Below are positions 1 through 64,000 of a stretch of DNA of 64,000 bases, piece by piece. The DNA comes from Macrostomum lignano (taxonomy: Eukaryota): NCBI GenBank assembly GCA_002269645.1, contig NIVC01002382.1, forward strand, positions 1 to 64,000, written 5' to 3'. The translations under genes were made by a program, and so were the position numbers. Under the pieces are notes generated by a model. The model was not told the origin of the DNA and searched no databases. It saw only the letters and a program-made list of their open reading frames with translations. The first letter of the stretch is position 1. Each line of letters begins with the position of its first letter.

Positions 1-911
1 AAACAAAATAATTTGATCGATTATTTAGATTGTGTTGCTAGGCGGCCACAATAATCAAAAGTTCGTAATGCCCTTGGCACAATGTTTGCGTTCCGGAAAA
101 TTCGGAATCAAAATTCATTCGATTTATGACGGCAATTTATGACCTTCGTGGCCGCAATCGCTTGATGAAGACTGAAATTCATTAAAATTCTGATTCCGTT
201 ATCAGAGTTTTGGATGGCCAAGCAAATCTCTTGAAGGGATTATCTGTAAGCTGCTGCCGCTAATGCTGTTAATCTGACTCACTAGAAGGGCTCTGACCTG
301 CCTCCTCTCCTTAAATCCCGCGCGCAGCGCTTGTAATTAATGTCTCCCCTCTCGACTGGAAATGCCGGTCCAAATAAACAGTCCGCTTTACTTTGCATTC
401 CCCCCAATGGCTGTAGGCAAAGGCTTCAATATATTGCATATTATATACTGCCTGCCTGCAATACTAGTATTCAGGGCGGGACACTGCGAAGCTCTGATTT
501 CAAGGAAAACACGGCAGCAAATAGAGGGGAGGATGGGGGGGGGGTAAGTGGGTGGGGGGAAGGAAAGGAAAGGAGCGATCGGTGAAAAATGCGAATACAT
601 TTAGCATAGGCCTTCGCCGCACCGGTTCAGCACTGCGGAGAGATTGAGATACAGCATAAGGCATAGCATAGAATATAACGGTTCGGCATTGAACAAAAAT
701 AGAGGCAGGAAGATGGCTTAGGCAAATTTTCTATTGGCCCATGGCCCCCATTGGATCGTATTGATTGCACAGTCACCTCGCCTCTGTAGCGCAGCTGCAG
801 CATGCATATAAATGCATGCAACCGGCACTAGCCCGGCAAGCCTGCCTGCACACTGACTGTCCTGAATACCGCTTCATCGGCCAGTCTTTCTTTGTCAAGC
901 AACTCTGCACA

Positions 912-3900
912 ATGCTGCTGTTGAGGGCCCTCATTCTGGCTTTGCCAGCTGCTGCGGCTCTGGTGACCTCTGACTCCAGCTGCAGACAGGCGGCAGTCCC
1001 GGCCGACTGCTCTAGGAGGGACCTGCGCCGCTGCGGCCGTCCGATAGCCAGCCGGTGCCAGTCGGCATCGCCGAGCATGCCCAGGCCTCGGTGGTGCCGT
1101 TGCTGCATCGACTGCGACACCGCTAGACTTGGCGCCGATGCCGGCGCCACCGTAGGCGACAAGACCAGCTCGCGGCGCCAACTGCGACGGCGACTGCGTC
1201 GACTTGTGCGACGTCTCGGCGCTAATCGCGACGCAGCTGACGGTCGGCGGCTGCCAGCAGCCCGGCGCGACCGGATGATGGAGCAGCTGCTGGATCTGGA
1301 GCTGCGCCTGCTCAGCCTGAGAAAACGCAGGCGCAAAAGTGCAAAAAGAGGCCGAAAGAAAAACACAAGGAATGCAGCAGCAGCTGAGACTGCAGTCTCG
1401 GCAGGCAAAAGCAAAATTGGAGGCGGCCGCGGTGCCTGGAGCCCTGGCAGTCTGGAGCAGCAATATTTTGTTGACAGACCGGCCTCTCAAACAGGTGCGG
1501 CCAACTCAGCTGAGAACGGCACTGAGGCCAGCTCAGGCCGGATTCTGGCTTTGATGAGCTATCTGGAGGGGCAGAGGACGGATAAAGTGAAAGGTAGGTG
1601 GCTTGGTGTGTACTATAGGTTCCGGGTTCGATGCACGAGCAAAACTATTAAAGTACTTTCAAAAGCCCAAAACTTGGTAACCTGAAACTTCATAATTCCT
1701 AGCCTATACACGGAGTGCTTTATTATAACAACCGTTTGGGGTTGCTGGGGTTGCAAATTTCTGAATCGCCCAAGTGGTTTCACATTCACACGCTCACACA
1801 GGGTGAACAGCGGCCCTGACTTTTTAATTGTCAGGCATTTACACTCTGTGTGCCCTGGGGGTTGGCCCTCATGGCTGTGAATCGCACTTCAACCATGGGT
1901 CAATTTTTCGTTCACAAGCCCCAAGTGAATGAGTGTTTGCGCACGGAATCGAACCAAGGGATCGCGGCCCGAGAGTCAGGCGCCTTTGCCGCGAGCTGCT
2001 CTGCATTTCGAACCTATCGATCTACTCTCGTAATTAAAAAATGCAAAATTAAACAGTCTTCAGTGTAGAGAGTTAAGTGTTGAAACGCTCATCAACTGCT
2101 ACACCTGTGTTGTTCGGATTTTAACCTCGAGTTGAAAAAATTGCGCAGCGACTCTGGCAATTTTAACGCACTGCAAATTTCAAACCATATTTATAGTTAC
2201 GCGTGCAGTCGGCGGGAGTGCAGAGCGCGCAGTTGCGTCAATCAGGGCTTGCCATGCAATTTGGCCTGGCCAGACTATTTGCATAGCAACTAGGTCTGTC
2301 ACCAAATCTATGTGAACCATTAATTAGATCTAGGCACAGTTTAGATTAGAAAACCATAAACTGGCCTGCGAAACAAGGACTGTCAGCTACAGCTGACCTG
2401 CCCAAAGTGCCATTAGGGGGGGGGAAGTGAAGTTCAGTTCCTGATTAAGTGTAGTTGGGAATTTTTGTAGTGCTTCCCGTGATAAATTTGAACCGGAAAT
2501 CTTGAGGAAAAGTTCCAAAGTTTAAAAACCTAACCTATTGACTCAAGAAGACAGAGACAGAATGGATGGAATTCTAGCAAAATTTATCAAAGACATGACA
2601 CAAGCCAGGTTGCAACTGCCCTGAAGGCTTCACATTTTTTTCTTTGAAAATTTAATAATCTGCCCCCTCTCGTGCACATTTACTAATAGTAGTACAATAA
2701 AAAAATAATATTCAAACCCCATATTCGAGCTGTCAACCGTTCGCAATGCTAAGCAAAAAAGCAAAGCATTCAAAACGAAACAAATGTGGGTCCCGGTCGC
2801 ATCTTTTAGGCTTGAAAATTTCTATACACCTCCTGTGTATAGCTATAGGGTATATTTTTATTGTGCACTAAACAACAGGAAGAGAGCAATGATGCCAGTT
2901 CGCTGGGGCGAAAGACTGACTCCCTCTCTGCCTTTCTCTCTCACTGTACGAGCCAGCTGTTTTTCACCCCCATTGTGTTGTAAATAAGCCTATTGAGCGT
3001 CTCATTGAAAGGCAACAATAAGGTTGCTCATCGAGTCCATGCAGATATAAGAGGCGAACGCAGTGCAATAAAAATGTGCAAAGACAGCGCAGCAGGCTGC
3101 AACACTGGAAGAGCCAAAGGCACGCAGGCCGGCCACCGCCATGATTCCCGCCGCGCTAGTCGAAGCCGTCCAACGGGACAGCGTCGATGCTCTGCGCCGC
3201 CTGCTGACCTCCACGCCGCCGTCGCCCGACACTCTGTCGGCTGCCCTGGCGCTGGCCGCCGCCCTGCCCTGCCAGCTGGAAACGGCGGCCGTCTTGCTGG
3301 AATTCGGCGCCAACCCGGAGCGCGCCTTGGCCCTGGTAGCCGCCTGCGATCAGGACAGGCGCGACTGTCCGGAATTGGCGCGCCTATTGGTGGCGCGCGG
3401 CGCCAGCGTCAACCAGGTCAGCCGGCCGGACGGCAAGCCGGCGCTGCTGCTGGCGGTGCGGCGCGGCCACGCGGGCCTGACGCGCCAGCTGATTGAGGCT
3501 CGAGCCGACGTCAACCTGGCTGAGCCGAATCTCCGCTGGACGCCGCTGCTGGCTGCCGTCAGCATCGACCGGCCGGATCTGGCCAAGCTGCTCCTGGATG
3601 CCCGCGCCGACCCCAACGCCATGAGCTCGGACGGCACTGCGCTGGCAATGGCCGCCTGCCGCGGCCATCCCGGCCTCGTCCGCCTCCTGCTCGATCGCCG
3701 AGCCGATCCGAATCTCTGCGCACCCGTTGACCCGGATGCGAAACCGGATGCGGACCAGGACGCTGATCCGGACGATCTGGACAGCTACAGCCCGCTGGCC
3801 TACGCCGCCTGCAACGGGCACCGCGAGTGCGTGGAGCTCCTGCTGCGAGCCGGTGCGCGGCCCGACACCCCGACAAGCGCACTGGGCCGCACGCCGCTAA

Positions 3901-6900
3901 TCCTGGCCGCCCTGAACGGCCACGCCGGCGTCGCTGCCGCCCTGCTGGCCGCCGGCGCCAACCCGAATCTGGCCGAACCGCTCCACCGCTGGACGCCGCT
4001 AGTAACGGCGGTGCACACCGACGCCGTCGAGGTTGTGAATGTCCTCCTGGCCGACCGGCGGACCGACGTCAACTGGCTGACCGACGACGGCACCGCTCTG
4101 GCCAAGGCGGCCGAGGCTGGCAACGTTGCCTTGGTGACGCGCTTGCTGTCGGCCGGGGCAGACGCCGACAAAGCCGACGAGGTGGACGGGCACACGCCGC
4201 TGATGTGGGCGGCCCAGTCCGGCCACGCTGGAGCCATCGAGCGCCTACTGAGCCGCGGTGCCCGGCCGGAGCGCGAGAACTCGGCCGGCCAGTCGGCCAT
4301 CCTGCTGGCCGCCTGCAACGGCCATGCCGCGGCTCTGGAGCAGCTGCTGAGGCGCTCGGAAAGCAGCGCCGCGAAGCAGCAGGCGGTCAACGCCGCCATG
4401 CAGGCCGTGGCTGGCGACGCAGGCAGGCAGCTGGAGCCGGGCGTGGCTCGGCGCATTCGCAACCTGATGGAGACGGCTCGGGAAGAGTGAGTGCTCGGTT
4501 TGTTTGCTTTTAGCTCTGCCCATTGATACGGGTCTGCGAGAATTGTGCGATGAGCTTAATCTACAGGGGGCGCCAGCTACAGGGGGGGGCACCAGCTACA
4601 GAGGGGGCACCAGCTACAGGGGGGCACCAGCTACAGAGGGGGCACCAGCTACAGAGGGGGCGCCAGCTACAGAGGGGGCACCAGCTACAGGGGGCACCAG
4701 CTACAGAGGGGGCACCAGCTACAGGGGGGCACCAGCTACAGAGGGGCACCAGCTACAGAGGGGGCGCCAGCTACAGAGGGGCACCAGCTACAGAGGGGGC
4801 GCCAGCTACAGAGGGGGCGCCAGCTACAGAGGGGGCACCAGCTACAGGGGGGCACCAGCTACAGAGGGGGCACCAGCTACAGGGGGCACCAGCTACAGAG
4901 GGGGCACCAGCTACAGGGGGGCACCAGCTACAGAGGGGGCACCAGCTACAGAGGGGGCGCCAGCTAGAGAGGGGGCACCAGCTACAGAGGGGCGCCAGCT
5001 ACAGAGGGGGCGCCAGCTACAGAGGGGGCACCAGCTACAGGGGGGGCACCAGCTACAGTAGGGCTGGCTAGAAAAGTCCAGGACGCTGGCTGCTTACCGA
5101 CAACCTATTTCACGAGTAGAAGATAAGATTAGGCAGGAAAATCTCATAAATTCCGGGGTGAGTTCTCATGCTCTCATAGAAAGGCTTGACTAGATTGATT
5201 TTCCACTCGCTGTCTTGGTGCCTAAATAAAGGTAAACAAGTCTCATTTAAATAGTCCAGACTCAGTATTATGTTCACTTGAAGTACATTTGTTGGATTCA
5301 GATTGACTTCTTTTCGCGTCATAGATTTTATTTTAAATCCGCTCGTAATTCTTCACCATTTCAGAGTGGTGGAGAACCAGAGCAACAATCTGGTTGGCGG
5401 TCTGGTCTCGCCAAAGTCGGGCCGCTCTGTCAGGGACAGCAGCGGAGTTCCCGGCCAGCCGCCGCCGCCTCCGCCGCTGTCGCCGCCCCTGCAGCCCCTC
5501 CCGTAGTGAGCGGCACCATGACCCGACTGATCAGCAGCCAGACGGTGCTGCCACAGTGAGTTCTCAAAGAGGGTAGCTGAGATGCCAACTCTCAAAGAGG
5601 GTAGCTGAGATGCCAAACTCTCAAAGAGGGTAGCTGAGATGCCAACTCTCAAAGAGGGTAGCTGAGATGCCAAAACTCTCAAAGAGGGTAGCTGAGATGC
5701 CAACTCTCAAAGAGGGTAGCTGAGATGCCAAAACTCTCAAAGAGGGTAGCTGAGATGCCAACTCTCAAAGAGGGTAGCTGAGATGCCAACTCTCAAAGAG
5801 GGTAGCTGAGATGCCAACTCTCAAAGAGGGTAGCTGAGATGCCAACTCTCAAAGAGGGTAGCTGAGATGCCAACTCTCAAAGAGGGTAGCTGAGATGCCA
5901 ACTCTCAAAGAGGGTAGCTGAGATGCCAAAACTCTCAAAGAGGGTTGCTGAGATGCCAAACTCTCAAAGAGGGTTGCTGAGATGCCAAACTCTCAAAGAG
6001 GGTAGCTGAGATGCCAAAACTCTCAAGGAGGGTAGCTGAGATGCCAAAACTCTCAAGGAGGGTAGCTGAGATGCCAAAACTCTCAAAGAGGGTTGCTGAG
6101 ATGCCAAAACTCTCAAAGAGGGTAGCTGAGATGCCAACTCTCAAAGAGGGTAGCTGAGATGCCAACTCTCAAAGAGGGTAGCTGAGATGCCAACTCTCAA
6201 AGAGGGTAGCTGAGATGCCAAAACTCTCAAGGAGGGTAGCTGAGATGCCAACTCTCAAAGAGGGTAGCTGAGATGCCAAAACTCTCAAAGAGGGTTGCTG
6301 AGATGCCAAACTCTCAAAGAGGGTTGCTGAGATGCCAAACTCTCAAAGAGGGTTGCTGAGATGCCAAACTCTCAAAGAGGGTTGCTGAGATGCCAAACTC
6401 TCAAAGAGGGTAGCTGAGATGCCAAAACTCTCAAGGAGGGTAGCTGAGATGCCAAAACTCTCAAGGAGGGTAGCTGAGATGCCAAAACTCTCAAAGAGGG
6501 TTGCTGAGATGCCAAAACTCTCAAAGAGGGTAGCTGAGATGCCAACTCTCAAAGAGGGTAGCTGAGATGCCAACTCTCAAAGAGGGTAGCTGAGATGCCA
6601 ACTCTCAAAGAGGGTAGCTGAGATGCCAACTCTCAAGAGGGTAGCTGAGATGCCAACTCTCAAAGAGGGTTGCTGAGATGCCAAACTCTCAAAGAGGGTT
6701 GCTGAGATGCCAAACTCTCAAAGAGGGTAGCTGAGATGCCAAACTCTCAAGGAGGGTAGCTGAGATGCCAAAACTCTCAAGGAGGGTAGCTGAGATGCCA
6801 AAACTCTCAAAGAGGGTTGCTGAGATGCCAAAGCTCAAAGAGGGTTTACTCGTAGAAAAGTACAAAGATCTTTCACTCGCAATTGCTAAAACCTAAGTTC

Positions 6901-9900
6901 CGATTTTTTATCGCCATTTTCATCCCCAGCGGCTTCCTGCAGAGCCTGGACATCCGCCGCGACACCCTTCGGTACCTGAGCCAAGGTCATTTCGGCTGCG
7001 TCTACCAAGCCCAGCGCGCTGACGGTCACTACGTGGTGCTCAAAGTGGTGTCCGCTCCATTTCGGCCCAACCAGCCTGACCAGGCTAGCTCAGTCTCCGA
7101 GGCCAACCGGCGCGAGGTCGAACTGATGCAGGCGATGAGGCACCGGAACATTGTGCAGTTCTACACCGCCCAGCTGGTGCCCGGCTCGCTCGTCATCTGC
7201 ATGGAGTACATCCACGGCGAGAACCTCCGGCTGTACAGGCAGCGCCTCGGCAGCCTGGCAGAGTCATTGATCGTCAATTACCTGAGCCAGATCTGCCACG
7301 GCCTGAACTATGTGCACAGCCAGAATGTCTGTCATCGCGATGTCAAGTGCGAGAACATCATGCTGCAGCTGTCCACCGGCCTGGTGAAGATCATTGACTT
7401 CGGCTTGTCAAAGAAGATTCACGCCACTGAAGTGTACCATTCAGGAGTTGGCACCCTGCTGTGGATGGCCCCGGAGGTGCTGCTATTTGCCGAGGATCCG
7501 ACACGTCGTCGGCGGCGCTACGACCCGAAGGCCGCCGATGTGTACTCGCTCGGCTGCAGCCTGCACGAGCTGTGCACCGGGGTGCCGCCGCTGTACAGCG
7601 AGGAGGGCCCGGGCTTCCTCAAGTGCCTGTACCACGCCAAGCGGACCGATGAGCCGCTGCCCGAGGACGCCCTGCTGCGCTGCGGCATGAGCCAGAGCCT
7701 CCGCTCCTTCTATGCGGCCTGCGTAGCCAAGAATCCATTGGCCAGGCCGACCCTGCCGCAGCTGCTGGCGCATCCCCTCATTGTTGGAGCCGCCTACTGA
7801 CTCCTCTATTTAATGTATTGTTGCCGACTGACGGACCTTGGCGTTCACGAGTTCTATTAGAAATTCTGTTATTCAGACTGTACGGCTTTTTATTGAGAAA
7901 TTTATTCCAGCTGCAGATGCTAAAATATACAGCTCGAATTTATTGTTGGCTTGCTATCTTATAACTGATAGAATTCAATGGAGAGTGACAGTATTATCAG
8001 ATATTTACAGTACTATCAACAGTACTATCAACAGACTATCTACAGTGCTATCTACAGTACTATCTACAGTACTATCAACAGACTATCTACAGTGCTATCT
8101 ACAGTACTATCTACAGTACTATCAACAGACTATCTACAGTACTATCTATACAGTACTATCTACAGTACTATCTACAGTACTATCAACAGACTATCTACAG
8201 TGCTATCTACAGTACTATCTACAGTACTATCAACAGACTATCTACAGTACTATCTATACAGTACTATCTACAGTACTATCTACAGTACTATCTACAGTGC
8301 TATCTACAGTACTATCTACAGTACTATCTACAGTACTATCAACAGACTATCTACAGTACTATCTATACAGTACTATCTACAGTACTATCAACAGACTATC
8401 TACAGTACTATCTATACAGTACTATCTACAGTACTATCTACAGTACTATCTACAGTACTGTCTACAGTACTATCTACAGTATTATCTACAGTGCTATTTA
8501 CAGCACTATCTACAGTAATATTTACAGCAGTATACATCGACTATGATTATGATCAATTATGATATCTGCGGGCAGAGCAGCCCCGGCAGTTCGTGCAGTT
8601 CACAGCCATGAGGGCCAACCCCAAGGCACAGAGAGTGTACATGCCTGACGGTTAGAAAGTCAGGGCCACTGTACACCCCGTGTGTGAGTTCCTATTATGA
8701 TTTATTTTTAAAAAACTTAAATTTACTGCCAAGGCATAATAAAAGTTGCCGCCGAATCTCCACGCAGCCACCTGCCGTTCGGTGACCTGCAGCTGGGACA
8801 AGGGCCAGCTGTGCCTGGTAAACATCCAGGACCTGCCAATCTGCAGCTGCGTCACCAACGATCGCTGCCTCGCAGAACGGCGCAGACTTCGTCAACGCCG
8901 ACGCAACGGACGTCGCCGATCGGGAAGGCGTCGAGGTCGTCGGCGGCCGCGTCGCAACGGTTTGGACGGCCGGTCGAATGTCACGACGACGGAGTCGACG
9001 CCGCTGATTAAGCGGCAGTTCTTTGGCCGGGTCTGCGCCCTGCTGAGCGGCCTGCCTGCCGAGCGCAGCTACACCAGCCTCTGCCACATGCAGGCCGCCG
9101 CCTGCGCCAGCGACTCGCAGGTGAGCAGTCAGGGCGGCTGGATTCTCGAGAGTCAATTTGAGAACAGCACTGATTCTGTTTGAGAACAGCACAGATTCTG
9201 TTTGAGAACAGCACAGATTCTGTTTGAGAACAGCACTGATTCTGTTTGAGAACAGCACTGATTCTGTTTGAGAACAGCACTGATTCTGTTTGAGAACAGC
9301 ACAGATTCTGTTTGAGAACAGCACTGATTCTGTTTGAGAACAGGCCTAAATATGCTTATAAAGAGCAATAAATCTGTTGAAAACAGTTTTTTAAGCCTAG
9401 ATTAAAATCCCCCCAAGGGAGAATCGCCCCAAAGCACAGGTGAGAATCGCCCCAAAGCACAGGTGAGAATCGCCCCAAAGCACAGGTGAGAATCGCCCCA
9501 AAGCACAGGCAGAATCGCCCCAAAGCACAGGTGAGAATCACCCCAAAGCACAGTGAGAATCGCCTCAAAGCACAGGTGAGAATCACCCCAAAGCACAGGT
9601 GAGAATCGCCCCAAAACACAGGTGAGAATCACCCCAAAGCACAGGTGAGAATCGCCCCAAAGCACAGGTGAGAATCGCCCCAAAGCACAGGTGAGAATCA
9701 CCCCAAAACACAGGTGAGAATCGCCTCAAAGCACAGGTGAGAATCACCCCAAAGCACAGGTGCGAATCGCCTCAAAGCACAGGCAGAATCGCCTCAAAGC
9801 ACAGGTGAGAATCACCCCAAAGCACAGGTGAGAATCGCCTCAAAGCACAGGTGAGAATCACCCCAAAGCACAGGTGAGAATCGCCTCAAAGCACAGGTGA

Positions 9901-10349
9901 GAATCGCCCCAAAGCACAGGTGAGAATCACCCCAAAGCACAGGTGAGAATCGCCCCAAAACACAGGCAGAATCGCCCCAAAGCACAGGTGAGAATCGCCC
10001 CAAAGCACAGGTGAGAATCACCCCAAAGCACAAATGAGAATCACCCCAAAGCACAGGTGAGAATCACTCAAAGCCCATGTGAGAATCCTTCTGTCACTGC
10101 AAGAAAATCAAATTACAGTCTCAGCCAAGACAATTCACATTCAACCCAAAACTGAAAACAACTCCAATTAAGGTTCTGCGCCTGTCCAATGGCGCCTGCT
10201 CCAATCACGACCCGGAGTCGGAGGCCCTGGAGACTCTCACTAATCAAACGTGCGCCAGATGCCAGGCGCGCGGTTGGCGCGGCAGAGGCTGCAAAAAATG
10301 GCGCCGCAAATGCCGGAGGCCGCCGGTTCTGTCAAGTGACGAATTCTGA
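912..10349 (+). CDS. Secreted basic follistatin/Kazal-domain protein; proposed exons 912-1593, 8768-9120, 10173(or 10125)-10349
   Basis: Exon 1 has ATG 912, a signal peptide (MLLLRALILALPAAAA), a Cys cluster and a phase-1 donor AAAG|GTAGGT at 1593/1594. Exon 2 follows acceptor CACGCAG (phase 1) and encodes FOLN-like TCRSVTC..C..CSC plus Kazal VC..SYTSLCHMQAAAC, ending at CAG|GTGAGC. Exon 3 completes the Kazal domain (VLRLSNGAC) and stops at TGA 10347-10349. Exon 2-3 linkage is strong; exon 1 linkage is inferred from phase and shared Arg-rich composition. Confidence 0.65.
1785..2004 (-). mobile_element. tRNA-derived SINE, most complete copy of a family with 4 copies in the window
   Basis: Minus strand has a tRNA-like head with B box GGTTCGATTCC (1945-1955), a body shared with 8572-8690, 13809-13965 and 49857-49950, and a GTGTGAGCGTGTG-type tail. 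Confidence 0.7.
3141..4486 (+). CDS. Ankyrin-repeat protein, first coding exon (roughly 9-10 ANK repeats)
   Basis: 449-aa ORF with repeated TPL..AA..GH...V..LL..GADPN motifs. Donor GA|GTGAGT at 4486/4487 overlaps the in-frame TGA (4488-4490). Confidence 0.9.
4563..5057. repeat. ~18-bp minisatellite (CAGCTACAGAGGGGGCAC)n, intronic
   Basis: Tandem copies directly visible. Confidence 0.95.
5365..5554 (+). CDS. Linker exon between ankyrin and kinase exons (reading frame ambiguous)
   Basis: Acceptor CATTTCAG at 5364, GC-rich coding-like sequence and donor CA|GTGAGT whose phase 2 matches the kinase exon acceptor. Confidence 0.6.
5562..6845. repeat. 28-31-bp minisatellite (CTCAAAGAGGGTAGCTGAGATGCCAA(A)CT)n, intronic
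   Basis: Tandem copies start immediately after the splice donor. Confidence 0.95.
6930..7800 (+). CDS. Ser/Thr protein kinase domain exon, MAP3K/STE11-like
   Basis: Acceptor CATCCCCAG at 6929. Motifs: SQGHFG loop, VVLK, REVELM, HRDVKCEN, IIDFG, GTLLWMAPE, DVYSLGC. Stop TGA 7798-7800. The subfamily call is inference from GTxxWMAPE / TGxPP motifs. Confidence 0.9.
8000..8535. repeat. 12-bp minisatellite (TATCTACAGTAC)n
   Basis: Tandem copies directly visible; produces the spurious STVL/YYLQ ORFs. Confidence 0.95.
8572..8690 (+). mobile_element. Internally deleted SINE copy
   Basis: GCAGAGCAGC head start joined to the CACAGCCATGAGGGCCAACCCC...GTCAGGGCC...GTGTGTGAG body shared with 1785-2004. 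Confidence 0.65.
9160..9345. repeat. 22-bp minisatellite (GAGAACAGCACAGATTCTGTTT)n, intronic
   Basis: Tandem copies visible. Confidence 0.9.
9421..10085. repeat. 23-bp minisatellite (GGTGAGAATCGCCCCAAAGCACA)n, intronic
   Basis: Tandem copies visible. Confidence 0.95.
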
Positions 10350-11114
10350 GCAGTTCTGACTGCATCCTGGAGTCTGGTTGGCATCAAAAGTGAATAAAAT
10401 TCTTATTTGTTGTGAAGTTTCTTTTCCTGTTGTGTGCAGTTAAACAAAACTAATTAAAATAATTATTTTTCGCCCTAGTAGAAATGTAGCAAAGGCCGAG
10501 ATGCACTAGCGAGATAGGAATTGTTAGCACTTAAATTAAAAAATTGTCTGTGGTTGAAACCCCAATTATTGCAATACAATATTCTACATGTAATGTAAAA
10601 ACTTTAAAAATTCGAATTCCCTAACTCGCTAGACGCTAGTGCAGTTTGAGTTTGAAATGAAATTAAGTTGGCCTTCAAATAAACTTCCCTTTCTCTTACT
10701 ACCTGACTGGAATGAGGAAATCCTTTAGCAGGCTATTGATGATTGCCAATGAAAGAGATGAGAGAGAAGAGAGAAGAGAGCTGAGACGAGAGACAAGCCT
10801 TGAGCGGGCCTGGATTGCTATTGTGAAGTTTCAAAGTACCCGAGGGCTGGCCGGAGTTTAGAGCGTGAATTAAAGTCGGTCACAGTCATTATTTAATATT
10901 TATCTATCTATTTATTTATTTATTCATTTATTTTTTCACATAAGTCGACAACTCTCAGCCACAGATCTCTGAAACACTGCATGAATGGGCAAATTTTTTA
11001 GTTACTGATGATACTACTTACATTTGGGCGTCTGTTTAGAGTTTTGTCGTGATAGATTTGCGTTTCAAAAAGTTACTCAGCAGTCAAGCGAAATCTGCGT
11101 TCGGGAGTTTAAAT

Positions 11115-11698
11115 ATTGACTGCCGGCCATAGGTTAGGGTGGTTTAGGCTAGAGCTATGTTAAAGTTTAGGTTAGAGTTTATTTTAGGGTTTAGGTTAGG
11201 GTTTAGGTTAGGTTTTGAGTCAGAATTTAAGTTAGGGTTACAGTTTAGGTTAAGGTTAGAGTTTAGGTCAGGGTTACAGTTTAGGTTAAGGTTAGAGTTT
11301 AGGTCAGGGTTACAGTTTAGGTTAAGGTTAGAGTTTAGGTCAGGGTTACAGTTTAGGTTAAGGTTAGAGTTTAGGTCAGGGTTACAGTTTAGGTTAAGGT
11401 TAGAGTTTAGGTCAGGGTTACAGTTTAGGTTAAGGTTAGAGTTTAGGTCAGGGTTACAGTTTAGGTTAGGGTTAGGTTGGGGTTAGGGTTAGGGTTTTGG
11501 TTAGGGTTAGTGTTTAGGTTAGAGTTTAGGTTAGGGTTTAGGTTAGGTTTAAAGTTTAGGTTAGGGTTTAGGTTAGGGTTAGAGTTTAGGTTAGGGTTTA
11601 GGTTAGGTTTAAAGTTTAGGTTAGGGTTTAGGTTAGGGTTAGAGTTTAGGTTAGGGTTTAGGTTGGAGCTTAGGTTGGGCCCATGGTCGGCAGTCAAT
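11115..11698. mobile_element. TIR-bounded element filled with telomere-like TTAGGG-variant repeats
   Basis: ATTGACTGCCGGCCAT (11115-11130) and ATGGTCGGCAGTCAAT (11683-11698) are 15/16 inverted repeats. The interior is degenerate TTAGGG/TTTAGG with higher-order units. Confidence 0.6.
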
Positions 11699-12203
11699 TT
11701 GGGGTAGTTGATTTTTTGACAAATCGATTTTTCCGAGCTTTGGTGACGACTTCTTGTCAGGAACTATTAGCTTTGTAACTGAGGTAGAGGATGATTGCAT
11801 CTAGCTGCAGTGTTTCTAGATCTGTGCTTTGAATCCACTAATTTCACCGAAAGAATATAGCTGTCTAAATTTAGTGAAACTCGCAACATTTTTTGTTAAA
11901 AATTGCCTAACAACTTCTATAGCATAACAGCAGCCCGTTTCCACCCCAGTTGCAAACCCTAGCAAACATGCAGCTGTGCATCACCCACATAATCTTTCTA
12001 TTTTAAAACAAATCGCCAAGTTTTTGTGTAAATTCATGTTCGCTTGTGATTTTTTTGTTTCGCCTTGTTGTAGGAAAGCAAACAAAAATATAAGAAACAG
12101 CAGCAACAACATCTTTGAACCATCTTTTTGTTGCATGAGACATCTGCAAAACTTTTTTTGTTTCATGTTGTCCTTCTAAACAGTTGGAGTGAAAGCATGG
12201 AGG

Positions 12204-12480
12204 AGTCAGTCAGTCAGTCAGTCAGTCAGTCAGTCAGTCAGTCAGTCAGTCAGTCAGTCAGTCAGTCAGTCAGTCAGTCAGTCAGTCAGTCAGTCAGTCA
12301 GTCAGTCAGTCAGTCAGTCAGTCAGTCAGTCAGTCAGTCAGTCAGTCAGTCAGTCAGTCAGTCAGTCAGTCAGTCAGTCAGTCAGTCAGTCAGTCAGTCA
12401 GTCAGTCAGTCAGTCAGTCAGTCAGTCAGTCAGTCAGTCAGTCAGTCAGTCAGTCAGTCAGTTAGTCAGTCAGTCAGTCA
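12204..12480. repeat. (CAGT)n tetranucleotide microsatellite
   Basis: Near-perfect run of about 270 bp. Confidence 0.98.
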
Positions 12481-12735
12481 TCTACCTAATTTCTACAAAA
12501 AGCAAGTGCAGCGTTTGAGTGAGTTGTTCGGCGTTCAGTTTTGTTGTTGTAAAAAGCATCATCTAACACGAGAAACGAAAATATTGAACGCATCATTTAG
12601 GCTTGTTGAGGTGTTGAAACTTGTTATATTTTACACACAAAAGGATCAGCTTGGCCAACAGTAACCAATTATTAACCAATCGTATTGTTTTTTCTATAAT
12701 AAAGGGTTTTCAGTCATTTAGTATATTTATCCAAT

Positions 12736-13130
12736 TCAGACCAGGGCCATAGCTGGGCACATCTGCACGGCTACCTTAGGCAGGGTGCCAGTCTTTCCCA
12801 GGGACTCCAGGCACCAGCTGTTGGCGCAGCCCAGAAGGTCAACTTCCTGCAATTTTTTAAATATTGGCGATTTTAATTAAACAAATTCTATTCAAATAGC
12901 AGAGCATCATTGCTCAGATCTGTGCTCACCTTGCCCTCGCCGTGGAAGCAATAGTTGCAGACGAACAGGCAGCGCTGCCAGCCGGACATCTCGGCGAAGT
13001 GCTCCGTCTCAATGCCCTCGGGTACGCCGCCGGCTGAACCACCACCCGAACGGACGGTGAAGGCCTGGCAGCCGATGGCAGCGGCCAGGAGCAGGCAGGC
13101 GATGGCGGACAGGCAGGGGAGCTGGCTCAT
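12736..13130 (-). CDS. Eclosion-hormone-like cysteine-rich neuropeptide precursor; exons 13130-12930 and 12846-12736
   Basis: Signal peptide MSQLPCLSAIACLLLAAAIGCQA; 83-nt intron AAG|GTGAGC...TTGCAG|GAA. Spliced product ends RCLFVCNYCFHGEGKEVDLLGCANSWCLESLGKTGTLPKVAVQMCPAMALV* (C-x3-C-x2-C-x12-C-x4-C-x17-C). Confidence 0.75.
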
Positions 13131-13808
13131 GCTGATGCGCTTGGCGAGAGTCTTGCGATTAGCGGTAAAAATGCTTTGCTTGCAATAGCGACTCGGTCCG
13201 GGAGCTGAGCGATCGACACTGTGAGCTGGCCGTCCAGCCGGCGCCGGTGCTGCTCCTTTTAAGCGGCCACTTCCCCACCCCCATCCATGATTTCTTGGTC
13301 ACGAGTCGGTATAGCGATGCTCCGCTGAGCAGGAAGTGGAGCAGGTCTTGGGGCAATTTTTTGGGTCCTGATTGCTCTCTTCCTATAAGCTGCAGCCTCC
13401 TCAGTTGCCCCGGGGCTGGGCATGTATAATTGCATCGGTATCTTTGAAGCAACTGAGCTACGCCGAGCTTTTTCGAGCATACTCTCGAAAGCAATTTATA
13501 AACCGCTTTCGGCTGGATAAATTTGGAAATGCAGATTTCTCATAATTACAATTATTCCCTTCCCTGACGGAATTGCCTCAGGTCAGGTTGGTGAGGCAGG
13601 TCTTCTAGAACGGAAGGTTTTTTGTTTCCTGCAATTTTCTTGCTAGTTTTTCAAAGAGCGAAGTGGCAGCTATAAATATACACTGTGACTCAGTTCAGTC
13701 TCAAGTATTGAGCTGTTCTTGAATTGGAAGATGACACGATATGGCACTGCACAATATACACGCTATTACAGATTTTAGGTAAATTTAAACGTCATGTAGC
13801 GGGAGGTG

Positions 13809-13965
13809 GCAAAGCAGCTCAGTGTGGTAAACGGTCTGACTCTCGCTCTGCGACCCCAGGTTTGATCAATTTGACCAATCCCCAAGGCACAGAGAGTGTA
13901 CATGCCCGACGAATAAAAAAGTCAGGGCCGCTGTACACCCTGTGTGAGCGTGTGCGTGAGTTCGT
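13809..13965 (+). mobile_element. SINE copy with degenerate tRNA-like head
   Basis: GCAAAGCAGCTCAGTGTGG..CTGACTCTCG..GGTTTGATC head plus the shared CCCCAAGGCACAGAGAGTGTACATG...GTCAGGGCCGCTGTACACCCTGTGTGAGCGTGTG body. Confidence 0.65.
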
Positions 13966-14091
13966 GCCTGCGTACAGCATTGGCGAGGTTGTGTGCTCAG
14001 GAGTCACCATGACGTTGTGTGACCATGTCGCCAAAGGCGTTTTGCCAGGATGCCTGCAAGCCTTCTTCATTAGTGTTACGCGGTATTGTAT

Positions 14092-14941
14092 TATAGCATT
14101 TTCCAAGCCAATTGAGCCTAGGAGCAAGCAATTTAACCCTTATTGGGAGAATCAAGCTATTGAAGACTTGTTTTTAATTGTCTATGGCCCGAAAGGGGGT
14201 CTATGGAGCAACCAATTTGAGAATCTGGGCGCGCAATTAATCCTTTTCACAGTGCTCGTGTATCCTTCACAAATAACTTCACTGAAATAATGTCTGCAAG
14301 TAGATGGCATATCAAAAAACGATTGACATTAACACTTTGATTTCAGAGAAACCAATCAAAACAGGCAAATGCAAAACCATAGCATACAGTAAAGCCGAGA
14401 ACAATCGTGTCTCTCAAAACAGTGTTGGACAGATTGAAATCAAACCCGATCAATGTTCAGAGCTCTTCAACGTCATTAGAGGATTGCTATCCAGTGATAA
14501 AAGAAGCAGTTGCATGTGTTGCTCTTCCAGTTACGATGCTCGATCTCCACCCCCTCGTGCGCGGCCCCGGCGTCCCGTGATTTCATAGCGACGCCTGTTA
14601 GAATACACTGTTTTTCTCTTTACGTCCAGCCATCGCGAAATGTCCGCAGCACTATCACATTTCTCGATAGCAGCGACAATCAGGACGTACTTTTCGTTGC
14701 TTATCTCGCGATAGGGTTCTCGCCCTGCAGGATTCTGCTCAACCACTGCATCTTGGGCTGTAGCAAAACTTTTGTCACTGCTCTGCTCGCTAAATTATTC
14801 GCCTGCTATATTTATGTTTGTTTGCTCCATAGACCCCCCATTCGGGCCATAGACAATGAAAAATAAGTCTTCAATAGCTTGATTTTCCCACTAAGGATTA
14901 AATTGTTTGCTCCTAGGCTCAATTGGCTTGAAAAAGCTATA
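14092..14941 (-). mobile_element. Non-autonomous Tc1/mariner-type DNA transposon with long TIRs
   Basis: About 120-bp inverted repeats (..AAGCCAATTGAGCCTAGGAGCAA..CTATGGCCCGAA..GTCTATGGAGCAA) with TA ends. The internal minus-strand frame 14531-14746 encodes an HTH-like remnant (ISRWLDVKRKTVYS..RRYEITG..RGGG). Confidence 0.75.
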
Positions 14942-15191
14942 TTACTCCATTTATTAGCGACCGCAATGTTTATCGGTTATTATTTGTCGGGTATACAGTA
15001 CATACGCACACCCGCGCACAGATTCTTCGGAAGTCTTGGCCACAGACATTTTGCAGAATTAGCTGCATGCTGAGAATTCTCGTTCGCTCATTCATAGGCA
15101 AGAAAGCAAAGTAAGCCTGGCAGCGCTGATTCCATAACTCAAAAATCTGTTGGAACAGCTGTCAGCAGCTCCTCAAAGTACACTTAAAATA

Positions 15192-15548
15192 ATGAACAAT
15201 AGCGCTTGCAGCGCTGACTGGCAGCTAGCGGCTTGTAGGCGGCCTCGTAGGCCCTGCACAGATTCCAGCGTGAACTGGAAGGACTGCGTGCATCGCTGGA
15301 AACGAAGCCGAGACAAATGGCGATTCGAGGCTGTCGGCCTGCAAAAGCAACTGTACGAGCTGACGGGCAGCGCGCAGCACTGGAGTCGTCAGGCGAGCGC
15401 GGCCCAGTCCCAGCTGGCCCAGGCGCGAGGCGCTCTGAACGGCTGGCGGGCTGACACCTACCGCGGCAGGGAATCGGCCGGCCAGTGGAAGGCTCAAGCA
15501 ATCGGCTGGCGCGAGGAGGCCCGGCGTTGGAAGCTGAACTGCGGTTAG
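15192..15548 (+). CDS. Orphan 118-aa coiled-coil protein with Trp heptad periodicity
   Basis: GC-rich ORF in an AT-rich context. Trp at residues 29, 36, 43, 64, 85, 99, 106 and 113 (all the same position mod 7), Leu at 50 and 57. Confidence 0.55.
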   Translation: MNNSACSADWQLAACRRPRRPCTDSSVNWKDCVHRWKRSRDKWRFEAVGLQKQLYELTGSAQHWSRQASAAQSQLAQARGALNGWRADTYRGRESAGQWKAQAIGWREEARRWKLNCG

Positions 15549-17060
15549 CTGATGGACCGAAAGGACGACAGGCAGATTGGCCTGATGTGCCGGGCCAGGC
15601 AAACACAGCGCGCCGAGCTGCTGCGCAACCAGTTTAGCGGGTGATGTCAATAGATCTACTGTTCGCCGCTTTCTTAATGGATTGTGTCAAACGCATTGAG
15701 CTATCGAAAGCGGAGCTCCGGAGAAATATTCGTGTGATGCTTTTTTCATCAAGACTATCGAAAATAAAGTCATTTTTATTTTAACCGCAGGTGCTTAGGT
15801 TTTTTTTTCTGAAAAAATTCATAACAAGCCTTCAACGACTTTGTTGTTTTATGTTTGTGCATAAATCGAACTAAAAAGAAATTTAATATCTACCCAGCCG
15901 GCCCCGTCGACGAGTTCTCGTTTTAACTGTTATTACACTTAGCCGTAAGAAATAGGCGAAGTTGCTGCATTGCGTATTGGCTTTATGGTAGACAACGCAT
16001 GCATGTTACCATTGATGTGTTCCTTACTACCAAGACTTTGTTAGTAATCAAGGAACAATCACTTCTAGCTACACTGCTATAGGCAACCCAGTAATCCAAT
16101 GAAGCTAGGTATCTCTTACCTTGATTCCTGATCAGTTGTTCGCTTCTTGAGTCTTGTTCTCTTTCTTAATTAGTCTCGTTTCTTATCTTCCGGAAGTTTA
16201 GACGTCTTGAATCAGTTGTTCTGGTCCTGGTTCCTCTTGTACTTCCAATGAAGTCGTCTCCGACCGGTATCTGTGCCTCAAATCAGAAGCTTCAAATCAA
16301 CAATAGGGATCCCTGCGCCGCGCTGCGGTTTCAAATAAGCCTTCTCCTTCTAGCAGTGTCTTAAATACACTCTAGGTATAGCTCCGGTAATCACTGATAG
16401 TCCTCTGGTGACTACGAGTATCAGGGTAGTCCTTCTGGAGACTACAAACAATGGAGTCGCAATTAGACTCAGTAACAACAATAATATCGAGTCGACTCTA
16501 ACACCTGGTGCAAATGAGTAGGGCTTACCGCAAGAACTCAGCCGAGTCTCGGTTGACTTGGTCTGAAGGAAGTTCCTCGCCGACTTGCTCTTCGGAGCTC
16601 TTCTTCCCTCTGGAAGGTTCTCTGTAGCCTCTGTTGTTGCTCCGGTCCGCTTGTCGGACCACTTGTATTTATAGGCGATTTTGCTAACTATAATTATAGC
16701 AACATGACTCATGTGTTTCACATTAAATAGTAACATGATTCATTTTGGGTTATAAATAGTATCATGATTCACTCCTTTGCTATAAATATTATCATGATTC
16801 ATAGTTAACGTTTCGGTGCGCATGTGTGCTTTGTTCTACTTACAGTAACATTCTATGAATAAACTACATTAACAATTTTTATCATTTTTGTGGGAAGTAG
16901 AATAACACTACACCATATGCATACTTGTATATGGTACCGCGGTCCTGCGCTGAACGCTCTCTTAACACTGCATATCCCTCTATATCAAGCACGCAATCGA
17001 ATCGGAACTACGTAAGCTCATACAGCAACATTTTGATGTTTATGCATGAATAAATGATAT

Positions 17061-17767
17061 TGTGACGAATAAGGCGAATAAGACGGTCTTGTGTAGCGGT
17101 TAATTTAGATAGTTTACGATTAGTTAGCAGATCGGCAAGCCGCTTCCACCCTTAGACTTTTTACTTTTACTAGTGCTACTTAAAATTGCTGGATCAGTTG
17201 ATTAACTAATTAATTGGTGGGCCAAGGTAGACGGCGGAAGAGTTGGTGTAAGGAGGCCAGATAGCGTCACAGCTAAGGGTTAGCGAGCCTAGGTCGAGAA
17301 GCGAAGCAAGGGCCGAAGGGCGAGAGCGGCTGCTGACTGTAGCGTAAGCATATATTTAAAGGTAAACAGATACCAACACCCTTAATCCAAACCCCAGGCA
17401 AACAACCCCCCACGCGGCGCGCAATGTACATGTACAAAGTAATCGATAAAATATATCATGCAAGAATAATTAACATACGTCAGTACATGTACATAGGTAG
17501 AACTACTTTACGAGAAATAATAACGATATGAATGAAATACAAATAATATAATAAATACATACGAGGCTACAAAAACAAAGCAATTAACAGTAAAAATAGC
17601 GCGATAATAATATGTACGAATTGTACGAACGAACAATTGTATGTACGAACCGTACTAACTCATTTTACCATTTATTGGTAAAATAAATGAAAGAATACAG
17701 TAGTAGTACGGTATGCATATGAAAATAAACAAATACGATACACGCTTCTACGAATCACACTGTCACA
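17061..17767. mobile_element. Solo LTR (707 bp)
   Basis: TGTGAC...GTCACA termini flanked by a 4-bp ATAT direct repeat on both sides; internal TATA-like TATATTTAAA. Confidence 0.6.
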
Positions 17768-18087
17768 ATATACATGTATACAGATGTAAATTTCACACAC
17801 GTTGCAGATGTTAGAAGGCAATAAATACGCATGTACATGCATTACTGTACACGTGTTGTACTATGCACGCATAAAAAGCTTACGATTAGCCTTGACTTGA
17901 CTAGATCAGAATAAAAAGTTGTACATATAGTTTGTGTGCAGAGCCACCTGATCCGCTCAAACAAACTACAGGCATCAACAGCATCATGATATGTAAATGA
18001 ATGCACATGTAGTCGTTTTTATAGCGAGTTACAGTTGCTCAGTAATTGGTGCTTAAAAATCTATCGTATTCTGACTATAATATCTTA

Positions 18088-18215
18088 TTTCCTGCAAGCG
18101 GGTATCGGATTGCAAAAGGGATGCCACCCCGCCGCAGTCACATTGCAATCTTATTTCCAGCAAGCGGGTATCGGATTGCAAAAGGGATGCCACCCCGCCG
18201 CAGTCACATTGCAAT
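18088..18215. repeat. Two-copy direct repeat (~70-bp period)
   Basis: GCAAGCGGGTATCGGATTGCAAAAGGGATGCCACCCCGCCGCAGTCACATTGCAATC occurs twice. Confidence 0.85.
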
Positions 18216-18650
18216 CACACCGGAGTAATCACATTGAGAAGATAAAACTGTACAAAGTTTTGTAAAATGTGTCTAGTTTTATTTTTAAGCCAGGTCATGA
18301 CATTTTGAAATTTATAGCTTTGATACACAATATTAGCACTTACTTTTATGTGTTGTTTTGAACTTTTTCCTATAAATGTTGACGCGCGTGTCAGTTTCTA
18401 TGAAACAGTATTTTTTGACCTGACATTTGTCTACACTCAAACTCATCAGCCTTGTTAGAAATTTACATAGTAGTAGGGCTGATTAAATAATATCTATCAT
18501 ACTTGACACAGGCCTATTAGTAATTAGTAATCATTAAGGCTGTCTACTGCTATATTCTAACTACTGCTGCTCGAGGGTGTTTGGTTTCAATTTTTTAAGC
18601 TCTATTTGCCATTGCCAGTTAGGTATGATAACTCATCATGCGATGCTCAT

Positions 18651-18830
18651 CAGTGATGGGCACGGCTAAATTTATTTTTAGTGCCGCTAATTAGTGCTGT
18701 CACTAACTGATAGAAGAAAAAAATTAGCAATCGCTAATTAGCGGGCACTATAATTTCTACTTTGAATTTAGCATAGGGCCTAATTAGCACTGCTAATTTT
18801 GAAATGCACTAAGGGGGGCTAATTAATAAA
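18651..18830. mobile_element. Possible hAT-type element end
   Basis: CAGTGATGGGC terminus followed by repeated GCTAATTAG subterminal motifs; matching other end not found. Confidence 0.3.
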
Positions 18831-20799
18831 TACATTTAATATAAACTGCTTTTTCACACGTATTTATGTGTTTTTGCACATTTTGAACTCACACGTTTTA
18901 AATGAATATAAGCTAATAATGCTATTCCTAATAATATGTATTTATTATCAATCCTAGGCCTAATAAAAAATCCTCAAGCCGCTGAACTGTTAAAGCAACA
19001 ATTGGTAGAAAGATTTCCTAAATTACAATGCTGTTTGCCTTGAAAAATGTCAAGGGCCCTTGCTACTGGGGCCATGGCCTTCTTATACTCAAGAAAGAAG
19101 ATAAGATCATCAGCTTAAAATGGTAGTACAGGTTACGGGATTTATTAACCCCACTATCACCCTGTTGATTGTCTAAATAAGTCTGATTTTATATTGTCTT
19201 TTTATATAGAGATAGAATAAATTTTCTTCCAATAGAATAGAATAAATTAGGATATAAAAAGTAATAAATATTTTAACTATTTGCCCTTAGGCTAGGGTAA
19301 ACAAAGTACAAAATAGTATAGTATAGTATAGTATATATTAACTACAAGTCAATATATACATTTTTATCTGCAATATATGCATATAACAGTATATATGACA
19401 AGACATACTATTGTTCACAATACAAGACCCTTGGTACCCTATTGGAATAAATGGACAAAAGGCGTCTGACCATCTATTACAATTTTAGAATTTTCCAATT
19501 TCGCGTTACAGCTAGAGCCAAGCCAGTATGGTGCAGTTTTGGGTAAACAGCAAGAGTAACTATGATTATCTTATTAAGGCTAAATGCCTCATTATCAAAT
19601 TAGTACTATGTCCATATTCAATGCAAAAGTTAATAAGATCTATGTTATATTGAATTTTTGAGCTATAATTTTAGATCTCATGTTGCAAATCCATAGGTTT
19701 TCTACACTTATTCCAATAGGGCCTTGGTACCAAGGCTATAGCTAGATATGCCACTATATATCTATGTACTATCTAGGCCCTACTAAAAAATACTAGGATA
19801 AACAGCCAAACAAATATTATTATTGCCTTTAAGTTTAGAATCAAAGAGCTTATGCAAGCTTGTAAGCTTGTAATAAAGTACTGAAACAATTTTTTGCATG
19901 TATTAATTTTCTACTAGAAATAGTATCATTGAAACAACAGAAAAATTAACCAAATTATCTGCCAAAAAGGATTGATTATACAATTCAAAAAAGGTGATTT
20001 ATTGTCACAATGTAAAAAAGGTAATTTATTCTTGCAACACCAGCATAGTTTTGAGAATAGGCATGCATTTTTAGGCCTAACTATTTAATTTTTGTTTGGG
20101 TGTGCACTAAGCATGATCCAGACTATGGGTTAGGCTTAATATTAGGCCTAATACTTTATGAAAACTGACTATAAAAAAGTAAGGCTATCCTATAGAATCG
20201 TTTGTTAAACTTATTGTACACACATTCTTAATTATTTAATCAAAGAATTCAATGTTCAACTCAGTTCATATTCTAACTCTAAGCAATGATGCAAAGCAAC
20301 AGGCTATATCAACTCACAGCTAAGAGATACAGGAATATATTTTTCTTGGTTAGAATATAGGCTTATAGCAATATTTTTATATAGCTTATAAGAACCACTT
20401 TGCAGCTCATTTTGAATTGATGCTAGACTAAACAATAAGCAATATATTAGAGTGTATAGTAATATAACAAGTCATAAAATAGAAATAATTCTATAGTTCT
20501 CAACCTGTGGGCTGTGACCCCCAGTGGGGTTGCGTGACCATTTTTGGAGGGTTGCAGCACCAAGAAATGTGTGAGTATGTCATACTTAGGCTTGCTTTTT
20601 AAAGAACTAAAATATTAGTGTTGTTTATTTTCAATGCCCAATTACTCATAAATCTTGTAGTCTCAGGTTAATGAGTTAGTGATATATTTATTTCAATTTG
20701 TAAGTTTGCCATTTTTTAATAAATTACCTTCACAATGGATAAGATTGACAGAATTCACATTGGCATTAGATAGATTAGTGGTATTGGCATTGGTAAAGG

Positions 20800-21125
20800 C
20801 TGGCTTTTGTATTTTTAAAGGCAGGCATTTGCATTGGTAATGTCTGGCATTTGCATTGGTAATGGCTGGCATTTGCATTGGTAATGGCTGGTATTTGCAT
20901 TGGTAATGGCTGGTATTTGCATTGGTAATGGCTGGCATTTGCATTGGTAATGGCTGGTATTTGCATTGGTAATGTCTGGTATTTGCATTGGTAATGACTG
21001 ACATTTGCATTGGTAATGGCTGGTATTTGCATTTGTAATGGCTGGCATTTGCATTGGTAATGGCTGGTATTTGCTTTTGTAAAGACTGACATTGGAATCA
21101 GATTGGTGGCATTGGCATTAGCAAT
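20800..21125. repeat. 22-bp minisatellite (GGTATTTGCATTGGTAATGGCT)n
   Basis: Tandem copies visible upstream of ZnT7. Confidence 0.9.
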
Positions 21126-21228
21126 GGCTGCATTGACATTCATTGGCAATTGCTTCTTTAAAAAAGCTGGGTGCCAGAATGATGGAGCCTTGCCGCATGA
21201 CAGACCCGTATCGCTCAATTTCAGGTAA

Positions 21229-24598
<3,370 letters not shown>

Positions 24599-25029
24599 CA
24601 CTGTTGACCTGCCCGACTGCGTTTGATAGACAAAGTAAAGCAGGACTATTCCATGTCTAATGCATTGCCGCCATTGACCGCCTGTCTTTAATTTCCTCTT
24701 CTGTTGTCAACTTGGGGCTTCCTTTGTTAGTCTTTGTTTTACTGTGGCGTGTAAAAGAGTCCGTGAAATTGCTTTGGTTTGTTTGAAATTCCAATCATTA
24801 TCATTGATTTGAATTTGCGCCTAATTTGTTATCGAATTTTTGGTGACTGATTATATTTAATTATATAATTCGTTCGAATCGCGCTGCTTGGAAGTCCAGC
24901 ATGTCCTAACTATACTACTCGCTGATGTTTCTGATTATGCGCCAGATGTTTTCATACCTGAAGCATATGCGTTAAGTACTAGCTCCAAATAATCTTATTT
25001 TCCAAATAATCTTACAATTTCTGCGGAAA

Positions 25030-26570
25030 ATGGCACTTGATGCTGGAAATGGCATTATTGATGCGGGAAATGGCACTATTGGTGCTATAAATAGCATTAT
25101 TGATCCGGGAAGTAACACTATTGATGCTGGAGATGGCACTATTGATGCTGGAAATGGCACTATTGATGCTGGAAATGGCACTATTGATGCTGGAAATGGC
25201 ACTATTGATGCTGGAAATGGCACTATTGATGCTAGAAATAACACTATTGATGCTGGAAATGACACTATTGGTGTGGAAAATGACACTATTGAGCTCGAAA
25301 TGGCACTATCGATGCTGGAAATGGCACTATTGATGCTGGAAATGGCACTATTGATGCTGGAAATGGCACTATTGATGCTAGAAATAACACTATTGATGCT
25401 GGAAATGACACTATTGGTGTGGAAAATGACACTATTGAGCTCGAAATGGCACTATTGATGCTGGAAATGGCACTATTGATGCTGGGAATGGCACTATTGA
25501 TGCTGGAAATGGCACTATTGATGCTGGAAATGGCACTATTGATGCTGGAAATGGCACTATTGATGCTGGAAATGGCACTATTGATGCTGGAAATGGCACT
25601 ATTGATGCTAGAAATAACACTATTGATGCTAGAAATAACACTATTGATGCTGGAAATGACACTATTGGTGTGGAAAATGACACTATTGAGCTCGAAATGG
25701 CACTATTGATGCGGGAAATGGCGCTGTTGATGCTGGAAATGGAACTGTTGATGCGGGTAGTAACACTATTGATGCTAGAAATAACACTATTGATGCTGTA
25801 AATGGCACTATTGATGCTGGAGATGGCACTATTGATGCTGGAAATGGCACTATTGATGCTGGAAATGGCACTATTGATGCTGGAAATGGCACTATTGATG
25901 CTAGAAATAACACTATTGATGCTAGAAATAACACTATTGATGCTGGAAATGGCACTATTGATGCTAGAAATAACACTATTGATGCTGGAAATAACACTAT
26001 TGATGCTGGAAATGGCACTATTGATGCTGGAAATGGCACTATTGATGCTAGAAATAACACTATTGATGCTGGAAATGACACTATTGATGCTGGAAATGAC
26101 ACTATTGATGCTGGAAATGACACTATTGATGCTGGAAATGACACTATTGATGCTGGAAATGGAACTATTGATGCGGGTAGTAACACTATTGATGCGGGAA
26201 ATGGCACTATTGATGCTGGAAATGGAACTATTGATGCGGGTAGTAACACTATTGATGCGGGAAATGGCACTATTGATGCTGGAAATGGAACTATTGATGC
26301 GGGTAGTAACACTATTGATGCTGGAAATGGCACTATTGATGCTGGAAATGACACTATTGATGCGGGTAGTAACACTATTGATGCGGGAAATGGCACTATT
26401 GATGCTGGAAATGGAACTATTGATGCGGGTAGTAACACTATTGATGCGGGAAATGGCACTATTGATGCTGGAAATGACACTATTGATGCGGGAAATGGCA
26501 CTATTGATGCTGGAAATGGAACTATTGATGCGGGTAGTAACACTATTGATGCGGGAAATGGCACTGTTAA
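25030..26570. repeat. 21-bp minisatellite (CACTATTGATGCTGGAAATGG)n
   Basis: Tandem copies; source of the long spurious ORFs in several frames. Confidence 0.97.
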
Positions 26571-27410
26571 TGTGGAATGATGGGAAATGGCACACCAATA
26601 ATCTTGCCTCCCTTATTGCCTTCTGTTGGCTTATATATTTCACTGTCCCCCTGTCTCTGCTAGCGTTCATTTTAATATGTAGGAAGGATCCTCAGATTTA
26701 GTTAATTTGAAATCATTTTAGTTGACTCTGTGTTCTTTTTTGCTCCTTGCATTTTTTAAATATCACCTTTTTCATTTAATTGAACTAGTTTTTTGCTATT
26801 TGTTTTTTTGTCTTATTTAGGTGTGCGATGCTACTTAAATCAGTAGTGCGTATTGTCTCGGTAAATTTATTGTACTAAATAAAATATTAGAACTAGATAG
26901 ATAGAAACTATTAATGCAAATAAAAGCTATAAGTTTAAAAAGAGTCTAATTTGGTTAATAAGATTATTAAAATACATTTAAACTACCTGCAATACAAATA
27001 TGCATATGTATTTGGTGTCTTTTCAAGCTCTCTAAACACATTGTATAGCTGCCCAGATGTGTTTTTATTTCTATCGATTTGTCAGTCTATCTGTGGTGAT
27101 TTTTAATTTAATTTTGATTTTACTCTTTCTGCTCTTTGTAATTGTCTTCTGCTTTTGTGTTTTCGGCTGTCGGATAACAATAAATGATTGATTTGTGTTG
27201 TACTTTATAAATTCTATCTGTAGCGATTAATAAAACTGCAAATTACCTTGGGACTTTGCTGGCTTCGACCGCGCGACTTCTGTGCAGTTCTTTGTTTGTT
27301 TTTGAAGCTCAACTTTCTGCTCAGAAGTAACCTTTATGCAGTTTCCTAATCCCTTATCTAAGCTTAATCATCTACTCTCCTCAGTTCTACCCGATTGTTT
27401 ATCCCTCTGT

Positions 27411-27898
27411 CAGTGGCGTAGCCAGGTATTTCAATTGGGGGGGTGGGTTGGCCTGGCTGGCCATGCCTTATGCCATTGCCACTTTTGGCGCCGCAGGCAC
27501 TCATTTTGGCGCCGCAGGCACTCATTTTGGCGCCGCAGGCACTCATTTTGGCGCCGCAGGCACTCATTTTGGCGCCGCAGGCACTCATTTTGGCGCCGCA
27601 GGCACTCATTTTGGCGCCGCAGGCACTCATTTTGGCGCCGCAGGCACTCATTTTGGCGCCGCAGGCACTCATTTTTGCGCCGCAGGCACTCATTTTGGCG
27701 CCGCAGGCACTCATTTTTGCGCCGCAGGCACTCATTTTGGCGCCGCAGGCACTCATTTTGGCGCCGCAGGCACTCATTTTGGCGCCGCAGGCACGCAATT
27801 GCCTCATGGTTTTTTGTACCCGCCGCGCCCAACCCCACCCCCCAGGTGATTAGGGGAGGGGGGCCGCGGCCCCCCCGCCCCCCCTGGCTACGCCACTG
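27411..27898. mobile_element. hAT-type MITE carrying a 21-bp internal tandem array
   Basis: Perfect 16-bp TIR CAGTGGCGTAGCCAGG / CCTGGCTACGCCACTG; 8-bp TSD CCCTCTGT / CCCGCTGT (1 mismatch); internal (GGCGCCGCAGGCACTCATTTT)n. Confidence 0.85.
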
Positions 27899-27987
27899 CC
27901 CGCTGTCCCTCACTTCTCTCCCCAGTTCTACCCGATTGTTTATCCCTCTTTACTCCTTAATCACACTGAGTTCGCTACGGACTCCAG

Positions 27988-28401
27988 GTGCGCAAGAAGT
28001 ACCGCTACCTAACCTGCGAGTTGGTGGCCGAGAATCGGCAGGCCGCAGCTCAGGCTGGCGAAGGCGAGCTGATTGCGGCTGTCCGAGAATCCGTGCTGAC
28101 GCTGCACGGAGCCCTCGGCCTTGGCCGGGTTGTGAACCGACTCAAACTGGTGGACTGGAGCCGCGACACCGGCGTCCTGGTGCTCCGAGTGAGCCGCGAC
28201 ACGCATCGCTACCTGGCCTCCGCTCTGCCCTTCGTGAAGTCATTGCACGGCTCCCGGGTTGCCATAGCAACTCTGCACTGCAGCGGCACAGTCAGATGCG
28301 CGGCCAAATTTCTAACCCGATTCTATTCGGCCGATTCGACTGTTCGAAAGCAGAAAATATTGGCTAGCAGTTTAGCTAAGCTGGGCGCTAAGCCTATCTG
28401 A
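27988..28401 (+). CDS. POP5: RNase P/MRP subunit POP5 (initiator ATG not present locally)
   Basis: VRKKYRYLTCELV..VRESVLTLHG..TGVLVLRV..SALPFV..LHCSGTVR matches the recalled POP5 consensus (MVRFKHRYLLCEL..). The frame begins right after acceptor CTCCAG at 27987. Confidence 0.9.
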   Translation: MRKKYRYLTCELVAENRQAAAQAGEGELIAAVRESVLTLHGALGLGRVVNRLKLVDWSRDTGVLVLRVSRDTHRYLASALPFVKSLHGSRVAIATLHCSGTVRCAAKFLTRFYSADSTVRKQKILASSLAKLGAKPI

Positions 28402-28584
28402 TTGCTGGATGCAATTATATGGATTTTTTTAGTGCATTTTTGTCGTTGTCTAATCCAATTTTCTAAATATATACACTACGGACCACGGGTCTAAAAATGT
28501 TTGCTACGAGGCTGTTTTTCAACCTGTCTATAAAACAAGGAATGGAGCAGATCTTTTAGACTGTAGCATAGAGGACATACAAGT

Positions 28585-28780
28585 GTTTGTAGCCTGGTGG
28601 TTACAGTGGGGTCGGAGGTTCGATTCTCGACCCACTTGGGAACAATTTGTGTCCTTGCAGCAAGACACTGAACTCTGCATTGCTTCAGTTCCCCTAGCTG
28701 TAAAATGGGTGCCAGCATTAGCTGGGGTAATTGAGGGTGTGTGGCAACCCCCCAATCCTTGGACTGAACAGCCGTACGCA
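28585..28780 (+). mobile_element. tRNA-derived CORE-like SINE
   Basis: A-box-like GTAGCCTGGTGG, B box GGTTCGATTCTC, then TGTGTCCTTGCAGCAAGACACTGAACTCTG..TTCAGTTCCCCTAGCTGTAAAATGGG, resembling the MIR/CORE domain. Confidence 0.65.
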
Positions 28781-28927
28781 GCCTTCAGATATTATTTATT
28801 ATTATAGAGCACACGCTTAGTATCTATAATAGCATCGGGATTTTTCTCGCAAAAGTGAGACTTCATAAAATTTTCCTAGATTCAGATAGTGTCCTATTGA
28901 TTATTTGCTTCAGCGACAGCAGTCGCC

Positions 28928-30409
28928 ATGGCAACAAGAGCTACTCAACCGGATGATGCGGCGCGGATGACTCTAGCCGAATGCAACGAATTGCTATTAA
29001 GCATCGAGCAGCAGCAGCAGCAGCAGTCGGACTCCAGCGACTCAGCCCTGCGGCTGCTCCGGGCTGCCAGATCGATGGCCGCTCTGTGCGGCGAGTTCCG
29101 AAGTCAGCTGGTTGTTGATGACACCTTGGCTGAGCGCTTCCTAGCCGCGGTTGTACAAAGCGCAGAACGCTGTCCTGCTCAGCAGCCAGACGCCTCCGTG
29201 ACCGCGTCTGTAGCCATTCAGACGGTGTACAACGCCTGCGCCTTTGACTCCTTGGATAGTGTTGAAAGATCGTCGGGGAGTCGGCTAGCTGGTCACGTGA
29301 CTGACTGGCTGAGCAGCCTGTGCCGGCTTGTGCTGTCTCTGCAGCAGCGAGATCGCGACCGTCCAGCCGCCTGTCTCAGCCTGCTGCTGGTGCTGCTGAG
29401 CTCCAGCCGGTCCGGCTCCCAATGCCTGGCTGCCAATCCGGCTGCGGAGGAACAGGCTGCGGTCTTTGTTCGTCAGGAGCTGCTGACAGTCTGCGGAGTG
29501 GAAGAGGATAGCGGCAGCTGCGCAGGAGACCGGCTGTTGGCTCTGCGCGAGCTTCTTGGCACTGACTGCGGCTCCCGCCTGCTGATGCCGGAGCTGCGCC
29601 TGTCCGAAATGCAGCCGGCGCCAGCTGCTCAGGACTGCTTGGCCCAGCTGCTCCACTTGGCTGTACAGTCCCAGCCGGAGCCGCCTCCCCTGTCCAGAGC
29701 CGCCTGGCGCCGCCTGCTTGAGCACCTGAGAAGCTACGCCAGCCAGCTGCTGTGCACAGTTCGAGCCGATCCGGTTAGCCTGGAGTCCGGCTCCGCTCTG
29801 TTCTTCTGCGCCTGCGATCTGCTGGGCCGACCGTTGGCCAATTGGCAAGCTGGTCAGACTCATGATGATGATGATGATGATGATGTAGCGTCCAGCCTCC
29901 GCCGGGATCTGGGCCTGGCCCGCCTGGCTTGCCAGCTGTTGCGCTGCGCCGACTTGGCCGGCCGCGCCAACCCTGCCGGTCCGTTCGCAGTCGACCGGCG
30001 CCGCCTTTTATCGTCGTCGTCGCAGTCGGACGCCGATCCGGTCTACGAAGCGGCGCTGTCGCATCCGGGAGCGGCATTGAAAACCGCTCTGGTCCGCTTC
30101 CTGGCCAATGCCGCCTACTCCAATCCGCCATTTCAGTTGGCAATAGTGAAAGAAGGCGGCCTACCGGAGCTGTTGAACTGCTTAGCTTTAGACGATAAGA
30201 ATCCCTGTTTGAGGCAGTGGGCCGCTTTGGCTATAAGAAATCTGTGCCAGGATTGCCCCGAGGCGCGGGACCTGCTGCGCCGGCTGAGACCGCTGGGTGA
30301 TGGCGCCGACAACCTCAGCTCGGACAGTCGGGGACTGCTGGACGAATGCTGCGGCACTCGACAGATTACTGTGCGAAATGGCCGAGTTGTGCCTGTGGAT
30401 GAGGATTGA
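28928..30409 (+). CDS. ATXN10: Ataxin-10 homolog, single exon
   Basis: C-terminal LANAAYSN..Q..I..GGLPELLNCLALDDKNPCLRQWAALAIRNLC is the ataxin-10 ARM motif. Acceptor TTTGCTTCAG lies 14 nt before the ATG. Confidence 0.85.
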   Translation: MATRATQPDDAARMTLAECNELLLSIEQQQQQQSDSSDSALRLLRAARSMAALCGEFRSQLVVDDTLAERFLAAVVQSAERCPAQQPDASVTASVAIQTVYNACAFDSLDSVERSSGSRLAGHVTDWLSSLCRLVLSLQQRDRDRPAACLSLLLVLLSSSRSGSQCLAANPAAEEQAAVFVRQELLTVCGVEEDSGSCAGDRLLALRELLGTDCGSRLLMPELRLSEMQPAPAAQDCLAQLLHLAVQSQPEPPPLSRAAWRRLLEHLRSYASQLLCTVRADPVSLESGSALFFCACDLLGRPLANWQAGQTHDDDDDDDVASSLRRDLGLARLACQLLRCADLAGRANPAGPFAVDRRRLLSSSSQSDADPVYEAALSHPGAALKTALVRFLANAAYSNPPFQLAIVKEGGLPELLNCLALDDKNPCLRQWAALAIRNLCQDCPEARDLLRRLRPLGDGADNLSSDSRGLLDECCGTRQITVRNGRVVPVDED

Positions 30410-30439
30410 GGCTGCTACGAGTCTGTTTCATGCTGAGCT

Positions 30440-31780
30440 GAGGCTGGGGACTGGAGATGAAGCTGGGGACTGAAGATGGAGCTAGGGACTGAGGATGAAG
30501 CTAGGGACTAAAGATGGAGCTAGGGACTGAAGATAAAGCTGGGGACTGAGGATGAAGCTAGGGACTAAAGATGGAGCTAGGGAGTGAAGATGGATCTAGG
30601 GACTGAAGATAAAGCTGGGGACTGAAGATGGAGCTAGGGACTGAGGATGAAGCTAGGGACTAAAGATGGAGCTAGGGACTGAAGATAAAGCTGGGGACTG
30701 AGGATGAAGCTAGGGACTAAAGATGGAGCTAGGGAGTGAAGATGGATCTAGGGACTGAAGATAAAGCTGGGGACTGAGGATGAAGCTGGGGACTGAGGAT
30801 GAAGCTAGGGACTGAAGATGGATCTGGGGACTGAAGATGAAGCTGGGGACTGAGGATGAAGCTAGGGACTAAAGATGAAGCTAGGGAGTGAAGATGGATC
30901 TAGGGACTGAAGATAAAGCTGGGGACTGAGGATGAAGCTGGGGACTGAGGATGAAGCTAGGGACTGAAGATGGATCTGGGGACTGAAGATGAAGCTGGGG
31001 ACTGAAGATAAAGCTGGGGACTGAAGATGGATCTGGGGACTGGAGATGGAGCTGGGGACCGAAGATGGATCTGGGGACTGAAGATGGAGCTAGGGACTGA
31101 AGATGGAGCTGGGGACTGAAGATGGATCTGGGGACCGAAGATGGAGCTGGGGACTGAAGATGGAGATAGGGACTGGGGATGAAGCTAGGGACTAAAGATG
31201 GAGCTAGGGACTGAAGATAAAGCTGGGGACTGAGGATGAAGCTAGGGACTAAAGATGAAGCTAGGGAGTGAAGATGGATCTAGGGACTGAAGATAAAGCT
31301 GGGGACTGAGGATGAAGCTAGGGACTAAAGATGAAGCTAGGGACTGAAGATGGATCTGGGGACTGAAGATGAAGCTGGGGACTGAAGATAAAGCTGGGAA
31401 CTGAAGATGGAGCTAGGGACTGAAGATAAAGCTGGGGACTGAAGATGGATCTGGGGACTGGAGATGGAGCTGGGGACCGAAGATGGATCTGGGGACTGAA
31501 GATGGAGCTAGGGACTGAAGATGGAGCTGGGGACTGAAGATGGATCTGGGGACCGAAGATGGAGCTGGGGACTGAAGATGGAGATAGGGACTGGAGATGG
31601 AGATGGGGACTGAAGATGGAGATAGGGACTGGAGATGGGGATTGGAGATGGAGATGGGGACTGGAGATGGAGATGGGGACTGGAGATGGGGATTGGAGAT
31701 GGAGATGGGGACTGGAGATGGAGCTGGGGACTGAGGATGAAGCTAGGGAGTGAAGATGGAGATGGGGACTGGAGCTGCAG
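30440..31780. repeat. ~19-bp minisatellite (GGGGACTGAAGATGGAGCT)n
   Basis: Tandem variants fill the ATXN10-CSTF1 spacer. Confidence 0.95.
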
Positions 31781-32124
31781 ACGTCCTCAAACGCTTCTGA
31801 TTAGCTTCTTGTAGCCAATACTGAGTCTTATCTGAGAATTGTATTTAAAATTGAGCTTAGTTTAAGTGCTATTGTTGTTAATATGTTTTGTTTCATAAAT
31901 ACAGGTAAATATAAGAATACTTTTTTTGCAGTTGTTTTGCATTTTTCGTTTAATTTTTTTTTACCTCATGCGTCGGTACTAGTAGCTAGTTATGAGTATT
32001 TAGATTAACCTGAGCACCAATTCAGCTAGCAGATTAGCAGCCTTTGATTTTCGTCTAAATTAAATTACAAGTTGGACAATGCTGAGCCCGATACTTAATT
32101 AGTGGCAATATACACTTCAGCGCC

Positions 32125-34460
32125 ATGAGCTACAAGGAGCGCGAGCACTTGAACCGGCTGATTATCAGCCAGCTATACTATGATGGCCACCAGTCCATAG
32201 CCGTGAAGCTCAACAGCCTGGTGAATGACAAATCCGTGCCCTGCGGCCCGTCCAGCCGCCTGCTGAACCTGGTCCGCACCGGCCTGTCCCTGGAGGAGGA
32301 GGAGAAAGAGAAAGCCATGCACGATGCCAATGCTGTTGAACCGGGCACCGGTATCGATTTGGAAATCGAGTCCGAGACCGTAGCCAAGTCGCCTGAGGCT
32401 GCTCTGTACGAAACCTGTTACGTCACTTCGCACAAAGCGCCGTGCCGTTCGGCCGCCTTCAGCCCGAGCGGCCAGCTGGTCTGCACGGGATCCACCGATG
32501 CCAGCATTAAAATCTTGGACATTGAACGGATGCTGCTGAAAGGCATGGGCGGAGACGACGGCTCCAGCGAGTCGCACCCGGTGATTCGCACTCTGTACGA
32601 TCACACGGAGGAGGTCACCTGTCTGGAGTTCCACCCGGATCCGCGGCTCACCCTGCTGGCCTCCGCGTCCAAGGACTACTATGTGAAACTGTTCGACTAT
32701 TCCAATCCGTCTGTGAAGAAAGCGCAGAGAAGTCTGAGAGAGGCTTCACCGGTTAGTTTGCCCGCCCGTTGCTGGGGGGTTGTTGCTTTTTGCAAGCAAG
32801 CTGCAAGATCCTTATTGTCAAATAGCCTCTAACTGTTTGTTTGCAATAAGTTCGAACTTGTAAAGTTTCGAGCTTGCGATAATCCGAGCTTGTGATAATC
32901 CGAGCTTGTGATAATCCAACCTTGTGATAATCCAACCTTGTGATAATCCAACCTTGTGATAATCCAACCTTGTGATAATCCAACCTTGTGATAATCCAAC
33001 CTTGTGATAATCCAACCTTGTGATAATCCAACTTGTGATAATCCAACTTGTGATAATCCAACCTTGTGATAATCCAACCTTGTGATAATCCAACCTTGTG
33101 ATAATCCAACCTGCGATAATCCGAGCTTGTAAAATAGTATCAAGGTCAAGCTCTAATTAGCAGTTTTAAGGTCCCCTTAATCAATGACAAAGTTTTGTTA
33201 ATATGAAACAAAAGATCCGTTAGAAATCCTGAGAAAGGCGTGAAAACAACTTTTCGAACTCGACTTCTGAGATGCTTCTGAAAGCGCTTCGTCCCGTGCG
33301 GCTTCCATTGGCAGGTTCGAACCTTCTGCTTTCACCCAAGCGGCAACTACATGATTGTCGGCTGCGACCAGCCAACCCTGCGCGTTTACGACGTGTCCAC
33401 TGGCCAGTGCTTTGTGAGCTGCAATCCCAACGATCAGCACACTCGGGCGCTCACCATGCTGCGCTGGGCCGGCTCCGGCCAGTACTACTGCTCAGCGTCC
33501 AAGGACGGCTGTCTGAAACTCTGGGACGGCGTCTCCGGCCGTTGCGTGGCCAATTTTGAACGGGCCCACGATGGATACGAAGTCTGCTCCGCTGTGTTCT
33601 CCAGGAATGGTGGGAGATGGCTCACTTTTGTGTGTTAAACTCCCAGCTTCCCAGATCCTCAGTTGCTGGGCCAGCCTTCCAGATCCCTAGTTGCTGGGCC
33701 AGCCTTCCAGATCCCTAGTTGCTGGGCCAGCCTTCCAGATCCCTAGTTGCTGGGCCAGCCTTCCAGATCCCTAGTTGCTGGGCCAGCCTTCCAGATCCCT
33801 AGTTGCTGGGCCAGCCTTCCAGATCCCTAGTTGCTGGGCCAGCCTTCCAGATCCTCAGTTGCTGGGCCAGCCCCCCAGATCCTCAGTTGCTGGGCCAGCC
33901 TCCCAGATCCTCACTTGCTGGGCCAGCCTCTCAGATCCTCAGTTGCTGGGCCAGCCTCTCAGATCCTCAGTTGCTGGGCCAGCCTCCCAGATCCTCAATT
34001 GCTGAGCCAGCCTCCCAAATCCTCAATTGCTGAGCCAGCCTCCCAGATCCTCAGTTGCTGGGCTACGAGGAGCCAAAGCAGAGTATTAAAACTCAGTTTA
34101 TCCTGCTCCCACGCAGGCAAGTACATCCTCAGCTCCGGCAAGGACTCACAGGTGAAGCTGTGGGAGCTGAGCACTGGCCGGCCCCTCATCACCTACACGG
34201 GAGCCGGGGCCAGTGGCCGGCAGAGCCATCGAACCAACGCTGTGTTCAACCACACTGAGGACTTCGTGATGTTCCCGGACGAGGCCACCAAGTCGCTCTG
34301 CTGCTGGGATTCTCGGAGCGCCGATCGCCAGAGACTGCTGGCCCTGTCGCACAACGGAGTGGTCCGGTTTATGACTCACTCCACCACCATGCCCGCCTTT
34401 ATCAGCTGCTCGGACGATCATAGGGCTCGATTCTGGTACAAGAAGGCCCTGACCGAGTGA
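32125..34460 (+). CDS. CSTF1: Cleavage stimulation factor 50-kDa subunit; exons 32125-32751, 33315-33609, 34117-34460
   Basis: [11 protein letters not shown]-terminal dimerisation motif, [16 protein letters not shown]40 repeats, C-terminus [11 protein letters not shown]. Introns are GT-AG and phase-compatible. Confidence 0.97.
32875..33130. repeat. 16-bp minisatellite (TTGTGATAATCCAACC)n in CSTF1 intron 1
   Basis: Tandem copies visible. Confidence 0.9.
33650..34062. repeat. 28-bp minisatellite (CAGTTGCTGGGCCAGCCTTCCAGATCCT)n in CSTF1 intron 2
   Basis: Tandem copies visible. Confidence 0.9.
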
Positions 34461-34587
34461 TTGATGATCTCGTTTGAATTCAACCGGTTCTAAACGTTTT
34501 CTTGTACATCGTTTGTCAATTATATATTTACAAAACTGTTCTGTTTGTGCTCGCATAATTAAAACTGACAGTCTCTTTGCACTACTG

Positions 34588-34593
34588 AATAAA
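34588..34593 (+). terminator. Candidate polyadenylation signal for CSTF1
   Basis: AATAAA 128 nt after the stop codon. Confidence 0.35.
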
Positions 34594-35121
34594 GAAGGCA
34601 GTTAGTAGTACAATTAGTTATATAATAAACGACTTAAGTTACGGAAGTAATTTTCTTTTCGTACTACTAAAACGGTTTGCAACAGTAGTATAATTAATTG
34701 GTTAACCATTTTCGTTTAATTTTTTTAAAGTACGAGTACTCTGCACATAGCGACTATAAATAAACAAAACAAGTAATAATTCTTTGTCTGTGCTGTCGCA
34801 TTTGTCTGTCGCCACGAATTTAAATGCGCGAAAGCTGTTGTTGAATTGCTTTTGTTATTGTTTGTTTATTATTGCTTGCAGAAGAAAAGTTAAAATATCA
34901 GTGGCAGTTGGCACCGGTCGCCGATCTCGCGGTTGAATTGTCAATTAAAATACTTATTTTCGCTGTATCTAAATGTGAACAAAAAAGATAAATTTGAGAG
35001 TGCAAATACATCCATCAAGCAATTGAAATGAAATATGAATAAGCGATTTAAAAGTACTAAATGTACTTTAAACGGGATGAGTAACAGGAATCAATAGGTT
35101 TGCTGTTTGCACATTCCGAAT

Positions 35122-35622
35122 TCAGTTGATTGATTCACTGCACGTGAACTTCCGAGCTGGCAGGCGGCCGACCAGATAGTTGGCCAGCTGCTGCCTGGCG
35201 GCTCCGCTGTGCCCGGTGTCCTTGAATGCCTCCGTGCAGTCCGCGCCGGCGTTCTCTAGCAGCACTTCCGCTCCACCCGGGTGCTGTTGAGTTTTTTAAT
35301 TCAAAGAAAATAATTTTAATCTTTGTGCTACTTAAGCTACTTTAAGTAGATTAAATGCGTAATGAGAAAATTTCCTAATTCAAAGAGATCTACAAACCTG
35401 CTTGAGAAATTCGGTCACGTCGTACACCAGATTGTCGATCACTATCCAGCAGCTTTCGCTGTTGGCATGCCAACTGACCTGCTCGCGGCTGTAGACTGGC
35501 AGATCGTCTATCGCCGCAGTCGCCGCAGTCTCCGCTGCCGATGCCACCGCCTCGGACGCGGAAGCGACACTGTTGGCCTTCTCCACAACTAGAATCGTAG
35601 AAACGCAATAGCAAGTCTCCAT
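35122..35622 (-). CDS. Cytochrome b5 domain protein (128 aa); exons 35622-35398 and 35283-35122
   Basis: YSREQVSWHANSESCWIVIDNLVYDVTEFLKQ|HPGGAEVLLENAGADCTEAFKDTGHS; both heme-ligand His present; GTTTGT..CAG intron. Confidence 0.9.
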
Positions 35623-35869
35623 GGACGAATTGGATTCGAATTTTACTGGGTTTGCTTCGGAAAAGCTTCCAGGCGTTTTCAATAGAAGACACGGGAGTGA
35701 ATATATAAATGCGTTGGCGTATTTAAAGGGTCGCCTTTTGTCTGCTTTCGGACTGGATAAATCTGGCCAGCACAGAACAGCATGCGGCCAGACTGTGCCC
35801 CGCCTGCTGACTGGTTCGCAGACGGAATCTTCTGTCCTAGCCGGTTCAGCTCGTCTTATCGACTCCGCT

Positions 35870-35910
35870 GGGGCGGGACACGCCTACCGCGTATAAATAA
35901 GATCACGTGA
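35870..35910. promoter_or_regulatory. GC box and palindromic E-box (TCACGTGA) upstream of the cytochrome b5 gene
   Basis: GGGGCGGGAC at 35870-35879 and TCACGTGA at 35903-35910; short motifs only. Confidence 0.25.
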
Positions 35911-36499
35911 CCTGAAGGCCGCGCGCCCGCCACCCTAAACTAGGCATGTACACACGCACATGTACGTGCAGGCGAGCCAGTTGGACAATAAAACGAAATG
36001 GGACTACAGTTGAACAGCTTTTTCAAAGCACTAACAAAGGTCGATTTAATTACACCAAGGCGCTATTTAACAGCTGGCATTTTGATTGAATTCTCTCAAT
36101 AATAATTATTTATACTACTAACTTTATTACTGTATTTATTGAACTCCTGACAAAATAGAGTGGCATTGATAATCTCTATACAAGCTAGTCATTAAACCAC
36201 AGAAATACATTAAATATATGCATAAGCAAACAATGATTTGAAATGTGCAAAATGGTTAGGCGGACAAAAGTGAGCAGAAAAACTCGCTTTTATTTTAGCT
36301 ATCTATACTACTCGAACATATTCTCTAAGGAAATGCAATGCGCTACATAGGTCACATTCTACTTTTTATAGCCTGGGGAAATAAATGATATTAAGCGGCC
36401 ATTCCGGAATGCAGGTTGCCCCAATATTGACAAAAACGATCATAAATTACGTGTAAAAATGCTGAGATAACCTGCAAATTCTCCCAACTTATCTGTCAG

Positions 36500-37400
36500 C
36501 AATATTACCAATCACTTGTCACTAATATTACCAATCACCTGTCACTAATATTACCAATCACCTGTCACTAATATTACCAATCACTTGTCACTAATATTAC
36601 CAATCACTTGTCACTAATATTACCAATCACCTGTCACTAATATTACCAATCACCTGTCACTAATATTACCAATCACTTGTCACTAATATTACCAATCACC
36701 TGTCACTGATATTACCAATCACTTGTCACTAATATTACCAATCACCTGTCACTGATATTACCAATCACTTGTCACTAATATTACCAATCACCTGTCACTA
36801 ATATTACCAATCACCTGTCACTAATATTACCAATCACCTGTCACTGATATTACCAATCACCTGTCACTGATATTACCAATCACCTGTCACTGATATTACC
36901 AATCACCTGTCACCAATATTACCAATCACCTGTCACTGATATTACCAATCACCTGTCACTGATATTACCAATCACCTGTCACTGATATTACCAATCACCT
37001 GTCACTGATATTACCAATCACCTGTCACCAATATTACCAATCACCTGTCACCAATATTACCAATCACCTGTCACTGATATTACAAATCACCTGTCACTGA
37101 TATTACAAATCACCTGTCACTGATATTACCAATCACCTGTCACTGATATTACCAATCACCTGTCACCAATATTACCAATCACCTGTCACTGATATTACCA
37201 ATCACCTGTCACCAATATTACCAATCACCTGTCACCAATATTACCAATCACCTGTCACTAATATTACCAATCACCTGTCACTGATATTACCAATCACCTG
37301 TCACTAATATTACCAATCACCTGTCACTGATATTACCAATCACCTGTCACTGATATTACCAATCACCTGTCACTGATATTACCAATCACCTGTCACTAAC
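36500..37400. repeat. 23-bp minisatellite (TATTACCAATCACCTGTCACTAA)n
   Basis: Tandem copies visible. Confidence 0.97.
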
Positions 37401-38250
37401 AGTCACAGAATTTAAGAGCATAAAGTGCAAAAAAACAATCGATAACAGAAGCAGCAGACATAGGATTAGCATGCGTTATTAATAAAAAATAGAAAAAAGT
37501 TTTCCTTTAAACTGAGACTCTTGAAATATAACAGAAATATACATAAATAATATTAATGAGTAAACAATGGCGCATGTAAATTTGCTTCAGTTGGGAGTGA
37601 ATGCTAAAAACATACAACAAACTACAATTATGTGGGCAAGGCTGAACAGGAGGATAGGTGCATCTTACAAGAGCAGAAAATAATATGGAAAACATTTATA
37701 TTAGTCAGAGTATCAGATATACTTCGGGAGACAAAGACGGCACGGGGCTCGCGCGCAAATAAACTGATTCAGCTGCAAAGTGAATTAATCTACTTTTAGT
37801 ACTTAGAATAGCAATTAGTTAAATTTTTTTAATCCCACAAGTAAATAAAAATCTAATCTGATCTTTAAGTTTAACGAAATAATTTGGAAGCCGATTTTTT
37901 TCTGTTTAAAAAACTGGTTTCGAACAAACGTTATAGTCCATTTCGAAAATTGTGTTAAAATCGATCGGCCTTTAAAAAAAACCAGTTCTAAAATTAGCCT
38001 ACGAAAGCCCCGTTTTAAAAATCGGCCTTCAAAATCCTGTTTTACAATAGGGCTTTAAAACAATTTTTAAATGGGCTTCGAAAAAACAGTCTTAAACTCG
38101 GCCTTCAAAAACCAGTTTTTTTTTTAAATCAATCTTTAAAAATCGTTTTCGACCTCGGCTTTTAAAAAGCATGAATAATTTTTAAAAAATCGGCCTCCAA
38201 ATTTTCTCAACTGTTTGGATTAGTGATAAACTAAGCTACTAATCCGATAG

Positions 38251-39730
38251 TCAGCTCAGAAAGCAAATAGACAGCTGGTGGTCGGAAACATTTCGCATCG
38301 CGTGCTCAAACGCGGGAAAATCGATGGAATCGATCTGTCCACCTGACGGCATCTCGGCGACTCCGTTGGCGGCCGCGTAGTCCAGCGCGGCCTCGTGAAC
38401 AATCCGCCTGGCGATGGACAGCACCTGATCTGGCCGGCCGTGCCTGCCAAGCAGCTCCTCCAGCATCCGGTGCACCTCATCAACGCTGATCACGCCGTCC
38501 CGATCCAGATCGTACATGTCGAATAGGAATCGCAGTTTCGCTTCCCGACGATTAATTGAAGTTGGCCGGCCCTCGTCCACCGGCCGGAATGTGGCCAGAA
38601 ACTTCACAAACTCTAGAAAGTTGATCTCATTCCGATCGCGGAAGAATGCGTCAAGCAGGAACTGGCTGACCGGGTTCACGTACAGCTCCGGGATGCGCTC
38701 CAGGTCCTCGCGGCGCAGGCTGCCCTCGCTCTGCTTGTCCAGTGCGATGAAACGGCTGTAGAGACGCTGGAGCTGCTCTTTGCTTACTGCCGATGGCGGG
38801 GCGGGGAGTGGCGAGAGAGAGGTGGAATGTGAGGTGGAATGTGAGGTGGAGTGTGGGGTGGAGTGAGGTGGAGTGAGGTGGAGTGAGGTGAAGTGTAGGG
38901 TAGAGTGTGAGGTGGAGAGTGAGGTGGAGTGTGAGGTGGAGTGTAGGATGGAGTGTACGGTGTGTGAAATGGAGCAGGAGGTAGTGTCAGTACCAGGTAG
39001 TGTCAGAGTGTCAGGTAGAGTGTCAGGTAGTGTCAGGTAATGTCAGGTAGTGTCAGAGTGTCAGGTAGAGTGTCAGGTAGAGTGTCAGGTAGTGTCAGTT
39101 AGAGTATCAGAGTTTCAGGTAGAGTGTCAGGTAGTGTCAGGTAGTGTCAGCGTGTCAGGTAGAATGTCAGGTAGAGTGTCAGGTAGTGTCAGGTAGAGTG
39201 TCAGGTAGTGTCAGGTAGAGTGTCAGGTAGTGTCAGTTAGAGTATCAGAGTGTCAGGTAGAGTGTCAGGTAGTGTCAGTTGGAGTGTCAGGTAGTGTCAG
39301 GTAGTGTCAGTTGGAGTGTCAGGTAGAGTGTCAGAGTGTCAGGTAGAGTGTCAGGTAGTGTCAGTTGGAGTGTCAGGTAGAGTGTCAGGTAGTGTCAGTT
39401 GGAGTGTCAGGTAGAGTGTCAGAGTGTCAGGTAGAGTGTCAGGTAGTGTCAGTTGGAGTGTTAGGTAGAGTGTCAGAGTGTCAGGTAGAGTGCCAGGTAG
39501 TACCAGAAAGAGTGTCAGGTAGTACCAGGTAGGTGTCAGGTAGAGTGTCAGGTAGTGTCAGGTAGAGGGTCAGCTAGTGTCAGGTAGAGGGTCAGGTAGA
39601 CTACCAGTTAGTGCTCAAGGTAAAGATAAAATTGCACAGAAAGGCCGCATAAGCACAACTCACAGCCGGTCTCCTCTTGTATATCCTTGATCTGGTTCTC
39701 ATCCGGAATAAGAGACGACACGGAGCCCAT
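38251..39730 (-). CDS. CHP1: Calcineurin B homologous protein (EF-hand); exons 39730-39664 and 38786-38251
   Basis: MGSVSSLIPDENQIKDIQEETG|LSKEQLQRLYSRFIALDK..IPELYVNP..LATFRP..KLRFLFDMYDLDRDGVIS..SICFL; N-myristoylation Gly2; phase-1 intron. Confidence 0.9.
38815..39610. repeat. Degenerate GTGGAGTGAG and GTGTCAGGTAG repeats in the CHP intron
   Basis: Two adjacent short-unit arrays. Confidence 0.9.
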
Positions 39731-40659
39731 TGGAGACGGTCAGGCGAGCAGAAATGATAAATATGAATATGAATAGCATGGATTTTGCAGAGGAATCTAT
39801 TGAGTACAAAGCTTTAGTAAAAATGATTATAAAGCTATTAGAAATGAGTAAATTTCAACACGGAGAATCTGTGCAACATAAAAAAGCGGAATCTAGTCTC
39901 CGATTTTGTCAATCAAATATATTTATTAAATTTATAAAAATTTGAAAACAACAAGACTGAAAACCTGTCTGAGCAGCATCGTACTCGTACCTATTTAAGA
40001 TAATTATGAAACTCCATGAGAAATAAAAAAACTTAATGCTGACTAGAGTCGGACAAAAATCTTTGCCGATTGATCGATAAAAAAATGATTTAAAATGATA
40101 AAAAATGACAGGAAGATAATCACACATTCTTAATACTACAAGTAGTGCGTGTAAAATAGAGAGCTCTTAGGTGTTAGGCAAGCAAAAGCGGAGCCACAAA
40201 AATCCAAACAGATTGAATTCAAATTTTCCTTAATAGCAGCATAGTCGCCATGAAGGTGCCATGAGGGTGCACCCTGTTCAATAACATCATTAGAAAAGAC
40301 AACAGTCCGTGAAATACACTCACCAATATTTACTACTGACAGCAACAACTTGAGTATATAAATCACTAATAGAGTATAAAACTATTATTAAGCAACTCTA
40401 AACTAAGATGACAGAATTGCCAAAAAACTTATAAAGCGTACCAGAACAATGAGAAAGAATGAGTAGGTTTCGTTGTTAGAACTGAGTATTTGACTTGTGA
40501 AACCGGGGATGGCATCCGTCAGGCTTGACGATATCTTGTGTAGAATTATGTAATTTATTGACTGAGTGAATCTGTAAATCATGTGGCGGACTGCGGACCA
40601 AACAGAGGAGGCCAAAAGAGGAGAGTTGACAAGTCGGAAGAAGAGACGAGGAGAGATGA

Positions 40660-41205
40660 AAGGAGGGGAGGTGGAGAGAGAGAAGATGAGATAAAGGGAG
40701 AGAGAAGAAATGAAGGGAGAGAGAAGAGGAGATAAATGGAGAGGGAGAAGAGGGGCTGAAAGGAGAAAGAGGAGATGAAGGGAGTGGAGGAGATGAAGGG
40801 AGTGGAGGAGATGAAGGGAGAAGAGATGAGGGAAGGGGAAGAGATGAAGGGAGTAGAGAAGATGTAGGGAGTGGAGGAGATGAAGGGAGGGGAGGAGATG
40901 AAGGAAGGGGAGGAGATGAAGGGAGGGGAGGAGATGAAGGGAGGGGAGGAGATGAAGGGAGGGGAGGAGATGAAGGGAGGGGAGGAGATGAAGAGAGTAG
41001 AGGAGATGTAGGGAGTGGAGGAGATGGAGGGAGTGGAGGAGATGAAGGGAGGGGAGAAGATGAAGGGAGGGGAGGAGATGGAGAGAGTGGAGGAGATGTA
41101 GGGAGTGGAGGAGATGGAGGGAGTGGTGGAGATGGAGGGAGTGGAGGAGATGAAGGGAGTAGAGGAGACGAAGGGAGGGGAGGAGATGAGGGGAAGGGAG
41201 ATGAA
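40660..41205. repeat. Purine-rich ~18-bp repeat (GGAGGAGATGAAGGGAGG)
   Basis: Tandem variants just downstream of the SLC43-like stop. Confidence 0.9.
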
Positions 41206-41316
41206 GAAGTGTAAAAGCTTGGATGCAGACAAGAATCCCATCCGAAATAACAGGCAACAACAAGATGCAGAAAGCGGGCAAGCCACGGCGGATAAGCTAA
41301 TTGCTATGCATCGCCG

Positions 41317-43843
41317 CTAGCTTCTCTGTCCGACGCCGCCTCCACCATTGTCGTCGTTAATCGCATCCCTGGAGTCGTTCTCGCCGGCGTCTTCATCAGC
41401 AGGCGCAGCGGCGGCGGGCCCAGCCGGGCAGGCCAGCAGCTGGCAGGGGTGCAGAGCGGCCAGGCCAGCCAGGGCGGCGCCCACAGCATATGCGGGCCGG
41501 TGATCGTCCAGCCTGAGAGACAGGCGCAGCAGGGGATACTGCAGCCAGGCAAATCCGGCCCCGGACAGGCTCACTAATCCGTACAGCCGGCCGAACTGTC
41601 CGGCCGGGAATGCATCCAACAGTAGGCAGGGGAGCAGGGCGAATAGCAGAGAACGGTAGGCGACTAGTAAGGCGAATTGCGGAACCAGAGGCAGCGGCGG
41701 CGAGGCCAGGCCGAGGCAGCAGACGGCGCAGCCGGTGCCGCACTGGGCAAGCAGCGGCCAGGCCAGGCTCCGGGGCGCCGGCCGCGGTCCGAGACGGCGA
41801 GCCGCCCGCAGGCCGAGGGCGACGGCGAATGCGGCTGGCAAGCCGGCGAACATGAGCGCGCCGAGCAGGCTGAGCTGCCTGACATTGGGGCGGGGAAAGG
41901 AAATAATAATAATTAATAAATCAACTCTCATTTAACAGCATTCATCTGTCACTCCTCAGTTAACAGCATTCATCTGTCACTCCTCAGTTAACAGCATTCA
42001 TCTGTCACTCCTCAGTTAACAGCATTCATCTGTCACTCCTCAGTTAACAGCATTCATCTGTCACTCCTCAGTTAACAGCATTCATCTGTCACTCCTCAGT
42101 TAACAGCATTCATCTGTCACTCCTCAGTTAACAGCATTTATCTGTCACTTCTCATTTAACAGCATTCATCTGTCACTCCTCAGTTAACAGCATTCATCTG
42201 TCACTCCTCAGTTAACAGCATTCATCTGTCACTCCTCAGTTAACAGCATTCATCTATCACTCCTCAGTTAACAGCATTCATCTGTCACTCCTCAGTTAAA
42301 AGCATTCATCTGTCACTCCTCAGTTAACAGCATTCATCTGTCACTCCTCAGTTAACAGCATTCATCTGTCACTCCTCAGTTAACAGCATTCATTGATCTG
42401 TCACTCCTCAGTTAACAGCATTCATCTGTCACTCCTCAGTTAACAGCATTCATCTGTCACTCCTCAGTTAACAGCATTCATCTGTCACTCCTCAGTTAAC
42501 AGCATTCATTGATCTGTCACTCCTCAGTTAACAGCATTCATCTTGATCTATCACTCCTCAGTTAACAGTATTCATCTTGATCTATCACTCCCCATTTAAC
42601 AGCATTAATCTTGATCTATCACTCCTCAGTTAACAGCATTCATCTTGATCTATCACTCCTCAGTTAACAGCATTCATCTTGATCTATCACTCCTCAGTTA
42701 ACAGCATTCATCTTGATCTATCACTCCTCAGTTAACAGCATTAATCTTGATCTATCACTCCTCAGTTAACAGCATTAATCTTGATCTATCACTCCTCAGT
42801 TAACAGCATTAATCTTGATCTATCACTCCTCATTAAACAGCAATGGGAAAATTCCCTCAGCAATTTTATCCTTTCTTCCTTCTTAGCAAGCAGTTTTCTT
42901 AGAAAGTTTCCCAGGCTGACAACCTTCATTCTCAAACGCACCTGTAAGCTTCTCCAGGCACCCCGTTAGCAGCCAACTGAGCCAGCAGCGGAGCGTGCGA
43001 CAGGCACAGCAAAAACACCAACAGGGAGGCCATTGCCCAGGCCAGATGGCTGATGTACAGCCGACTGCAAAGGGTCATAGCCAGAGTCGGTTCACTGGAG
43101 AAGCCAGCTGAAGCGGCAGTAGAGTTGCAGCCACCAGCCGCTGTCCGGGGCGGCCTGGGATCGAGCCTGGCTAACAGGCCAGTCAGACAGAGGCTTATTA
43201 TTGCAACAGCAGCGCCCAGACTGACAAAGGCGGCGGCTCGATAGCGGCTGGACTGTGCCGGACCGCCTGCGGCCAGGCACAGATTCAGCACCAGAGTTGG
43301 CACAAGGGCGCTGGAATCGAACGCGCCAGACACTGAGCACACTAATAAGCTGGAGCCGCGGCGCATCAAGCCGCCGATGGATAGACAGGTTACCATGGAG
43401 ACGGCGCTGGAGACACCCCAGAGGATGGCGCCGGCGTAGAGAGCGGCGTTGCCGGCTGGCGACGGAGCGGCCAGGCCGAAGCAGAGGCAGCAGGCCAGGG
43501 CGGCCGCGGCGCCAGCCAGGCGGCAGGGCAGGCGGCCCAGCCGGTCCAGCAGGAGGCCGGCAACAAAGCAGGCCACCATGTGGACGCCAACACCGATCGA
43601 GTGCACCAGAGCGAATCTGGCCTCGCCTTCGGCCGGGCAAGCCGCCTCTGCTTCAACCGTCTGCACAGCCGCCACAACCGCATCGCTGACTGTGGCGTTG
43701 CAGCCAAAAAAGCCTTCGCGTTGTAGAATAGCCTGCCAGCTGGGCAAATTGACAAAGAAGCCGCTATAGATGAGAGTCTCGCCGACTGCTAAACTGGCGC
43801 ATAGGATGGCAGCGCCAGGCTTCAGCTGGTACTGCTGCTGCTG
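41317..43843 (-). CDS. SLC43/LAT3-type MFS transporter; exons ~43843-42942 and 41878-41317, 5' end uncertain
   Basis: GETLIYSGFFVNLPSWQAILQREGFF (SLC43 TM1 motif), AGLLLDRLGR MFS motif, LLVCSVSGAFDSSALV, DAFPAGQFGRLYGL, LQYPL. Phase-2 intron AG|GTGCGT..GTCAG|G. Confidence 0.8.
41930..42840. repeat. 28-bp minisatellite (TTAACAGCATTCATCTGTCACTCCTCAG)n, intronic
   Basis: Tandem copies, with expanded variants at the right end. Confidence 0.95.
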
Positions 43844-45194
43844 CTGTTGATGATGCCGTTGTCTCACCAGCAATCAGATACGTGTTATAAAGATTTACAA
43901 TAAAAACGATAGTTACCCTACTTATAGTAGCTTTTTGCAGTCAGGTAGGGTTTTACGACAAAAACGCTGTTTACCCTACTGACAGTAGTTTTCGACAATC
44001 TAGTAATGTTTTACACTAAAATACGCTATTTACCCTACTTATAGTAGATTTTCAACAATTCAAAAAGCGCTACTTATTTCGAAAATTATATAAAATTTAA
44101 CACGAAAACGTTTCCTATTCCTATAACATGTTTCTCTTGGCAAATCTACGGGAAAATTTACCCTTACATGCAACGACTGATACAATAGCAAAAAACGCTA
44201 TATAACCTACTTGCAGTAGATTTCGTCAACTAAATAAACTAAGCAATTTAAACACTTATTTTCTTATCCAAATTTGAAAATTATCTAAGCTAGGCCTCGG
44301 ATTTCTGTCCGCCAATTCGACTAACAGGTTTTGGGGCGAGGTAGAAATAACAGACAGGTGCCAGTTTAGAAACTGTTATCGAGGAGACAGCCTCAACCTA
44401 TGTATAAGGCTATGCTCTCAAATGCAGTCAAATCATAGTAGATTTCTCACTGGCATGACGTACAGATCTCTAGAGAAATTCCAGACTTAGCCTCGCCCTA
44501 AAAATGTCTGCTATTAAAAAATAAGCTTGCATCACAAAGCAAATAAAAAAGACTTGACAAATCTGCTGGCAAAAATTGATCAAACAATTTGTACGTGTCA
44601 ATACAATATGCGCTTATAATTAGATAAAAAGAAACCAGACAATATGCAAGACACTTGCAAATAAAAATCAACAAAGTAGTTAAATAGATTAATATAAAAA
44701 TTATTATAAACAAGAATAGCAGACGGCACAGCTATTAGTCCGCGTTGCAGCGGCAAATGTGGATGAATTTCATTGGAAAAAATCACAGTTAAAAATGGCT
44801 CAATTAAACTTAATAAACACCATTAGATATGACTCTTTCATATCTTTTGAACTACTCAAAATTTAAAATATATATTATAATAAAATGTTACAAAAATGTA
44901 GAAGGAACTACAGATCAACAGATTTGTTGTACATTAAATCCCATAATTTAATTCAACTTGCATGCCTAAAACAGTACAGGCTATAATAGAAGCAAACAGT
45001 AAAACTTTACTAAACTCGTATTGGCCTCTGCAATGCTAAGAAGGGAATGTAAGTTTAAAGCAGCGACACCTGTCTAATATTGAGAAAAATCTATATTATC
45101 AATAGCGAAAGCATGCAACCATAACTAGTGGAGTAGGGAATGTCTAACTAGAAATACTGACAGTAAGTACTTGCATTAGGCTTATATGGACTGG

Positions 45195-45970
45195 CGCCAC
45201 AATCACACAGAACTCATCCTGTGAACTAGCGCAATAATCACACAGATCTCATTCTGTTAACTAGCGCAATAATCACACAGGTCTCATACTGTGAACTAGC
45301 GCCACAATCATACAGGTCTCATTCTGTGAACTGGCGCATTAATCACACAGGCCTCATTCTGTGAACTGGCGCATTAATCACACAGGCCTCATTCTGTGAA
45401 CTGGCGCATTAATCACACAGGCCTCATTCTGTGAACTGGCGCATTAATCACACAGGCCTCATTCTGTGAACTGGCGCATTAATCACACAGGCCTCATTCT
45501 GTGAACTGGCGCATTAATCACACAGGCCTCATTCTGTGAACTGGCGCATTAATCACACAGGCCTCATTCTGTGAACTAGCGCAATAATCACACAGGTCTC
45601 ATTCTGTGAACTGGCGCATTAATCACACAGGCCTCATTCTGTGAACTGGCGCATTAATCACACAGGCCTCATTCTGTGAACTAGCGCATTAATCACACAG
45701 GTCTCATTCTGTGAACTGGCGCATTAATCACACAGGCCTCATTCTGTGAACTGGCGCATTAATCACACAGGCCTCATTCTGTGAACTGGCGCATTAATCA
45801 CACAGGCCTCATTCTGTGAACTGGCGCATTAATCACACAGGTCTCATTCTGTGAACTGGCGCATTAATCACACAGGCCTCATTCTGTGAACTGGCGCATT
45901 AATCACACAGGTCTCATTCTGTGAACTAGCGCAATAATCACACAGGTCTCATACTGTGAAGTGGCGCCAT
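45195..45970. repeat. 35-bp minisatellite (GCCTCATTCTGTGAACTGGCGCATTAATCACACAG)n
   Basis: Tandem copies with no spacers. Confidence 0.95.
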
Positions 45971-46504
45971 AACCAATTATCTTTGAATATATGAAGGCTC
46001 AATATAAGCTAGAACTGAAAAATCTAATCGATAACAGGTGAAAATTGAAGACTGACACACCGATTGAGCATTTAAACAATGTCAGAATCATTATAGTAAT
46101 ACACGAATAATAATAAAATGCAGATGACATTAAGAACAGTGCGCCTATGCAAAGCCGGAACACAAAGCGACCAACAGGAAGCCAGTATATGCAGTGCAAA
46201 TATGCAATAGGATTTTTAAGTTAGTTGAAAAATTAAATAGATGATTATCTAATTGAAGAGAAAAAATTCACAGCCGAATCTCAACAATAATTATAACTTA
46301 TGCTTATTTATTCCTTCCAATAGTACATAAAATATTTTTAATTATATGATAATCATTACAACACAGCCTGGAATAGTTGGCACAATTTCTAATACACCTC
46401 GCACACTAGTACTGTATATTCACGTATTCACTTCTCAGTAAGGCACTGCTGGTTTAGAGTGAGCCTGTCACATCCAGAGACAGTGTCAATCAAGAATTAA
46501 TCTA

Positions 46505-47010
46505 AAGTCAATATAGAGTCAATCTAGAGTCAATCTAGAGCCAATCTAGAGTCAATCTAGAGTCAATCTAGAGCCAATCTAGAGTCAATCTAGAGTCAAT
46601 CTAGAGTCAATCTAGAGTCAATCTAGAGTCAATCTAGAGTCAATCTAGAGTCAATATAGAGTCAATCTAGAGTTAATCTAGAGTCAATCTAGAGTCAATC
46701 TAGAGTCAATCTAGAGTCAATCTAGAGTCAATCTAGAGTCAATCTAGAGTCAATCTAGAGTCAATCTAGAGTCAATCTAGAGTCAATCTAGAGTCAATCT
46801 AGAGTCAATCTAGAGCCAATCTAGAGCCAATCTAGAGTCAATATAGAGTCAATCTAGAGCCAATCTAGAGTCAATCTAGAGCCAATATAGAGTCAATCTA
46901 GAGTCAATCTAGAGCCAATCTAGAGTCAATATATAGCCAATCTAGAGTCCATCTAGAGTCTATCTAAAGTCAATCTAAAGTCAATCTAGAGCCAATCTAG
47001 AGTCAATCTG
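46505..47010. repeat. 11-bp minisatellite (AGAGTCAATCT)n
   Basis: Tandem copies visible. Confidence 0.95.
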
Positions 47011-47155
47011 CAGGAGAGCCTACATCTATTATTAATATAAAGAACTAAAAGTTGGGAGCATAAAAATGAATTGCTACAGCGAGAGTTACATTAAAAGAAG
47101 AAAAACGCAAGATATTGGAAATCTACACTATTAATAACTGACATGCCTCCAAGCC

Positions 47156-47426
47156 TCAGGCGGAGGACAACAAGCTCAGGTCGTCAACAGTGGCGCCAAG
47201 ATTAACGTAGGCCTGCTTTCTCAAGTGCTGCTGCTGCAGGCCGGCATGAATGCTGACAGGCTCAACCGAGGAGTGATGCCGCTGCACAGAAGCCGCGGTG
47301 TCGCCGCCAACGCCGCCCGTTGCCGCACCCGAAGAGTACGAGTCAGCGATGGAACCGCCGGCCTCCTGGGAGCTCAGCAAGCCCGTCAGAAGTGGCAGGC
47401 TCAGATTTAAAAACTCGCCGCTGCTC

Positions 47427-47458
<32 letters not shown>

Positions 47459-50400
47459 CCGCAGTCGGAGCCGATCCTTCAAAGCGGCAACTTCGGGCAG
47501 CAGAGGCAACGAAGCGCTGATTGCTTGCTGCTGCTGCAGACGTTCAGCTGATTCCAACTGCTGCTTTTGGGACTGCTGCAATTGCTGCTGCTGCTGCTGT
47601 TGAAAATCAATCTCTGCAACCTCTGCGCCAGTGTCGGACACTCCGTAGCCGTAGCCGTAGCCGAAATCGTAGCCATATCCGTAGCCAAATCCTGCATCAT
47701 CGCCGTTGCCTTCTGCCGCTGCCTCCTCTTCAACACTAGCAGCCTGTCGAGTTTGATTCAAATATAAATTGAAAATTTCATCCGACTGCTCCAAGCCGAC
47801 TGATGCCGAGGGTCGGGCGGCTGCTGTGGCGACGGCGCCAGTTTGACTCGATATCCGCCTTCCAGGCACTACCAGCATCTCTTGATGAGGCGTCATCTCG
47901 TCTGCTTCAACCGCTCGTCTAGTACTACTGGCGTACATCTGCGACAGTAGCTGATACCTGTGCAGCTCTTTGCACAGCCACAGAGTGTACTCAGCCTGAG
48001 TAGTAGTGGAGAATCCCATTAGTAGTGGCCGGCCACCTTTGGGCAAAATCTCTAGGCGTTTTCTCTGCAATAGGGTGGGAAAATGAGCGTTCAGTTATAT
48101 TATCAGTTGAACTATGATGCAGTTTCCTCATTTATGCAGTTTTCTATCTATCATTTAGTTTCCCCAACTATGCTGTAGTTTCCCTAACTATGATGTAGTT
48201 TCCCCAACTATGCTGTAGTTTTTTTAACTATGATGCAGTTTCCCCAACTATGCTGTAGTTTCTTTAACTATGATGCAGGTTTCCCCATTTATGCAGTTTT
48301 CCATCTATCATTTAGTTTCCCCAACTATGCTGTAGTTTCCCTAACTATGATGTAGTTTCCCCAACTATGCTGTAGTTTTTTTAACTATGATGCAGTTTCC
48401 CCAACTATGCTGTAGTTTCTTTAACTATGATGCAGGTTTCCCCATTTATGCAGTTTTCCATCTATCATTTAGTTCCCCAACTATGCTGTAGTTTCCCTAA
48501 CTATGATGTAGTTTCCCCAACTATGCTGTAGTTTCCCTAACTATGATGTAGTTTCCCCAACTATGCTGTAGTTTCTTTAACTATGATGCAGTTTCCCCAA
48601 CTATGCTGTAGTTTCTTTAACTATGATGCAGTTTCCCCAACTATGCTGTAGTTTCTTTAACTATGATGCAGTTTCCCCAACTATGCTGTAGTTTCCCTAA
48701 CTATGATGCAGTTTCCCCAACTATGCTGTAGTTTCTTTAACTATGATGCAGTTTCCCCAACTATGCTGTAGTTTCCCTAACTATGATGCAGTTTCCCCAA
48801 CTATGCTGTAGTTTCTTTAACTACGCTGTAGTTTCCCTAACTATGATGTAGTTTCCCTAACTTTGATGCAGTTTCCTCATTTATGCAGTTTTCCATCTAT
48901 CATTTAGTTCCCCAACTATGCTGTAGTTTCCCTAACTATGATGTAGTTTCCCCAACTATGCTGTAGTTTCTCTATGATGTAGTTTCCCCAACTATGCTGT
49001 AGTTTCTTTAACTATGATGCAGTTTCCCCAACTATGCTGTAGTTTCTTTAACTATGATGCAGTTTCCCCAACTATGCTGTAGTTTCCCTAACTATGATGC
49101 AGTTTCCCCAACTATGCTGTAGTTTCTTTAACTACGCTGTAGTTTCCCCATCTATGCTGTAGTTTCTTTAACTATGCTGTAGTTTCCCCATCTATGTTGT
49201 AGTTTCAACATCTATGATGCAGTTTTCCCATCTATGATGCAGTTTTCCATCTATGCTGTAGTTTCCCCAACTATGCTGTAGTTTCTTTAACTATGATGCA
49301 GTTTCCCCAACTATGCTGTAGTTTCTTTAACTATGATGCAGTTTCCCCAACTATGCTGTAGTTTCCCTAACTATGATGCAGTTTCCTCATTTATGCAGTT
49401 TTCCATCTATCATTTAGTTTCCCCAACTATGCTGTAGTTTCCCTAACTATGATGTAGTTTCCCTAACTATGCTGTAGTTTCCCTAACTATGATGTAGTTT
49501 CCCCAACTATGCTGTAGTTTCTTTAACTATGATGCAGTTTCCCCAACTATGCTGTAGTTTCCCTAACTATGATGTACTTTCCCCAACTATGCTGTAGTTT
49601 CTTTAACTATGATGCAGTTTCCCCAACTATGCTGTAGTTTCCCTAACTATGATGCAGTTTCCCCAACTACGCTGTAGTTTCCCCATCTATGCTGTAGTTT
49701 CCCCATCTATGCTGCAGTTTCCCCATCTATGATGCAGTTTCAACATCTATGCTGCAGTTTCCCCATCTATACTGCAGTTTCCCCATCTATGCAGCAGTTT
49801 GCCCAACATAACTTAGTCGTGTGCACGAAAATTAGCCAAGGGTTTGTCGTAATATTCACAGCCATTAGGCCCAGCCCCCAAGGCACAGGGAGTGTACATG
49901 CCTGACGATTAGACAGTCAGGGCCGCTGTGCACCCTGTGTGAGCGTGTGCTCATAACTGCTTGCCTCCTCGCTGGAGGCGGGCCGACCGTCGCCTTTGAT
50001 TTGCGGCAGCGCCCAAAACCCGCCTGCGACTAACCAAAATCAGCTATTAATAGAGAGAACACCTAGTACTAAACAGAAATTGCGCAGTGAATGGTCATTA
50101 GCAGCGGAACTGTGTGCAAGGCCTCGAAAAAAATTCTCTTTATAATATTTTACATTAGAAATGTATATTTGGCCCTACCGCTGACTAATGGATTGCTCAA
50201 GGCGTACTTGAGCAATTCCTAAGGGTCTAGGAATATTGCTCACAAAGAAAACACAAATGAGGTGCGATTACTCTTAGTCAGAATGCTCAAACTGGGACTG
50301 AATAGGTAATAGTCAGCAGCAACTGCAGTACAATTGCCATCCAGACTACTTGAGAGTTTAAGACGCACAAGCCAGGAATGCAGGACAAAATCCATGGCAT

Positions 50401-52889
50401 TAATTAATTATCCGTCTGGGACTATTTCACTAGAAGCTTGACTGTCTGCGATTAAATCCCATTTTTATTGGCTAATCCCTTTGTCTGTCTATTGTTTAGG
50501 ACTACGTGGACTTAGAATCAACAGCAGCATTTGCTTCACAATGTCAATACTAGAAGGAAAAACTTTAGGAGAAACAAATGAGCGTTCTTTATTATATTAG
50601 CAACACACCTGGATAGATTAGCAATCCATCTAGGGCTAGATTAGCAATCCATCTAGGACTAGATTAGCAATCCATCTAGGGCTAGATTAGCAATCCATCT
50701 AGGGCTAGATTAGTAATCCATCTAGGGCTAGATTAGCAATCCATCTAGGGCTAGATTAGTAATCTATCTAGGGCTAGATTAGTAATCTATCTAGGGCTAG
50801 ATTAGTAATCTATCTAGGGCTAGATTAGTAATCTATCTAGGGCTAGATTAGCAATCCATCTAGGGCTAGATTAGCAATCCATCTAGGGCTAGATTAGCAA
50901 TCCATCTAGGGCTAGATTAGCAATCCGTCTAGGGCTAGATTTGTAATCCATCTAGGACTAGATTAGCAATCCATCTAGGGCTAGATTAGCAATCCGCTCA
51001 CCTGGCATCGCAGGCGGACAATATCTGCCCAGGGCAGGGTGGAGGCGTGCACCATGAAGACGTGAATGAGATTCCTGGGCTCGTACAGCGATATGCCAAC
51101 CGGTCCGATACCCAGAAACAGGGAGCCGTCGTTATTTGCTGGGCCTTTCTCCATCACCTTAACGATGTGCTGATTGTGGGCGATGTTTTGCATCTCCGAG
51201 GCTAGCCGGATGTAGCGGAACACAGCTTCCGATTGCGTCATCAGCTCCAGTGAAGCGTGCTGAGTTGGCAGGTGCTGCAGCAGCCAGTCAGCGCCGTAGC
51301 GTTCAATGAGCTGTGAATGATTGGGCAGATTGGCTTGTGATAGGTGCTAGATTTAATATTCTCGCTTTCATACGGACTTAAAACTAATTCACAGACACAG
51401 GCCTGAAGCTTCACGGGCTCTGCACGAATTCACAGACACAGACCTGAAGCTTCACAGGTTCTGCACTAATTCACAAGCACAGACCTGAAGCTTCACAGGT
51501 TCTGCACTAATTCACAGGCACAGACCTGAAGCTTCACCAGCTTCAGGCACAGACCTGAAGCTTCACGGGCTCTGCACGAATTCACAGACACAGACCTGAA
51601 GCTTCACAGGTTCTGCACTAATTCACAAGCACAGACCTGAAGCTTCACAGGTTCTGCACTAATTCACAGGCACAGACCTGAAGCTTCACCAGCTTCAGGC
51701 ACAGACCTGAAGCTTCACGGGCTCTGCACGAATTCACAGACACAGACCTGAAGCTTCACAGGTTCTGCACTAATTCACAAGCACAGACCTGAAGCTTCAC
51801 AGGTTCTGCACTAATTCACAGGCACAGACCTGAAGCTTCACCAGCTTCAGGCACAGACCTGAAGCTTCACCGGCTCTGCACTAATTCACAGACACAGACC
51901 TGAAGCTTCACCAGCTCTGCACTAATTCACAGACACAGACCTGAAGCTTCACCGGCTCTGCACTAATTCACAGGCACAGACCTGAAGCTTCACCAGGTCT
52001 GAAGCTGTGAAGCTGTGTCTGAAGCTGTGAAGCCAGGTCTGAAGCTGTGAAGCTTCAGCTTCACAGACCTGAAGCTTCACGGTCTCTGCACTAATTCACA
52101 GGCACAGACCTGAAGCTTCACGGTCTCTGCACTAATTCACAGGCACAGACCTGAAGTTTTACTAAAACCATTTCAAGGCTCAAAATAAATTCACACATTG
52201 GAAACTTGACCAGTTTATCTGACACTTACCCACAGTGGACAGTACTTCTGCACATTGAAATACGGCTCTTTAGCGGTGCCCAGATCTGTCCTATAGCTGC
52301 CGTAATCAGCTTGCAGCGAGAATGCAATCAACTGGAATATTGTAGACTCATTTAGCAGCATATTGTAGCGAAGTACATTCTCACGTATCTGCAGATAATA
52401 ATACATCTTGGCCGCCTTCTCTGGCAGCGCATTGGTTCTAACGTAGAATTTCACTCTAAAGTACACTCGGTTATTAGTGTACTGCTCGTAGCTGGCCGCA
52501 CTGGCTTCGTTCGGGTCGATGGCGGTCAGATCTCCATTGCTGGCAGCCGCCTGGCGCTTCCCTTTGCCAGATCCCAGTCTGCTATGGAAGGCGCTGTTCT
52601 TCTTTAGCAGGTCTTTGAACTTCACCCTATCGACTCGGGTCTCGTGGCGCAGGAACAAATAAAAGGAGTGCATTCGCACCGCAATGCCAAACATTGACGA
52701 CTCACGAATGTCCTTCTGTTCGCATACTTTATCGAATATTTCGCCTATAGTGGTGCGCTTATCGTAGGATAAAAACACATTCTCGCCGCTGACCAGCGAT
52801 ACGCACAGCAGCTTCTTGTCACGCGGACTCTGATAAAATCTGCTGCTGCTGTCCTGCGATTGCGAAGCTGCGGACGACCGACCAGACAT
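47156..52889 (-). CDS. FRMD6: FERM-domain protein of the FRMD6/Expanded (Hippo pathway) group; exons 52889-52230, 51310-51002, 48064-47156
   Basis: VYFRVKFYV..AKMYYYLQIRENVL..FQLIAFSLQADYG..YF....YCPLW|LIERYGADWLLQHLP..H..EAVFRYIRLA..LFLGIGPVGI..LPWADI..|RKRLEILP matches the FRMD6/Ex FERM pattern. All introns are phase 0; about 625 aa. Orthology is inferred. Confidence 0.8.
48110..49800. repeat. ~20-bp minisatellite (AACTATGATGCAGTTTCCCC)n with higher-order alternation, FERM intron 2
   Basis: Tandem variants visible. Confidence 0.95.
49857..49950 (+). mobile_element. 5'-truncated SINE copy
   Basis: CACAGCC..CCCCAAGGCACAGGGAGTGTACATGCCTGAC..GTCAGGGCCGCTGTGCACCCTGTGTGAGCGTGTG. Confidence 0.65.
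50612..50995. repeat. 23-bp minisatellite (GATTAGCAATCCATCTAGGGCTA)n, FERM intron 2
   Basis: Tandem copies abut the donor site. Confidence 0.95.
51385..52160. repeat. ~40-bp minisatellite with palindromic TGAAGCTTCA core, FERM intron 1
   Basis: CACAGACCTGAAGCTTCAC..CTGCACTAATT variants. Confidence 0.9.
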
Positions 52890-53959
52890 TCTACTCTGGC
52901 GTGGCCCGACTGGCCTGCAGAACCAGTGGAGGTGGGTGGGTTAATTGCCAGGATGTACTTTACTAAGGCCAACAAAACTGCTTGTCTATTTACAGTGCAG
53001 TCTATCAACTATTTGGTCAAAACTCAAACTGATGGCCAATTGTGATAATGAATTTAATTTAGGGATAGAACATGATCCTAATCCCAAAATACAAGGATCC
53101 TAGAAAAAAATGGGATCATTAATCCTGCCTGACCACAAAATTTTATACTATATCTAACTGTTAATTTATTCACAAAAAAATCTATATTCAAACTCTTTTT
53201 AAAGAAATTTGCTTAGGATTTGCTTGTAGCAATTTGTTAACATTTAAGCATTTTACTTATGACTAAAAGTATTATTGAATTGATCATATGTATAAGCCAA
53301 GTAATTAATAGATAGAAAGCTTTATTTAAAAGATATATAAATAATAAGCCTATGGATACATCTAATTTTAAAATTTGGTTATTGCTGCCATGTGCTTTGT
53401 TAAAACTATAAAAAGCAATTAAAAATTATTTAAATATTTTTTGACAAAAAAACAAGATTAAAATCCTTTGACTATTTTTATTTACATCAATGTTTTTAAT
53501 GTAAACATGTCTAGTCAAAAACAAATATAATTTGTGCATAGTATATAATAATATAACAAAAATGCTAGAAAGTTTAAATAATTTTAAACAGAAAGTATAG
53601 CAGTCATTTTTTATTATTGCTAAAACAAAAAGTTTTTTTAAAGTTCAAATATAAAGTACTTATATAATTATTTGTTATTTGTACTTGGCAATTTTTTCAA
53701 TGTAATCTATAGTTTAAATAAAAGAAGCTTTTAATATATTTTTACCTTTTTATATTAAAAATATAACATAAAAATGACTTTTACATCATATGTTGCATTG
53801 GCGCTCTATATAATTTAATGTAATTTTTTGGTAAAGTACATTTGTAATGATAAAGATAATGATTGATTGCATTGTTCATGAGCAGCATGCAAAAGTATAA
53901 GTACTTATGGAACACCCCTTGTATGATTTTGCCTCTATGCCTCTATGCTACAATCTTTG

Positions 53960-54570
53960 CGCTATCACACCACTGCCATGATGTACTGTCAGCAGGCTGT
54001 AGGAGGCAGTTTTTGTAAGAAATGGAACTTTCCAAACTGCATTGGCACAGTCGATGGCAAGCACATTCAAATAATTTGTCTATCCTGCAGTGAGTCACAG
54101 TTCTACAACTACATGGGCTACTTCAATCTAATTTTACTAGCTGTTGTAAACCATGACTATTGTTTTCTCATGGTTGATATAAAAAATTGCAGTTTGTAGA
54201 ATGATAGCACATCATTCTACAAAGTATAATTTAAAGTTTGGAATACAACTAGAATCTAGAACATTTCCATGACTTGAACCAAAGCCATTAGCTGTTGGTG
54301 ATAGAGATATACCACATGTGCTCATTGGAGATGAGGGTTTCCTTCTATGAGACTACTTGATGAGACTATTCCTGGGCTGAAACCTAAGCCATGAAAAAGA
54401 CTATCTTCAATTACTGACTGAGTTCAGGCAGAAAAGTTTTTGAGAATGCTTTTGGAATTCTGGCACAGAAGTGGCAGATTTTCCAAAGACCTATCTAGCT
54501 CAGCTCAACAATAGCTACAAGGGTTGTAAAGGTGGCCCACATGCTACATAATTTTGTTTTAATTTACTAG
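53960..54570 (+). pseudogene. Degenerate PIF/Harbinger DDE transposase
   Basis: KWNFPNCIGTVDGKHIQI..FYNYMGYFNLILLAVV, then PHVLIGDEGF and ENAFGILAQKWQIF in broken frames. Confidence 0.8.
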
Positions 54571-55469
54571 GCTTCTGGACAGGAGTCCACAATTGCTGAA
54601 GAGCTGCTACAACAAATAGTCAGAAGTACATTTGCTGCAGGCAATATTGGCAGCTGGCATGGCAATGTCTAATAGTCAACAAAGGACACACAAGCCCAGC
54701 TTGCAGAATTTTTCATGTTAGATAAGTGTTCCATGCCATGGCAAATGCAAAAGTATTCATCAAGAGTGACAATTTGAATCTTTCTCCTATGGACCATGAG
54801 AATCATGAGAATCATGATTGTTGCATAACAATTATTATTAGTAGCAATGGTTGATAATGACATGATAATGATTTAATAATAAATATAGATAATTTCTTTA
54901 ACCAAGAACTTCAGAGTTGGTTGAATATTTAATTTCAATGTATTTTTCCAGTATCATTTTCCTAGAAATCCACAATTGCTATATTTTTTTTCTAACAATG
55001 TTTTGCTTATCTAGCTTTTAGAGTACCTTTGCTTATCCAAGCTTACTAAATAGTAAAATACTACACTTGGGATTGCTGATTTTATTAGACCAAAGTTTAC
55101 CAAAGATTAACTTTTGTACTCTTTTGTGTTTTTCTTCATTTATCTAGAATTTGAATTTGCTATATCATTAATCCTATTTAGCATGTTGCCCAAAATTCTA
55201 GGCATAGCAGATGTACATATTGATTAAAATTACTAATTAAAAATATACAAAATTTAGAGACTTACAAAAGAGAAAAATACTACTCAAACATAATCCACAA
55301 CAATGCCGGTCTTTTGAAATTTAAATGATGAGTCTTTTTAATATTTCATTAAATAGACTCTATACTTAAGTTGCTAAGTCAAAGGTAGTCATGGCTGGTT
55401 GCGAGGGCCACTTCAATTAGATACTGGCCATTGATTGAATACTGCTGATTTTGTATTCCTCAAATTTGT

Positions 55470-55590
55470 TGATAGATGCAAACAGTCTCAAAATTTTAAG
55501 TTGCATCTGGGAGCTTTGTGGACGACTTAGGCACCAAATTTTGCCATAACCATGTGACCAAACAAGGCACTTTCATCATCAGCCTCTTGA
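55470..55590 (-). pseudogene. Possible BESS-like remnant of the Harbinger second (MADF/Myb) gene
   Basis: Minus strand reads EADDESALFGHMVMAK / LSRPQSSQMQLKILRLFASI across a frameshift; convergent to the transposase. Confidence 0.35.
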
Positions 55591-56344
55591 GAATTTTGGT
55601 CAGCTATTCATCCATTGACTTGTGTCTATTAGAACTGTTTTCTTGTAGGTTGACATCTTTTTCATGGATATGATTCATTTTGCTTCATTAAGATATCTTG
55701 GGACACCTGAATTATATTAGACTCCCTCTGGAATCTGTCATCTTTGGAATCATCTATAGACAACCCATTGGTTGCCTCCTTAGTGCAGCTGCTATCCAAA
55801 AAGTTGCAGCAGTTAAACAGTGGCCACTTGGAGTTATACATTTCCTGGCTCCCTATGTTGCTTTTGACTTTTTGTTGACATTTGGCCTTTTCACAACTGT
55901 AGCAATCACAAATGCCGCCACTTCCTTACCATAGATTCTTGAGCTTGAACCCATCTTTTCTAGCTGTCTTCACCCTTCTAGGCAAGTTGAATGTTTTCCT
56001 ACACTTCATCCTTCTTCTTTGAATTTTGATAATTAGAATGGTGAAAGTTGTACAAACAGGATTCTCTTGAACCTTCAATACTAGCAGCTCTAATGGCAAC
56101 CAACAAGCTTGTTCCTTCTATTTGCACTGGCTTATGTTGCTCTACTCAGTCTCAAGTGATAAAAAATAATAAAATAGCTAATAATTAATAACTTGACTTG
56201 TATGCTAATCAATTAATTTTTATATAATAGCCAGACTAGAGGGAGGGTTACTCAAATAGAGAGGTTTGAGTTATTTTGTCAAGAATATGTTTATATTGTT
56301 TCATATAGATATCATCAATAGTATGGATGCTATTAAACCTTGAA

Positions 56345-57974
56345 CAGTGCTGGGCAAGTTAATCAATTTTTTTAACTCGTTAAAAGTTAAAAAGTTAATT
56401 TAATTGCTCCAAAAAAATTAACTGTAACTAGTTAATTATTTAACTTTTGCCCAAAATTTAACTTCTGAAAAGTTAAAAGTTAAAGTTAATAATTCCCTAA
56501 CAGAAAAAGTGACATTTTCCTGGACATGTGTTCGGTGTGTTTTTTAAATTTCAGGTCGGCGTGGCGCGGCTGTGGCCAGGTCGCGGCGCCCTGGGGAGCT
56601 TGTCAGGGAATACTCCCCTGGGAATTAGACCGGGGACCCTGGGGAGAAAAAAGCATTTTTAACTAAATTTTTGCCATTTAAATAAGAAAATCATTCACAG
56701 AAAGCTGATTGAAACTCTGTCTATGCTTTTTTACCACAAAACTGCTTATTTCAATGTATTATTTCAAACACAACACACGTTTGAATGGGGGGGGGGTTCA
56801 TAAGACCTAAATTTCACAACGCCGAAACACCATACTTCACAAGACCGAAACTTCATAAGACCAAAATTTCACGTTGTAGAAAACTTTACAATAAGGATTG
56901 TATTGCATGTAGAATTTTCGGCATTGTGAAATTTCGGTCTTATGAAATTAGTGACCTGTTTGAATGTTTTTTTTTCATTATGAGTCTTTCAATCAAGCAA
57001 ATTGAATGTACGAGCGTAGAAACCTGTCAGGAAAAAGAAGCCTTACTGACTATTGTGTTGGTCTACGTTGACGGCTTGACACATTTGACGCAGTCACAGC
57101 GCCATATCCTGTGTCAGTCACTGACGCATAGGGGGGTGTCATACAATAACAAAATACTCCGTATTAGACAGGACAAAATGGTGATTTACATGTATCTGCA
57201 AGAAATTAAAATTCCGATTATAAAAACAGTCTCATTCATTAATTATCCTCCCACGAGTGCAGCTGCTGAGTATGCATTTTCCGCCTCCGGAGTCTGGACC
57301 CTTTCTGATAAAGGTGCGCACACAATTTGGTGATGCCATGTTGTCAAATACAGTTTTAAACAAACATTGCTTAAAGTTTTTACCCTTGCGCCTTGAATAT
57401 GTAGTCCATCCAAAGCTTTAATCAAAGTTTAAAAAATGCCACTTAGTGACTTATAAAGATCTAAGTTATCCGCTGTTTTTTACTTATTTTTTTCCCCGGG
57501 GTCCCCAGGGTCCCCGGGGAATGAGAGTAAATTCCCCAGGTCCCCAATAAGAAAATTCCCTGGGGAATCGACATCCCTATGTACAACGATAACTTCTAGT
57601 AGTCCTTGGGTAGAATATCAATAGATAATAGTTGAAGATTCCAGAATCTTCCGGAATATTCTATACATTATAACTTGTATTTGAAATATATACATGTAAT
57701 AGTTTGTGACGCATTAAATAATGCTTAGAAAGATGTATTAATTTTACTTTTTAATGGCATACAAGCTGTTGAAACCCGCGGATTTTGAACCCGGGGAACT
57801 CCATTTCCCGGAATTATTAACTTTTGTCATTTAACTTTAACTTACAGAAAAAAATTAACGATTTTTGTTAACTAGTTATTACATAAAAAATTTAACGAAA
57901 ATTTAACGATTTTTAAAAAAAATTAACTAGTTAATTAACTAGTTAAACAATTAACTAGTTAACGCCCAGCACTG
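56345..57974. mobile_element. Non-autonomous hAT element with probable nested second element
   Basis: TIR CAGTGCTGGGC / GCCCAGCACTG and perfect 8-bp TSD ACCTTGAA on both sides. Interior has GGGGACCCCTGGGG / CCCCAGGGTCCCC inverted motifs, a CATCCCTA end and a PTSAAAEYAFSASG hAT-dimerisation-like remnant (~57247-57291). Confidence 0.85.
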
Positions 57975-59134
57975 ACCTTGAATGGCACTTATGGTTGTAA
58001 CAACAGGATTTTTGACATATAGAAACTAAAAGGTAAAAATCTTATAAAATTTTTCATTTTTGATATTTTGCAATAATTTTTTTTAATTTGACTAAGAACA
58101 TCTTCAGAAATCATACTCTTATATTAGAATATGTAAATGTAATAATAGTCACATGTTTCAAGCATTAATAATAATAACTTAACTATATCTATGTTTTAAA
58201 AATTTAGAGTCATTTAAAAAAGGCTTTGGCCATAAGCCATGGCCTTTGGCCCTAGCCATGCTATATCAGCCAGCTAAGCAATTGTGCCATAGCCAGAGCT
58301 AGGCCTATATTGCCATTCTAACAAACTCTCATTATTGCAGGCTGCACTCTGCAGGTGCTTGCATGTTGCACTAACCCCTCAGGCCACTGGCCACTGCTGC
58401 CTATCCCTCCCATCTGTTCTGTGAATGTGAGTGTGTATGTGCAAGGGGGGCTCCCTTCTGCATCCTAATATTTATACAGTTATAAGTAATAAGAAGAGAG
58501 AAAAAGCATGAAAAAATACTAAAAAATAAGTAATATGTATCAATAATGAGTTAGTTATATTCAATAAGTTAAAAACATTGATTCTAGTATTTGGATTCCA
58601 CATGCGAAAATTTAACTATACACTTGGGATACAACTAATACACTTCTAATACTAATGTATGGCTTATAATACATAAGCCTAAGCCTAATATTAGGCCTAT
58701 TAACTTTGTAAGCTTAAGTACTGAGCTAAAAGTAGGGTCTACCGTATTTTAATTGGAATAGTACAGATAAAAACTGCTGGGCATGTCTATTGCGTTTAAC
58801 AATCAGATATATATTAATCGATACACTTCCGGTCCAATAAAAGCAAAACAGCAGATTCAACTATAACCGGCTATCCGGCTATCCGTAACCGCCGCCACCT
58901 ACGCTTTTTTATTTAATTCTCAATTGTTTCTACGAAACGAAGCCAACTTAAAATGTTTTCATTTTACGTAGACTATAACAAAAAATATTTTTAAAATCAT
59001 CCCAGTGAACTGAAATTATAAGTTTTTAGAGAGAGTGGAAAATGGGTTAATCATCTGCACTTAAAAGACATTCAGATACAATTTAAATAGCCGAAATGCA
59101 TATTAACAGGATAAAATTTATATTCAATTATTGG

Positions 59135-59505
59135 CAGGGGCGTCGCCACCGGGGGGACATTATCCCCCTGGGGGGATAATCTATGGGGCGAAATGCCCAT
59201 GCTTTGTCCCCCCACCCAACCCTGTGGTGACCCGCTGTGGAAATCAATAATTTTGCTTCAGGGCGACAAAATACATGTATAGCGCCTGCGGTAGGAAAAT
59301 GAGTGCCTGCGGCGCCAAAATGATTGCTAAAATGAGTGCTTGCGGCGCTAAAGAGTTCCCTGCGGTGCGAAAATGAGTGTCTGCGGCACTAAAATGAGTG
59401 TCTGCGGCACCAAAATGAGGCCGACAACACCAATTCTCAAAATAATGTACATGTAGAATTCTTGGCTTTGTCCCCTCCACTATAAAATTCATGGGGATTC
59501 CCCTG
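59135..59505 (-). mobile_element. hAT-type MITE related to 27411-27898
   Basis: CAGGGG...CCCCTG ends; 8-bp TSD ATTATTGG / ATTATTTG; internal AAAATGAGTGCCTGCGGCGCC, the reverse complement of the 21-bp unit at 27480-27795. Confidence 0.7.
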
Positions 59506-61259
59506 ATTATTTGATCGATATTAACACTCACTCAAGTTCGGGATTCAAGCATTGTTAACGAATTCTTGCTGATATCGGTACTGAAAACAGAGGGATACTT
59601 TTTTCTCTACAAAAACATTAGATTGTACGATATACTGTAATCATGCATACAACGCATAGCTTAAACTGGTTTGATACTTACAATCGAGTGCTCTGAGCTT
59701 TTCTGCATGCCATGCCTACAAATATCACTTCTATCTACGATATTTTTTTTCTATTTAATCGCACTTGATCGAAAAAACCATTTTCCCTAAACTTTTGTTC
59801 ATTCAGTTACATATATATTACATTTGGATGTACAGTACACATGCATGTATTAGTTGCACATTTACATGTAATGCTGTAGCTAAGCTATAACAGTCGCCCA
59901 CTTTGCTTATGAATTTATCTATACGCTCGCCGCTCGTATTTACGGTAAGTGGGTGGGTGGATCCTTTCTCAATTCATGCATGAGTACGACAGGTCATGCC
60001 AATACATGCCATGCTTTGTCGGCTATTCAATTTGATTTTACAAAGCAAACAGATCGCCTTAGTTATGCGGTAGCAATGCAAAATTTGCTCATCAAACACT
60101 GCTTTTTTTTGGAACAAAAAAGCCGAGAAAATAAAAAGACCACGCGCGGTCAATCAAACGACTGAGAAATTCACATGGCCTCAAAAGTTTGCTTTTTACC
60201 AGTATATGCACACTGTTAGGCGCAATATCAGATTTCATTCGCTTTTCATGTGTACAGCTCTTCGAAAAAGAACGCTATATAGCGATTCTACTGCATATGA
60301 TTTTGAGCAGCATGAGAAAACAGCAAGCATATAATCGCTGGTTTATAAAATAAAAGTCATTTGCGTGCCAATTTTAATCTACCGAGAACATTTAATATTG
60401 CTATAAAAAAGCGTTATGTTACTGAGTTCGTAGCTTTCATGTAGCTACATGTACCTACTTCATGAAGGTTTTGCAGTTTCTATAGCTAACTGGCATAGCT
60501 ATATGGTAACTAAGTAATTTTGTACTCAAAAAAATTCATGCACGCAATACATGTAATGCATAGCGCGCCAGTGGCGAAGCTAAACAACAAAGATTAATTT
60601 ACGCGCGCCCCCGCACAGCCCAGCAGGTGAAAATTTGTCCCCCGACAAAATAAGCGACGAGTGTAGAAGCAATCTCTTAGCTCTGAGTATAGTACCCAGC
60701 TGCTGCATAGGCAAAGAGGGGTTTGCTTTGAAGAAGACCCACCGAAAACGGCCTCATTCATGAGCCTTAATTCTCTCTACCTGCGAGCTGCACCATTGTC
60801 TATTTTATTCCATCAAAAACACTCGAGCTGTTGTTTTGCTCCGAATAGAAAGCCCCCCCCGGACTCTTCCAGCCCGTCAAAACTCGGTCCGAGTTCGATG
60901 GTACTAAACAGTTTATAACGCAATATGCTTTTATTAACAAAAGTGCTTTATTTCAGAGTAGCCTTCTGCATCACGCATGCTGTTCGTGTTCTTCTTTTTT
61001 GTTTTAACGGCCGCGCCTTGATCATCTCATGCCTAATTGTTTTAATAAAGACAACAGTGTCTACAGTAGTGTAATGTAGCCTCCTCACAAGCACACTGTC
61101 TAATTTCAAAGGTCACCTAGTTTGGTGCTGGTGCATCGGCGAAGCAAGCAAAATCTGGTATAGAGACAACAAAACTATCTAGTGAATTTTTTTAGCGCCT
61201 TATTCTAGTTCATCAATCTCACCGATATCTTACCTGCTGGACTTTAAATTCCAGATGAA

Positions 61260-61264
<5 letters not shown>

Positions 61265-61296
<32 letters not shown>
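61265..61296. repeat. (TG)n microsatellite
   Basis: Directly visible. Confidence 0.95.
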
Positions 61297-61298
<2 letters not shown>

Positions 61299-62611
61299 GT
61301 GCACTTACAAGTTTGCCGAGCAAAGTTCCGGGGAAATTTCCTATAGGTTGTTCTCATCATGCCTACAGCATGCAGTGTCCACCGAATTGATCCGTGGCGA
61401 AAATCCAGGTATGCAAAACAGCATCTTTCTGAAAGCCGTTTAGAACGGCTTTAACTAATCTTACGAACATGTTGATGACCTCGGAAAAAATGTACAAGCC
61501 TTATTCATTTGGAGCCCAAACAGCAAACAAAAACAACAAGGCGGGGCAACAGAGTACAGTTCACAGATGAAGTATTGGGAATTTAGTGCTAAAAAAATGA
61601 AAACTTCCCATCTCGTCAATGCATTTTGCAGCGAAAACGCGGCCTCCAGTCCTTCTACGATCGTATAGTAGTCCATGGTGTGAATTATTCAAACATGAAC
61701 GGCATAGCTGCAAAAAGCTACAGTGCATGCATTTCCTAAAGTTTATCATTTTTTCTCTTTCACAACTCCTTATCGTTAACTTTAGCGCCACTTTCAAGTG
61801 CACATATAGAGATTTTTCAACTGCTCAACCGTAGGTTATATAGATTTCGGCTGCTATAGGAATTCGCCTTATGAGCCCTAGAGAGGGTCGCGCAGACTTG
61901 GGCCACAAGTCGAGCCGCAGGTTCAAGCTATGCTTCAACTTATCTGTGAGTTATTATATTCTATTTTTTTTCTGTCCCGTAAATGAAACCCAAAAAACCA
62001 GCTCAGCCCTAACTCAGAGAGAAGAGAGCGAGATTTCGAAATGAGACAGCAATAGGCGAAAGAACTAGCTGCCTTAGCCAATTACCTGCTGTTACCTGTG
62101 AATGTCTCACTCGCTGAATGCCCCTGCCAGCCTAAAATAGCACTCCAACCGAAGGCGTCTCTTGTCTGTCGTTTCTTTCTTTCTTTCTCAAAAATCTTCC
62201 ATCTTGCCACATCTCTCTCTCTCTCCGCCGCATCAATTCTCTCTCTCAGGTGTTGCTTTTATTTCCACTGTTGCTCAGTTTCTTAAGTCTGTGACTCTCC
62301 GCTACTTACGCGAATAGTCGGCCCTGACAGAAAAAAGGATACTGCTGCATCCAGCTGCAGTTCATCTGCTTAAAAAATTAATTTCTCAGGGGCTCCCACC
62401 GGCAGAAGAGCGCCATAAAAGCGAAGCCTAGATTCTGTTTGAAGCCTAGATCCACCGCACTGCGTGCAAGCCTAGCCATCCTAACGGAGCCATTTTATTC
62501 AACACTGCATATAGGTGAGTCCATATATACCTTCTTTTTGAAGTGCTTCATCAGTCTAAACGTGAGTTTTCACTTATCCAAATTCCTAAACAACACCTTG
62601 CAGCATTCGGC

Positions 62612-63987
62612 ATGGACTCGGGCTGCTACACGGATCCAGAAAGGGAGAGCAGCGGCAGCAGCGGCCGCTCCTTCTCGGCGTCTTCGAAGGCCAACGATCC
62701 TAAAACACAAACTTCTCCCAAGCAGGTAGTTCTGGAGGAGGTGGTGGCCGAGGAGTATCAGCCGACGGTCGAGGAGCAGTTGGAGTACGCTGCCACGATA
62801 GGCATCGATCCGGAGTCCGAGCCGGAGCTGATGCACCTTGCTGCTGAGGGCCTGAAAGCCGCCCTGCCACCAAGTTGGCGACCAGTACAGGTGTCAAATG
62901 GCGGCGACGATCTAGTGTACTATTTCAACTTTCAGACTGGCCAGTCAACTTGGGAGCATCCGCGCGACGAGCACTTCCGCCAGTTAGTAGTTCAAGAGAG
63001 GGCCCGACTGCGCACTCGTCGGTCCAACAGGAGTGGCCGAGGCGTTGTGCGATTTCAGGAGGACCCGGCGGCGGAGTGCGCTCGGCGAAGCCGCGCAGCC
63101 GAGGAAGAGAAGGTGGCAGCCGCGATGCGAATGGAACTGCAGTCTCGGCTGGCAGCTGAGGAAGCGGAGCTCCGAGCGGAGATGAGGGCGCGAGTGGCGG
63201 CTGAGGAGGCTAAACTGAGGACGGAGCTGCAAGCTCAGATGGAAACGGAACGAAAATCGCTACTACAGAAGCTTGAGCAGGAAGCTGAGGACCTACGTGA
63301 GGAGCAGCGACGCCTGCTGGAGCTAGAGACGGCGGAGAGGCGGGTGGAGGCGATGGCGCAGCTCACAGAGCTCCGAGCAGAGGTTGAGCAGCTGAAGAGG
63401 ACAAAGGCGACGGCAATTCGGCATGAGCAGACGGTGCAGTCGGAAGAGACTCAATCGAAGCCGCGATGCCCGCGATTCCGGATGCCCCAGCGTTGCGTGT
63501 CAGTGGACGAATCCGCTGTCACAAGCGTTGATAACCGCGACCGCAGCGACATTGACGAAGATCTGGACGACCGCAGCAGCGGTAGCCGCGGCGGCAGGCT
63601 TAGTGTTGACGCTATCGGCCGCGCAAGAAGCTTTCTCAGCCGGCACCTGTCGTCGGAGCGCGGCTTTGTGAAGCCAAACCCGCCTGAACCCGTTGCTGGG
63701 GCGTCTAGGAAGCGACCGCAGCTGCGTGCCAGTCGCGCCTCGCGCAGGGCGTCACCCTTCAACGGCTCCGAGTACTCCGTAAAAGGCTCGCTAGACACGG
63801 CGCGGATGGAGGTAGCTTATCCGGATGACGCCTCAATGGTCGGTGCTAGCGCAGAGCATGACCGCAGGGAGACTGGGCAAGAGGCGTCCGCCGCCCTGGC
63901 GGCAGAACTGATGAAGCTGCGCTGCAACAGTTTGCCGAGTCTGGCTGCTCGTTTGGAGAACGAGGAGACAACCTGCTCCGAGTCAAG
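62612..63987 (+). CDS. CEP164: CEP164-like WW/coiled-coil protein, first coding exon (continues beyond window)
   Basis: QVVLEE...YQPTVEEQLEYA..IGIDPESEPELMHLAAEGLKAALPPSWRP...YYFNFQTGQSTWEHPRDEHFRQLVVQER matches the CEP164 N-terminal domain. 5'UTR intron 62515-62603; donor AAG|GTGAGA at 63987/63988. Confidence 0.8.
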
Positions 63988-64000
63988 GTGAGATTACCTG

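What the first reader, a model, noticed from the sequence alone, without database searches (positions are those of the whole stretch)
912..10349. Ankyrin/kinase locus appears nested on the same strand inside intron 1 of the follistatin-like gene
Seen: the FOLN-Kazal exon (8768) needs a phase-1 upstream exon with a signal peptide. The 7800-8767 gap holds only a minisatellite and a SINE. The signal-peptide exon at 912 ends in a phase-1 donor (join reads KVK-A-TCRSVTC) and shares the Arg-rich style. The intervening 7.2 kb contains complete ankyrin and kinase exons with their own ATG and stop. Same-strand nesting is unusual because splice sites compete.
Basis: inference. Interest (0 to 1): 0.7.

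Follow-up and report, generated by a model that had tools for sequence, protein, structure and literature searches.

The report
Kinase gene nested in flatworm intron
In the flatworm Macrostomum lignano, a three-exon ankyrin-repeat kinase gene lies on the same strand inside the 7.2-kb first intron of a small secreted cysteine/arginine-rich protein gene; the arrangement is real, but the public genome record already annotates it and it is an ordinary kind of gene nesting.

Summary
Exon 912-1593 ends in a phase-1 donor (AAG|GTAGGT). Joined to 8768-9120 and 10173-10349 it gives an open 403-aa reading frame with the junction KVK-A-TCRSVTC.

The window is bases 1-64000 of GenBank contig NIVC01002382.1 (Macrostomum lignano, assembly Mlig_3_7). 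That record already annotates this host gene (BOX15_Mlig029094g2, 813-10349) and a nested same-strand gene (BOX15_Mlig024801g1, from 3141). The same host/nested pair is annotated on two other contigs. One of these is a truly diverged copy. The annotation was built from RNA-seq, so the 1593^8768 join very probably rests on spliced reads, but I could not see the reads.

- The ankyrin and kinase parts are one three-exon gene (3141-4486, 5365-5555, 6930-7800; 802 aa when intact).
- The window copy has GG where two other copies have GGG at about 5451-5453. This breaks the frame and is probably an assembly error.
- "Follistatin-like" rests only on a 10-cysteine pattern and a Kazal match below Pfam's threshold. 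The host protein has no homologue outside its own locus among 1.84 billion representative proteins.
- Same-strand nesting is common in animals.

Low interest; already known.

The parts
912..1593 (+). Host gene coding exon 1: signal-peptide-like N-terminus, an 8-cysteine stretch, Arg/Lys-rich and helical stretches. It ends in phase 1 at the donor AAG|GTAGGT. GenBank starts the CDS at 813/816, but the ATG at 816 is deleted in the diverged copy L003, so 912 is the conserved start.
1594..8767 (+). Host intron 1 (7174 nt), which contains the whole nested gene. The acceptor is CTCCACGCAG|CC.
1787..1990 (-). SINE-like dispersed repeat with a tRNA B-box-like head (GGTTCGATTCC on the minus strand). Its core, 1795-1887, is the inverted partner of 8593-8684.
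3141..4486 (+). Nested gene exon 1: ATG in the context GCCACCGCCATGA, about 11-12 ankyrin repeats, donor AGA|GTGAGT. The in-frame TGA at 4488-4490 lies inside the donor.
4487..5364 (+). Nested gene intron 1, mostly an 18-nt minisatellite (4565-5063). The acceptor is CCATTTCAG|AG. The array is almost absent in copy L003.
5365..5555 (+). Nested gene exon 2 (linker). It is 191 nt here and 192 nt in L001 and L003. The window has GG where they have GGG at about 5451-5453, which shifts the frame, so GenBank ends the product at 5506 (495 aa).
5556..6929 (+). Nested gene intron 2, almost entirely a 28/29-nt minisatellite (5562-6845). Donor ACA|GTGAGT, acceptor CATCCCCAG|CG.
6930..7800 (+). Nested gene exon 3: a complete protein kinase domain (Lys in VVLK, HRDVKCEN, DFG, APE). 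Its closest solved relatives are STE-group kinases (TAO2, ASK1, MAP4K1). Stop TGA at 7798-7800.
8002..8527 (.). 12-nt minisatellite (TATCTACAGTAC, about 44 copies) in the gap between the nested gene and host exon 2.
8593..8684 (+). Core-only copy of the SINE-like repeat, 87% complementary to 1795-1887. It lies 83 nt before the host acceptor.
8738..8743 (+). The only canonical AATAAA between the kinase stop and host exon 2, 24 nt upstream of the host acceptor. A variant AATATA lies at 7924.
8768..9120 (+). Host exon 2: FOLN-like six-cysteine half, a roughly 30-residue arginine run, and the first three cysteines of the Kazal-like half. Donor CAG|GTGAGC.
9121..10172 (+). Host intron 2 (phase 0), filled by a 22-nt (9157-9343) and a 23-nt (9419-10087) minisatellite. 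The acceptor is AATTAAG|GT.
10173..10349 (+). Host exon 3: the end of the Kazal-like half (VLRLSNGAC) and a basic tail with 5 cysteines. Stop TGA at 10347-10349; AATAAA at 10393.

Best explanation
This is an ordinary host/nested gene pair in the Macrostomum lignano genome.

The host gene (BOX15_Mlig029094g2) has three coding exons: 912-1593, 8768-9120 and 10173-10349. It encodes a 403-aa lineage-restricted protein that is probably secreted. The protein is 18% Arg and has 22 Cys. It contains one follistatin-module-like 10-cysteine unit, interrupted by an arginine run.

The host's 7.2-kb first intron contains, on the same strand, one complete three-exon gene (BOX15_Mlig024801g1). When intact, this gene encodes an 802-aa protein with N-terminal ankyrin repeats and a C-terminal STE-like Ser/Thr kinase domain.

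Shown here: the exon structure, the reading frames, the annotation, and the same arrangement in a diverged second copy.

Inferred:
- The nested gene is transcribed from its own start just upstream of 3141 and polyadenylated before 8768.
- Host transcripts read through it and remove it with intron 1.
- The two genes avoid interference mainly by being expressed in different cells or at different levels.
- The frameshift in the window copy (GG instead of GGG) is most likely a homopolymer error of the PacBio-based assembly.
For: - Identity of the window. It equals NCBI contig NIVC01002382.1:1-64000. Locus L004 is identical to window 1-20349.
- Annotation on this contig. Called genes are 813-10349 (+, 436 aa) and, nested in it, 3141-5506 (+, 495 aa).
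- Host protein. P0124, P0001 and P0123 equal the join 1593^8768 and 9120^10173.
- Other contigs. The same pair is called on NIVC01004886.1 (435 aa + 540 aa) and on NIVC01002599.1 (403 aa + 765 aa).
- Diverged copy. NIVC01002599.1 differs by real substitutions, about 1.5% in the upstream half, and keeps all the splice sites.
- Source of the annotation. It derives from RNA-seq and mapped de novo transcripts (PMC5730564).
- One ankyrin-kinase gene. The 540-aa, 765-aa and ML2-derived 448-aa models all cross 4486^5365 and 5555^6930 in one frame.
- Frame-breaking lesions. Each copy carries a different one: GG vs GGG in the window; an 8-bp deletion plus a duplicated stretch of about 110 nt in L001; CC vs CCC in L003.
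- Domains. Ank_2 E = 1.7e-90 and Pkinase E = 4.2e-57. The closest solved kinases are STE-group, E about 1e-28.
- No alternative first exon. None has a consensus donor in the right phase in 7801-8767.
Against: - I could not inspect RNA-seq reads, so the junction 1593^8768 is supported only through the annotation's provenance and through frame and splice-site consistency.
- Exon 1 shows no sign of purifying selection between the two diverged copies. There are 10 substitutions, 7 of them non-synonymous, at a rate equal to the intron's.
- No homologue of the host protein exists anywhere else in the databases searched, so its being a functional protein is not independently supported.
- No TATA[AT]A[AT] match lies in the 340 nt before the nested ATG (only a weaker ATATAAG at about 3046).
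- No canonical polyA signal closely follows its stop. The nested gene's independent transcript ends are therefore inferred.
- The nested acceptors at 5364 and 6929 look at least as strong as the host acceptor at 8767. How host transcripts skip them is unexplained.
Confidence: 0.85

Rival explanations
1. The locus is a single transcription unit with mutually exclusive processing. One primary transcript starts upstream of 912. It is then processed in one of two ways. Either it is cis-spliced 1593^8768, giving the host mRNA and destroying the nested gene. Or it is processed inside the intron, by SL trans-splicing or an internal 5' end near 3141 followed by cleavage at a polyA site before 8768, giving the kinase mRNA. 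This would be an operon-like arrangement inside an intron.
For: - M. lignano trans-splices about 30% of its genes, and about 15% of its genes sit in operons (PMC8629364).
- About 7% of assembled transcripts are multi-gene precursors (PMC5730564).
- The only canonical AATAAA after the kinase stop lies 24 nt before the host exon-2 acceptor.
- No TATA[AT]A[AT] match precedes the nested ATG.
Against: - The SL acceptor motif [T/C]TNCAG is absent from the roughly 750 nt upstream of ATG 3141. The nearest matches end at 2063 and 2392.
- An SL acceptor with a donor upstream at 1594 would be expected to be cis-spliced instead.
- Host and nested genes carry different cluster names in the annotation.
- An out-of-frame upstream ATG at 3074 argues for a 5' end within about 65 nt of the start codon.
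Confidence: 0.1
2. The host join is an annotation artefact. Exon 912-1593 would be a stand-alone single-exon gene that reads through the donor to the stop at 1683-1685 and uses the ATTAAA at 1647. The FS-like exons would belong to another transcript or be non-coding.
For: - The ORF continues for 30 codons past the donor to a stop, and ATTAAA lies at 1647.
- Exon 1 evolves at the intron rate.
- The host protein has no homologues.
- The donor GTAGGT departs from the species consensus GT[G/A]AG at position +4.
Against: - Three independently annotated contigs give the identical join.
- The frame stays open across two junctions with canonical GT-AG sites.
- The phase-1 FS-like exon has no other candidate first exon.
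- A spliced leader would not supply an in-frame ATG at 8768 (my reading of the SL sequence given).
- Chimeras from de novo assembly do not normally skip 7 kb at canonical splice sites.
Confidence: 0.04
3. The nested gene in this particular copy is a real pseudogene or a two-ORF allele. Under this reading the GG (not GGG) at about 5451-5453 is a true mutation. This copy would then make a 495-aa ankyrin-only protein. The kinase ORF, with its ATG at 5518 only 11 nt after the stop, would be untranslated or translated by reinitiation.
For: - The assembled sequence and the GenBank model (495 aa, 3141-5506) say so.
- The DV1 line carries extra chromosome copies in which redundant genes could decay (PMC5730564 and PMC8629364).
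Against: - The difference is a 1-nt contraction of a homopolymer in a PacBio-based assembly.
- The sister contig L002 differs from the window in the exon windows compared only by indels (47 gap columns, mostly 1-3 nt, one run of 23; no substitutions), the signature of assembly error.
- The other copies carry different frame-breaking indels elsewhere in the gene. The one in L003 is also a homopolymer contraction.
- The diverged copy L003 and the older ML2 assembly both keep the fused frame.
Confidence: 0.15

Closest known systems
Host/nested (intronic) gene pairs of animal genomes. Examples from my own knowledge: F8 with F8B, the NF1 intron genes, and many Drosophila and C. elegans pairs. Surveyed for mouse and human in PMC11694760.
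   Same: A complete protein-coding gene lies inside a long 5' intron of an unrelated host gene. Both orientations occur at broadly similar frequency, and nested genes favour long, 5'-most introns.
   Different: Nothing essential differs. The nested gene here contains introns and is on the same strand, which is the less favoured but well-documented class. The organism also has SL trans-splicing, so a shared primary transcript is conceivable.
Follistatin-module (FS = FOLN + Kazal) proteins: follistatin, FSTL, SPARC, agrin
   Same: There are ten cysteines spaced C-x4-C-x7-C-x9-C-x-C-x5-C ... C-x15-C-x6-C-x13-C. The C-terminal half matches Pfam Kazal_2 positions 20-48. The module starts at a phase-1 intron, as FS exons typically do (my own knowledge).
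   Different: - The Kazal_2 score is below Pfam's cut-off (18-19.7 vs 22.8 bits).
- FOLN gives no hit.
- No PDB or database homologue was found.
- There is only one module.
- Roughly 55 residues separate cysteines 6 and 7, including an arginine run of about 30.
- The Kazal half is split by a phase-0 intron.
- The N-terminal 227 residues are unrelated to any known family.
Ankyrin-repeat protein kinases. From my own knowledge, TNNI3K and ILK have N-terminal ankyrin repeats with a C-terminal kinase, and ANKK1/RIPK4 have the reverse order.
   Same: Ankyrin repeats and a kinase domain sit in one polypeptide, with ankyrin N-terminal as in TNNI3K and ILK. The catalytic motifs are intact.
   Different: The kinase domain is closest to STE-group kinases (TAO2, ASK1, MAP4K1), not to the TKL group of TNNI3K and ILK. 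No orthologue was found outside M. lignano.
SL trans-spliced operons of M. lignano (PMC8629364)
   Same: Same-strand genes could share a primary transcript, and a polyA signal lies close to a downstream acceptor.
   Different: The downstream 'gene' (the FS-like exons) is cis-spliced to an upstream exon rather than trans-spliced. No SL acceptor motif lies near the nested gene's start.

Membership tests
Nested intronic gene pair (same strand) | The nested gene lies wholly within one intron of the host. | tested here: met
   The nested CDS 3141-7800 lies inside host intron 1594-8767.
Nested intronic gene pair (same strand) | The host exons flanking the intron are joined in mature mRNA. | tested here: met
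   GenBank CDS models on three contigs equal the join 1593^8768. The annotation is RNA-seq based. The reads themselves were not inspected.
Nested intronic gene pair (same strand) | The nested gene has its own transcript, with independent 5' and 3' ends. | not testable with these tools
   It is annotated as a separate gene with a different cluster name. No 5'-end or polyA read data are available here. Promoter and polyA motifs are weak or ambiguous.
Follistatin-module (FOLN+Kazal) proteins | A Pfam Kazal match above the gathering score. | tested here: not met
   Kazal_2 scores 18.0 bits, or 19.7 bits with the Arg insert removed, against a cut-off of 22.8.
Follistatin-module (FOLN+Kazal) proteins | A FOLN domain match. 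| tested here: not met
   No FOLN hit at E <= 10.
Follistatin-module (FOLN+Kazal) proteins | Ten-cysteine FS spacing. | tested here: met
   Read directly from the translation: C-x4-C-x7-C-x9-C-x-C-x5-C, then an insert, then C-x15-C-x6-C-x13-C. The comparison with the follistatin spacing is from memory, so it is a lead and not a test.
Follistatin-module (FOLN+Kazal) proteins | Detectable homology to follistatin, FSTL, SPARC or agrin. | tested here: not met
   phmmer against 1.84 billion representatives found only a fragment of the same locus. The PDB search gave nothing relevant. The AlphaFold2 model was too poor to compare folds (pLDDT 50.8).
Ankyrin-repeat Ser/Thr kinase | Ankyrin repeats and a protein kinase domain in one reading frame. 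| tested here: met
   Pfam Ank_2 1.7e-90 and Pkinase 4.2e-57. Models of 765 aa, 540 aa and 448 aa span both parts. In the window copy the frame is broken by 1 nt.
Ankyrin-repeat Ser/Thr kinase | Catalytic motifs are present (beta-3 Lys, HRD, DFG, APE). | tested here: met
   VVLK, HRDVKCEN, DFG and WMAPE are visible in the translation.
M. lignano SL trans-spliced operon | An SL acceptor ([T/C]TNCAG) at the 5' end of the downstream gene, a short repeat-adjusted distance after the upstream gene. | tested here: not met
   No motif lies within about 750 nt upstream of ATG 3141. Only about 44% of SL sites carry the motif, so this test is weak.

The most novel reading that the evidence does not exclude
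The host intron may be built so that the nested gene is skipped. An inverted pair of SINE-like repeats brackets the entire nested gene. One arm (1795-1887) lies 201 nt after the host donor. The other (8593-8684) lies 83 nt before the host acceptor. In a host pre-mRNA the two could form a duplex of about 93 bp. The predicted energy is -174.6 kcal/mol, against -60.7 +/- 5.6 for shuffles. Such a duplex would loop out the nested gene's stronger splice sites and bring 1594 and 8767 together.

The only canonical polyA signal after the kinase stop abuts the host acceptor. Duplex formation could therefore decide whether a transcript becomes host mRNA or kinase mRNA.

Nothing here tests this. The opposite orientation of two copies of a dispersed repeat has an even chance of occurring by accident.
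Probability: 0.08. Interest if true: 0.45.

Novelty: already known. Interest (0 to 1): 0.15.

Why it matters
It matters little beyond bookkeeping. Both genes and their nesting are already in GenBank (PAA58362.1 and PAA58363.1 on NIVC01002382.1), and nested same-strand genes are a known, common feature of animal genomes.

Three points are useful:
- The nested gene should be read as one 802-aa ankyrin-repeat STE-like kinase. All four contigs carrying it in Mlig_3_7 hold a different frame-breaking indel, so every GenBank product for it is truncated or partly out of frame.
- The host's start codon is more likely 912 than 816.
- The host is an orphan Arg/Cys-rich, probably secreted protein, not a follistatin orthologue.

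If the inverted-repeat bridging idea were true, the locus would be a compact test case for how same-strand nested genes escape splice-site competition.

Tried and rejected
1. Homologues of the host protein.
   - The word-indexed search found only its own cluster.
   - A full phmmer scan of 1.84 billion representatives found only a 69-aa fragment of the same locus.
   - The test 'do orthologous loci lack the insert' could therefore not be run.
2. Orthologues or paralogues of the nested gene.
   - Only same-locus copies turned up, plus generic ankyrin proteins at about 30% identity.
   - P0003 and P0129 looked like 79% paralogues. They are the same gene read through assembly frameshifts.
3. AlphaFold2 on the host protein without an alignment gave pLDDT 50.8, so no fold search was run.
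4. The FS-like module was searched with the Arg insert removed. Against PDB, only a meaningless EGF hit at E = 7.7 appeared. Pfam stayed below threshold.
5. Rfam on the whole window and ARAGORN on 1-12000 found nothing.
6. Published information on the genes.
   - The gene identifiers Mlig029094, Mlig024801 and Mlig008546 occur in no searchable paper.
   - They do not occur in the held supplements of PMC5816591.
   - PMC8629364 has no held supplements.
7. I considered that the inverted SINE pair marks a transposon-borne insertion of the nested gene and rejected it as unsupported. The repeat is a dispersed SINE-like element with other copies in the window, and the downstream arm is a truncated core.
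8. I considered that the FS-like exons form an SL-trans-spliced downstream operon gene and rejected it. The ATG that ends the SL would be out of frame and runs into a stop after 5 codons (the SL sequence read).


Full report
**What the window is.** Searching with the joined protein returned a 100% identical Macrostomum lignano protein, BOX15_Mlig029094g4. Its cluster holds three GenBank versions: g2, g3 and g4. Looking up g2 (P0124, PAA58362.1) returned contig NIVC01002382.1 of assembly GCA_002269645.1 (Mlig_3_7). The first 20,349 bases of that contig are identical to the window. The window is therefore bases 1-64000 of that contig.

**Check of the observation.**
- The ORF from ATG 912 runs to 1593, which is 682 nt, so it ends in phase 1. 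The donor is AAG|GTAGGT.
- The acceptor is CTCCACGCAG| at 8767.
- Exon 8768-9120 is 353 nt with donor CAG|GTGAGC.
- Exon 10173-10349 follows the acceptor AATTAAG| and ends in TGA.
- The N-terminus MLLLRALILALPAAAALV is strongly hydrophobic.
- The gap 7801-8767 holds a 12-nt minisatellite (8002-8527) and a roughly 90-nt dispersed repeat (8593-8684). A longer, inverted copy at 1787-1990 has a tRNA B-box-like head, which fits a SINE.
- No ATG-started ORF in the gap reaches a GT[AG]AG donor in phase 1.

**Independent support for the join.**
- GenBank calls a gene at 813-10349 (+, 436 aa, 5'-partial) on this contig. Inside it, GenBank calls a second gene at 3141-5506 (+, 495 aa, ankyrin).
- The host product equals my three-exon join plus 33 upstream residues.
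- The same pair is called on NIVC01004886.1 (435 aa at 10001-19750, with a 540-aa ankyrin product at 12327-16423).
- It is also called on NIVC01002599.1 (403 aa at 10001-19782, with a 765-aa ankyrin + kinase product at 12230-16954).
- A fourth contig, NIVC01001985.1, is collinear. In the exon windows compared it differs from the window only by indels, mostly 1-3 nt, with no substitutions. Only fragments are annotated there.
- The GenBank annotation is the 'coregenes' subset of a genome-guided transcriptome. It was built with STAR, StringTie and TACO, with BLAT-mapped de novo transcripts, and with boundaries cut at trans-splice and polyA signals (PMC5730564). The junctions therefore come from RNA data, but I could not see the reads.

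**The diverged copy.**
- NIVC01002599.1 (L003) differs from the window by true substitutions. The rate is about 1.5% from the upstream flank through the ankyrin exon, and zero from the kinase exon onward.
- L003 keeps the host donor and acceptor, so the nesting predates this duplication.
- In L003 a 15-bp deletion removes the ATG at 816 and the TATAAAT at 807, and GenBank starts that CDS at MLLLRAL.
- Exon 1 carries 10 substitutions between the copies, 7 of them amino-acid changing. That rate is about the intron rate, so there is no visible constraint.

**The nested locus is one gene.**
- The ankyrin ORF's TGA (4488-4490) lies inside a consensus donor, AGA|GTGAGT.
- Splicing 4486^5365 and 5555^6930 links the ankyrin exon, a 192-nt linker exon and the kinase exon into one 802-aa frame.
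- Three models cross both junctions in that frame: the 540-aa and 765-aa GenBank models, and a 448-aa model from the older ML2 assembly.
- The window copy has CCCGGCC where L001 has CCCGGGCC and L003 has CCTGGGCC. This 1-nt homopolymer contraction ends the annotated product at 5506. It also makes the ATG at 5518 look like a separate start for the kinase.
- L001 instead has an 8-bp deletion and a duplicated stretch of about 110 nt at the start of the kinase exon. L003 has a 1-nt deletion at window position 7660.
- A different indel in each contig, with few or no exon substitutions, points to assembly error rather than biology. A real frameshift allele cannot be excluded.

**What the two proteins are.**
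- Nested protein: Pfam Ank_2 (1.7e-90) and Pkinase (4.2e-57). VVLK, HRDVKCEN, DFG and WMAPE are all present. The closest solved kinases are STE-group (TAO2, ASK1, MAP4K1; E about 1e-28). No orthologue was found outside M. lignano.
- Host protein: 18% Arg and 22 Cys. Exon 1 has no Pfam match.
- Exons 2-3 of the host show a 10-cysteine pattern like a follistatin module, with an arginine run inserted.
- Kazal_2 reaches only 18-19.7 bits against a cut-off of 22.8, and FOLN does not hit.
- A full HMMER scan of 1.84 billion representatives finds nothing outside the locus.
- 'Follistatin-like' is therefore a description of a pattern, not a family assignment. The many RR/RRR/KRRRK clusters could be convertase processing sites, but that is speculation.

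**How it probably works.**
- Shown: the gene structures.
- Inferred: the nested gene has its own 5' end just upstream of 3141. The start context GCCACCGCCATGA is good, and an out-of-frame ATG at 3074 argues for a start downstream of it.
- Also inferred: host transcripts read through the nested gene and splice it out with intron 1.
- The nested acceptors (CCATTTCAG at 5364 and CATCCCCAG at 6929) look at least as good as the host acceptor.
- The linker exon has both an acceptor and a donor, so 1593^5365 chimeras are expected to compete. Exon 1 joined to the linker exon stays open, but then stops early in the kinase exon.
- Separate expression domains are the simplest resolution.

**The shared-precursor rival.** M. 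lignano trans-splices about 30% of its genes and has operons (PMC8629364), so a shared precursor is a fair rival. However, no [T/C]TNCAG motif lies within about 750 nt of the nested ATG.

**Two further features of the intron.**
- The only canonical AATAAA after the kinase stop sits 24 nt before the host acceptor.
- An inverted SINE pair brackets the nested gene, 201 nt after the donor and 83 nt before the acceptor. It could form a duplex of about 93 bp (-174.6 kcal/mol against -60.7 +/- 5.6 for shuffles). This could loop the nested gene out of host pre-mRNA, but I have no test of it.

**Comparison with what is known, and verdict.**
- Host/nested pairs involve over a tenth of mouse and human genes and sit preferentially in long 5' introns. 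They are only slightly biased toward opposite orientation (PMC11694760).
- The arrangement here is a member of that known class and is already in the public annotation.
The claim of rarity was not.
- Interest is low.

Noticed in passing
window 9419-10087, 4565-5063, 8002-8527, 5562-6845: Every intron segment of both genes is filled by its own minisatellite, and the units carry splice-site-like motifs. The 23-mer in host intron 2 repeats a perfect donor consensus, CAG|GTGAGA, 22 times (23 occurrences in the whole window). The 18-mer and 12-mer units each contain CTACAG, which matches the species' acceptor/SL motif [T/C]TNCAG. The 28/29-mer contains GGTAGCTGAG 33 times. I do not know whether this reflects how the arrays arise or affects splicing.
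   Followed up: partly
window 5451-5453; L001 16227-16423; L003 16925; L002 throughout: Four Mlig_3_7 contigs carry this locus, and each breaks the ankyrin-kinase frame with a different indel. As a result the GenBank products (495, 540, 765 and 593 aa) are all truncated or partly out of frame. In the exon windows compared, L002 differs from the window only by indels, with no substitutions.
   Followed up: yes
window 6930-11100 vs L003 16195-20530: Divergence between the two true copies is mosaic. It is about 1.5% substitutions from the upstream flank to the ankyrin exon, and zero substitutions from the kinase exon to 750 nt past the host stop. This suggests gene conversion or a collapsed or chimeric assembly.
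   Followed up: no
window 8738-8743: The only canonical AATAAA between the nested gene's stop (7800) and host exon 2 lies 24 nt upstream of the host acceptor at 8767.
   Followed up: partly
window 1795-1887 and 8593-8684: Inverted copies of a SINE-like repeat (87% complementary over 93 nt) bracket the nested gene inside the host intron. Further copies of the core lie at 13875-13946 and 49855-49941.
   Followed up: partly
window 803-830 vs L003 about 9905-10000: A 15-bp deletion in the diverged copy removes both the TATAAAT at 807 and the ATG at 816 that GenBank uses as the host start on two contigs. The host's promoter and transcription start therefore remain undefined.
   Followed up: partly
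window 28928-30406 (+), 32125-32829 (+), 25432-26667 (-), 42932-43870 (-), 62543-63988 (+): Other long ORFs in the window give these Pfam hits: an ataxin-10 domain (1.4e-18); a CSTF1 dimerisation domain plus WD40 (2.1e-22); a coiled-coil/low-complexity ORF with many weak hits; a weak MFS/sugar-transporter match; and a weak WW match. These are ordinary neighbouring genes.
   Followed up: no
L001 4968-5465 and L003 6676-7173: On the longer sister contigs a ribosomal protein L24e gene lies about 3-5 kb upstream of the host gene on the same strand. The window (contig start) begins only 815 nt upstream of the host CDS, so its upstream context is cut off.
   Followed up: no
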